The position numbers were made by a program, and so were the translations under genes. 64,000 nt of DNA from Chara braunii (lineage: Eukaryota; Plantae; Charophyceae), in assembly GCA_003427395.1 (NCBI GenBank), contig BFEA01000033.1, forward strand, positions 2,521,549 to 2,585,548. Reading direction: 5' to 3'. The notes beneath the pieces are model-generated. The model was given only the letters and a program-made list of their open reading frames with translations, did not search any database and was not told the DNA's origin. Numbering within the stretch: position 1 is the first letter of the stretch; every line of letters starts with the position of its first letter. Shown here piece by piece: positions 1 to 64,000 of the stretch.

Positions 1-77
<77 letters not shown>
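1..77. repeat. (CT)n microsatellite, one of many GA/CT, CA and TA microsatellites in the window
   Basis: Directly visible. Similar runs at about 310-363, 14015-14275, 16860-16916, 21081-21192, 27474-28000, 32609-32715, 38645-38711 and 55270-55336. Confidence 0.98.
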
Positions 78-81
<4 letters not shown>

Positions 82-304
82 ACATTCTTTATTTTTTGTG
101 TATCTATTACTCTCACCTCCTCCCTCCAGCGAATACGTTGCAAAACAATCGATGGCAATTTTTATTAACTATTGTATTCCATTGTTATATGAATTTTTTT
201 AAAGAACTGCACATGTTCAAAATTATATAACGTCGCCTGTTGCGACGTACATATAACCAAACTGTGGTTGGCGCCTACTGACAAAATTTGTGGAAGTAGT
301 GAGC

Positions 305-366
<62 letters not shown>

Positions 367-570
367 ATATATCTCCAGATGTCAATAATGGTCAAAATCG
401 GACACAAAAGAAAGTCAGGCGAAGAGTGTGATGTAACGCCGGATCCGTTTGTTTTGTTCGGAGACAAAAAAGAGAAATTGGTTTTCATGGGAGAGAACTG
501 GGGTGAAATAGTAGAGAAGCAACAATAACATATAGATAGGCTCACGTACGAGGTACGTAAGCATAATCAC

Positions 571-1425
571 TTGGTTAGACGGATGTCAGACGACGTGGGA
601 CGTCTTAAATCATTACACGCCAAAATGATAAAAATTGCAGAACACAGGATGTTCACCATATTCTGGTTGTTACTGCCCGATCCCAAGTGTTTAGACATTG
701 CTCGTCTAACGGAGGATATGACCGGCAGACTGAAAGCAATAGTTGAAACGAAGACAATTACGTTTGACGAGTACCAGATATGGTTGGAAGGTGAAAGGCA
801 TAGGCGCAACGCAGTGTTGAATCGCTTCGCTGCCCACATCGCTAGTACAACTGATAGAGAATCACGTGAATGAGATATAGCGTATTGTTCTAGCACTGAC
901 AAGTATGTGCTCAAGGAAGGGTGGGCATCTTATGATAGTCAGGAACATAATACGGGTTTGTTGGCTGCCTCGTCACAAAGCGTTGTCGACCTCTTGACCT
1001 TTGCAGACAACTATATTCGCCACTGTAAGGAAAACATAGACCGATACTCCACTTACGGTCCCTACAATAAGGGTGATCACCTTCCACTAAATATAAGGTC
1101 TCTGCTAAACAGTTGTACGGACGTCATGGATACCCTGCAATACACACGAGGTAGGTTGGTGTCAGGAGAATTGACGGTAAATTGTCAGCACGGTGTTGTG
1201 ATGGAAAGTGCACAAGGTGAACGCATGGAGGCGGATGGAGAACATGACACAGCAAAGCACACCATCACTGTCAGCGCGAACACGGCAGGATCCGGACGAG
1301 GACGACCGACTATTCGTACGATCGTATGCATCTCCATGGTTCTGCTTTGTCAAGTTGAACGGTGTACTACGATTGGTTCAGGACTTGCAGAGGTTAAACG
1401 TCGTGACAGTTTGAGATGCAGGTGA
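571..1425 (+). pseudogene. Decayed ORF of unknown function, probably TE-derived
   Basis: ORFs 571-873 and 907-1425 share a frame and are separated by one TGA. Composition is protein-like, but I recognise no motif. Confidence 0.3.
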
Positions 1426-1546
1426 ACTTCCGCATGCGGATCAGCTGCCAGAATCATGTGTAGGTCGGCCCATCATTGCTCTTATCGATTTGTATTATGG
1501 GTATGATCAAGTCACACCACTTTCAGATTGTGCGTGGATCTATACA

Positions 1547-2030
1547 TAGGGTTGTCTGAAATCGCCTTTCAAATTGTTTACAGATCCATTGCAAATGGTG
1601 AGATTGGGGTACATGAAACCCCATTCAGAAGCTTCAGCCACTTCAGCAGTTTCAGGTCCCCACCTGAAAGTCCTGAAATGACCTGAAATGGCTGAAGCTT
1701 TTGAAAGGGTTTTCAGGTACCCCCATCCAACCATTTGGATGGGGCTACCTGAAACCCCTTTCAGAAGCTTCAGCCACTTCAGCGGTTTCAGGTCCCCACC
1801 TGAAATTCCGAAAATGACATGAAGTGGTTGAAGCTTCTGAAAGGGGTTTCAGGTACCCCCATCCAAATGGTTGGATGGGGGTACCTGAAACCCCTTTCAT
1901 TTCATAAGCTTCGGCCACTTCAGCGGTTTCAGGTCCCCACCTGAAATTCCTGAAATGATCTGAAGTGGTTGTGTCTTGAGGTCATTTCAGCGGTCTCAGA
2001 CCACTTCAGAATCTTTCATTCTGAAATTTC
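1547..2030. repeat. Tandem array of 136-bp palindromic units behind a TAGGGTTGTC (hAT-like) start
   Basis: TGAAACCCC recurs at 1614, 1750 and 1886. Each complete unit has the inverted repeat TGAAACCCCWTTCAGAAGCTTCAGCCACTTCA...TGAAGTGGTTGAAGCTTCTGAAAGGGGTTTCA plus a CCCCATCCAA/TTGGATGGGG hairpin. Confidence 0.85.
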
Positions 2031-2039
2031 AAGTGGTCG

Positions 2040-3803
2040 TTAACTGCGAGTGGTTCGACTTTGAGATCGAACGCATTTCCGAAACTCAGAACCGAGCGGA
2101 CGGCTTGAGCCAGATCGAATGGGATTCTTCCAAGGAACAAGTTGAGGACCCAATATCTGTGGATGGGTTCCTGGTGAAGGATGAGCAACAACTAAGTATC
2201 AATGCTTGGAAATACGTTACTGACGTCTCATCCCGATCCGAGAAGTCCATCTGGAGTGCACCAGGTTTCTATCAAGTGCATCCTGAACTTGTGTTAGGGG
2301 AACCCTTTGTCGAGGAAGATCCATGGGGCAAAAGGACAACTTAGCGGATGATGAGCTTGGCCCTGTTTGACTCACTTTGACTTATGGAAGAGTCTCTTAT
2401 GATCGAAGGAGGGCATGAGCAAGGCAAAAAAGTCCTTAAGATCTTTGGAGGGATGTCAATCTGTGTAAATTCGTTGATCCATAAGGACCGTTGCATGTTA
2501 TTATTCGAGGGAGGAGAAGGCAGTGAGGTCAAGGAAGCATTCCGTAAGGAAGAGTATGATAGAGTTTACAAGAGGATGGGATTACGGTTAAATGTGGATA
2601 TGAAAGAAGACGAGATAGAGCCATAAATCCGTGCGAAGGAAAAAAATTCATTGTTTGACACCACCACCTCTTCAAGAAATTCGATTATGACATCCTGAAG
2701 AGAGTGGTGTGTGAGGTTGTTATACAGATCGACGTGATTGCAGCCTTGCACGATGGAGTGGCAAGTGGGCACGAATCCACGTGTGTTACATTGGACAAAA
2801 AAAAATCAGCATTTGTACTTCTAGGACGGGATGGGCCGAATGATCACTGATTTTTCCAACTTTTGCGTCCCTTGTCAGAAGCGTTCGAATCTTCAATACA
2901 CTGAATCACTTAATTCATGATACATGGTTGAGGTTGGTGCAGTTATACACCTAGACTTGGTGGTTACGCCGCCCAGACTTAATGAGTGCAGATATATCTT
3001 CCACGCAAGAGATAACCTGATCAGTTTCATTGACAATGTGTAATCCATGAGCGAACTGAGAAGGTTTTCACAAAAAATATCAAAAAGTTTTTTCTTCGGT
3101 ACCCATTTGTTCGGGAGTTTGTGATGGATCGGGGCGGAGAGTTTAGAGCAAAGGAGGTGCAGGTCGTTGTGAGGAAGTTTGGGATGAACTACAACTATAC
3201 TACGAAGGCGCACCCCCAAGCTAACGTGTCGGTTGAACGTGGACATGCCACTCTGACCAACTTGCTGGCCAAATGGTGTGCAGGCAAGTCATCGAGGTGG
3301 CCAATTTATTTGAGGGCAACCATGTTCGTCGAGAACATAACTATAAAGCGGACTAGGGGGTATACTCCTGCTACGTTATGGTTTGGTCGACATGCGACAT
3401 TCCCAATTGAGAGTTTCTTGACTATTTGTCGTAAGCAGGATATGAAAACCACACTTTCCACATAGGAACTGCTTGACCTTAGGATCGGGCAAATAATGAC
3501 CACAAAGGAAAGAGTTGAAGAGGTCGTTGCCTCAACCGCTGATAGCAGGCAAGCAGACAAAATCAGATGGAATGAATGGTCTCGTGTCCAGAAGGAACGA
3601 TTAGAAGTTTGTGACATTGTTCTCCTGTATGATTCTTTTATCGAAAAGCAATGGTCGGAAAAATTGGATAGTCGATGGATGGGGTCGTATCAAATTATTA
3701 CGAAAATAGAGCATGGAGCATACGAGATTGAGAAGATGGATGGGGTCGTTGACATAATTGGGTTCCTGGCTCACACTTGAGGAAATTTATTCCCAGAGGT
3801 TGA
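2040..3803 (+). mobile_element. Ty3/Gypsy pol remnant (integrase zinc finger, core and C-terminus), frameshifted
   Basis: LHDGVASGH...FCVPCQK (H2C2 zinc finger); IHLDL; MDRGGEF...HPQANVSVERGH (DDE core); GYTPATLWFGR; KLDSRWMGSY (GPY/F-like); ends GSHLRKFIPRG with TGA at 3801-3803. Confidence 0.9.
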
Positions 3804-4276
3804 TGTGTATGAGACTTCACAAATTCACTGAGGGATGTCCTTACTTTTTCATGCGAACCTTGATACCACTAGCTGATTTGATTTGAGAACAGATAACAAA
3901 CATTAACTTGGAAAACAATTGTATTCCTTTCATAATATTGAGAAAACTTTTTGATTAGTCAGAAACCATGTTCTTTATGGTCCAAATGTATTATAATAGG
4001 TTGCAACATAATGAGTTGGGATGATGAATTTCATTGAGGTCATTTTTTTAAAGTCAATATTGTCAATCTCGGCTTTGGTGATTGACATCTATAATAATAA
4101 TTTGTGTAAATTAAAAAAAAAAAAAAACAATTTTTTGGGCGTCTATTCTTGTCGAATATCTTTGCTTTTCTGATAACCATATATTTTGAGTGCATCTCTT
4201 TTATGGATGGCTAACCTGGATTACGGGGCAATTTGTGTAAAGTTTTTGTGGTTCGATGTGATTAAATTTTGGATAT

Positions 4277-4360
4277 ATGGCCCTTGTGTGAGTATAACAT
4301 GCATAAATGATATGACCCTTGTGTGAGTATAACACGCATAAATCGAGAAATGACAAAAAT
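4277..4360 (+). pseudogene. U6: U6 snRNA 3' segment, internally tandem-duplicated and degenerate
   Basis: ACACGCATAAATCGAGAAATG matches the plant U6 3' region as I recall it. It is preceded by two ATGRCCCTTGTGTGAGTATAAC copies resembling ATGGCCCCTGCGCAAGGATGAC. Confidence 0.75.
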
Positions 4361-5419
4361 AACATTTCGAGTTCATTAGGATTCGAACTTGGGTGTATGT
4401 TTCGGCAACCCGTAAATGCGCCACGAGAATGAGGAGGTGTCAACCAAGTCAGGAAAAAATAAAAAATAAAAAATAGTAATAATAATAATAATAAAGGATC
4501 AAAAGGAAACGTGTCGTCTCGCTCGTGGCAATGGAGTTGGGAGTAGTACCTCCTAACAAATTATCAGGCGCCCGTTTAACGGACATCAGTTTGTTTCTTT
4601 AGATTGTTTTTTTTTTTTTGTGTTTGCTCAGTCCCCCATTTCTCGTGAAAACGAGATGGCAAGGAGTTTCGTTTCTCGTTTCTACTTTTTTTTACTTTTG
4701 TTTCACTTTTTTTCTCCCTTTTCCGAAGGCGACGAGGTTTGAGGCGTAGCGCGTGAGGCATGTCGCGTCTAATAGCATCGGGATTCGAACTTGAGTCGGT
4801 ACATCGATAGTTCATGAGATGCCCTGCCTCGTTAGCAGGGTTAGTGGCAGTTTTTTTTTTTTTTTTCTGCAAAAAAAAAAAATCCTTTTTTTTCGTTTTT
4901 TTTTTCATCTCGTTTTTTCGGGAGTGGGGAAAAACGAGGTCGTCGACAACCAGCTCTGAGGGGAGAGTGTTTGTGCGGCCCTGGGATTTGAACCCAGAGC
5001 TTACCTTGCCTCACACAGAACTTAGGGTAAAAAAAAGGAGATTAAATTTTTGTTTCTTTCTTTTTCCTTCGTTTTTCTTTTTATATGAACCTGACCACTG
5101 TCGGGGTCAGGTCCTCATGTTGTTTGTTGCATCTAATGTAGCAAACCAGCCAGGAAGTTGGCCCTAAATGTGGTCAGGATTAGGAAAAGGTGCATTTTTT
5201 AGGCTTGGTTTCAGCGATAGCAAAATAACAAAGGATAGGTTGGGTACAACCTCCCTTGGTGCACTAACTTCAGGAGAAGAGTCAGATCCTTTTACTAATA
5301 GATGGACCTAGCCTTCAAAAGGTTGGTACGTGCCCATGATCTCAATTGGAGATTAAGGGCCCATCCTGAGCTCGGATTTTTGGATGAGGGCTCGAGTTGC
5401 TACCACCACCTCTCATGAC

Positions 5420-5426
5420 TATAAAA
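5420..5426 (+). promoter_or_regulatory. Candidate TATA box of LTR copy A
   Basis: TATAAAA at the end of a block (GAGATTAAGGGCCCA...CCTCTCATGACTATAAAA) conserved with 45490-45569. Confidence 0.5.
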
Positions 5427-5524
5427 GCAACCCATTGCCTCAACCTTCTCAAAGTTATAAGACAATGATTCTGCCCATTTGCTATAAGGCAGATGCTGCA
5501 TCAGCTGAGGGGAGATGTTGTTGG

Positions 5525-5710
5525 AGACTGCAGGAAGTGAGGGGAGATGCTGGCGGAGCAACAGGTGGACTACAGGAAGTAAGGGGAGATGCTGAAGGAG
5601 CAACTGGTGGATTACAGGAAGTGAGGGGAGATGCTGGAAGAGCAACTGGTGGACTAGAGGAAATGAGGGGAGATGCTAGAGGAAGTGCTGGTCTGCAGGA
5701 AGTGAGGAGG
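5525..5710 (+). repeat. About 42-bp tandem repeat, 4-5 diverged copies
   Basis: GGACTRCAGGAAGTGAGGGGAGATGCTGGMGGAGCAACWGGT units; reads GGLQEVRGDAGGAT in ORF 5384-5809. Confidence 0.85.
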
Positions 5711-7805
5711 GGTGTTGCTATTGGCTATAGAGGTCTGCAGGTAGGGAAAGGGGTGTTGCTAAAAGAGAAGGAGGCTATGGTGATTAGTAGAGAGGAAGGT
5801 ATTAACTAGGTGGAAGAGAGGGAGTTCCCTCTACTAATGACAGAGTACTATGTGTGAGTCTACTTGGAAGGGGGAGGAAGACTAAGAAGAAAGGTGGTGA
5901 GAGAGAAGAGAGTTGAGGAAGTAGAACATACACAGTTCAACTTTATTTGAGGGAGAGTTCTCCTCTATTCAAGAGAAGAGAGTTAGAAAGAGAGAACTCA
6001 TGAGGGTGGAAGAAGAGGTTGGAGGGAAGATTGTAGAGAAGTTAGGGGAAGAAGAAGAGAGTTAACCTAATGAGGGAAGTAAGAGAGAAGGAGAAGTGAA
6101 GGAGGTTAAGAAAAACGGGGGGGGGGGGGGGGGGAACAAGGGTGTTATATTTGAAGAAGGAAAAAAACACAGGTGTTCTGAGGGGATAAATTTAATTTTT
6201 AAAAGAAGAAGATTGAAAAAAAAGGAAAAGAAAAGTTAAAGAACTGGAGTAAAATTGGTTGGTGGAGTTTGGAGAAGAAGAAAGAAAGAAAGTTGCTTCC
6301 CATAGCCAACCTCAAAAGTGGTTGCAGCAAGGGTAAGTGAGGTGTCTCGTAGAGGTGAAGGAAGTGAAAGGGGGAGGTTGCAACTAAAGTTGCAAGGATT
6401 GAAGAAAGAGATTGAGGAGAAAGGGAAGTAGAAGCCATAGTCAGGAGCTTCCACGACACCGTGGCGGTTGACGTGAGGGAGAAGATTAGAGTTAAGTTTA
6501 ATGTAAATAGGGAGGATTGGTGTTGTAGTGAGGGTCACGACACACAAAAGAATTGAAGAAGGAGAGTTAACAAGTGATCAGCAACCATAGTCGATCAACT
6601 TGATGGTCATAGCCAAAAGTTTGGCCGTGTAGCTGAAGCTTGGACGACCATAGATGAGGGGGGTGGAGATTCTCTAAGTGAGGCAGCAAAGTCGGCAAAT
6701 ACTCAAGGTCAGTTTGACTCGGGATTTTCTCCCCTTCACACCTACATAAACCGACATGTTGCATAACCTTTTTTTTTAATTCGAAAGAAAAAAAAAAGGA
6801 GGGGTTAGAAAGTGGTGCGTAAAGGTGGTTGTGAAGATGGGCGAAAACCTGACTACATGTGGGGGTTGTTTGTTTGTTTTTTTTCCTTTTTTGGACTTGT
6901 GATGACTATGGTGTGTGCAGGTATGTGGAGAGTGAAATGCATGCTTTGAGAAGGAGAAAGTAAACGGTTCGGATGCGTTTCTTTTCTATTTTTTCTCTTC
7001 ATCCGATGCATGATGTATAACTGAAGGGGGGCGCTAGGGGAACCGGAGAAGAAAAGTGTGAAAAGAAAGAGAAGACGAAGGGCATCAAGGAATGTAGTCT
7101 TTGCTCCTAAGGCAATTCGTTATATCATGAATGTCCATCTCCTTTCTAAATTTCCCTGTCAATTTTTATTTTCCCCTTTTCATCTAAGCTCCAAAGTCGT
7201 ACGGGAGGATGAAAGGGACAGTTCCGCTTTGGGCTCAATCATCCCCTCTCTTTAGGAAGCATCTAAGGTGGGGGTTCGTATGCTTTAGGAGTCGGCCTTG
7301 TTATCGACTTGGAGTGGACTCGATTCGTCGGGGGTGGTACTTTGTCGACTCGGTGGCAACGACCCAACCTCTGAGATTCAGGTCTTCGGGCTCGGGGAAG
7401 GGGAAGGAGTATCCACAAAGCACTTCCTATAGGTTTGGGTGCACGACGACACATAATGGGTTGGTCTTCCCCGAGTTTCGGGCGACGTGGGAGTTGATGA
7501 TGTAGTGCCCTTGCGAGTGACCACCTTAGGTGCCACCGTTGGATCAACAAGTTGGAGACATAAAACGTTTCAGCCCACAAGAAGGACTAGTCTTTAACGT
7601 TGATGCACGTAGGTGCCGCAGTCGTGGGTAGGTTCGCGCCATAAGAATCATGAGCCTTGGGTATCATAGGGGGACGTAGTTGACCTTTTTTTTTTTTTTT
7701 TGCGAAAAGGTCAATTTCCAACCTTTGGTTTTACCCTCTTACAAGTGAAGTCGTGCGGATTGTTCACAAACGTCGCGCGAGTCAGCGGTTACTATCTATT
7801 TTGAT

Positions 7806-8780
7806 ATGTGCGAAGAAAGGTTACCGCAATCAGGAGAACTGCGAACCAGTCTGACTAGGGTCGGTCGTTTGATTTATGACCCACCTGTGGCTTTCCCCGA
7901 GCAAGATGTGTCGTGCTTTTGGGGGGGTAGTTTGAGAAATCCCCCACGTAGCAATCTTTTCGCAAGGAGACGACTACAGCACATCAAATGTTTTGATTTC
8001 GCCCCGACCATGAAGGATGGGACCACATGTCTGATAGTGATACGCAACCAAGAATGCGATCCGAACGCAGAAACTGTCTCGGAGATAAGGTGGTTCCTCA
8101 TCAGGTTGCTCCTATATTTTAACAAGCAACATGGTCCGTTTCGACTCCTGGAGCATACCTTACAGATCCGAGCTAACCGGTTCAACTGGTATCAGATCGA
8201 GACTTTCATTCCAACATGACTCGAGGAAAAAGAGCGTAGGTTCTGGGAACTCGTCGGGGACTGACTTGGTGATATCATTGTGGCAGATGGATTTGACCAT
8301 TCCGAGGTACTTGCTGGTACGAGACATGACAAACACAGACAGAGAGACCATATATTGTCTTCGATGGCACACCGACAAAGTGGCTTGGATTCCTCAGCAT
8401 AGTCAGTGACAGGCGGGGTTTCTTTCCGGGGACTCGTGTAGAGATCCGAGTCGATGTGGCATGGTGTCCCGATGAGTTTCACGGTACACATTGTATTTTC
8501 AAAGGGTCAATGACATGACGCAATTCTCTCGGTGATCTTGGGGGTCTACATCACGACCACGGGGAGTCGTCACGGGTTTGTTCAGATATTGGAGACAATG
8601 ACGGCTCGATTGTCCAGGATGAGTAGGCCTTTTCGCGCCGTCATGTGGAGATTGGCCTATCAGGCGGCAATACTTTGTGACACTTGGGAGGTACGCGTAC
8701 AACATGGACAACATGCTAGCTCTACACCGAGTGAGGTGGCGACGGAGCGACCACGTAGGCGGCATTCGAGGTTACCCTGA
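7806..8780 (+). pseudogene. Frameshifted ORF of an unrecognised family inside LTR copy A (domains A and B)
   Basis: RLIYDPPVAFPEQDVSCFWGGSLRNPPRS...HGPFRLLEH...IRANRF and DLTIPRYLLVR...FFPGTR...LYFQRV...SRPFRAVMWRLA align with peptides at 47822-50130. Confidence 0.7.
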
Positions 8781-11210
8781 GGCTTGGGCATCTTAGTCGT
8801 GGCTTCGAGAAGGGTACTTTAAAAGAAAAAAAAATAAATAAAAAAATCACTCATACGTGCAACTGGATGGATAGTATCCGGTTCACCTCAATGATGACTC
8901 TCTCATACTTTGGCATTGAGGGGTAAACGATGAACAAGCGACGTGGTTTTTCCATGCATTCGGGCCAACTTCCCATGGACCCAAGGGTGCTTATTGGATT
9001 TTTAGTTGGACGGCGAAGTCTGACTCGGAGGCAATTGCCAAAGTCAAGCCCTTTGAATTATCTAAAGAGTTTCGTAGGTGCGGCCTCGCCCCTCGTATGG
9101 ATAACGATCCGCCGTCGTTGATGGTTGTGAACTACTTACAACCCTCATGCACAGGGTGCAGAAGAGGGTAGGTTATGTGGCCGCCGCGATCCTTTTTGAA
9201 AGTTAGGAGGTTGCCCTCTTAACGTCCCCAACAGTTAGCACTTGAACGTTAGAAGAAGCACGCTTGCGGGGCTATACAACTTGTCGTTTTTCCGATTCTC
9301 AGAGTTACCCATGGTCATTTATATCGATAGGCCCATGTTGCCATGCACTCATATTGGGAATCCCGCGGGGCGCTCACTCGCTCAAACCCGACCCAGTTAT
9401 GGGTCAGGCGAAAACAGGGATACTCTCACGAAGGATCAATTCGGCCTTGAATGCATTTCCCCAACGAGTCGATAAGGCTACCCATACATCAAGTGTTAAA
9501 TTTACTTTTCTCTAAGTCTTTCGTCGACAGGAGGTCGTCATCATAGACGAGAAGGTACTTAAGCCTCTCTAGGCCGCTCGAAAGACAGAGAAAAAAACTT
9601 GGTGAATTACTCCGGTGAGCTAAAGATTGTTCAGGGCCGGTTTCCGAGTCGGTTGGTGTTTTTTTGTCAGCACCGCCCGAGATGATTAAATTTGGAGAAT
9701 GTTGATTTTTTTTGCATGTGTGAGAAATGTAGAAGAGACTAGGATTTTGGGCGGTTTCACACTTCGTTGAGACCGTCCTATGCGCTAGGATTTTCGGGGG
9801 GGTTCACACTTGGTTGAGACCGTCCTAGTTGACCGGCGTCCACTCGTACTTAGGAGATCAATGTTCTAGGAAATTGACGACGTTCGGGTTCAGACTGCGT
9901 TTTAACCACGTTTGCCTATACTGCAACCAACGAGCAAACGCCCTCAGTTGACCTACCTCTGCAAATTACATATAAGCGTTTTCGCACGTGGGTAAGTAGT
10001 TGGGTAGGGATACGCCTTTAAAGGTGGTGACAACGCCTTAGGGAAGGCAAGTTGTGCCTCATGGAAACCTATCATGTTGGAGGGCACCACGAGAGGTACG
10101 GTTAGGGCGGCGAGGTGGCAATGTGACTGTGTCCGTTTCGGCGGCTCCTGGGAATTGTCTATGCGTTGGCCCCATGTTGTCTCCATTTTTTTTTTTAACT
10201 CTTCTGCGGCATAGTCGGGAGGGTTCCTTCTTTCTGTGAAAAAAATGGAGTTGATGCGCCTTATAACGTACATATTATTTAAATAGAACATACGTGCATA
10301 CTATTTCAACGTACGTACTATTTGGATTTTTTTTTTTTACTTTAAGAAATTTGATTTTTCCAAGGAAAATTGAATAGTACATACATGTGTTTTGTTTGGG
10401 GGAATATTGTAATTGATGTTCAACATAGATTAATTTTTTTTCATTTTTCTTAAAACTATGGGATTGATCATGCACAAAAGCTCATAGTATTAATTACGGT
10501 GATGAGGACGATAACTTTTTTTTTTTTTTTTTTCTAAATCGGAATCCTTTATCTTAGCAAATAGAAAACTGGTTGAAGTTGGGTTAGAGATTCAATGTAA
10601 TAATCATAGTTAACTTTATCTTCTTGAAATGTGATTTTAAGTGAAAATTTTTCAACTCGAACAAAAACTTTCATCAGATAGCACAACCTTTTGAAATCCT
10701 CAAGTGAGGTTTTACACAGAATAATTTTTTCAGCACCAGGTTTACCAATAAGATAAAGGTTGACTCTAACTCAAGGTAAAAAACCAACATCATTCCTAAT
10801 ACGAGACCAATCCTGCTCACCGTAAACCTTTTGAGCATATATTTATAAATTATTAGAAAATGTTATTCTTTATCAAGCAATATCAATCCCGTTTTTAACG
10901 AAATAGTTCAAAACAAAATTGTAATATACACTATAATTTTCAAACCAAAGTGGAGTCAACCCCACATGCAGCAACTCTCTTAGAATACAGGTTTCATGTA
11001 AACCTAACAAAACGACATAACCCAACATTTTGTATAAAATAAAAACGTTTGAGTCAAACTTTTATATCTGACAAAAAACGTTTTTAACCATTTATTGAGA
11101 TATAGGGCAAAAAAATGTGCAAAAAGTCAAACATTGTCGAGCAAATGGGTTCCCATTTTTCTCGCAAAATTTGAGAGCCCTCCCTGTCATGTCACGTAGA
11201 TCTTATTGCA

Positions 11211-11830
11211 ATGGGGAGATTGCTCAGGCAGGAAAAAGGGGTGCCCATGGAGAAAAGTAGCAGCCCACCCATGGCCTGTTTATTATGTATTTTTAACGAG
11301 GCAACATTTCTCGGCTCACTAGGGAAGGACAGGGCACTAATCCAGGGGGTTCGACTCGTCGACAACCTGTCGGTCTTTGTCTGGGAAGGGCCGACGAGGA
11401 AAGGGAGGGAGAGAGCGGAAGGTGTAATGAGGAAAGTAATGATAGAAACCTGCAGCTCAAAAGGACGGATGGGGGGAGGGAACCTGGACGTTCCTGGGCT
11501 GTGAGTTAAGAATTAGAAAGGAACCAAACAAAGTCGAGATTCGGTATAAAGGGAAAAACGAGGAGGACGTTTGGTCGGAAAGGTATACGTACCGGTCAAT
11601 GCAGAGCTTCGAGTCGTATTCGGATAAAAGGCAGAAAAATGGGTAATCAGTAGCGCTTTGGCACGGATTCGGGCCTGCACGACGACAGCCGAACTAGCGG
11701 AAATGCCCCTGTTGTCGTTAAGTAGGGAACTGAGGCTTCTTAGGTACCCCAGTGAATTTTTCAAGGGGACCTTGGGACGGTTCGTGGGACGGAAGGCACC
11801 AGAGTGGGAAAGGTTCAGGGAGATAGGCTA
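11211..11830 (+). mobile_element. Penelope-like element reverse transcriptase fragment (C-terminal palm and thumb), decayed
   Basis: RQEKGVPMEKSSSPPMACL resembles QxxGxxMGxxxSPxxA; RLVDNL resembles RYVDD; a downstream frame gives ALARIRACTT...LSRELRLLRYP, like a PLE thumb. Confidence 0.7.
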
Positions 11831-12938
11831 GGCAGGTCGGAGGGGATCAACTGTACTGAAACAGTTGTTCTCCTCCACTCCATACCAAAGAGGGTCGCCT
11901 ACCCCATGAGGATACTGGCATCTGGCGCCAGTTGAAACGTACATGGACAAGCCAGAACATCGCCAGTGTGAGAGTGGATGCTCGGGTTTTGACGAAGATA
12001 TTCGGAGATGGGTATGGCGGGCGGAGGCTGGTGATGTAAACGTGCTTAATGTTAATTTTCTTACGTGGCCCCTCGATTGGGCTTCTTGCCTATGAAGAGT
12101 GTTTTGGTGTGTATGTGGATGCATGACATCATGCATATTCTTCTTGGCTTCAGCGGCGCTTGCGCTCGCTCATTTGTTTACGTCCTTCCTTTTTCCACAT
12201 TTTTCTTTTTAACTTTTTTTTTTTTTTCATCTTTCCTCTGTTTTTTTTTCGTTTTTTTTGTTCCTCTGTTCACATCTGGTTGTCTTCTTGATGAATAACA
12301 GTCAATTACACTTAGAGTGTGTGGGAAACTACTTTAACAGTTTTCTAATAGTAAGAATTTTCTATTGTTGAGTTTCGTAACGTAAGTTAATTCTTCGACT
12401 CACGAACCCGCACATTGATTATTATTGGTTTGAAATTGAAAAATAGGAAAATATTGAGTTCGAAGTTTTTTATTCGAATAATGATCATTGAATAAAATTG
12501 TATAATATCTGACCTTTATACTCTCAACTCTCGCTGCTCAGTTTCATTTCTACGTACTGTTAATTTTTCAACCCGTTTGCTTCTACTTTCGTTCTCGAGT
12601 ACGTAGGTCAACATTTTTCCATACTGCGTTTCCAAGTTCGACATCAGGAAACCGACGATCCTAATTCTCGCAACTAATATGATATTTCCACTAGATCGCT
12701 ACCTTTTTTGTGCGAGTTTTTTTTTTTGTACATCCATTGTAAGTTTCGTATCGTAACTGACTTTTTGCTAAAAGGAACTTAGTGATGAAGTGACAATTCT
12801 TGAATATAAAAGGAAAGTTATTGTGAAAAAATTGTGGTGGTTAGTGAGTGGTATGAGGCGTCGAGTGTCAGTAACCTTTTTCTTTTTCATGTTTGTTATT
12901 CCTCTGGGTATTTTTCAATTGGAGTTTGGTGCTACTAT

Positions 12939-13481
12939 CTTCACCCGAAAATAATGCCCTGTCATTATATTAAACTTTAAAAAAAAAATCAGGTTTTTAT
13001 TTTTATTTTTTTATTGTCAAATAAAACGTCCCTTCGAATAAAACGTTCGGGCATTATATTTGAATAGAAAGCGTGAGCGTTGTATTTGAATGTTCTGTTA
13101 GCATAGCCTTATCGAGGTAGTATATATGGGTTTGAAAGGGAGGGGAGGAGGGTTCATATGGTTTTTAAAAGGGGTTGAAACTGATTTTGACTTCCAAGGG
13201 GCATATTTGAATGATATTTCGGTTTGATTTTTTGTTTTCATTTTTTTTTTTTTTTTTGAGTTCATAATAAATTATGTAGTGACCCTCAACCAAAAGATGG
13301 TCGTATTGCAATTTTGGAGAACATTTATTTTTATAATTTTTTTGATTTTTTTTTAAATTTTTGGGCCCCCACCGAAGTTGCCACCAATTGACATAATATA
13401 ACGCCAGTGCGTTATAAACGAATAGAACGCCCGCCCACGATATATTCGTATATAACGCTCGAACGTTATTTTTGGGTGAAG
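12939..13481. mobile_element. MITE-like element with Tc1/mariner (pogo)-type TIR
   Basis: CTTCACCCGAAAATAA at 12939 and TTATTTTTGGGTGAAG ending at 13481 are inverted (15/16). Same motif family as 17562-17885 and 22344-22448. Confidence 0.55.
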
Positions 13482-13803
13482 ACGCTTGTTGTTTAGTCAA
13501 ATTGACATACAAGGCTGGAGGTAAGCATATATTTATGACTACTATCAATAGCAGTAAAAGTCAGTGGTCAACTTTAAAAAATGGATAAAACAACAGGGTT
13601 ACAACGAATGAAGGCGAAATTAGCTATGGTTGAGAAGACAAATACCTGATGGTGAAAAGTCCTATCACTTACACTTGCTTTCGTGCTGTAAGCGCGAACG
13701 AAAAATTGAAGGTTTCTCACTATTTTTCCATTTTTGTTCGCAGCAATGACGTTGAAAATCCGTCGAGAAGAAAATCCTAGAGTTACCCTGCCATAGCAAT
13801 TAA

Positions 13804-14010
13804 ACCACCAATATCTCGCCCAACTATGAATCTCCGACGCGGCCGTTAACGCGCCGCGTCGAATGACGATCGGGGAAGCCAACGACCGGTAAGAAAAAAA
13901 AAGAGCAAAAAAAAATAAAATAAAAAAAAATCGATTGTGCAAAAAAACCAAGAAAACGAGAAAAAAACAACGGCTCCATACGGACGCGTGGGGACGAATG
14001 GAAAAAAAAG

Positions 14011-14095
<85 letters not shown>

Positions 14096-14096
14096 N

Positions 14097-14188
<92 letters not shown>

Positions 14189-14220
14189 GAACTTCGCGGG
14201 GCCCCGCGACAAACTCGCCG

Positions 14221-14278
<58 letters not shown>

Positions 14279-14598
14279 CAAAATGCAAAATAAAAATAAA
14301 TCTTCCGCGGCATGGCCGAAAGATTCATTCTTGTTTTGCACATTTGTGCAAAACGGGGCCGTGGGTTCTCTCTCCTTTTTTTTTTCTTTTTTTTTTTTTC
14401 CCTCATGGCGCGTGGACTCAAATGAGCTCGTCTTTTTATTTCTTTTGTATTTTTTTTTTGCAGAAAGCCGGTTTTTTTTTTTTTTTTTTTNTCCTNTTTT
14501 NTTTTTTTNTTCGTACTACCAGTACTTCCAGCCTCGGCAAGTGTCGGGGTACCGGTCTGCCGGGGTCGGAATAGATAGCTGGGCGAGGTACTGGTGGT
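13804..14598. mobile_element. Non-autonomous TIR element flanked by TTAA (probably Kolobok-dependent)
   Basis: TTAA|ACCACCAATATCTCGCCCAACTAT ... ATAGCTGGGCGAGGTACTGGTGGT|TTAA, with TTAA at 13800-13803 and 14599-14602. Confidence 0.8.
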
Positions 14599-15301
14599 TT
14601 AAAATGCTGGTTTACTTTCTCCTCGCATCGTTACCATCCGCGCCAACGGGTCAGCGCCAAAGGTTCAGGTGGTGCTTCTGCCTCAGCCTTGGGCCCTTTG
14701 TTTTCTCAGCACCCGATTGGCCCAACCGGTATAGAGGGCCCAGATTGCTGTTGCACTCCTTTTCAAGGGTCTGCTTCAAGGCTGCCTCAGGACCCCCCCC
14801 TTATAGTGGGGGTCCAGGGGAATCAGCACCCAGCCTGTTATTTTCCCCCCTCTTCTTGTGGCCTTCCTGCTGACAACTTCGGGGGGGGCACGGTGAACAT
14901 TGCTGCAGCATTTCCAAGGTAGGTGCTTGTGCCCTGCCTTATCTTGTTGTCAGTCCTGTGCTCGCCGTGGATCTCTCTTTTCGTTCCGCGTTTTGTTCTG
15001 CCTTCAATCCCCCCAGTCACTGCTGCCACTTGCGGCCACAAAACCGGAACCAATGGTAGAAAGGTACTCACGTCGTCTATTCGACTTGTGGAGTGCATGT
15101 CATTCCTCGATTTCATCGAGGACGACGACGGCTGTAGCATGATGCCGCGCCGGTTAGTAGTAGAGAAATAGGGAGTGAGGAAAAGACTGAGGGTTGTGGC
15201 GCGCCAGTTTTCCCTTCGGTTCAGCTGCACGAAGTTACGGACGGACCGCTGCCGTAGTTGCCGTCGCACCGCCAGCCGACTGACGACGGCGTTTTGCAGC
15301 G

Positions 15302-15559
15302 ATGGCGGCGACTACCCTTCACGCATCTCTTTCTACTGCCGCAGTAGGGTTGTCCCACAATGGCGGGATCGGGACGCAATGCCAGCGGCGATCTGCTACG
15401 AGCGCGTTGCCAGCTGTCAAGTTGACGACCTATGAGGGACTCGGAAAGGCGTCCCGCCTGACGGCGGACGTTGTGCCACGTGTCAGCACAAGGAAGAACC
15501 TCAAGTGCGGTGCCGTTTCTTCACCGGACTCGTCATCGAAGACGCTTGACATCCGAGCG
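15302..15559 (+). CDS. BAS1: Plastid 2-Cys peroxiredoxin exon 1 (transit peptide)
   Basis: MAATTLHASLSTAA..., Ser/Thr/Ala/Arg-rich; 86 codons ending at a GTAAGT donor in phase 0, compatible with exon 2. Confidence 0.8.
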
Positions 15560-16857
15560 GTAAGTTAGGTTCTCTTTTGCTCATTCCAGCTGTCACTCTT
15601 TCCCGCCACATTTGCCGTCAAGGCGGTCACGTCCCCGACCACCTGACGCTCGGGCTTCCTTGGACGTATCTGACCGCAGTTACGCCGTGTTGTCTGTTTT
15701 CTACTTTTACTTGTCGCTTGACCAAATACTCCTTCCGGCAGTTCATAGTCTCTCTCTCTCTCTCTCTCTCCCTCGTTTTTCACCGCCAAGAGCAGGATAG
15801 TCATGATCGACATCAAGAATCAGCCAGTAAGAAGAGCAGCTGAAAGCTGACGTTACTTTCGATCAGCATGCTGGTCCAGATCAACAGTAACCGCAAACTG
15901 TGGGCCAGCGATTTTGCTCCGCTTTTGCTCCGCCGTTTTCTAGTGGTCAGATCACGATTTTATATCGCCCTTTGAAATCGTCATGCATGTGATCCTCACT
16001 TGTTCTCTCGCTCTCTCTGTTGACACGCACAGGCCCGCACTCAAGGCCCCGCCCCTGCGAGTGTCAGCAGAGTAGGATTGGGACGAGCAACATCCTACAT
16101 CAGCATGAGCAGCACAAGTATCATCATAATCAACACACGATCATCAGCATGAAAATGCAAGGGTCATCTCTCTTTCTCTGTGACTGTGCATGCATTCATC
16201 AATGTTCTCATCGTGATCGTAGTCTTTGTTTAATCACCAAAATTGCGATCAGCATGCGCGGTGAAAGAAAAGCAAACCGTACAAGTTCAACCCCAAAAAA
16301 AGAATTTCAAAACCAAACGAATGATTTTTTAAATGATGTACACGTCACACAGCTTACCTTCAGCCGAAGCACCCTCCATCGATTGTCGGGCAGTGCTTGC
16401 CTCCGGCACATTATGAGGACTTCTCCACGCGACCGAGCAGCCGACTTGTCCACCTTCTCCTCTCCTCTCTCCTCCACTCCTGTCCTCTCTCCTCTTCTCC
16501 TCTCCCGTTCTCTTCTCCTTCTCATCTCTACTCTTCTCCTCTCATGATGCAGACCGATTAGACGCGCGTCAAGCCTTCTTCAATTGCACAACCGTCCCTC
16601 GACCTCCTCCTCTCTTCTCCTATCATGTATGTCTATCTCTCCATCTCAAAGCAGCTGCCGCCGAGTATAATCGACAGTCAAAGAGAAGAAGACAAAGGAC
16701 CAAATCTGTCAGTCTCTCTTCTCTTTTATCCTATCATGTAATGTCTACCTTTTCACTAGCGCACGAACCAACGCCATGTGGTGAATGCGTCTGACCCTTT
16801 TTTGCTAGCGCACGAACCAACGCCATGGCGAATGTATCTGACCCCTCTTCGCCAGCG

Positions 16858-16919
<62 letters not shown>

Positions 16920-17065
16920 GTGGGAAGTGGCTTTGGTTGCCGGAGGTGTGGCTTTGGTTGCCGGAGGTTTGCAGGTTGCGTGAAGGAGGGGCCTTTGAGG
17001 CTAACGATTGTGTTTTTTGGGCGAACGGTGTTCTGTGTTTCTGCGAATTGTGTCTTGTGGCACAG

Positions 17066-17140
17066 CATTGCCAGCCTTTGGTGGGAAACAAGGCTCCTGA
17101 TTTTGAAGCCAAAGCCGTCTTTGACCAAGAATTTATCGAG
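17066..17140 (+). CDS. BAS1: Plastid 2-Cys peroxiredoxin exon 2
   Basis: CAG|[25 protein letters not shown]|GTACGT. An alternative in-frame acceptor 9 nt downstream is possible. Confidence 0.93.
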
Positions 17141-17561
17141 GTACGTGGATTGAGTGCTGCATGTTTCAGCTAGCGGTCGTCCGTCATGTTTCATTTCCGT
17201 AAGCGGTCGTCCGTCGTGTTTCCGCTAGCGGTCGTCTGTCATCTGTTCGTCGGCGGTCGTTCTTTGTATTTCCGCCAGCGTTCCTGTCAGATGTTCGTGT
17301 ATAGTGTCTGGTTATGTTGTTCTCTGAGCGAAGGTATTGAGGAGGAGAATGAAGAGGCGAAGGAAAAAAAAAAAAAAAAAGAGAGAAGAGGCAGTTCTCC
17401 ATCGTAATTTGGAAAGGAGCCGACTAGAGAGAACGTGTGTGAAGTGGTATTTGCGTGTGGGGATGCACCCAAGCGTCCTAAGTAGTACAATTACGAGAAA
17501 TTAAAAACCGCGGTTATGGCTGCTCCCTCCGCGGCACCCGGGTTCGTCTGATAAGTTAACT

Positions 17562-17885
17562 GTCTTCTTCCGTATAGAACGCCGGGTCATTCATTGTAGC
17601 TGTATTTGGGTCAGCTGTCTGTCTACATGCAACGATAATGACCGGANNNNNNNNNNNNNNNNNNNNNNNNNNNNNNNNNNNNNNNNNNNNNNNNNNNNNN
17701 NNNNNNNNNNNNNNNNNNNNNNNNNNNNNNNNNNNNNNNNNNNNNNNNNNNNNNNNNNNNNNNNNNNNNNNNNNNNNNNNNNNNNNGTTCTATTCGGGTG
17801 AAGACTGGGTCATTGTAGCTGTATTTGGGTCAGCTGTCTGTCTATATGCAACGATAATGACCGGACGTTCTATTCGGGTGAAGAC
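17562..17885. mobile_element. MITE with internal duplication across a gap, in Prx intron 2
   Basis: GTCTTCTTCCGTATAGAACGCCGGGTCATT and AATGACCGGACGTTCTATTCGGGTGAAGAC are inverted. About 60 bp of internal sequence repeats on both sides of the N run. Confidence 0.6.
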
Positions 17886-19086
17886 TTTGTAGTTCTTAAC
17901 AGGGATTTGTCTAGTCCAGACGGTAGAATGAATTTACTGAAGAGCTGCCAACGGATGACAGTATGTGAAATGTACTGAAGAGCTGCCAACGGATGACAAT
18001 GTGTGAAATTTACTGCAGAGCTCCCGACGATTTTGTTAGGTGTAGCTGAATACATCGCACATTTCTCTTCATTCAATTTTCATATAGCATGCGTCAGTGT
18101 ACTGATAGCATCACGCGTCAGTATAGAGAAACTACCAGCACGCATCAGGTGCTGGTCGGACATTGTCACACAAACAGAAGCAGGAATAATATCCTGGTGA
18201 ACGCACGGGCGCACAGTCTTACTGTAGTAGATGAGGCAGAGGGGTCGCGACGTACACTGTGCAAGGCCTTCGCTCTGGTGTTTTGATTGACTGGCTTTGC
18301 GGTTTTTGCCAATCCGTTTTTTGTTTTCTGCTATGAGCAGTTGTGCTTTCTGCACCAAGAAACTGTGAACTGTGCGGTGCCGGGGTGTGTGTAATAGGAC
18401 GGTCGTGATGTTTCCAATCCCGTTTACTTCTGTCAGTCTGAATAAATCAAAGATTGTTGATTACCATGAAGGCCGATTCAACCGAAGGTAGAGGAATGGT
18501 GAATAGTGAAAACAGGGGCCAGCTGCCTTCCGCACACGCGTCTCAAGTTCTCCATTACATAGCCGCACGTAGTCTCAGCTTACGCACAGATTCCCCGACG
18601 CGCGTTTCGATCGGCTGCGCGCCGATCATCCTCGGGGGGCTTCCCGCACAACCATGCCTTGCGGTCCACCGACTGCCCTCCCGCCTACCGAGTATGGGGA
18701 GGGCCGATACGGCCTTTTGCCCTCCTCATATATACTGTAACCCAAGCTGTGGATGTGTTCTGAGAGTTCGCGTTTTTTTTTTCGTGGTTGACTGATCAGT
18801 GCTTGTGCATGTATTCTGGTCGGCCTGTTTTCGCTGATTGATCGATTAGTGCGTGTGCTGGTTTACTGAGCGACATGGTATGTCTTGAAAGCCACGTTCT
18901 TCAGCTTTGAGAGGTTGTTCTGCCGTTGCTGCATACTGGTCGTGGAATGATGTCTTGGAGAAAAGACGAGCGTCCTTTTTTATTAATTAATTCGTATATT
19001 GTCTGGTTTAAAATTTACACGTGTGGTGTGGTATTGAATTATCTGACAGTGGAAGCGTCATAACCATGTGGGGATTGAAAACGCAG

Positions 19087-19251
19087 GTTAAGCTGTCAGA
19101 TTACCAGGCGCAGGGCAAGTACGTAGTGCTGTTCTTCTACCCTCTGGACTTCACGTTTGTGTGCCCGACGGAGATCACGGCCTTCAGTGATCGGTATGCG
19201 GAGTTTGCAGCACTCAATACCGAAGTGCTGGGCGTTAGTGTGGACAGTGTG
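19087..19251 (+). CDS. BAS1: Plastid 2-Cys peroxiredoxin exon 3 (peroxidatic Cys)
   Basis: CAG|VKLSDY...[20 protein letters not shown]...GVSVDSV|GTAAGT. Confidence 0.97.
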
Positions 19252-19568
19252 GTAAGTTCTCTACCTATATATCTAGTAATAGGCTTTGTAAGGATGTAGT
19301 TAGTAGTTAGCGGCGGCAATTTCCTGACGCTCCTGGTCCCTTCCATCCTTCGCTTGCCCTTTGTTCTCTTATCTTTATGCGCCTCTTGTGTGCTGGTTCC
19401 TCCTGTTTTTCCCTTTCTCTTTTAAATGAAGCCAGCTCCATTGTTGGCTGGAAACCGGGTCTATTGTGCATTGCTAGAGTACCCGTACCCGCTCGACGTT
19501 TCCTCCCGCTATGGCCCGAGAGAAGAAGGACCCTGAGACACCGGCATTATTATTATTCTTATTTTCGT

Positions 19569-19620
<52 letters not shown>

Positions 19621-21077
19621 GTAGACCTTCTTTGTCATGGGATATAATTTTCGTTGACATGGGATATATTGAGAATCGTAGAACGACGGTCTCCTCTTTC
19701 GCCGAGTGGCGAGGATGCGAGGTGGTGGACAGTAGGGGAGTAAAACTGGGGGCCGTGCGTCGACATGACGTTGGGGGATCCAATCATTCATCACTCTCAT
19801 CTTCTTTGAGCTTCAAGTTGACCACTGTTGACAGCCGCGTGTTAACGTGAGTCTGTTTTTTTAATAAATGATGTGTTTGATGATATACAACACATCGTCT
19901 TGGTGTGCAAGTGTGCTGCTGCTGTCGTATTCTGCAGATTGTGATTTCCTTCTTTGTCGTTATTTTTTTATTTTTTTTATTATTACAGAGTTTTTTTATA
20001 GTTTTTTTTTCTCATTGTTCTAAAGTTTTTTAAGAGTTTTTTTTTTTAGTTATTTTAGAGGTTTTTTTTCGTTATTTTCCAGTTTTTTTTCGTTATTTTT
20101 TAGCTTTATTTCGAAAAAACAAAGGTTGGGGAGGGGGACGGCAGGGCGATCGGCCCCCTGCCACATCGCAGCAGCGGTGTCACGTGGCAGGGCTACGATG
20201 GTCATGCGAGCCCCCCCCCCCCTCTCCCTTTGTTCTTCTTTTTCTTCGTCTTCTTCTTCATTCTTGCTTTTTATAAATAAAAAAAAAATCTTTCTTTATT
20301 TCTTCCTTTATTTCTTTCTTTCATTCTTCCTTTTTTTTTTGTTTTACAGGATTTTTTAAAGAGTTTTTTTTTTCCGTTATTTTAATGGGGTTTTTTTTTC
20401 GTTATTATAGAGTTTTTATAGAGTTTTTGTTTTATGTTATAACTTTTTTTTTTCGTTGTTTTACAACTTTGTTTTCATTGAATAACTTTTATTTAATTAT
20501 GTTTTAATTTTTTTTCTTTATTGCAGGGACATCGTCCTCACAACCTTTAAAATCGTTGTAATTTTTCGACCTCACAACTTTTAAATTATTTTTTTAATGC
20601 AGGGCGATCGTCGTTATTTGTCTATCTCACAACCTTTCAAATAACGCACATCAATATTTAGTGAGTGAATCAGATTGTGTGTGTGTGTGTGTGTATGAGA
20701 GAGAGAGAGAGAGAGGGAGAGAGAAAGCGAGAGAGAGACACACAGAGAGAGGGAGAGAGAGAGAGAGAGAAAGTGTGTGAGAGAAAGAGAGAGAGAGAGA
20801 GATTGTTTTTAGGCTCACTACTGGGGGGCACAAAGACATCGAAGTGCAGGTTTTATCGCCCAATATGACACGCAATAGTCGACCCCATACTTTTGTTTCA
20901 TTATTTTTCTTCACAAAAAGGACGAACATGTTTATGAGAAAAGAGTGACTCATATTGGTTGTATGAGGATGATGGGAAGGTACTGTGCACCCTATTCAGA
21001 ATTTTGTGGTACTTTCGGGTCTGTGGATGTGTGTGTACACTGCTCTACCAACAACATTTTGAGTACTTGTCATTGGG

Positions 21078-21146
<69 letters not shown>

Positions 21147-21147
21147 N

Positions 21148-21197
<50 letters not shown>

Positions 21198-21214
21198 AAG
21201 GGCAGGCAGAGCTG

Positions 21215-21252
21215 CTGTCTCTTATACACATCTAGATGTGTATAAGAGACAG
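21215..21252. other. Nextera mate-pair junction adapter (two head-to-head Tn5 mosaic ends); assembly artefact
   Basis: Exact CTGTCTCTTATACACATCT followed by AGATGTGTATAAGAGACAG. Confidence 0.97.
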
Positions 21253-21329
21253 GTTCATCCCGGTCGCAGGTAATTCAGAATGATTCTGACCGGTCGCAGG
21301 TAATTCAGAATGATTTTATTTTGTTCATC

Positions 21330-21412
21330 TGACGGTGGTATCTGGATTCGAACTCGGGTCTGTATTTCAACAGTTCATGGGTGCGTACCAACTGAGCGCC
21401 ACAGGCCCGTTG
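21330..21412 (-). mobile_element. tRNA-derived SINE head or tRNA pseudogene
   Basis: Minus strand has GTGGCGCTCAGTTGGT (A box) and GAGTTCGAATCC (B box); no intact cloverleaf. Confidence 0.65.
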
Positions 21413-21599
21413 GTGACACCGGCGGCATTGACTTCTTCCTGGGGATGGAAGAATTAACCTCGGCTGCACCCATGCATGTTCTGTATACACTATTATGCTT
21501 TCTGAGCCTCCTGTCCAAGTACCCCTAGCCTGGTCCTCTCGGTCAAATTTGACCTGACCTTCTGTAAGCTTGCTGCATCAAGAGCCATTGCCGGAGATC

Positions 21600-22330
21600 G
21601 ACTGTCACCTCTTGCCGCATCCACTGCGTACACAGCTGGCCTTTCCCTCTCCTCGGTGGACGCTGTACTCTGAGAAATACCTCAATTTCTGCTGAGTGTC
21701 CGTTTCGCCGCCCCTCAGCAGCACCTCTCGCTGCAATCTGTCTGTTTTGCTGTATTGGTTTCTTCTCTGTATCGTTCTCCTCGGTGGATTACAAGTGGTG
21801 TTGGGTTCCACTGACCGGCAAGTGTAGGGCAAAGCCCAGCGAAAATGACATTGTTAAAACTCGACCCCGATGACATGTGTGAGGAAAGTTCTGCTCAAGG
21901 CGCTGGCAAGAAGCCCACCCACCTACTAGCTTGTGTTCTATGTGATGTGAGGACTTTTGCCCCATTTCCCGACTCGTAGTAGTTCTTGAACTCTCCAGCA
22001 TTGTTTAAATGAATGCAGCCTTATTGGATGGATTTTGACAAGGCAACATCCCCACTCAAACGGACGCGCACATAGACTTCCTGGGAAGTCCTTTTCATTT
22101 TTTTGCAAATAGCCAGCCGGTGCCTACTAGGGGAGGTGATAAGAGCAACCTCCCCTAGTAGGTCTGTGGCCGGTCGCTCCATCTATTGGAGGGGAGCTGC
22201 ACCTGCTGGAAATCGGGTCCAGCGTTCCTTGAACAAGAATTGTCCGAGTACCGGAGCCATCATTACCCGGCTTCCCGCTTCAAGACTTAGAGAAGGTCGT
22301 CAAGCTTATTGTTGCAGAAAATGCTACTAA
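21600..22330 (-). mobile_element. Degenerate non-LTR retrotransposon 3' fragment (RTEX-like zinc-finger region)
   Basis: Remnants SSHHIE...VGGW...CHRG...CHF...CP across frameshifts resemble the R.SSH.L.IE.GRW..C..C..H...C motif. Confidence 0.4.
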
Positions 22331-22343
22331 CTTGAACCGACTA

Positions 22344-22448
22344 CCTTCTTCCCCCGAATACAACGTACGGTCATTATAGGTGTATTTGGGGTATGTTTCA
22401 GTCTAAATACAGATATAATGACCGTACGTTGTATTCGGGGGAAGAGGG
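22344..22448. mobile_element. 105-bp MITE with about 35-bp TIRs and TA target duplication (Tc1/mariner type)
   Basis: TA|CCTTCTTCCCCCGAATACAACGTACGGTCATTATA ... TATAATGACCGTACGTTGTATTCGGGGGAAGAGGG|TA, one mismatch. Confidence 0.85.
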
Positions 22449-23857
22449 TAGCCGGAAGCGGCATCGTTACGTTTCCTTCTTTCCTCCACCGTCCCTCACA
22501 CTCAAACCACGTGACGAACTGGCCCTGCCCCAACGCACTCTGCCGGCATTGTTTGAATGTGAACTCACTTTACTGGAGGAGTCGATGCCATGCATGGGGG
22601 AATTTTTTTCTGCTCGACGGACTGCAAAAGAACGCTGCTCGAGGGGCAGGCAAGGAAACGGATCTTCTCTCCCGCCCCAAGGGCATGTGAATGTTTTATA
22701 TGATGTGCGGACCTTAGTCCCGATTACCTCGCTTTAGAGCTCTTGAACTTTCTGCGTGAAGGTCGCACTCTGGGTGTGTGACGTAAGAAACTGACTAAAG
22801 CACCGAAGTAACGAACCAGCAGAAACGAGTAGAGGCACCTCGCTCATCACTTACTGATTAACCGGTGCTGAACGGGGATGGGTGAAGAGGGGTATTGCTT
22901 GGCGTGTCCTGTTTTCTGAGTAAACAGAATGTAAGAGTGGCATGTGAAGGTCCTGTTCCCCAGCTTTCTCTTTTGCGGAATCCGAGGAAGCGTACAGAGA
23001 AAGCAGAAAAATGGATGTGGGCTGTTTTATCTTATCATGTTAATACTGTTGCTCTGACTGAAGGGAAATGGGCAATATGACCAACGCAGGGGGTTGTATG
23101 CTCTCGCATGGATGTTGTTCTCTCTGGAAGTGGCTGCGAGTTGAGGTTCTGCTTGTCCAATTACTTTTACACATAGATTGTACTTACGAAGTTAAGAGAG
23201 GGTAGTAACTCGCATGAGCCATCACGGTCTTTGTTAGGAACTGCAGCTAGGAGAGAGGGAGGTTATCGAATAGAATCTGTGCCATGATGCTCAGGGTTGA
23301 CATGGCACTAAGGCAACATATTCAACTAGTTCATGACGACCATATTTGCGAAATCAGATAGGTCGCTTTGAAGGACTGTTATAGGAAGGCATTATAGAAA
23401 AAAAAATAGGTAACATAGAAAGATGAGCAGAGCAGGGATGATCAGCATAGTTTATGGAAGAACAGTGTTCTTGAGTGGGTGGCTATGAAGGCAAGCACTT
23501 TACGAAATACGCCTTACACGGAGCCACCATAAACCATGCCCAAATAGTCAACACACGGGCTTTCTGGAAAAAGTAGAAACCACACGGCTGATAATACCGA
23601 ATCCAGGAAGAATTAAAATATAATAACATTATTTTGGCTCACTGGCGGAAGGGAAGAGCCCGGTAGAGCGCGCCGCCGCTTGCGATGGATAGGACTGTAA
23701 ATTAAATTAAAGACTTCCAACAAATAATAACCAAATTGCCCCTACGTATGGAAGGCTGAAGGCGCAAGAGCGCTCTTTTGTTTTATTGAGAGAATTCTCG
23801 CGGAAAACCATGACCAACTTATCTTGTCGTTGTACCATCTATGATGTCATCTTGCAG

Positions 23858-23983
23858 TTTTCCCATCTTGCCTGGATACAGACGGAGAGGAAATCAGGTG
23901 GTCTTGGTGACCTGTCATACCCGCTGGTTTCTGACATCACGAAGGACATTGCAAGACAATACAACGTCCTGATTGAGGAGGAG
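23858..23983 (+). CDS. BAS1: Plastid 2-Cys peroxiredoxin exon 4
   Basis: CAG|[26 protein letters not shown]...VLIEEE|GTATGT; contains the GGLG motif. Confidence 0.97.
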
Positions 23984-24425
23984 GTATGTGCTCGTATGTT
24001 CATGAAGGATCCCTAGGAAAGGAGGGCTTGGCTGACGTTTCGGTGTCTGTGCATTGCACGCATATTGACTTCGTCTCGAGCTTGTACGGCCGAGATGAGA
24101 ATCGTATTGCCAAAGTTCAGTTGCCTGTGTGTGGACGTGGTTGTAAAATGGGGCTTGTGAATGCGAACTTTGCAGTCAATCTGATTTTGACGTGGATGGG
24201 AATGTGAGGGTTAAAAGGAGCATAGTGCTCTCTCTCTCTTTCTCTCTTTCTTTCACTTTCTCTCTTTCTCTCTTGCTTTCACTTTCTCTCTTTCTGGTAT
24301 GGATTTGTATGTCTCTGACTCTCTTCTTTGCGATTGCGCAAAGTAGCTTTGCTACAGGTTGCTTCAACTCACTGATGTTCTCGTGTCTATGGTGTTCTTG
24401 GTGGTGCTCTTTTTCTGCGGTGCAG

Positions 24426-24539
24426 GGTGTGGCTCTTCGTGGGCTTTTCATCATTGACACAGAGGGCGTTATCCAACATGCAACGATCAACAACTTGGCC
24501 ATTGGCAGAAGTGTGGATGAGACGCTCAGGACATTGCAG
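24426..24539 (+). CDS. BAS1: Plastid 2-Cys peroxiredoxin exon 5
   Basis: CAG|[38 protein letters not shown]|GTAGGG. Confidence 0.97.
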
Positions 24540-25260
24540 GTAGGGTGCCCCTTCTACTCATGTAGCATGGCCACAATTCTGTAATTCTAGGCATTCTCTT
24601 CAAGTAGAATGTAGCAGGAACACGCTCTGTGTGTGCGTTTCACCCATTGTATCTCTACATGCACTCGAGACCTGCCACCAGGAATTTGTTACATTGCCAC
24701 TGTTCCTGAACTATGGGCCTCGCTCCGCTACTCACCAGATGATCTGCAAAATGAGAATGAATCTTCCGCTGGAACGTGGAAATGTACACCACCATGTTTT
24801 TTGTCTTTTGTGCATGTGGTGAGTAGTGGAGCGAGGCCCTATTTTGCTGAACCGGGGATTCCCAACCCTTGGGTCGCTGAGACTCGGGTGTTGGTGGGCA
24901 GAGGTCGATGTTTGTTTTTGAGGGGTTCTTGCCGTTGAGCTTGCCATCCCAATCGTGGTGGGCTGTGGATGTTTCTCCTCCTTTTTTCTGGCTCTTTTTT
25001 TTGTGGCACCTCTAGGCCTAGTCTGGGATATTGCTATGATGCTACACTGCTCCTGTAGATTGTCATGACCCAGTGAAGCTTTTGGGTTGTTGATTGCATA
25101 TACTGTGAAGCTGAAGGGCGAATGTTGGCCTCTGTGGAGATGTGATTAGACTTCAGAGATACGAGTGGAAACACAGACACTGGGCTTCTACATAACTAAC
25201 CAGTGATACCTGGTGGTGGTGGCGTGTTGGCTTTGCTGTGTGTAAAACTATTGTGAGCAG

Positions 25261-25377
25261 GCTGTGCAGTATGTCCAAGAGAACCCAGATGAGGTTTGCC
25301 CTGCTGGGTGGAAGCCTGGGGAGAAATCCATGAAGCCCGACCCTAAGGGAAGCAAGGAGTACTTCGCAGCAATTTAA
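25261..25377 (+). CDS. BAS1: Plastid 2-Cys peroxiredoxin exon 6 (resolving Cys and stop)
   Basis: CAG|[38 protein letters not shown] then TAA. Not in the ORF track; read directly. The spliced product is 284 aa. Confidence 0.97.
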
Positions 25378-26049
25378 TTTTCCTTGGCAGCAATTTCCGG
25401 TCTAGTTTTTAGTTAGGAAAATTGTGTTTCTGTAGCGTTAATGCACAATTCAGGCTTATGAATTGTGCAGTACCATGCCACCGGCTTAGAGCGGATGCTG
25501 GCCATCCATGTCTGCAAAGGCACGGTAGTTTGACATGCCCGATTCACTGTGAGGGATACTTGCCATTGGAGGAATTTTGGTATTGTGATACAGTAGGTAT
25601 CTGAGATTGTACACCACTTTCTTTTGTTCTTTTTCTGTTGTGTTCGTGCACAAGAAATATACGTGGGATTGAACCGATGAATGACTGCTTTCTCATGTCC
25701 TCTGACGTCGATGGGTATGACAGTGGCTGCATGCTGTCATCTCAATACAACAGATGTTGGCAGTAACCCTAATGGCCCATTTTTGTATTTGTGATTGCGG
25801 GATGAATGTGGCTGTCAGTGCTTGTGTGTGTGTGTGTGTGTGTGAATGTTATGCTCACAGTATAGCATGTGTGCTTGTGTGTGTCGGTGCCTTGTTATGC
25901 TCACCACATTGCAACACAAGAAAAAGCATGATTGTGCAAGACTGGTCTTTCACTTTCACTGGCTCACCAGGAAGCATCTGTGCATCTCTGTCTGCGAGAA
26001 AGAGGGAGAGGAAGAGGATCCTGGAATGGTAGCAGTCTGTGAAACGACT

Positions 26050-27430
26050 GTCACCAGCGTGAGGCACAGAGTTGTATCTAGCCCATTCAGGTTAAGGTAA
26101 AACTCGACTCTGGCAAAGCCCGCCCATGCCTGGCTCATAATCAAACAACATAGACAAATGGCTAAACTGCGGATGGAATTTTTGCAGGCGATGGGTAACG
26201 CCAAGGAATGGTTCCATAACTTACGGTACAGCAAGAACTGTCTCATGCAAGAGCAGAGGTGCGTTTCTCCTCCCGTTGTGTTACTGTCTCCCTTCGTCTT
26301 TGGGAGCCTGCCGATGATAAAAGGTTGGTATACCCTAAGTAGGTATGTAGGCACATAAAACCTAGCAAAGGTAGGGGCTTGCCTAATGCCAAAGTGCAAA
26401 CATACCATCTATAAACCGTTCCGGGTACGACATTGTGCTGTCAGGGACTACAGTAGGCAGGCCTATCTAATATTGTGCCCCTCACGCAAACCAGGCAGTC
26501 ACGGGGTTAGTTGTACTGGTAAGGTTCGGACGACCCATGGGCGCCATCCAACCAAACAGGCAGTAGAGTTGTGGATGTCTACAGTAAGAGAATTCTGCCG
26601 TATGGCAATCTCGGCTTGGCGGCAGTAGTGGTTCCCAACCGATCATCTGCAGATCTTCTTATCGTTCGTCTTTGCACAGGCAGTTAAAACCGGAGTTAGC
26701 TGCAAAACCCAGCCAGTTAGCTGTAAAACCCAAATATAGTTGGAGACACCATCTGGGATATTGCTTCTCAGCTGTGGAAAAAAGGAGAGACAGAGACTTG
26801 CCAGCGCGTTTCCAGCAGTCGAAGGTCCATTTGCTATCTGGAATGCAGTCCAATTCGTCTTCCTCAGCTACCAGTAGTCAAGAAAAAGGACTGACGGATG
26901 CAGGGAGTCCGTAGATATCCTTCATCGTTTGGAAAGTCTTGTGGATTCACATACCTGTCTGCAAGTTGAACCTAGGAAGTGAGTACATTCCGTCTGTTGC
27001 CCCTGTTTTTAACCCCCAAGTGGTTTGTGAAATTGCTACTCGTCGCTGCTTTTCTGAAAGGTAAGAGTCTATCATAATTGGCTGTCTAGTAGCAGGTGCC
27101 ACCTTAGCTCTAAGCAAGGTGAGCAGAGCAAAAATTTGCTGGGTTCTGTTTGTTGTCTCCTCCTTGTAGTGAAAACATTGATCATCTGAAGAGACTATTT
27201 GCTGCTCTTCCTGGCAAAGGGATTTCATTGGTCTACACAGCCCATGTGGCTCAATGATACATCCATGGGTCTGTTGATAAGAGACTCGTATTACGAAAAG
27301 AAGTCTTAAACCACCACCACCTCCGAGCCTGCTTTTGCCGTCCCTGAGCGGCCCCCATAAGAGTGCAGTAGGCACTCCAAACAAGGAACCACCGACTGTT
27401 TGGCACTACTTAAGGGTGCTCTGTTGGGTA
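26050..27430 (-). mobile_element. Highly degenerate LINE-like ORF2 3' relic
   Basis: Fragmentary peptides such as FARFYV...LRV...GR...ETHL..C...YRKL resemble an RTEX-type C-terminus; many stops and frameshifts. Confidence 0.3.
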
Positions 27431-27469
27431 AGTAAAAATACTTGGAAAGAAATTAGAAGAAGAACAGAC

Positions 27470-27542
<73 letters not shown>

Positions 27543-27941
27543 NNNNNNNNNNNNNNNNNNNNNNNNNNNNNNNNNNNNNNNNNNNNNNNNNNNNNNNNNN
27601 NNNNNNNNNNNNNNNNNNNNNNNNNNNNNNNNNNNNNNNNNNNNNNNNNNNNNNNNNNNNNNNNNNNNNNNNNNNNNNNNNNNNNNNNNNNNNNNNNNNN
27701 NNNNNNNNNNNNNNNNNNNNNNNNNNNNNNNNNNNNNNNNNNNNNNNNNNNNNNNNNNNNNNNNNNNNNNNNNNNNNNNNNNNNNNNNNNNNNNNNNNNN
27801 NNNNNNNNNNNNNNNNNNNNNNNNNNNNNNNNNNNNNNNNNNNNNNNNNNNNNNNNNNNNNNNNNNNNNNNNNNNNNNNNNNNNNNNNNNNNNNNNNNNN
27901 NNNNNNNNNNNNNNNNNNNNNNNNNNNNNNNNNNNNNNNNN

Positions 27942-28003
<62 letters not shown>

Positions 28004-30144
28004 ACTTTCATCAACAGGATGAGCAAAATCGGAATGAATCTTCCAGTAGAATATGGAAATATATACTGGTTTCCAGTTATGCGCGCAGAGAGATAGAGAG
28101 AGGCTACTTTCATGGATAGGATTAGCACAATTGGAACGAATCTTCCACTAGAACATGGAAATATACACTGCCACTTTGTTTTTTTGTAAGAGAGAGGGAG
28201 AGACGCAGAGAGAGGGAGACAGAACTGGTAAGTCTTCAACCTCGCGGCTGGCCTCACGCTACGTCCATCAATAGGATGAGCAAAATCGAATGAATCTTCC
28301 GGTAGAACATCAAAATGTACACTGCCGAAATCATTCATAAAACCGCGCCAACAGCAATCTTCCGCCCAAGTGTTCCACACTATTGTTGCACAATCACGCT
28401 GCCCAAACTCCATTTATACAGGCATGAACTGACCTCGGCCCAAACAGTCGCCGCCGAACTCTAAAAAAAAAATTGGGAAAAACAATATTTGAACACTCGC
28501 AACCAAACTTGAAATGATAGTCGGACGCAAAAAAAAGAACCGTGGGAAAATGATGTTCGAACGCTTGCTGCCAAACTGGAAACAAAAGTTGGGTGCCGCA
28601 AAAAAGGCTTGCCCTGAACCGACCTGGAGCAAACTGGGAGCGGGCGGGGTCTTGCGTGGGAAGCGTCACATGAGACTCGCGCCTTCCTTCAAGAGTATAT
28701 AATAGAATATAGAGAGATGTAATTCGTTGCGAGCTAACAATTCAGGAGTGGGAAAAAGTGACATTATAAGACGATGATAATAGTGATATTGTGAGCTCTT
28801 TCTACTTCAGCTTAATGCTCGCATATTGTCGATTGTAAAATCTACTTACTTGGACTTTGTGAACTATGCTAGGCTCCCTGAGCCGCCCGGCCGGGCGGGC
28901 ACGGCTGTGCACCCGTGCACCCATGCACGGGCGGGCGGTTGCACGTGTCACGCGTGCGAGCTATTTTTTATTTAAAAAAAAAAAAAGGTGATGGGGGGCT
29001 GTTGCGCATGCAGAGATATGCCTGAACCAGCCTTTTCCATACTGGCGGGGAGGTGAGGGATGGCGAGAGGGAAGGTAGGAGGTTGCATGCGGGGGGGTGG
29101 GAGATGGCCGGATTGAGGTAGGAGGTGGCGGGAGTTAAGTGGGAGATGGCGAAAGAGAGTGAGGTGGGAAATGGCGGGAGGGAGGTGGAAGAAGGAGAGA
29201 GGGAAGTGGGAGATGGTGAGAGGGGAGGTAGGAGGTGGGAAGGAGGCGGAGGATTGGCGGGAGGGAGGTGGAGGATGGCGGGAGGGACGTGGGAGGGTTA
29301 GTGGGAGGTAGCAGGAGGGTAGTGGGAGGTGGCGGGAGATGGCAGAAGAGCAGGAACTAAGTCGCGGGAGGGAGGTGGACGATGGCGGAAGAGAAGGAAC
29401 AAAGTGGCGGGAGAGAAGTGGAAGACGACGAGCACACGGAGAAGTTGAACGAAGAAGAAGATGTGGAGGGGGAGGAGAGGAGGAGGAGGAGGAGGAGCGG
29501 GTGGAGAAGTTCAATGAAGAAGAAGAAGAAGAAGAAGAAGAAGAAGAAGAAGAAGAAGAACACTTACCTTCGCTGTTCGGAATGGCAATGGCGACACCTG
29601 ACCGATGACGGCGACGACGACGAAATGGCGGGCGGAATGGCAACACGGGGGACCCCCGTCCTCAGGCTCACGCAGTTTGAACTCGATTTCGAAAACGTGC
29701 GGGTCCTGGGGACGTCCTCCACGAATCTCTGCCGTAGATCTTCAAAGATCTTTGGCTGAGCTCTCGAGTCCAAGATCAAATTTTTTAAGGACCCCCCGTG
29801 CGCATGGAAATGACGCCTAGAAACTATGGCATTATCTTGGTTTAAGGATAATCCGCATATGCAATATATATTCTAGAGGAGGATGTCATAATTGATAATA
29901 AAATATAAAATTTATGTGTATACACAGTTGAAGTGAGTTTGTTTTTATTATGATAAAAGAAAATTATATATAACTTGTCTTTCAAATTTAGTGTCAATAT
30001 GTCGAAGGATATAAGATTCGTTCACTATTATTTTCATAATTAAGGATAATGTTTTAGTCAATTGTAACCTGGTTTGTGCGCATCGCCAAACAAAATAAGG
30101 TAGTGTTTGTTGGTCAAAGCGGCAAGGGGGAATTATAGTCCTTC

Positions 30145-30272
30145 CTCTTTGAATTTGCAAAAGTCCTTAAACCAGGTTCTTTGAATTTGCAAAAGTCCTT
30201 AAACCAGGCTCTTTGAATTTGCAAAAGTCCTTAAACCAGGCTCTTTGAACTTGCAAAAGTCCTTAAACCTGG
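30145..30272. repeat. 32-bp minisatellite, 4 copies
   Basis: Four near-identical copies of CTCTTTGAATTTGCAAAAGTCCTTAAACCAGG. Confidence 0.95.
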
Positions 30273-30790
30273 ATCAACATGAGTGCTTACAGTTTTCATG
30301 AGAGAGTCCACACACAGGATCTCCCAGGGCTGAAGTGGAATTTCGAAGTTCGTGTATACCGTGGTTCTGGACAACCACCCAAAATTTATCCTGACTCTAT
30401 CCTTAGTCTCCGCACCCAAGTTTGAGAATGGTGCCACTACAACGTATTGATTGTGGAGGGATTTTTTCGGGTTTCCCCTTATTCTTGATTCACAATAAAA
30501 GCGTTTTTTTTAATAAAGAAAAAATATTGAATGCCGTGAAATGTTGAGGTATTTTGTTAGATACCCCAAAAGTGCAGTGGTACGGCAAAAATACCCTCCT
30601 CACAGATCTAAAACTTCTTGAAATGCCCCACTCAATATTTGGACTCGACATCTTTCCCATATGCCCCTACCAAGACCTGTGAAACTTGTGCAGATCCCGA
30701 AAATATACTTGTCATATGCCCCAATTAATATGTATATCTCCTCGAGAGAGAGCTGTGAGCTCATTGCACCATCCTTTGTTCAGACCCACA

Positions 30791-30846
<56 letters not shown>

Positions 30847-32605
30847 GAAGGGCAGGCAGAGAAGATGCTACCCTGGTAGGGGCCAGTTGTGAAAGTATGG
30901 CGCAGACCCTGCAGTCCACAGCCAAGGAGCAAGTCCCAATTACCTGAATCTTGCATTTCTGCCTAGTAGGCACTGCAGAGATCGACGGTTAAAAATGAGG
31001 AATATGGGACTTGGCTCCAGGTCCATATGGAAAAGTTAACCTCATGGACAAGACATGCGTATACGTAATATAGGGGGATTCTGCAATACCTGTACACTTT
31101 TAGGATGTCTAACGAAATAGCCCCAACTTTTAGGGGCATTTGAACAATTTCCCCTTTTGGAAAAAAGAAATTTGAACTCTAACGGTCACGTGCACATAAG
31201 TTGCTCAGAACACCAAATCTGCGTGGGGCTATGAGCACAGATATGACGTGCGATAATTATGGTGGTGATTTGGATTTATGGAAACAATTTCATCTTTGAT
31301 AACGGAGGAAGTCGAATACTGAGACCAAGCTGCTGATCCGCTTCCACCTGAGACAGAGGATCAGAGCAGACTGGTTGATCAAGGGCGTCCGGGGAGGTAG
31401 GAAAGGATTCAGATCAGATGGTTTGAGAAAATATGAGGTAGAGATCAACAATTGGTAGTGGTGGAAATCGGGACTAAGTTGAAAAACTTGTCCATGGTTG
31501 GTGGCTATGGTGTGATTACCGCGTGCACTCTGTTCTTCAGTCGCAGTAGACGAACAGGGGGTGGGGAACTGGTTACTAGCAAAGGTTGGTTTAAGACTGT
31601 CCTCTTCTTTGTGGCCTGTACGACTCCCTTTGGCCGGTGAGACCAGAGGGTTTGGTAGCTAGTAGGATGCTCATTCAGAACAGTGGTACGAGGAGTAAAG
31701 GCCTTATTACAAACGGTGTTTGTCTAAGGCTAACAAAGCTTTAGGCTTTGGGCCCATACTGAATTGGGCAACAGTCCCGGGCGAGGCAGGTTCACGTCCG
31801 GGTTGTTTGTGAGGATTCCTGGTCTTTTCCATATGGTTTGGTTTTTGAATATAATAAAGGACTTTTTGTGGGAAAATTTTTGATATGCCTCTGAAAGTTA
31901 TTTATTTGGGGCGGGGCATCCCCCTCCGACGACCTACTTACATTGTTGTGTGACTCTAACAACGATTGAAGTTTCTGGAAAACCTCTGGTGTCGTTGCGG
32001 CCTGAAATATGTTCAATATGACCCTACCAGTACCGGTTTCAAACATCCAGTATGTCCCTACCGGATAGCTGTTGAGTACCAACAGAATATTTGTCCATAT
32101 GCCACGGCCGATACCTTGCATCTTTTCAACATGCCCCTATGGCCGTTGGTGGCGCTTGCGCTCTTTCCCCTGACCCTGGGAGGGGAGCTACCGGGGCATA
32201 CCTGAAATTTGTCGTCAGTCCCATCTTTCTGCCACACCCTCTATTGTTTTTGATAGATTTGGGCCTCTGTGGCTGGGCATTTGAAGCCTGTGCGGCCTTT
32301 CTGTCATGCACAACGTTGGTTCTCACCAGCATAACGCACCTCCTTACGAATGTATACAAAGTAGCTTTCCTATCAGGTGCACTCAGATTAAGATGCATTA
32401 TGTTCAGAGAAGTCGGTAGCGCCCACTGCCTCAGCCTGCATCTCTCTCTCTCCCGCACGTTGTGCATGTCATTTTACAGTAGTCGCTGCGACTGCATGTA
32501 CCGCAAATAATGTTCCCGATTCATTTGAAATTCACAGCCTGACTGTGAATTTCAAATGTATCGGGACCATTGTCTGCGCCACATGCATTCACAGCAACAC
32601 TATAA

Positions 32606-32655
<50 letters not shown>

Positions 32656-32660
32656 AGGGG

Positions 32661-32717
<57 letters not shown>

Positions 32718-33568
32718 TCTTTGGACAGGGGCCTGCAGGACAGTTCAGAGGCCCTAGGGGCACAGCATTGTAAATCAGCCATCAGAGGGACACGCCTCCA
32801 ATAAATAGAACTTTCAGGGGCATATTGAAAATTTTCCCTCTCTTTTTTCCCCAAAAGGAAAAAAAGTGACTCTAAGAGACTTCTAGACAAGACTTGCGCT
32901 GTGAAGACAACTCACTTTCCCCTTCCCTCTCAGCTGCCATGGGCCCAATACAGATTGAGTTGGGCTTCTTGGGTGCTAATGTGTAGTTTTGTCTGCTGTT
33001 ACTACAAATGATGAGAGGTAGGTTACTGTATGTGGAGTATATGAACCTGCCCACTTGGTTGCTCTGTGTCTCAGTAGACAGGCAGTCGGTCTTGCTTGGG
33101 GAGGGAGTGGATGCTGGACTCTGGTAGGGGTTCCCTGAGTGAACCCAACCGCCGCTATAGGCGGGTAGTAGCAGCTTAATAAGAGATTACAACCTGGCGA
33201 AACCTATCCTTACCTTCCTGGCTTGGGTGCTGCGTGAACTTGGTAGTCTAATCATAGTTTAGTGGAATATTTGGTTGCTTTCTTCTCTTTTTGACTTGAT
33301 CTGTTTTTTAGGCATAGTGTCCCTTCTTATTGTCCTATGTTGGTTTTGTCGAGGGGTTGGGGGTTTATGGTGGATCACTTTTTTAGTTGGTTCTGTAAAT
33401 TGTAGTCTAGTGGTTCTTTCGGAGGACTTCCTTTCCTTTTTTTGGTTTGTTCGACTTTCAAACATTGTTGCGCCGTTTTTTTTACCAGGGTTGCAGAATG
33501 TCAGAGCAGCGGTCTGTTGTCGGCCATCTCTGCTTCTGGACACATCCCTGGATGCCACTTAAACTTAA

Positions 33569-33622
33569 ACCACCAGTACTTGGCCCAGCTATCAAGTTCG
33601 AGCCTCGGCCGACTGGTATGCC
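33569..33622 (+). mobile_element. Left TIR of the Kolobok-like transposon
   Basis: TTAA|ACCACCAGTACTTGGCCCAGCTATC is nearly identical to the TIR of 13804-14598 and lies about 1.3 kb upstream of the transposase relic. Confidence 0.7.
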
Positions 33623-34889
33623 AAGCCTTGCCGAGGATAGAACTACCGGGTGCTAGCTTCCCAAACGTGCTTGGAGAAGAACACGGAACAAAGAACANNN
33701 NNNNNNNNNNNNNNNNNNNNNNNNNNNNNNNNNNNNNNNNNNNNNNNNNNNNNNNNNNNNNNNNNNNNNNNNNNNNNNNNNNNNNNNNNNNNNNNNNNNN
33801 NNNNNNNNNNNNNNNNNNNNNNNNNNNNNNNNNNNNNNNNNNNNNNNNNNNNNNNNNNNNNNNNNNNNNNNNNNNNNNNNNNNNNNNNNNNNNNNNNNNN
33901 NNNNNNNCTCTCTCTCTCTCTCTCTCTCTCTCTTGCGCGTGTGCTCGTTTCCATTATCTATACCATAACGGGAATGAATCTTTCGGTGAAAGCGGGAAGA
34001 TCTATTCCTGTTCTCGTTTTCAGAAACGTGAGAGAGAGAGAGAGAGGCGGCACGGTTCGTGCTGCGGTGGGAATGGATCTTTCGGCGAAAGCGGGAAGAT
34101 TCATTCCCGTTCTCGTTTGCAGAAACTTGAGAGAGAGAGAGAGAGAGGTGGCACGGTTCGTGCTGCAGTGGGGGTGCCCCCTTCATTCGTTCCTCTGACT
34201 CCGGGCATTCGTGCTGCGGTGGGGGTGCCTCCTTCATTCGTTCCTTGTCCACATTTGTTCAACTCTTCGCCCCCTGTCAACGTCTGTGGAGTTTTCGGAA
34301 AGAACTTGCACGGTTCGAATTTCGATTGTCGACCGAGAGAACCGCAGCACTCGGATGACCTCCTACGACACTCGTCAGTTATGCCTACGTCGCTAGGCCA
34401 TGGCCCTGATGGTATATCGACACCTAACCACAGCGAGGCAGGGAAGAGTCTCACGTCCGCGTCGGTTCGTAGCAGGTCTAGCATGCCCCGCACCAGGGAT
34501 GCAAGATGGGTGAACCCGAATTCGATTGCGAGGGGGAAGAAGTTGCGTCTATTGCTGAGAACATAAGGGATAAGCAACACAAACATTGCTCTTATGAGAA
34601 CGTGATCGACCAGCTGGTTGAATGGAGTGATGATCATGTTGCGGAACTTATGTCCACGTACGAGGGAGGCGAGTAATTGTTTGGCCAACGAGGTTCTTGT
34701 TGCCGCGGGTCTGCGTCGACTGATACACCACGCTCGCGAGGTGGGATACCTCAAAGTAATGCACTGAAGTGGTGTGACGACAAGGAGGGGTTTGCGAACA
34801 TTGGCCCGCCGTTTGAGAGGTTGGCGGTGAGGGATCACATGGCCATATGACCACCTGGCCATATGGAATGCAAAAACACGCCATGATGT

Positions 34890-36636
34890 CATTTTTCTTG
34901 AACCAGTGAAACTTGTGCAGATTCTTGGTATTTTTTATAAATCTTGTCCTCAACACGGTAAGGATGTAGAGGTGAGGATAAAAAAAAAAAACCTTATCCT
35001 TGCCATATTTGCACGTTGCAATTTGAATGCACGAAAGGGTGCACGTGACATTGGAATTCGGGAAAGGTTGTTGGTGAAGTGAGAAATTCGAGGGTTGAGA
35101 CTCAACTATTCCACTCCATTGTGGCGGCAGGGATGACGTGCACTCAACTAAACAACCTCTTACGGGGGCTTGGGATGAGGAAGGTGAGAGGGGAAACTTT
35201 CTATAATTTCTTTCGTGATTTCGATAAATGGTTGCGACAACGCATACGCCATTTGGAATGAGTTCCTCAGAGGAGCTTTGATAGAGGAATTGCACGTTTG
35301 CGAAGATCAAATGACTCGGTTGTCATTTTGGTCGATGAACGTTACGATTCGTCCCATGATGCACAACATTGCACGGTGACGGCGCTGGATTTGAAATCCA
35401 GGATGCTCGTGGGTACGGAGACGATGAAGAAAGGAAACGGGTTGACATAGCGGTTGGCGACGCAGTGTGTTGAAAAGTTTTTGCAACAGTTGCAAGATGA
35501 AAATAACTTCAAGTTGATAATCACGGAGATGGTGTACGACGATTGTGGCGTCGTTGACGTGGTTTTGCGACGAACGAACATTGATTCGCAGAAGTGCATA
35601 TGGCACAAAACGAAGACCCTGATCAAACGTTTAGGAGAGGCCGTGTATGCTATGAAGATCGTCAAACCATCAGTGGCGGACGCTTGTGACCATGTGCGCG
35701 AAGTAAAGTGTTTCACGAAAAAAAACTTGAGGTCGGGCTCGATACGAAAGGCGTGCACGTGCAGGGGTGACAAAAAAAAAAAGAACGAGCTCATTGAAAT
35801 AGTGTGGGGTGTGGTATTTTCGGATCAAACAGGGAAACCGTTGCCTTTAGACGACGTCGAGATCGATGCATTAGAGGCGTTGCACTGTAATGCGGTAAAG
35901 GAGGAGAAATAATGGTTTGTACTTAGCTTTCCAGCCCGTGCGCCTGGGCCACCCCAGGTCGCCCAGCCGTGCGACCCCCCGGCCAGGCCTCCGGACCTCC
36001 ACAGCGCCGCTTCCGAAATCGCTTCGAATTTTGTTTTTTTGCGCTGCAGGCTGAAGGCCCAGAGGGAAACATAAAATTTGGCGGCCGCCCCAATATTTTT
36101 TGGGATCCGGTAGATCCCGTTTCTCAGGTTTTGTTTTGGGGGGACCTGGGTCGTCGATATGCGTTGATCGATGTTGTGGAAGCCCCAAGATTTTGAATTC
36201 GAATCTTGGGGACTTACCACGCGGCCCTGCGCTCTCCGCCCTATCGGCCCGCAGCAGCTTGTTGTTTCCCCGCCGTTGTTGCATAGACGTCCGCGCCATC
36301 GTTATCTTCACCCTGTCGAGCCTTTGTCGTCATCACCCTGCTGCCCTCCGACGCGCCACCGTCGTCGCCATCCAGCCGCGCCATCCTCCTTGCCCCTGAC
36401 GAAGACTGCCTGCACTGCCATCACCAACTTAGGTAAGTTTTTTTTTTTTTTTTCTTTTTCTTCTATTTGTTCTTCTTCATCTCTACTACGTATTTGTTAG
36501 TTCTTCTTCATTTTGTCTCATTCTTCTTCCTCTCCTTCTCCTCCATTTCGTGGTGTTCTTTTCCTTCTTCGTTATTTCTTCGTTTTCTTTTCTTTTTTTC
36601 TTTGTTGTTTCTTCTTCTATTTGTTCTTATTCTTCA

Positions 36637-36668
<32 letters not shown>

Positions 36669-38362
36669 CTTCTTCTTCTGCTATCCACTTCTTCCTCCCT
36701 GTTTCTTCCTCTGCCATAGCGCTTCATCAACAAATCGTTATTTTGTTTTCCTTTGGGAATGCTTGATTATGCTTCTGCTTCATCTGCCATAGCCTCCCTC
36801 CTCCCTCCATAGACTCCCTCCCCCCCCCTCCTCCATCAATCTCCCTTCCCCGTCCTCCTCCCTCGTTAGACTCCCTCCCTCCATCAGTCTCCCTTCCCCC
36901 TCCGCCTCCCTCCGTAGGCTCGCTCCATAGGCTCCCCTCCCTCCTTCTTCCCTTCTTCTTCATCTTCTTCTTCCTCCTCTTCTTACTCTCTCCCTCTCTT
37001 CTTCTTCTTCTTCCCTTCTTCTTCGTCATCTTTTTCCTCCTCTTCTTACTCTCTCCCTCTCTTCTTCTTCTTCTTCCCTTCTTCTTCGTTATCTTCTTCC
37101 TCCTCTTCTTACTCTTTACAATCGTTCTTGGACGCCGTAGTCCTATTCTTCTTCTTCTTTTTGCCTTCTTCTTCGTTAGAGTTCTGCCCCTACCTCCTCC
37201 TACCTTCGGTAGAGTCCTACTCTTACCTCCTCGTACCTCCTGCCATAGTCGCCCCTCCTCCCTCCTTCCTCCTGCCATAATCCCCCCTCCTCCCTCCTTC
37301 CTCCCGCCATAGTCCTCCCTCGTTCCTCCCGCCATAGTCCTCCCTCCCTCCCNCCAAAGTCCNCCCTCCTCTCTCCCGCCATAGCCCCCCCCGCCCCCCC
37401 TGCCCCCCAACACAGAAATCAATATGCTTGGAAAAAAAAAGTGAGGCCGGATTTGGGCAATACTCGGCAATCAACCCCCAGCTCGGGCGAGGCGCTCGGG
37501 GCGCCCGGTCAGGCACGCCTGGCCGAGCGCCTCGGGAAAGCTAGGTTGATACGGCGCTTGCAGGTTGTGTGAATGGGAGGAGGACGACAATGGTGATTTA
37601 TTGGCCATACACGTGTAACACTTGGCCAATCATTGGGTTTGGGATCATTACCTTTGCGAGAAGGAGTTGCCAAACCTCTGCATGGCGGCCGATGGTTCGG
37701 ACAGGGATGCATTATACGAGCAGGGCGGTCGGGTTCATATAACCATTTCTCGTTGTCTGCAGCAATTCGCTTCAAATATGAAGATGACATACTACACGCG
37801 CGTGAGGATGACTTACAACAACGAAAGCTTTCATTATGGCATCAACAAGTATTGTAAAAAATGTTTGAATTTCCCCAAGTCGTATGAGGCACGGGTTTGT
37901 TACACCGCTTTGGAATGGAACAAAAACAAAGCATTCAAACCATTGCACTCAGTTTACCGCTATCCGACGAACGTCCGCCACCAACGGCATTTTGCACGAC
38001 GCAACATTCTAGCTGCCCGGGACACATCCTGGCCGTTCGACATTGCTAGTGTTGTTTTCGGGATTCCGCGGGTAGGAGACTGGGCCCATAATATGTTGGA
38101 GCAACGGGACATTTATGATCTGATCGATGCTGATTTTGGATCACCGAATATTAATGACGACGTAGTGGACGGCGACGAAGCCGAAGGAGTTCAGATGTCG
38201 TTTTCTAGAGGAAGTGGCGATGACTCATTTGATGATGAATTGTCCTTGGACTCGGATGATGAGGGAAACGCTTCCCACCTTCAGTTGGATGGTGGCATCG
38301 ATATATACACCGCAGCAACGAACACGACGGCGACGTGCTTTCGCAGAAGTTGTACGTTGTGA
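34890..38362 (+). pseudogene. Kolobok-like DDE transposase, disrupted by stops, frameshifts and a 1.6-kb insertion
   Basis: SCPQHG...ECTKGC..WNS; IVAAGM; VDERYDSSHDAQHCTVT resembles DGRxDSPGHxAxxCT; MVYDD; QKCIWHKTK resembles DxWHxxK; LANHW; TYNNESFHYGINKYCKK...YEAR...ALEWN. Confidence 0.75.
35921..37546. mobile_element. Non-autonomous TIR element inserted in the transposase
   Basis: ACTTAGCTTTCC ... GGAAAGCTAGGT (11/12 inverted), flanked by TGT and TGA. Removal gives TGG TTT GAT ACG (W-F-D-T). Confidence 0.65.
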
Positions 38363-38642
38363 GGGAGTGACCGCACGTGTGGATGACATATGAGATGTGC
38401 GTCGTAGACACTTTGAGATTGCTTTTTGATTATTGTTTGTTGTTTACTATGCGTGTCACAACTTCCGTGTACGCTGCATTTTTTTGCAACATTTTGTACG
38501 GTAGAAATGTGTATGTCATGCTCAATTTTCATCTCCATTGTGTCTGCACGCATTGCTGTTGTGTGTGGTACTTTGTGTGTGTGTGTGTGTGTATGTCTCT
38601 TTGTGTGTGTGTGTGTGTATGATGGTGTATATATATTTTTAC

Positions 38643-38715
<73 letters not shown>

Positions 38716-38866
38716 TTTATTCTTAGTGACGGCACCCATAATTGATTCATAGTGAAGGCAAAGAAAAAGTGTCAAGCCATAAAACATGGACAATGACAAC
38801 AACATCGATCACCCCTTCATGTATTAAACTCCTACCTTTGCATCTGATTCTTTCTTTCTCTCTCTT

Positions 38867-38899
<33 letters not shown>

Positions 38900-38977
38900 G
38901 GCCACCTCCCCCTAGCCAAACATCGGATCATCGTTTTTTGAAGGAGCATCCCTCTCTCTCTTTCGGGCCACCTCCCC

Positions 38978-39300
38978 CTAGCCAGACCTCGGGTCATCGT
39001 TTTTTGGAGGAGCATGTGAATTCGGAATAAACCCAACATAATCCTTGTCAGGAAGGTTAGGCCATCGCATACACATTGCCTCCTCGAATTCCGCCAGCAA
39101 GTTTTGTCGCCAACTCAAGCTGTAAGGAGCTGCAAACTCCCTATACTCTTCGTATCTGTTTGTCGCCCCGCCTACGCGATCATCCCCCATGAGGGTGTGC
39201 AAAAACTGATCCATATTGTCCTCCTGTCCCACGTACGTAACCACGATTTCAACCAAGAATGTCGGATGCAGCCATACTGCCCGTATCTGGCCCGCATTTA
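38978..39300 (-). pseudogene. Kolobok accessory ORF (KolX; P2RX7 C-terminal-like domain), convergent with the transposase
   Basis: RAVWLHPTFL...NRYEEYREFAAPYSLSWRQNLLAEFEEAMCMRWPNLPDKDYVGF fits RYxAYRxF...RxxLP...IRxxFP...YxGF. Confidence 0.6.
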
Positions 39301-41439
39301 TGTGTGGAGGGGGAGGACCCGGGCGACGTGCCGCGGCGAGATCCTTACAATGTTCGGGAAGGAGCCCCTTGCTCCTCGTGCTTCACCGCCTTGCCCATGC
39401 AATACTCCTCTGCGTCTTACTCGATGGTCGCAATCCATGAAGTTGTCATCTTCGTCCCGACCAGTTCGAGGTCTAGGCTACTCCATGACGCTGTCGCAGG
39501 AATAATATTTGTAACAAATGAGGCGCAAGTTAGCGCCAATTCCAATAATAGGGAAGGAAATAACCCAAGAAATATTTGCCATTACAAACATTATATGACT
39601 CAGAGACGACAAGGCGCCAAAGACGGTGTCGTAGTGTGTTTCGAGGAGACGATATACAAAGGATACACAACGTCATACATTCGATCACAAGCGATCGACC
39701 GAAGAACAAGACTACTGAAGTAGTATGTAGTCGTCTTTGACATGAGCACTCAAAGGTGTTTCACGGCATGATCACGAATGTACATCTCACTCGTTAGTCG
39801 AAGGACTTGGTCCTCTTCGATGCTAGCAACAAAATGTTGTTGTTTCATCTTGTCCCTGTTTTTGTATTCGAAACCTTGTCAACTTCTTGTATGATAGGCA
39901 TCATTGACTCGTAATACTAAACAGTATTGTCGTTACGGAGTTTCGTGGAATGGTAACATTGGAAAACCAAAGGAGAGTACCACATGGTCGGGGGATGCGA
40001 CCCATGTCTCGATATCGCTGCAATTCATGAATGACAACAACGTAAGTGGATAACAAATTATTTATATAATGTAAAGGACAACGCCAAAGTGTGATTGCAT
40101 GCATAACGAACACAAGCGAGACGAGTTTTTTCGAGCCAAGCAGTGTGTATATTTCAATGAACAATATAATGTGGGGTCGGAACGCATACTCGAGGGATTC
40201 AAAAACAGGGTCGTTTGATTTTTTGTGTCTATGCTGTGAATCTGTGCCTTTTGAATGGGAGGACGCATCGACATATTTTTTTCGCTTGTTCACGTCGTTG
40301 AAATGTTCCTCGTCACAGCGAACGGCGTTGTGATGATCATTATGGCCAACACCGCGTGATGAAACTGAAGCACACGACCCATAATTGTCCTAGGATGCAC
40401 ACAGCGAGTTAGGCATTTGTGTTGTGCTTCCTGAAAGGGACGCTGCAGTGTTTGCGAACAAAAAAACAAGGTTGACTTTTATCCCGCCGTGGTTGTTGGC
40501 CGCAATAGAAAAGCATTAAATCAATGTAGCCAGGAGAATGGCATGACCCTTTGATTCTGCGGAGTGCAAATGCTGCTCACGGACGACACACAAAGCCTCC
40601 CGATCATCCAACGCTTTGTTCTTCTTCCTCAAGGATGATACCATTGATCGCATCCTGCAATAGGATGACGATAGAACTGCACGAGTGTTGTTCAGGTCGG
40701 TTATGACTTTCTCGATATTTTGTTCAATTCTATCGAGGTTTCTACGGGCTTCATCCTCATGTGATTGTAATTCGTCATGACTATCCGGTATGGGTGGCAT
40801 TGATCGGCGCATGTGGTCGTAGAGCGATACCTTTTGTCATCTTTCGCGAGGTTTTATGACGTGCCTCGAGAAGGGGGAACTTTATCTGTGAAAACAGAGA
40901 AGACGAAAGACTCATGTGAACACAGTACGCATGGGAGTGAAGATGGCATTGACTACCAATCATCATGGACCCATTGAACGGTAAATGGATCAATGTATCG
41001 GTGGATGGTCGGATGGTCGTCGTACAAGATGAAAGGAAATGTGCACATGAGCAGACTGGAGGGCGTGCGATCGGATTCGACGGACAAATGGTTCGATGGA
41101 CACATGAACTTACGGACGTGAGGATCGACGGACTTCCAAGTACATGCATTGTGGGAAGGAAGGACATGCTACAAGACGAATGGTTGGAAGGATGAACGTG
41201 GTACAATATGGCTGGTTGCAAGGAAGCGGATGCGATTGGATGTGAGGACGGTCCAAGGAGGCCATATGTGGGTTGTATAGACTGACCTCATGCAAAGTCC
41301 ATGTACATTCACACCGCCCTCACAAAGACAGTCTATGATCGACCCATAGTTTGTTTGTTTTTTTTCTTTCTAAAATGATAGTTGTTGCAAGGGTGTATGT
41401 ATATATATATATATATACATATATACATATACATATATA

Positions 41440-41880
41440 AACGTTTACCATCCCATACGTACGGAGGTTCACGGAGATTTGGCTCAGCCCAAAAAAAATG
41501 AAAATTTTGTAAATTTCCAGGGCATTTGGTTGTGTCAAAAAAAAATGAAAAAATGGCAAAGACAGCGTGTCGAAAACGTACCCATTCACTCACTAATTTC
41601 AATTCTATTTTTATTTTTATTTTTTTTAAGTTTTTATTTTTTTTTGGCTTTTAATTTTATTTCATATTTGGTAAGGAGTTTGGATGTAATGCTCTGGCAA
41701 ATGTTGTTTGTTTTATTTCTTTTCATAACATTATTTTTTTCACTTGTTTTTTTTTTTAATTTAATTTTATGTTTTTTTGGTCAACGTTCGGCCCGAAAGA
41801 TCGAAAGCATCCCAATGCGGGCCAACGTGGTCCCGTACGTTCGGGCGTTCGGGTTCGAGCGATGGGGTCGTCCTACTATA
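41440..41880. mobile_element. Degenerate copy of the (TA)n-associated TIR element family
   Basis: Shares TACGTACGGAGG, CGTTCGGGCGTTCGG and internal AT-rich blocks with 51270-52625; starts at a TA run. Confidence 0.55.
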
Positions 41881-41993
41881 AACAGTTTGTCACAGCCCCT
41901 CGTTTGTTGTCCTCTTCTCCCTCTCTGCCTACGGTTTACCGGGCAGTTCTATTTGACGATATATATAAAATGTATAATATATATATATATATA

Positions 41994-42729
41994 CAAGGTT
42001 GCCGGCGTTCAGGACGGGCTGAACACCCGAACATACGGGACCCCTTCGAAAGGCGCTCGGCCGTTCGGGCCGAACGCGGACAAAAAAAAAAAAAAAAAAA
42101 GGTTTTCAAAAAATTCCAAAAAACAAAAATGTTATGGAGAAAAATAAAAAAAACAACATTTGCCTGGGCACTACATCCAAATTCTTTACCAATTTGCAAT
42201 TAAAAATCAAATACAGAACATAAACACTATGATAAAAATAAGAAAAAATAAAAAAAGGAATTAAAATGAGTGAGTGTGCCAGCACCTTTTCAACACCGCC
42301 ATCTTTGCCGATTGTTAATTATTTTTTGGCATTAACAAATGCCCTGAAAATTTACAGATATGTAGTTTACATAATTAGTAATTAAAAAAAAAATAAAAAA
42401 TAATAAATTTTTTTAGGCCCTAAATAAAGTGAAAACAAAAAGTTAAAAGTGAAAAAAAAACAAAATAGTAAGTGGGCGAACACGTTTTGACAACCCCATC
42501 TTTGACGATTTTTAATATTTTTCTGGCTTAGCAGAATAACTTCAAAATTTATAGGCGTGTAGGTTACATCATAGTAAACTCGCAAAAAAAAATTCAGAAA
42601 AACAAAACTTATTTTTAGGCCCCGAAAATTATTTTGGCGGGGGCCGAACCTGGAGGTGTTCGGCCCCCGAACGCCCGAATGTTCGGGGGCCAGCCCGGGG
42701 TCCCCCGAACGTTCGATCAGGTAACCATA
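41994..42729. mobile_element. TIR element with hAT-like termini embedded in (TA)n
   Basis: (TA)n|CAAGGTTGCC ... GGTAACCAT|(TA)n, with CCGAAC/GTTCGG subterminal motifs. Confidence 0.7.
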
Positions 42730-42992
42730 TATATATATATATATATATGCTGTGCCTCTAGTGCCAGCGGCGTGTCTGGAGTGTATTTTTTGGCTGTGAC
42801 AGACCTTTCTTTGTTTCGTGGNNNNNNNNNNNNNNNNNNNNNNNNNNNNNNNNNNNNNNNNNNNNNNNNNNNNNNNNNNNNNNNNNNNNNNNNNNNNNNN
42901 NNNNNNNNNNNNNNNNNNNNNNNNNNNNNNNNNNNNTTTGTTGTCCTCTTCTCCCTCTCTGCCTACGGTTTACCGGGCAGTTCTATTTGACG

Positions 42993-43029
<37 letters not shown>

Positions 43030-43189
43030 ACCACTCATTTGTTCTCCTTTTCTACCTGTCTGGCCCCAATACATGAGGGACATGTTTGCTTGCATGTTGG
43101 ATTTGTCACACTTTGAATCGGAGCGCAAAGACGGAAAATGACAAAACAGAAAAAGAACAGAAGTAAGAAACGAAAAACGTTGAAAAAAA

Positions 43190-43412
43190 CATTATCGCGC
43201 CGGCCCGTAAAGCAATAATGAAAAACAAAATGTAGAAGTGTTTTTTTTTAATATATAAACATGGTAAAGAATTTCGAGGTGACCCTGAGGCACTGGGGCT
43301 TGAGTTTCCTTTTCTGCGTAACATAGTTTTGTTTCTGTTATTTTTCGTATTTTGATTCAATTTGTAATTTGGCCTAGGGTTTCCGTGGTCCTTGCACGGT
43401 CGACTCTTTCAG
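43190..43412. mobile_element. Left part of the host repeat interrupted by LTR copy B; continues at 51201-51240
   Basis: GTGACCCTGAGGCA...CTGCGTAACATAG matches about 63732-63780; TCCGTGGTCCTTGCACGGTCG matches the reverse complement of about 63545-63565. Confidence 0.7.
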
Positions 43413-44193
43413 TGTCGGGACAAAAACCCTGACAAGGGTATCTGCCCTGTATTTTCAATGTCGGACGATGTCCGAATTCTAAAGTAAGTTTTGTTTTGAA
43501 AAGATTCGGTTTGATGAAATGAAAACGTTGTTGGAAGGTATTTCGACTTGTTCGCAATTGAAGAAATTTAATTTATGTAGTCGTTTATTTGCTGATAGAC
43601 ATAACAACAAGGGTAGACGGTATAGCGTGACACTCTTACGTTGAAATAAGGTCGAAAAAGAGAGACGGCGGCAAAAACATTAAAATAAATTAAGTCGCGG
43701 GATTCAGGACTAAAAAGATAAAAAATTAGCCGCACCAGGAGCGACATCGGATGAAAGGACTAACACGACCAGAAGTGTCGTGTCATTCCTAAAGGAAACG
43801 GACCGTCAAGGATCCGAGGGCAAACCTATGACTAAAGGGGGATTGTTGTGCCTACGAGATCAAGCCTAGCCGGCAAGATGGTGTGGCGACTACCTTGGGA
43901 AGGGGTAGGCAGGCTGCATCTACCCAGATCAGAGGAAGGCAGGACTGGGCCTGCCTAAGCTAGGAAATAGGCGGCCTACTGGGCCGGATGACAGACATAG
44001 CTCCCGCTATAGGAGCTAGCCAGTAGGTACCACATTCGAACTTTCACCCAGCAGACGCCGGGATCGAGCCGTACGAGGCACTACCTGGGTTAGCTCCTTT
44101 TTGGAGCTGCCCATCTTATAAACAGAAAAGTGCGGTCATTTTCGGTCGCAAGATCATCGGATCTCATGGCCAAAAATGGCCGCGCTGGTACAA

Positions 44194-44248
44194 CATGACC
44201 CGACACAAGGATGACATTCATAAATCGAGAAATGACCAATTTTTTTTC
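44194..44248 (+). pseudogene. U6: U6 snRNA 3' segment with oligo-T
   Basis: CAAGGATGACATTCATAAATCGAGAAATGACCAATTTTTTTT versus plant U6 CAAGGATGACACGCATAAATCGAGAAATGGTCCAAATTTT. Confidence 0.85.
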
Positions 44249-44358
44249 GATTCCCCAACAGGAATCGAGCTTGGGTCTGCTCATCAGAAAGAGGAGGGGA
44301 GGTGCCAACAAGGAACAACACGTGCAACCGTGGCCGTTGGTCTATGTCAATGACACTT

Positions 44359-44445
<87 letters not shown>

Positions 44446-44453
44446 AAAAAAAA

Positions 44454-44506
<53 letters not shown>

Positions 44507-45562
44507 AAAGGAGAAAACACGAACGGCGCCAGATGGCGCACCAAGAAGAACAGGGACTTACAGTCCCTGAAAAGCAGGCGCTATTTTCAACAATCTGAGA
44601 TCGTTTTCGATTTTGTTTTCCTCTTCTTTTATATTTTTTTTCTTTTTATATTATTTTTTCTTTTTTTTTTATTATTCCTCTTCGTTTTCTCTTTCCCCAT
44701 TCGTGACCGTTGAGGCACGGCCAGCAAGGAAAACGAGGAAGGGTTGAAAACAAAATAAACTAAAAACAAAACGAGGTTGTTGCCTCAAGGTTGGAAAGAA
44801 TAGCCTTTTCGGTTGTGTGGGGGCACAACAACGCTCTCACTTCATTCTGGGTCGAATATTTTCGATCCTGGGATCTTTGATCCCACAGCCTGTGAAGACG
44901 CGCGTGAAGGTGGAGGTTGAAGAGGTTGAGAGAGGGGGAACATGGGAGTTGGGAGGAGGAGGTCCTAATCCTTCCAACCTGCCAACTGCCCTCCCTGTTT
45001 TTAGGGGAAGGGCAGAGGGAAATAAGGAAGGGGTTGTCGTATGCAACATCATGCACTTGGCTGAGGTATGGACCAGGTGTAATATAGTTAGGATTAGTTT
45101 TATTTGTATTTTTCTTTTAGTTTATTTTCTTTATTTATGTGAGGACACGTGTCCTCACGTAGTGCTATTAACTGCCAGGCTCCCGTTTTTAGAGGGAGCC
45201 TAAAATTTGAGGGGTCATGAAGGGAAAAGACTAAGTACAACCTTTTCCCCGATGTATCTGCCTTGGAAAAAAGGTCCAGGTACATCAAACTGAAAGGGTT
45301 GTATCTCTCCAACCCCTTATCAGAAAAATAAAAGAAAAACACTTTTTGGAAATTGCAAAAGTCCAACTACCTCGTGAAATTCCGAGATAGCTGGGAAAAA
45401 GAAAAAAAAAAGAAAATGAGGGCAGTTAAAGAAGCTGCCCTCACTAAGGTTGTGCGTGTGGTGCGGCCATAGTTAGCCATGGATCTTGGTCAGATCAAGG
45501 GCTCACGGTAAGACCGCGATTTTGCCTGGGGGCTGGAGTGACATCCAACCCTCCTCAACCAC

Positions 45563-45569
45563 TATAAAA
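45563..45569 (+). promoter_or_regulatory. Candidate TATA box of LTR copy B
   Basis: TATAAAA at the position homologous to 5420. Confidence 0.5.
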
Positions 45570-47821
45570 CAGGCAACTGTCCCCAACTTCCACACAAAGC
45601 ACTCCTGCTGCCAGTGTGTGACGAGCACACTTGAGTGTTGCTAGGCTACTGGAGATGCTGCCTGAGGCAACGTGGGAGGAGGCTGGAGGTCTGCAGAGGA
45701 GCGCGAGGAGAGGAGTTGGGCAGTCATAGCCAAGGCAGGAAGCACTCTGCTCCCCTTCCCTCTCTCTGGTGCTGGTTCCACGGGACTGACCGAGGGACGT
45801 TGCGGGACTACGACGGTACGACACTATGAGATTTGGGCCTGGGGCGAAAATTTTATTAATTTTGGTCAACCATTTTTTCCACTTTAGTCCGAAAATGTTG
45901 CCAAAATTTTACAGCAGCGGGTAAGCGGAGGCAAGGCTGTTGACAATGGTACCGGCGGATCAGACCTGTTGCAAGCCTTTTTTTTTTTTTTACTCGCGTA
46001 GGGAGGTGCTGGTGAAATTTTACGGCAATGAGTGGCGGGCGGCTAGGCTGTTGGCGGCGGCACCAGGCTGAACAAATTTGCGGCAAGTTATTTTCCCCAT
46101 TTCTTTGGAAAAGAGCTGCATTTTTTTTTTTTTAATGCCAATGGTAATAATTTTGGCGGCGTTATGCTACCGAAATTCAAGGTTGTCAGGATAAACCAAG
46201 TGAAAGGGAAGTGCTGACCATCGACGGCGACGACAGTAATTACTGCTCTTGAGTGAAAAACAGTGGGAAAGTGACATTTATTTTTTTTGTTACAGCAAAA
46301 GGCGAAACGTTGTGCATTGTCCAAGTAGGGACGAGTGGGACCGGTGAGACACGTGAGTGGAACAAGCAGTACCGGCAAAAGGGAGAGTGGTCCTTTATTT
46401 TTTTTTAGAACCAGGGGAGACTGTTTTGATAAGCGACATCATATGGAAGTGAAAAAGGAAGACGTGGGACTGCCTGGAACTACTTGGCACTAGTGGGCAT
46501 CACCGCGAACCACTCTGTACCAGTTGGTACTAACGCGGACCACTTGGTATTACTTGGCACAGGTGTGGGACGCCTGGAACTAGTTGGGACTCGTGGGACT
46601 TACCGTCTTCGTGTTTGGGACTGCCGCAAGAAGTATTCATGAGTCGGGTGTTGAGCGGGACTTACGTGCGCAGTTTATACCCAAGGTAGTAGTTTCCTCG
46701 ACGAGGCGCGTAGGTTACTTGAGTTCTTTTACTTGAAAGAGGTCTCAGTCGAACTTTCGTTAGTCAAGGTTAGTGGTTGGCATGGATCCCTCGCACCTGT
46801 GTGTACCCTCACGATGTATGACCCTTCTCTTTTTCTTTTGGATGCTCAGAGAAAAGCTGAAAGGAAAGAAAGTGTGATGGGGCATGCTTGTGTGAGACTT
46901 TGGGTCTGACTTGGGTTATACTTTCGTGATTAAACTCGTTGAATGTTGACTTTGCTTTGCATGCAGGTGTGTGAAAAGGGAAAAGTACTGATAAGGAAAA
47001 TTCCAGTTTTACTTATTGAAATTGTGAAAACGTTGAATGTTTCTTCTATCTTTTCTCTGTGATGTCTTCACTTGTCTCATAAAGTAACACTCGAACTATG
47101 GATGGGAAAAGTAACCGGGGTCGAAAAAAGAATTCGGAATATAAAGGAAAGGGAATGAAGGAACTTAGTTATCCCTGAGGTTCCCTTTCTATCTCGAATG
47201 ACTCTCTCGACCTACTCCCCGTCCAAACAAGTCTTCACTATATCTCCTTCCTTCTCTGCATTTCTGATTCGTCTAAGTTGTTTCCCTCGTATTGAGGTCC
47301 AGGGTAGTCGATCTGATTCTGAGTATGAGGGCTCCCTCTTTCTAGGAGGAAATTCGGGGAAAAGGTTGTTGCTTTAGGAGCCGACCCTGTTACGGATCCG
47401 GAGTGGATCGTTTTTACGGGGGAGTACTTTGCCGATTCGGTGGAGACGGCCCCACTATTGAGATCCGAGCTTTTGGCTCGGGTGAGGACGAGCAGTACTC
47501 CAGACCACCTCCTAAAAATTGGGACGCGTGACGGTAAGGAATCGAAATTGATTTTTCCCTGTACCTTTATACAGGGAAAATACTAAAAATTAATACCCTT
47601 CTCAGTTGCCACCTTACGTGTCACTAACGTATGGAGAACTGGTGTTAAAAGAAGCCCAACTCATGTACTTACTAGTGCCAGAAAGAGTGCCAATAGGCAC
47701 AACTTTTCGTGGTCGGACCGTGGCATATGAATCATGGTCTAAAAAAGGGGACATAGGTAAAATAATAATATAAATAAATTTTATTTTTTTATTTTGACAA
47801 AGTGATTATTCTGTCATCTAG

Positions 47822-50130
47822 ATGTCTACGAGAGCGGTTATCATTCAGTTATTCTGTACGCATGAAGCAGCAATGAACTGGATAACAGTGCCGACACGAT
47901 CCCGTGCGGGCATGATGCAGGAAGAACGTCTAGTCTACAAACTGCACGAAGATTTTTCGGAATAGGATGAACCGCGATTTTGGGACGGAAGTTTGATAAA
48001 TCCTCCACGAAGTTATGTTTTTAGGGCAGAACGTAAACTTTTCATGGTGCGATATGATTTCATATCCCCTTTTCCGATACGAGATTTTAAGGATATGAAT
48101 TTCGTCGTAGTTTATGAAGCGAATCCCAATAAGGAGGACGCTGCGGAGGTTAGAAGAATGTTCCTTGGTATTTTGTTGAACGACTGACAAGGTCCTTTCC
48201 GTTTGCTTTATCATGTGAGGCGGATCCAGGCCAACAGGTTTGATATCCTTGACTCTTAACGGTTTTCGATTGACGCAATCGATGATAAGGAATACGAAAT
48301 CGGGGAACATCTACGTGATTGACGTTTTGTATAATTAATAACTGGTCAATGAAAGGAAGTTAGAAAAATAAATATTCAAGGAAATTTTGTTATGTTTCTC
48401 ATAAAAAACTACTCGTGTTCTTTTCTCCAGATGCGTACGGTAACCGCCATCATCATGTTATTTTCAAACAGGGAGGTTGCCGCAAGATACATAGTTCAAG
48501 CAGGAAGGCGAGGTGTAATTTTAGAGCAAATCGGTCGAATGGTCTACAACCTGATCGTCGTGTTTCCTCCATGACGAGAATTGAGGACTAATCACGGCAT
48601 GGTAAGGACCTCACCATGAACTTTCTTGTTTATCACCTCCACTTACCAACAAATTTTCGAACCGAACTTTGTTCGAATTCGACGGTCGGGCCAGGATAAC
48701 CTGCGCATAGTATTTGGGTACGAGGATAATGAGTTGCATGTCTATTTCCATCATGAGATAAGATGAATATATTTGAGACTCGTTCTGTATTACAATGCCC
48801 TCGTAGGTCGTTTTGATGAGATCGAGTTCATAGAGCGAATTCGAGTCAATTGCTTTGAAGATTCATGAAGAGAAAGGTTTGACATAACCACCTATTGTAA
48901 CCGACTGAGTTATTTGTGACGACTCCTTGGTGCATAAAATAAATCAGTTGTATAAAAAAATAAAAACAACTCACAATACTTTGGCCGAGTTGCTACCATT
49001 TCTGACGAAAGTTTGGTCGAATTTTACAAATGATGTGTGAAACAGTGATAGTAACTCTCTTTCACACACGTGAGGAGGCAAGTGAATGGATATCAAGCAC
49101 TGAAGACAATGGGATTGGCTTGATGTAGACAGGACGGCTAGTATACAATCCATCTGTCGTATTTTCCGAAAGCCCGAAAGGGACAAACCACGATTCTTGC
49201 GATGAAACTTGAGGCGTCCTTCAAGAAGTTACTTAAGTAGTACTACCTATGGATGAGACATTGTTCGATATGGGTTTGCCCCTCGATGAAACTTTGATGG
49301 TGCATATTTGATGGTTCGGCACAGCGAAGGATCGGGGCGATACGTTGAAAATATTCCTGAAGTGAAATGGTCCTTCTTAATTATTCTGCTACGTTTCAAC
49401 GCGCTGCATGGACCCTTCGATTATGTTCATCATTATCATCGGACTCCAAATGACAGATTTCGACGCTTTAGACGGATCGTTTTCTCTGTGGCAGAGTTCG
49501 AGCGTGAGGAACGCCGATTGTTTTCGTTGATCAACTCTTAATTGTGGTTCTCTTTTTGAGCAAATGGACGGCGATCGACGAGATCTTACCATGGCGAGAT
49601 ATCTTCTTGTTCGTAACACACACGAGGATGATCTAATCAGAGGAGCAAAGCGACTTTTGCGGGTTCGGGATGACACTCCTACCCAGAGGATCGGTTTCAT
49701 CGGGCTACTGCGAAACGACGAGCGGTTTTTCCCTAACACTCGCGCGGATTTTCGGGCCAATACAACTCTAACTCCTGAGGAGTTTTATGGATATATGTTG
49801 TATTTCCACCGCGCAAGTAACCTCCAATGTCTCTCTCAAGTCATTGCGAGCATTAAGATTACCTCATCCGGTTGACGTTTCGACGTCGTTCGGATCCGAG
49901 ATACAGAAACCTGACACTTATTTGGATTGAGTCGGCCTCTTCGATTCATAGTGTGGAGACTAGCCTCATGGATGACCTCCCTCTATGGTACTCGAATAGT
50001 TAGAGTTATGTGAGGTGTACGGATGGCGACCCTGGTATTCGACGACGACGAACTTGCGTGATTGGATTTGTTGGACGCTCAGGTGTGCGAGGACGACATA
50101 TTTACCAGGGTTAAACATCGTCTTTTGTAA
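47822..50130 (+). pseudogene. Decayed ORF cluster of an unrecognised family inside LTR copy B (domains A, C, A', B)
   Basis: RLVYKLHEDFSE*DEPRFWDGSLINPPRSY...QGPFRLLYH...IQANRF (47822-48330); second A copy RLVYNPS...DKPRF...PSRSY...HGPF (about 49130-49530); DLTMARYLLVR...FFPNTR...LYFHRA...SRPLRFIVWRLA (49564-50130). Confidence 0.7.
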
Positions 50131-51269
50131 ACTTTACTTGATTCCGGAAAAATGCCTCGCATAGACTAGTCCCGTCGAGGAAGCCATATGACTTACAGTT
50201 TCACGAGGTAATCTCAAAAACAAAACCAAAAACACTCCATGTGCATAGGGTCGTCGGATGGATAGTATTCGCCTTGGCATTGAGGGGTAAATACATAAAA
50301 ACGGAAAAGTAAACAAATACGTTTCATCGTTTTGAAGTTACCTTTAAACTTTTTTTTTTTTGCAGGAAACAAATAGGGCAAACTTAAAATTACAGGGCAA
50401 CTTGAAACGCGACCCTGAAATGAGACATAAAAATGTCTGACTATAAACGTGAATTTAAAGGATTGAAGGAATTTTTCTCTATACGTTTTCAACAAAAAAA
50501 GTTTTTGGTTTTTTTGAGACTACATCAACGACAAGAAGGAATTACTCGAGCATGATCTTTTCATCAAACGAAATCAATCATATTAAATATTGTGTTGAGT
50601 TTTCACAACTGTGATTATTGAGATGATTGACTGAAAGGATGATTTTTTATATATATGTATTGCGTTATTAAGGATATACGTGACTTTGCCTTGATTGATA
50701 CTTTTTACGTGTATGTATGGGACTAGGATGAAAGTCGTGGTTTCCACGCTTGATTTAGACCGCCCTAGTCGACCGGTGTGTGCTTCATCCTTAGGAGATC
50801 AGCGCCCTAAGTAACGAACGACGTCTGGGTTCAGTAGGCGTTTTAATCGCGTGTACCTATACTACAGCGAGCGAGCAAAAGCCCTCGGCTGACTCACCTT
50901 TGCGATTGCATGTAAAAACGTTCGCACGTGGGTCAGTGGCTTGGTGGGATACGCCACTAAGGGTGATGACAATCCCTTAAGGAATAAGGTTTATGCCCCG
51001 TGGAAACCTATCCTGTTGTAGGGGGCCGCGGGATGTACGGTTGGCGCACCCGGCTAGAGCGGCGAAGGGACGACGCGACCTCGAAGGTCTCGGTGACTCG
51101 TGGGATTATTTATGCATCGTCCCCAAGTTGTCTCTTTGTTTTGCTTTTGTTCAACTCCCGCCTCTTCGTGAGAAAAAGGCGGGGGCGGATGCGCTCGACA
51201 CCGGTAGAACAGGGTCACCTGGGCGAACTGGCTGGTAGCATAACACACATACACACGCACATATATATA

Positions 51270-52625
51270 TAGGGTCACCAGCCTGTACGTACGGAGGTCC
51301 CCGGACCGACCTCCGTACGTACAGGCGTTCGGGGTCTCGTCGGGGTCCGAACCCGAAGGCGTTTTGGCCCCCCCCAAAAATTATTTCGGGTCCTAATTTT
51401 TTTTTTATTATAAAGATTTTGTTATGTGAGCTCTCTATGACGTGAGGTACATGCCTATAAAGTTTGATGTCATTTAGCTCAGCAAAATAAGAATAAAAAA
51501 TCGCCAAAGATGGTGGTGTCAAAACTTGCTCGCCCACCTTTTGTTTCACTTTTTACTTTTTGTTTTCATTTTAGTTCGGGGTCTAAACAATTTTTTTATT
51601 TTTTGAAATATTTTTAGTGGCTTTTGTATTATGCGAAGCACACATCTGTAGATTTTCAGGGCATTTGGCTATGCCAAAAAAAAACATAAATAATCTTCGA
51701 AGATAGCGATGTCGAAAACGTGCTTGCGCACTCATTAATTTTTTTATTTATTTTTTTTACTTAGTATTTGTTCTCCGTATTTTATTTTTATTTCAAATTT
51801 GATAAGGAATTCGGATGTGATGCTAAGGCAAATCTTGTTTAATTTATTTTTTTGTCCGCGTTCGGCCCGAACGGCCGAACGCATCCCCAAGGGGTCCCAT
51901 ACGTTCGGGCGTTTGGGATGGGCCGAACACCCGAACCCGAACGCCCGAACGTTTGGGACCCCCTCTCGACGCGTTCGGACGTTCGGCTGAACGTGNNNNN
52001 NNNNNNNNNNNNNNNNNNNNNNNNNNNNNNNNNNNNNNNNNNNNNNNNNNNNNNNNNNNNNNNNNNNNNNNNNNNNNNNNNNNNNNNNNNNNNNNNNNNN
52101 NNNNNNNNNNNNNNNNNNNNNNNNNNNNNNNNNNNNNNNNNNNNNNNNNNNNNNNNNNNNNNNNNNNNNNNNNNNNNNNNNNNNNNNNNNNNNNNNNNNN
52201 NNNNNNNNNNNNNNNNNNNNNNNNTGCCATGAAATTTTATACATATGTATCTTACATAATAGAGAACCTACAAATAAAGTTTGAAAAAATAATAATTTTT
52301 TTCAGGCCCCGAAATAAAGGAAAAACAAAAAGTGAAAAGAGAAAAAAAACAAATTAGTAAGTGGGAAAGCAAGTTTTGACACCACCATCTTTGCCGATTT
52401 TTCATTATTGTTTGGCCCCACAGAATGATTTCAAAATTGAGAGACAGGTATCTTACATAACAGAGAACTCTCAAAAAACAAATCAGAAAAAAATAATAAT
52501 TTTTAGGTACCAAAATATTTTTTTGTGGGGTCCGCCTTCGAGTTCAGGCCCTGTACGGGGACCCGAACGCCCGAACGTTCAGGGGTCAGCTTAGGGGCCT
52601 CCGTACGTTCGGCCTGGCAACTCTG
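51270..52625. mobile_element. TIR element with hAT-like termini embedded in (TA)n; contains a gap
   Basis: TAGGGTCACCAGCCTGTACGTACGGAGG ... CCTCCGTACGTTCGGCCTGGCAACTCTG inverted termini, with TA runs on both sides. Confidence 0.75.
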
Positions 52626-54237
52626 TATATATATATATATATATCGTGAAAAAAATATAAGAGCACAAAAGGGAAAAAAATAAATAAAATATCAAAAATA
52701 AAACTCGGAGTTTTTTGTTTTTTTAATCTTCTTCTTTACAACTCCCCCTCTTCAAAACCTCTTTCGTACATGACCGCACACGTCGATGTAGGTTGAACGA
52801 CAACTTCCCCCACCCCCGTGTGTCATATGAACCAACATGCATACAACCAAAAGGCAAAGAGGCAAAGAAAAAAAGAAGGCAATAACCAAACAAAACAAAA
52901 TATCATCAATGTTTTGACACACCCTTGTCTTCTTCTTCCCCTTCTTTTGCTTTTACTTCCTCTTCTTCTACTTCTTCATCTTCTTCGTCTTCAATTTCCT
53001 CTTCTTTCTTTCGTCTACTTCCTATCCACATCGCGTTGATGCTGATCTGCAGGTTTGTCTGTCGCGACAGGCCGCTGGTGCGCCACAACCGAATAAAATA
53101 ACAAAATACGAATAAAACTCAGTATATATATATATATATATATATACATATATCATCACAAAGTTATCAAATCATATTCATCTTCTTACTTACACCCCCC
53201 CCCCTGTTCAGAACCTATTGTGTACAAGGTCTCCCACGTGAATGTGGTTGAGCGGTGGCTGTCCCCCACCCCCGTGGAAGATATTGACCTACTTGCCCAC
53301 ATCCAAAAGGCAAAGAGGCAAAGAAAAAAGGAATGTCGTCACAACGTTATCACACTGCAAAAACGATAAAATTCAAAACGATAAAAAACAAGGTTAGGGG
53401 TTACATAACTCACTTCTTTCATCCATGCAAACACATGACGACTCGAACTGGCGCAGTGAGCCCACACAGAGTTGACAGATAAGAATGTCACCAAGAACAA
53501 ACTTCTGATTGAACTTGTCAACAATGCCAATAACTTATTACAAGTTATCTACACACAACTCACCGCTACCTACGATAACCATGAATGTCCCTCACACACA
53601 CACACGCACACACGACACGAAGGCCCTATGTCTTACCTGTGTGGCAACTATGACTGTCGTATCCGTCGTGACTAAGCTGGCGGCTATGGTATCAACCCAC
53701 ACGCACTCGAGATGCAGGTATGGATTCCGTTCTCGCTAAGGTATTAGCTATGTCCGTATTATTTGCTATTTTTTCTCATTTTTGTTTTTTTGAAAACCTC
53801 TGCCTCTCCCTTCGGCAAACAAGCGGCCCTAAACACGGCCACCAAATCTCATCACCGCCATTGCCATCACCACCCCCTCCTCCTTTGTCATCCATCGTTG
53901 GTAGCGAGTGCAGATAACCGTTGGTGGGAGCAGGAACGATCCACGGATCTACGTGGGAGTAAGTCGCAGCTATGGCTGCCCACCCGAATGGACCGTGCAT
54001 TGGATCGACTCCCCAACCGCCATTCACCTGGTCGTAGGAATGTGGAAGGTTGCCTCATCCCCCGCCTTGTTCTTCTTCCACGCCGACCGTCGTTGTAGGT
54101 GGTGGAGGGAGAGGTGAAGAGACGGCGGGCAGAGTCGTAGATGGGGTCCCCTCGCCAACTGCCGGTGTTGAAGACGTGGACGGCAACGTTGCCGTCATTC
54201 GTATAGTCGTCGCGCCACTATCGTCTGCCATCTGCTT

Positions 54238-54290
<53 letters not shown>

Positions 54291-54515
54291 NNNNNNNNNN
54301 NNNNNNNNNNNNNNNNNNNNNNNNNNNNNNNNNNNNNNNNNNNNNNNNNNNNNNNNNNNNNNNNNNNNNNNNNNNNNNNNNNNNNNNNNNNNNNNNNNNN
54401 NNNNNNNNNNNNNNNNNNNNNNNNNNNNNNNNNNNNNNNNNNNNNNNNNNNNNNNNNNNNNNNNNNNNNNNNNNNNNNNNNNNNNNNNNNNNNNNNNNNN
54501 NNNNNNNNNNNNNNN

Positions 54516-54593
<78 letters not shown>

Positions 54594-54826
54594 AAAAAAA
54601 AAGAAAAAAAGATGATGATGAAGAAAAAGAAGAAGCGGCGACGAAGACATGGGGAAGAAGAAGGGATGAAGAAGAAGCGACGAAGAAGAAAAGGAACACA
54701 AAGAGAGGAAAAAGGAGAAGAAAATGGAGAAGAAGAAGAAGAAGAAGAAGAAGAAGAAGAAGAAGAAGAACTGAAGAAGAAGAAGAAGATGAAGAAGGAC
54801 GATCAGAGGAAGCTATAAAAAAGATT

Positions 54827-54878
<52 letters not shown>

Positions 54879-55268
54879 TCGACGCTTAGACCACGTAACG
54901 ATGCCACGTGGCAGCTAAGAAACAAGGAAGAAGAAAAAGACGTGAAGAAGAAGAAGAAGAAGAAGCAAAGAAAAAGAAGAAGAAGTAGCGACGAAGAATA
55001 AACGACGTAGAAGAAGGGACGACGAAGAAAAAGCTATGAAGAAAAAAAAGAACAAGAAGAGAAGAAGAAGGAGAGGGAAAAAAAAAGAAGCAATACGACG
55101 AAAAAGAAGAAGACGAACGGGTGAGAAGAAGAAGCAAAAAAAATCTCTCTCTCTCTCTCTCAGACAGCGATGTCAAGAATCAGCAGCAAGCGTGTGAGTC
55201 GGCTGTGACACCTATGGTGTACCGTACGTACCGCAATCACACTGTAGATAAAGGAGGTGGAGGGAGGT

Positions 55269-55340
<72 letters not shown>

Positions 55341-55767
55341 GGGGGGCAGGGTTGCCGATTTTGAGGGTTGATTGGGGAAGTAAGTGGGTGGCAGTCAGGG
55401 GGAAGGCAAGCATTCCAAAGGCGAGGCGGTGTAAGCATCCACACCCATGAAAGGTGAGAACCCTTCATGAAGGTGGACATGGCGGTAAGTGGGGGTGGCG
55501 GGGGCAGACAACCCATGAGGGGTTATTGGGCGGACAGGGGAAGATAACAGACTCACCTGTTGTCGTTGTCGCTCATGCCTGAGCTAAAACGACGAGACGA
55601 GAGTCGTCTAAGTCGAATCTCGGGTGACATCGATGATGACGATAGCCATCATTTTATGACCCTTCGTGTTCCGCGGGAAAGGTGAACGCGGAGGGGCACG
55701 GACGATTTCCACATTCAGAGAGAGAGAGAGAGAGAAACACACACATACACACACACACACACAACAC

Positions 55768-55803
<36 letters not shown>

Positions 55804-56522
55804 GACGACTTGCACCTTTTCGATACGGCTTGAACTTGAGTCATAGTAGATAACGTTCCCACCACTTTAGTCGTCCGAGCGTGGGTCGCTATATTGAAGG
55901 GTGCAATGGGCAGCAGGTCGCGATGGGTGGCCGACTGTACGGTTTCGTCCGCGAGGATAGGGCGCCACGTGGGAACGTTACACGTGCACAAAGACCAGCC
56001 ACCTTTTGGTGACTTTTCGCCAAGGGATGACCTTAGATACGCCTCGTCACGCGTTTGCTGCGGGGCTATTGGCCTTAAAGGATGGCATCCTTTCCCCACT
56101 GGAAATATTGTGAAAACAAAACGAAGGAAAAAAAAACAACAACAATTACACGCACAAAAGAAAATAACGAAACAATAACGAAAAATAAAATAGTTAACAT
56201 TTGTATTTTTTTGGAAAATGGCAAGACCAATTTTGCGGTCACTTCGATGTTCGGAAGGAACACCTCAGACATTGGTCTACGACGACGGGATTTCAAACGC
56301 CTGCAGCCTACCGGGTCCCACATCTCAAACAAAAAATCGGACTGGGATCCGGTAGGCCGCGAAGAACCGGTAGCGTAATAAAAAAGAGGACGATTGCGGC
56401 GTACCGGTAGTTGGAGGTTTTTTTGCATCGGGGGGAGTGGTGGTTTAAGCCCAACCAATTCACTTACCTATCAAATCTGGACAGGACGACCTTTCAGGCC
56501 TTTCTTATTGTCATTATAGTAT

Positions 56523-56872
56523 TACGGGGAACCCCGTAGCAGCCACATTCGTGCTCAAGCCTCCAACGAGGGAACATGCAGGAGCTGCACCCACTAGCAG
56601 GTGCGATACCTGCTACACTAGGTGAGCGATACCGGCCAGGGTTCAGCCGGTAGCATCAGGAACGAGCTTCTTTTATGGGCCAGTCACTGTGCCTCCCCTC
56701 CGGTCCCCTCCCCCTATGAACATCAGCAGTCTCTGCTCAATGCCACTTGGGGGGACCAAGGACGGGTGGCGGGCGCCAAGCTTGCCCAGGAAGGTACATG
56801 AGGCCAATGGGGATTGAACCCTGACCCTCCTGAGTGCCACTTGTGTGCCTTACCAACTGAGCTAAGCCACTG
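56523..56872 (-). mobile_element. tRNA-derived SINE
   Basis: Minus strand has GGCTTAGCTCAGTTGGTAAGG (A box) and GGGTTCAATCCCC (B box); body homologous to 60198-60522. Confidence 0.85.
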
Positions 56873-58065
56873 TATATATTTGTTTTTTTTTTCCCCTTAT
56901 ATTCTTCTCTCAAATATTTCATCATCTTTCAAATTCTTTCAATTCACATTGACTACCTACCTATCACTACTCCTAAGTCTTATACATGGGACCCCTGTGA
57001 ACATAACTTTGTTGTCTCCCTCCAACTTTTTTTTTTTTTTTAATCTTTAAACAAGTGGACCCGCCGCAGCAAAGTTGCGACACAGAAAAGGGGCGTGAGG
57101 CGAGGCAGGCAGGAAGGGAATTGGGCAGCAAGCAAATATGCAGATGAAGGCCGCAAAAGAAAAAAAAAAAATGATAGCGAGACTATTGAAAGGAAATTTT
57201 TAAAATCACAGTTGGAGGAAAGTTGGAGAGAGGACCACCAGATCCGGGAAAAACAAATATGGTTTCATGGAAGGGAGACAAAAAAAAAAAGTCAAGGTTT
57301 CACCGAAGGGGGAAAAAAAAAAGGAGGCTAGGCTAACAAGCTTCATGTCGGGATCTCATGGACAATCAGGGATCGATTCCCGAGTGCAACCGGACGTTGA
57401 TCGTACACGCCTCCTCCTCCTCCTCCTTTTCCTCTCCTAGACCTTTCGTGTCTCTTCCTCCTCTCTCTCCCCCTCCTCCTTCACTTTTTCACCTCTACCG
57501 TCTCTCCCAAAAACCAAGTCCAATCATTCAACGAAGTATGAATGAAATTCAATAGATGAGATGTTGCAAAATCACCAAGGCGGGAGGGGGCAGGGGGGGA
57601 ACGGAGGAGGAGGAGGTTGAAAAGGACAATGAGCCGAGAGGGAGTCTAATGTGGACGATGGAAATTTACGATCAAGATAACGATGATGATGATCAGGCAT
57701 AAGCGAGGAGGGGGGAAGAGGAGAAGAGGATGGAGGAAAGAGGATGTAGGAGCAAGGAGTAGTGAGAGTAGTCGGGGCGATGAGGAGGATGCAGAGGTGA
57801 AGAGAGGAGTGGGAATGGCAGGAGGAGCGGGAGAGGGAGGAAGAGGACGATGAGGAGGAAGAGGTGAGGAAGCGGATAGCGCAGAGGAAGTGGAGGACGA
57901 GGAGGAGGAGGATGGAGGGAAGAGGAGATCGCAGCAAGCAGCAGAGGAGACGTTGGGAGAGGAAAAGATGGTCGGGACGAGGAGGAGAGGGAGTCACGAA
58001 AAAAGTGGAGGAGGATGTCGAGGAAGTGGAGGAGCAGGAGGAGAAAGAGGAGCAAGAGGCGGGAT

Positions 58066-58157
58066 GAGATATCCCTTAAAGTTGGAATGATAAAAAGATG
58101 ATTAGCATGGCCCCTGCGTAAGGATGACAAGCATAAATCAAAAGATGGTCAAAAATT
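58066..58157 (+). pseudogene. U6: U6 snRNA pseudogene, nearly full length, 5' stem missing
   Basis: TTGGAATGATAAAAAGATGATTAGCATGGCCCCTGCGTAAGGATGACAAGCATAAATC; the ACAGAGA box is mutated to AAAAAGA. Confidence 0.92.
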
Positions 58158-60197
58158 CTCAAAATTAAGAAGAAAAAAAAGATGGAACATACTTCTACAA
58201 TTTTCCATTTTCTTGAGAATCGAACATACTTTTACGATTTCCCATCTTCTGACAACAAATAAATAAAAAATGATAAAGATGAGAGGGGAGGAGGAGGAGG
58301 AAGAGGAGACTGGGGAGGAGGAGGAAGAGGAGAGCGGGGAGGAGGAGGAGGAGGAAGGCGGGGAAAGGGAAGAAGAAGAACAACGAAAGATGGGGAGGAG
58401 CTCGGCCTCGCGNNNNNNNNNNNNNNNNNNNNNNNNNNNNNNNNNNNNNNNNNNNNNNNNNNNNNNNNNNNNNNNNNNNNNNNNNNNNNNNNNNNNNNNN
58501 NNNNNNNNNNNNNNNNNNNNNNNNNNNNNNNNNNNNNNNNNNNNNNNNNNNNNNNNNNNNNNNNNGGGAGAGGGGGGGAGGGGGAGAGGACGATGCGCAA
58601 CAGGAGGAGGTCAACGAACCGGAGGAGGAGGAGATTGGGGGTCTTGGTAGCAAGAGGCAGGACAAGTGGAAAGAGGAGGGGGAGGATGACCATTGGCAGG
58701 ATCGGGAGTAGGAAAAGATGAGCCGCGGTCTGATTGTCATTGACACATCAGGAAAAATGGATGAAACACCCTGTTACGTGGATCCATAGTGACGTGGAGG
58801 GTTCACACACGTCGGTGCATAACGTTGGGGCACGTGCTCTTTGGTAGACTCCCCACCCCCCGGGAAGTATTGTGCAAGGTGCATTGCCAACAAGATTATT
58901 TTCATTGAATTTCATGTTTCACTTATCCTCAAGCCTCCATAGTTCCTGCCACTTGGCCACGTGACCTTCCACGCATCCCCTCTGTCCCACTTTCTGACTT
59001 AGATACTGTGTCATGTGCCTTCAACTACCCTGCTCCATTCCACATGGCAAGCAACCCCCCCATCCTATCTTGCCCGAATCACATCACCACCAGCATGCAC
59101 ACTGCTCCGTCCGTGGTGTTGACTCCATTGCCACCCTGGTGAAACACGAACCACTGCGCCGTGGCAGCCACTCTATCCCTCCATAGATGGTAGACCGTAG
59201 ACCCAACGCCAAACCCCGTAATCGCGAGTCAGAAACCAAAAAATTGGAGACTCTATTACTCCGTAGACCGTTGATGGAACACAAAAGCCCGCGAGCCCAA
59301 AATAGGAACCCAAGGCACACCTCCAAATATGACAGCTCATCCCCTTTCCCTCTCCTCGCCTTCCCTTCTCGGTCCGCGATGGCAGCTTCCAGCCATGGCT
59401 CGCTGTGATAGCACACATGCACATGTGCGAATAGCCCCTCCCATCCTTCTCGATCCGCACGTCTGTAAGTACCCCCGTTCGTCCTGCTTCCATTCCAGAA
59501 ACTTCGCAGCACCAGCCACAGACAATTTCGTTGGGCCCGGCCTTTTCCCAGGCAGCCCTTGAACGTGCGCCCTCACGGGAACTGCTCCCCATGACCCCGA
59601 AATGCTTCCGCCACGGCATGCCGCCCTTCAAACTCGCATGGACAAAAAAAACTAAAACTGCCATTTCTGCGAATTTCCCTTGGGCCTGCGCCTTGTCCCC
59701 CGCCATTTTCCCAACACAGGCAGCCCGGGTTGGCGGCAACATTACGCAAGACCCACTGTTTCCTTTATAAAGAGTATAGATATAGATAGAAAACTACGCT
59801 ATATTCTTCTCTCAAATTTTTCATCATCTTTCAAATTCTTTCAATTCACCTTCACTACCTACCTACCACTACTCCTAAGCCTTATACAGGGGACCCCTGC
59901 AAACATAGCTTTGTTGTCTCCCTCCAGCTATCAGAGGGGATGCATGTTGCCCTCGGTCCCAACCATGGTGGTCAAGGATGGGGACGATGAAAAGGGAGGC
60001 GCAGCTACTGTCAAAATGATTGGTTGTTGCGTTGCCGGACCTCCAGCCATTTGTCTTGGAATGAATGGACTAGTACCTCCGCCAGTGTTGGGAAATTAGG
60101 AAAAACTGGCAGTTTCCCCAAACTCCTAAAGTTTCGGAGGTCGGGCCTGACGACGACTGCCATTGATATTGATATGATATTGATAAATCTGATAATC

Positions 60198-60522
60198 CAG
60201 CGGCCTAACTCAGTTGGTAAGGCTCGCAAGTGGCAGTCAGGAGGTCGTGGGTTCAATCCCCATTGGCCTCATGTACCTTCCTGGGCATGCTTGGCGCCCG
60301 CCACCTAGAGATAGACCACTGGATCCCCCGATTGGCATTTAGCAGAGTCTGCTGATGTTCATAGGGGAGGGGACCTGAGGGGAGGCACAGGGATTGGTCC
60401 TGTTGGCATGGTCCCTGATGCTACCGGCTGTCCCCTAGCCGGTATCGCCCACCTGCAGGTCGGGAGCAGCCCCCGCATGTTCTCTCGTGAACACGGTTGT
60501 GGCTGCCACGGGGTTCCCCGTA
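60198..60522 (+). mobile_element. tRNA-derived SINE
   Basis: GGCCTAACTCAGTTGGTAAGG...GGGTTCAATCCCC head; body shared with 56523-56872; ends in ACGGGGTTCCCCGT. Confidence 0.85.
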
Positions 60523-61946
60523 TGCCTACAATTAGGAGTAGTGGTAGGTAGGTAGCGTGAGGTGAAATTGAGAGAAGAATATAACTTTAAACCACTAGTA
60601 CCTTTCCCGCGTGGGAAAATAGGGAAAACTGGCTGTTTTCCCAATCGCCTGAATTTTCGGAGGTCGGGCCCGACGACGACTGCCATTGATAAATCTGATC
60701 GGCGGCCGTCGTTTCGTTTCGGCCTCTGAAAAGGTCGGACGCCTACCCGAGGCCCGCTATTTTCCCAAGCGGCGAAGGGACAAAAAAAAAATAAAAAAAA
60801 TAAAAAATAAAAAATCTGATAGGCGGTAGTCACTTCGACCAACCGAGGCCCGCTATTTTCCCACGCGGCTACCAGCTGTCCCCTGGCCGGTGCCCCCCAT
60901 AGGGGGTTCCCTGAAGGCAGCAAGGCCAACCAGGCCACCCTGGGCTGAAAAGGCCAAGATTGAATTTTTTTGGGCTGGTTAGTCCGATGATAAAAAAAAG
61001 AACGAAGGTCATCGTGTGAGGTCGATCTGGATTTGGATGTCTGAATGCTATCCGCCTGGCGAACAACATATCGATGGTGTTGTTTTTGATTTGAATGTTG
61101 TTTGTTCGTTCGTTCGTACATACGTCCTTCGAGGGTCGTCGCTCTGATCTACCCGTAACCTCTCTGAACCAGGTGTCGTTACGAGGTTGGAGCCCAGACT
61201 GCAGCGTGGTCCGATTTCCAGGACCACGACCTCCATTCCGTCGGACGGACGTCCCAGTCCGTGCCGTGAGTTTGCGGCTCATCCTGTCCGTGTGTTGAAC
61301 CTGCAGGTTGCGCGGGGTGTTTGCGTGGCGCGGTCGCCGGCTTGGCGCGCAGGGGGTTGCGAGCGTGTCGGGTCCTTGTCCGTCCTTCTTTGTGTTGTGG
61401 ACAAATCGGGTCATCCTTTGCCGAAGGTGAGCGACGGAGACCTTGCCGGTTCCGCCATCTCAAGAGCGTCGGCCATCGCCAGCGTGCAGCGGCGCAAGCC
61501 GCCCGCGCCCTCTTGCGCGCGAGCGTGCATGCATGCCTGCCTGGGTGTCCCTGGCAGGAGGCGCAGCCTGTACTGTAGCGGCAAACGGCGACCAGATACT
61601 TCGCCGCCGTTTGGCCTCTCTTTCGTAGTTTGCGGTGTGGGTGGCCGCCCGGGAGGCCGAGCTGGCCCGCGCTTTAGCCGCCGCCGCCGCCGCCGCCGCC
61701 ACCTCAGGAGGAGGAGTTAGCGGGGGTTGTTCATCGCGTGTTTGTCTTGCCGCCGCTTCGGAAATCGCGCGGGAAACCGAGCAACTTCTCACCGCAGGTC
61801 GTTTTTTTTTTTCCGTCCTCCTTCTGCCACGGGGTGGCGAGTTGTTTTTCGGTAAAGTGATTGACCTGTGAGAGTGATAGGAAGAGGAGGAGGAATAGGA
61901 AGTTGAAGAAGAAGAAAAAGAAGAAGGAAAAGAGAGGGAGGCGGCG

Positions 61947-62372
61947 ATGGCGGCCTCAGTGGCACGCGCTGCTGTGGTGCATCCGTGTCGGTCATCCGTG
62001 GTGGGCGGGCGAGAGGATTTCGCGACGCATGCTCAACAGGTTAGTGCGTCACTGCCAGTGGGTCGATGGCGCGCAGCACAAGGCTCTACGTCCACGCCAC
62101 GTGGCGATTTCTTCGCTTCCCGCTTAGGTCGCGCCGTCGACAGGGCGGTACCGTGCTGCCGCAGCCGTCGTTGCCGCAGCATCTTCGCCGTCGCTGCGCT
62201 CGCTGCACCGCCCAGGGGCGGTAATCTCCAGGATCTCTTGGCGGACGCGCAGGAGAGGACGCGGAGAGCGCTGGTGAAGTCTAAGGAGGAAGGCGACGGT
62301 GCGGGCTTTTCCTACGACGACTTCAGGGAGGCACTGGGGAAATTCGATTTCAGTTTCGAACTGGGGGACGTC
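61947..62372 (+). CDS. PRPS1: Plastid 30S ribosomal protein S1, exon 1 (transit peptide and N-terminus); later exons not seen in the window
   Basis: MAASVARAAVV... transit peptide, then LQDLLADAQERTRRA...GAGFSYDDFREALGKFDFSFELGDV|GTGAGT, like the plant/cyanobacterial S1 N-terminus. Confidence 0.85.
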
Positions 62373-63361
62373 GTGAGTATTTCTTGCTCCTCCCTCGCTC
62401 CCTCCCTCCCTCCTTCCCTCCCTCCCTCCCTCCCTCCCTCCCTTCCTTTCTACCTCCCCCCCCCCTCTCTCCCTCCCCCTCACCATTTTTTTCCCTTTTT
62501 CATAGGCATTCACGTTCCATGTCCAGTTTCTGAATTCTAGAACTTATGTCGCGCAATTCGTCGCTCGATTCGCGCCCCCTACCGTCTGCACCCAAATAGA
62601 ACATGGTACGGTCATTATCGCTGTATCTAGACCACCAGACTGAAAGTTGACCCAAATGACCGGGCGCTCTTTTCGGGTGAAGATGGTAGGGGCGAAACAG
62701 CTGAACGTCGCCGAACTCTCTCTCCGTTTGTTTTGTGTGCGTGACAACAAAGCAGGTGACTCTGACATCTCCAAATCGCAGTCACTTTACGCACCTGCCT
62801 ACCTTCCGCTCCTGCTCCTCCTCCTCCTCCTCCTCCTCCTCCTCCTGTCTCTCTCCTGTTTCTCCTCCTTCCACTCCCCTATCGTTTGCATCCTTTTGAC
62901 GTCCTCCAGTTTTCTCGGCTCTTTCTTTGTTGTTTGTTTGTATTCGTTTTCTCCGGCGCTTCTCTCTCCCATCTCTGAAATTTCCCTGTTTCTTCTGGTC
63001 CGTCTCCTCTTTTGCCTTTTCACTCCCTGCCTGTTCACTGTTGTCTGTGTATGTCGCGAATGCCTCCCCTTTTTGGCGTATCCAACACTCAATGTGTTCC
63101 CCGTTCTGTGTTAAAAATAAGAACGAAAAACATCCCTCCCTCTCCCCCCTCGCCCCAACTATGCTGTATCATGTTCCTGTTCCGTTTTTGTCGTTTTCGC
63201 TCATCTTATCCGTTTCCTTTTTAGCCTGCGTGACTGGCACGTATGTGTTTCCTTTTTTGTCCTCCTCACTTGTTTCCCGTTTTTCTTGTGTTTTGTCTTT
63301 TTCCCCTCACGTTTTATACCCTGTTAAACCTTGCCGGATCTTCATTTCTTCTGTTTCTGGC

Positions 63362-63402
<41 letters not shown>

Positions 63403-63498
63403 TCCCCACCGACTCACCGCGTCGCGCTCTCCTCACACACAATTAACAACTAAATAAGAATAATGAATACGTAAAATGAATAAATAATATTTAAACTT

Positions 63499-64000
63499 GG
63501 CTACCAGCCGGGCCGCCCGGATCACCTTGTTTTCCCGGGCGGCCCGACCGTGCAAGGACCACGGAGGGTCCCAGCAAAAAGGGAAAAGAACAGAAAAATC
63601 AAAAAAATCCTAGGCTACCAGAGTGGCCCGGGGCCACTTGCCCGGCCGGGCCAAAAACAAATAAAAAAATAAAAATAAAAATTATTTTTTGAACTTTATT
63701 TTTTATTTTAAATATGGCAAAGAATTTGAATGTGACCCTGAGGCAAAAGTTGTTCAGTTTATTTTTCTGCATAACATAGTTTTTTTTTGATTTTTTTCGA
63801 GGCTATCAGAGGAGCCTGGGTCCACTTGCCCGGCTGGGCCAAAAAAAAAAAAAAAAAAAAGAATATAATTAGTTTTTAATTTATTTTTTTATTTGAAATT
63901 TTGTAAAGATTTTCGATGTGACCCTGAAGCAAAAGTTGTTTAGTTTATTTTTGTGCATAACATAGATTTTTTCCGGATTTTTTTTTTTTTTTTTGAATGG
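63499..64000 (+). mobile_element. GGCTACCAG-terminated repeat with about 190-bp internal duplication; runs off the window
   Basis: Two units of GGCTAYCAGAG...CCACTTGCCCGGC...GTGACCCTGA...GCATAACATAG; homologous to 43190-43412 and 51201-51240. Confidence 0.65.

Follow-up and report, generated by a model that had tools for sequence, protein, structure and literature searches.

A 7.8-kb insertion in Chara braunii is probably the solo LTR of an abundant Ty3/Gypsy family with very long LTRs

We analysed a 64,000-nucleotide stretch of Chara braunii DNA (hereafter the window) and found that a 7,788-nt insertion within it (unit A, 43413-51200, + strand) is most probably the solo LTR of an abundant Ty3/Gypsy family of this alga, whose LTRs would measure about 6.5-8 kb. 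Sequence comparison supports the same repeat end in three LTR-defining contexts, each coming from a different copy: after an integrase in a second unit of the window (unit B), before a primer site in the locus L118 (BFBZ01010409.1), and alone in a host repeat in the case of unit A. It is the combination of these contexts that argues for LTR behaviour of the unit, and it lends support to the Gypsy lineage with 6-8 kb LTRs proposed in an earlier, sequence-only reading of the window.

Unit A starts with TGTCGGG and ends with GATGCGCTCGACA (51188-51200). Its termini, TGTCGGG...CTCGACA, match as inverted repeats at 6 of 7 positions and have the TG...CA form of LTRs. That this is an insertion is borne out by the flanks. 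Once the left half (43372-43412, +) and the right half (51201-51245, +) of the host repeat are joined, they align across the junction to an uninterrupted paralog on the reverse strand (63565-63500; 74% over 70 nt, E = 2.8e-6), which represents the empty site and lies where the sequence-only reading had placed the match (63499-63572). The insertion point falls within a GC-rich palindrome of the host repeat. The last four nucleotides of the left flank, TCAG (43409-43412), and the first four of the right flank, CCGG, are the candidate decayed and intact copies of a target duplication; they are identical at 2 of 4 bases, and both flanks overlap the single CCGG of the paralog. Since the left flank, over its final 11 bases, has diverged from the paralog by five transitions and two transversions, a 4-bp target duplication appears plausible from the alignment, albeit not provable. 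No primer-binding site was found in the right flank (51201-51245). Unit A itself contains neither gag nor pol, and no Pfam transposon enzyme domain was detected in its 54 six-frame pieces. Internal short LTRs had been named beforehand as a sign against a solo LTR, and a search with 7-nt seeds found neither these nor other internal direct repeats.

Unit B (3804-10265, +) appears to be the 6.5-kb 3' LTR of a decayed Gypsy element, with a 5' limit that is set by inference only. In the window this element B comprises pol and the 3' LTR, and its 5' side lies beyond the window. Domain searches and translations place its decayed Ty3/Gypsy pol at 1202-3803 (+), with the order RT-RNase H-integrase and an integrase of retroviral type. 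The integrase is supported by search tools: the core (3034-3462, +; Pfam rve, E = 0.011) is followed by an SH3 domain (3466-3777, +; SH3_Tf2-1, E = 6e-4), and there are further matches to PFV integrase (2e-8) and Ty3 Gag-Pol (1.5e-6). The RT motifs (1202-1546, +), the RNase H end (1964-2341, +) and the integrase zinc finger (2659-2847, +) were recognised by eye only, and Pfam and PDB searches gave no hits for any of the three. A 136-nt tandem array interrupts pol at 1592-1971 (+), the RT is too decayed for RT phylogeny, and no chromodomain follows the SH3 domain.

Unit B had been described as starting right after the integrase stop. The visible stop, at 3778, comes after a 1-nt deletion and does not adjoin the unit; however, the ancestral stop, as located by aligning a relative (L123), lies at 3801-3803, so that it abuts 3804 and no post-pol region intervenes. 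We did not observe a clear polypurine tract before 3804, where the last integrase codons hold only AGAGG. A copy of the last bases of the LTR was also sought before unit B, and only GTTGATG proved common, which is at chance level. Terminal direct repeats were absent from unit B with 7-nt seeds, and the 64-kb window lacks a primer site as well as any additional pol or other copy of the A/B family.

Four copies of the family align in register up to ...GATGC(G/A)CTCGACA and diverge beyond this point. Both L118 and L001, a further unit from the Chara braunii genome, end in GATGC(A/G)CTCGACA as unit A does. The view that unit B ends at the same motif stands for GATGCGC, which it has in common with unit A, but not for its last six bases, which have decayed to CTTATA in place of TCGACA. 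In L118, which shows just the last ~470 nt of the LTR, the sequence continues beyond the end with GG and a 19-nt tRNA-Asp site, TGGCGCCGTTGCCGGGGAT. The primer site predicted to follow a 5'-type copy is therefore present 2 nt past the end. The peanut element FIDEL has exactly this tRNA-Asp site (PMC2844528), which also includes the 13-nt ATHILA site string. Among metagenome loci carrying the 15-mer, 119 of 120 were chance matches, and a scan of viral contigs for the LTR end together with the primer site returned nothing.

Judged from the alignments, unit B is a true but distant relative of unit A. The nucleotide matches between the two are collinear and patchy (57-73%), with 67% across 563 nt of the 3' end and 64% across 297 nt of the central core; beyond a few short blocks, homology is seen only as protein, at 30-40% identity. 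The claim that 3804-10265 is a collinear homologue of unit A consequently holds for collinearity, whereas the DNA likeness is uneven and, over the initial 0.5-0.8 kb, A and B show no significant resemblance, provable homology in unit B beginning at 4326. L001, a unit of ~7.7 kb, is interrupted by 5-kb assembly gaps and has its 5' end in such a gap; it is collinear with unit A from ~44011 to the end. Overall, A, B and L001 run collinear for the greater part of their length. Among the copies covered, none showed two such long repeats around one interior. Over the 5' 0.5-0.8 kb, A, B and L001 could not be aligned with one another, which leaves unit A as the only copy that defines the 5' end. Units A and B have in common the order U6 fragment, core, ORF1, ORF2 and 3' block. 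Unit A is longer than B by 1.3 kb, an excess that partly reflects its three tandem ORF1 copies, as opposed to one each in B and L001.

The proposal that these LTRs carry their own cargo holds, as they contain ORF families conserved as protein in addition to a U6 fragment. All features of unit A given here lie on the + strand. A piece of U6 snRNA, from its 3' part, lies at 44192-44246 (Rfam U6, 25.3 bits, E = 0.0053, a score under the gathering cutoff), and U6-related stretches also occur in unit B (tandem 35-mers, 4275-4343) and in L001 (read by eye). It is followed by a block common to A and L001 (44634-45920, 75% identity), within which 45500-45899 forms a sub-block with a high genomic copy number. 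A conserved, high-copy non-coding core (47333-47509) is 78% identical to L001 and ~64-72% identical to unit B when compared directly, while the L001 version matches unit B at 78%. Lying ~300 nt ahead of the first ORF, this core could act as a promoter or leader element.

Using the intact 170-residue ORF1 of L001 as tblastn query, we found three ORF1 paralogs in unit A, namely one decayed by stop codons at 47822-48319 (34% over 170 residues, E = 6e-25), a second decayed copy at 48413-48856 (30% over 151 residues, E = 3.5e-8) and a third, also decayed, at 49021-49445 (two pieces, 27-34%, E = 3e-10). ORF2 (49531-50016), with a frameshift after 49872, shares 68% identity with residues 1-81 of P0001 (Chara braunii CBR_g49381) and matches unit B at 8357-8708 by tblastx (36-40%). 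Protein-level comparison likewise located a decayed ORF1 (7806-8261, +) and decayed ORF2 pieces (8089-8708, +) in unit B. The conserved 3' block (50620-51200), which ends unit A and occupies a U5-like position, exceeds all other blocks in genomic abundance. Microsatellites are also present inside unit A. The core and the 3' block give a hint of covariation, drawn from three sequences only.

Pfam returned nothing for any of the LTR ORFs. The protein search with the intact L001 ORF1 found no homolog and no usable Atlas match, and the AlphaFold model of ORF1 has a pLDDT of 50. P0002, considered as a homologue of the ORF1 of unit B among 1.8 billion representatives, was discarded as a repetitive chance match. 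For ORF2, the sole protein match was P0001; a link to RFC1-lid through this protein was rejected, the gene model being chimeric and its RFC1-lid part coming from another exon. The integrase core of element B had a 1-kb JGI contig as its sole match in the protein search.

The conserved blocks of the unit A family are high-copy. DNA contigs matching at 80% likeness or more numbered 6,729 and 7,490, and the summed depth on the conserved blocks was 8,000-37,000, compared with 6-18 for single contigs. RNA reads parallel the DNA copy number on both strands, and neither splice joints nor clusters of read starts or ends appear in them; for this reason, they do not delimit U3, R or U5.

Readings other than a solo LTR were weighed against the same evidence. 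Unit A might be a complete non-autonomous element of the LARD/TRIM type, with short LTRs that are decayed or too short and with the ORF region as its interior. The lack of enzymes in unit A and its ORFs without known function would agree with this, but terminal direct repeats are missing from both A and B even with 7-nt seeds, the primer site in L118 lies 2 nt past the very end of the unit, and unit B begins at the integrase stop. Together, these three observations place the whole unit in the LTR position, and we regard such an element as improbable. Only marginally better in our estimate, and still improbable, is a true LTR of ordinary size that was inflated in unit A by nested insertions or locally acquired DNA. 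The 1.3-kb excess over unit B, owed in part to three ORF1 copies instead of one, speaks for inflation, as do the microsatellites and the U6 fragment. However, L001 constitutes a second unit of ~7.7 kb that is collinear with A from ~44011 to the end, and unit B has its U6 fragment, core, ORF1, ORF2 and 3' block arranged as in unit A, which indicates that the content of the unit is inherited in the family and not local.

Ginger elements are cut-and-paste DNA transposons that combine a Gypsy-like integrase with TGT...ACA ends and a 4-bp duplication, and unit A could in principle be one of them, with unit B as the end of an autonomous copy. The TGTCG...CGACA ends, the possible 4-bp duplication and the integrase adjoining unit B would fit. 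Nevertheless, the inverted ends of unit A extend over just 7 nt, while Ginger termini span tens to hundreds of bp; moreover, the end in L118 is succeeded by a tRNA-Asp primer site, element B has RT and RNase H motifs (by eye) upstream of its integrase in Gypsy order, and unit B follows the integrase in direct, not inverted, orientation. We consider this reading very unlikely.

Taking unit A as a solo LTR, we propose that a Ty3/Gypsy element with ~6.5-8 kb LTRs integrated into an older host repeat, within its GC-rich palindrome, that recombination between its LTRs may later have removed the interior, and that the single LTR copy left behind would then have decayed. In such an LTR, a long U3 could consist of the variable 5' part and the U6 fragment, the promoter may sit in the core near 47333-47509, and ORF1, ORF2 and the conserved 3' block would belong to a long R-U5. 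We put forward only tentatively, and think rather doubtful, that ORF1 and ORF2 are working accessory genes expressed from the LTR, that their copy number is under selection, and that these LTRs form the longest class described.

As a rule, LTRs measure 0.1-2 kb and are regulatory repeats. If our interpretation is true, a high-copy algal family with LTRs of 6.5-7.8 kb widens the known LTR size range. The presence in LTRs of protein genes that are conserved across subfamilies with unalignable DNA makes one ask how repeats of this length withstand reverse transcription and recombination, and the LTR ORFs are candidate accessory proteins of retroelements. Should the accessory-gene reading be correct, the LTR would be a gene-carrying module, beyond a regulatory repeat. 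The length limit of standard LTR finders would cause this family to be missed and to be misannotated as unclassified repeats or as chimeric genes, as in the case of P0001, which bears on the annotation of the 2-Gb Chara genome.

Among known systems, the mouse mammary tumour virus (MMTV) has a protein gene, sag, inside its LTR; this animal retrovirus has only one such ORF and a 1.3-kb LTR, whereas the 7.8-kb LTR described here holds two ORF families, of which one is present as three tandem copies. The tRNA-Asp site in L118 and the absence of a chromodomain after the SH3 domain in element B are reminiscent of ATHILA and FIDEL. However, the LTRs of these elements are shorter (typically 1-2 kb in ATHILA, 1.5 kb in FIDEL), so that LTR length does not fit here; in addition, ATHILA has an env-like/post-pol region, unlike element B, where the integrase stop abuts the LTR, and the spacer that separates LTR end and primer site is reported to be AT-rich and 3-6 nt long in ATHILA, instead of the GG of L118. 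LTRs longer than 3 kb have been termed uncommon, and the rice element Retrosat2 resembles our family as an abundant Gypsy with LTRs of more than 3.2 kb and an ORF without known function (PMC3485330), although the LTRs described here are at least twice as long. Ogre (Tat clade, dicots) is likewise a high-copy, non-chromovirus Gypsy with very long LTRs and extra ORFs without known function, and its LTRs of 1.9-6.5 kb are the longest plant LTRs discussed in a review (PMC6431247). In contrast to Ogre, the repeat described here reaches 7.7-7.8 kb, carries its extra ORFs inside the LTR and not between LTR and gag, is followed by a tRNA-Asp primer site (in L118), and resides in a streptophyte alga.

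We consider it likely that the 7.8-kb insertion at 43413-51200 (unit A) is the solo LTR of a Gypsy family with giant LTRs. On the sequences compared, the LTR reading draws its main independent support from a single repeat end found in three contexts: after an integrase in unit B (3804 to ~10265, downstream of a Gypsy pol), before a primer site in L118, and by itself within an interrupted repeat in unit A. L118 (contig BFBZ01010409.1, 1,749 nt, NCBI assembly GCA_003427375.1) was the only true relative among the 120 loci found by scanning a metagenome collection for a 15-mer from the 3' block, matching A, B and L001, a second giant copy from another Chara braunii locus (assembly GCA_003427395.1), at 73-75%. 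Its homology stops at ...GCCGATGCGCTCGACA, in register with those three, and is followed by GG and then TGGCGCCGTTGCCGGGGAT, a tRNA-Asp primer site whose first 13 bases are the primer-site string of ATHILA (bioRxiv 10.64898/2026.03.20.713144). The primer site expected by the sequence-only reading after the repeat end was found in L118, and no such site flanks A, B or L001. Because L118 retains only ~470 nt from the end of its LTR, it is uninformative on how long that LTR is. Past the primer site, its positions 866-1749 (~880 nt) show neither a convincing ORF nor similarity to the interior of B, and could belong either to a long leader or to the internal part of a non-autonomous element.

Unit A opens with TGTCGGG (43413) and closes with GATGCGCTCGACA (51200). 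When its joined flanks (42937-43412 plus 51201-51900) were compared with the window, we obtained one match, at 63565-63500 on the reverse strand (74% over 70 nt, E 2.8e-6), which crosses the junction and represents an uninterrupted paralog of the older host repeat split by the unit. In the alignment, the left flank tracks the paralog until its single CCGG, which corresponds to TCAG at the end of the flank, and the right flank begins at the same CCGG, an arrangement that fits a 4-bp duplication. The insertion proposed earlier stands on its ends and on the junction-crossing match, but the accompanying CCGG duplication, with only two of four bases equal, is plausible from the alignment and unproven; in its final 11 bases the left flank shows five transitions and two transversions relative to the paralog. 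Within the host repeat, the target site falls in a GC-rich palindrome. Copies of a ~600-nt repeat (~70% identity), bearing CCCGAACG...CGTTCGGG palindromes and (TA)n, were observed at 42140-42738 (-), 51261-51851 (+), 52225-52634 (-) and 41508-41722 (+); since they are inverted on either side of unit A, the unit lies within a foldback-like repeat cluster.

The pol upstream of 3804 is decayed. Its integrase core (3034-3462) matches the PFV integrase (2e-8) and the Ty3 Gag-Pol polyprotein (1.5e-6), and Pfam returned rve (E 0.011) and SH3_Tf2-1 (E 6e-4) in the correct order, although under the curated cut-offs; RT, RNase H-end and zinc-finger motifs are legible in the translations, without tool support. 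A 136-nt tandem array (1592-1971, 2.8 copies, 85% matches) occupies the expected middle of the reverse transcriptase. Comparison with P0003/L123, a relative whose integrase is 76% identical, showed that the ancestral integrase frame closes at TGA 3801-3803, abutting 3804, whereas the present stop at 3778 is preceded by a 1-nt deletion. That B starts right after the integrase stop holds for the ancestral frame and not for the present one. There is no space for a separate polypurine tract before 3804, where AGAGG alone was found.

B had also been described as a collinear homologue of A ending at the same motif. Judged by our alignments, the likeness is far below what that term implies: word-11 blastn gave two blocks, a sensitive search five collinear blocks at 57-73%, and tblastx a plus-strand coding region at 31-40% identity, and the initial 0.5-0.8 kb showed no significant likeness. 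Collinearity nevertheless stands, and the 3' ~480 nt align well with ends in register, sharing GATGCGC but differing in the terminal bases (A GATGCGC-TCGACA, B GATGCGC-CTTATA).

In L001, 6499-11894 matches A 44634-51135 in collinear blocks at 75-79%, and a weaker block extends back to A 44011. The unit terminates with GATGCACTCGACA at ~11975 and measures ~7.7 kb, estimated by offset as its 5' end falls in an assembly gap; its right flank holds no primer site before 5 kb of N. Upstream of the conserved core, tandem arrays occur in B (42-nt units, 5526-5707) and L001 (~108-nt units, 7785-8142), and the matching region of A contains only a weak 111-nt pair (45873-46094).

Had unit A been an internal domain with its own short LTRs, direct repeats joining its ends would be expected. 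Sensitive self-comparison detected none in A or B, and hence no hidden short LTRs. On unit A, 54 six-frame pieces, each 55 residues or longer, yielded only chance-level Pfam matches, and the pol pieces of unit B had no match there.

The proposal that the LTR carries its own cargo was borne out by two small ORF families and a U6 fragment in A, with counterparts in B. ORF1 is intact in L001 (170 residues, 9465-9977) and matches three decayed tandem copies in A (47822-48319, E 6e-25; 48413-48856, E 3.5e-8; 49021-49445, E 3e-10) and one in B (7851-8261, E 2.8e-21), in a region scarcely alignable as DNA between A and B. ORF2 comes next, at 49531-50016 in A and 8089-8708 in B, and corresponds to residues 1-81 of P0001 (Chara braunii CBR_g49381), the closest protein to the unit-A ORF (68% identity). 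The annotated gene (L001 10001-20030) is a chimera, the RFC1-like AAA lid of P0001 (residues 91-139) deriving from an exon on the far side of a 5-kb gap. DNA runs with one species label contain 44-70% of the words sampled from the unit; together with P0001 and its locus, this leads us to take the window as Chara braunii nuclear DNA. Neither family has a Pfam match, solved relative or database homolog, and the predicted structure model of ORF1 was unusable. The U6 3' fragment lies at 44192-44246 in A, and tandem 35-mers related to it at 4275-4343 in B; a full-length U6 snRNA gene (58064-58159 (+), Rfam 67.9 bits vs a gathering score of 44) is found 7 kb away from unit A.

For a 175-nt core (47333-47509), L001 is 78% identical to A and likewise to B, and the direct comparison of A with B gives 64-72%. 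Across the three sequences, both sides change with pairing kept in 10 of 117 pairs of the 3' block consensus fold (A 50735-51145, B 9797-10195, L001 11494-11900) and in 6 of 54 pairs of the core fold (47330-47520). Coming from three sequences only, these changes hint at RNA structure in the leader without amounting to a finding.

With a minimum likeness of 80%, 6,729 and 7,490 Logan contigs from two DNA runs were placed on 45300-51290. Summed depth, which gives an order of magnitude and not a copy number, reached 8,000-37,000 on four blocks (45500-45899, 47300-47499, 49700-50099 and 50700-51099) and 100-700 outside them, with single contigs of the unit-A locus at 6-18; at single positions the family majority letter is borne by ~100 distinct contigs. 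We estimate hundreds to thousands of copies for the conserved blocks and tens for unit A's own subfamily, as orders of magnitude. Among 40 listed sites in this interval at which unit A departs from almost every family copy, the unit carries A/T against family G/C by transition at 16, the reverse at 8 and transversions at 16, a bias that mildly suggests C-to-T decay of an old copy. One oligo-dT RNA run yielded 583 reads, most less than 90% alike and on both strands, which fall on the same blocks as the DNA contigs in proportion to DNA depth, with no joints and no start or end pile-ups. This pattern is compatible with many copies being transcribed diffusely, or with DNA carry-over, and leaves U3/R/U5 undefined.

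The family is undescribed in the literature we searched on Chara LTR elements, although it may be mentioned in the Chara genome paper. LTRs are reported to range "from 80 bp to more than 5 kb", those of more than 3 kb being uncommon (PMC3485330), and Ogre LTRs to span 1.9-6.5 kb (PMC6431247). Unit A, at 7.8 kb, and the L001 copy, at ~7.7 kb, are longer than the Ogre range, and B equals its upper figure.
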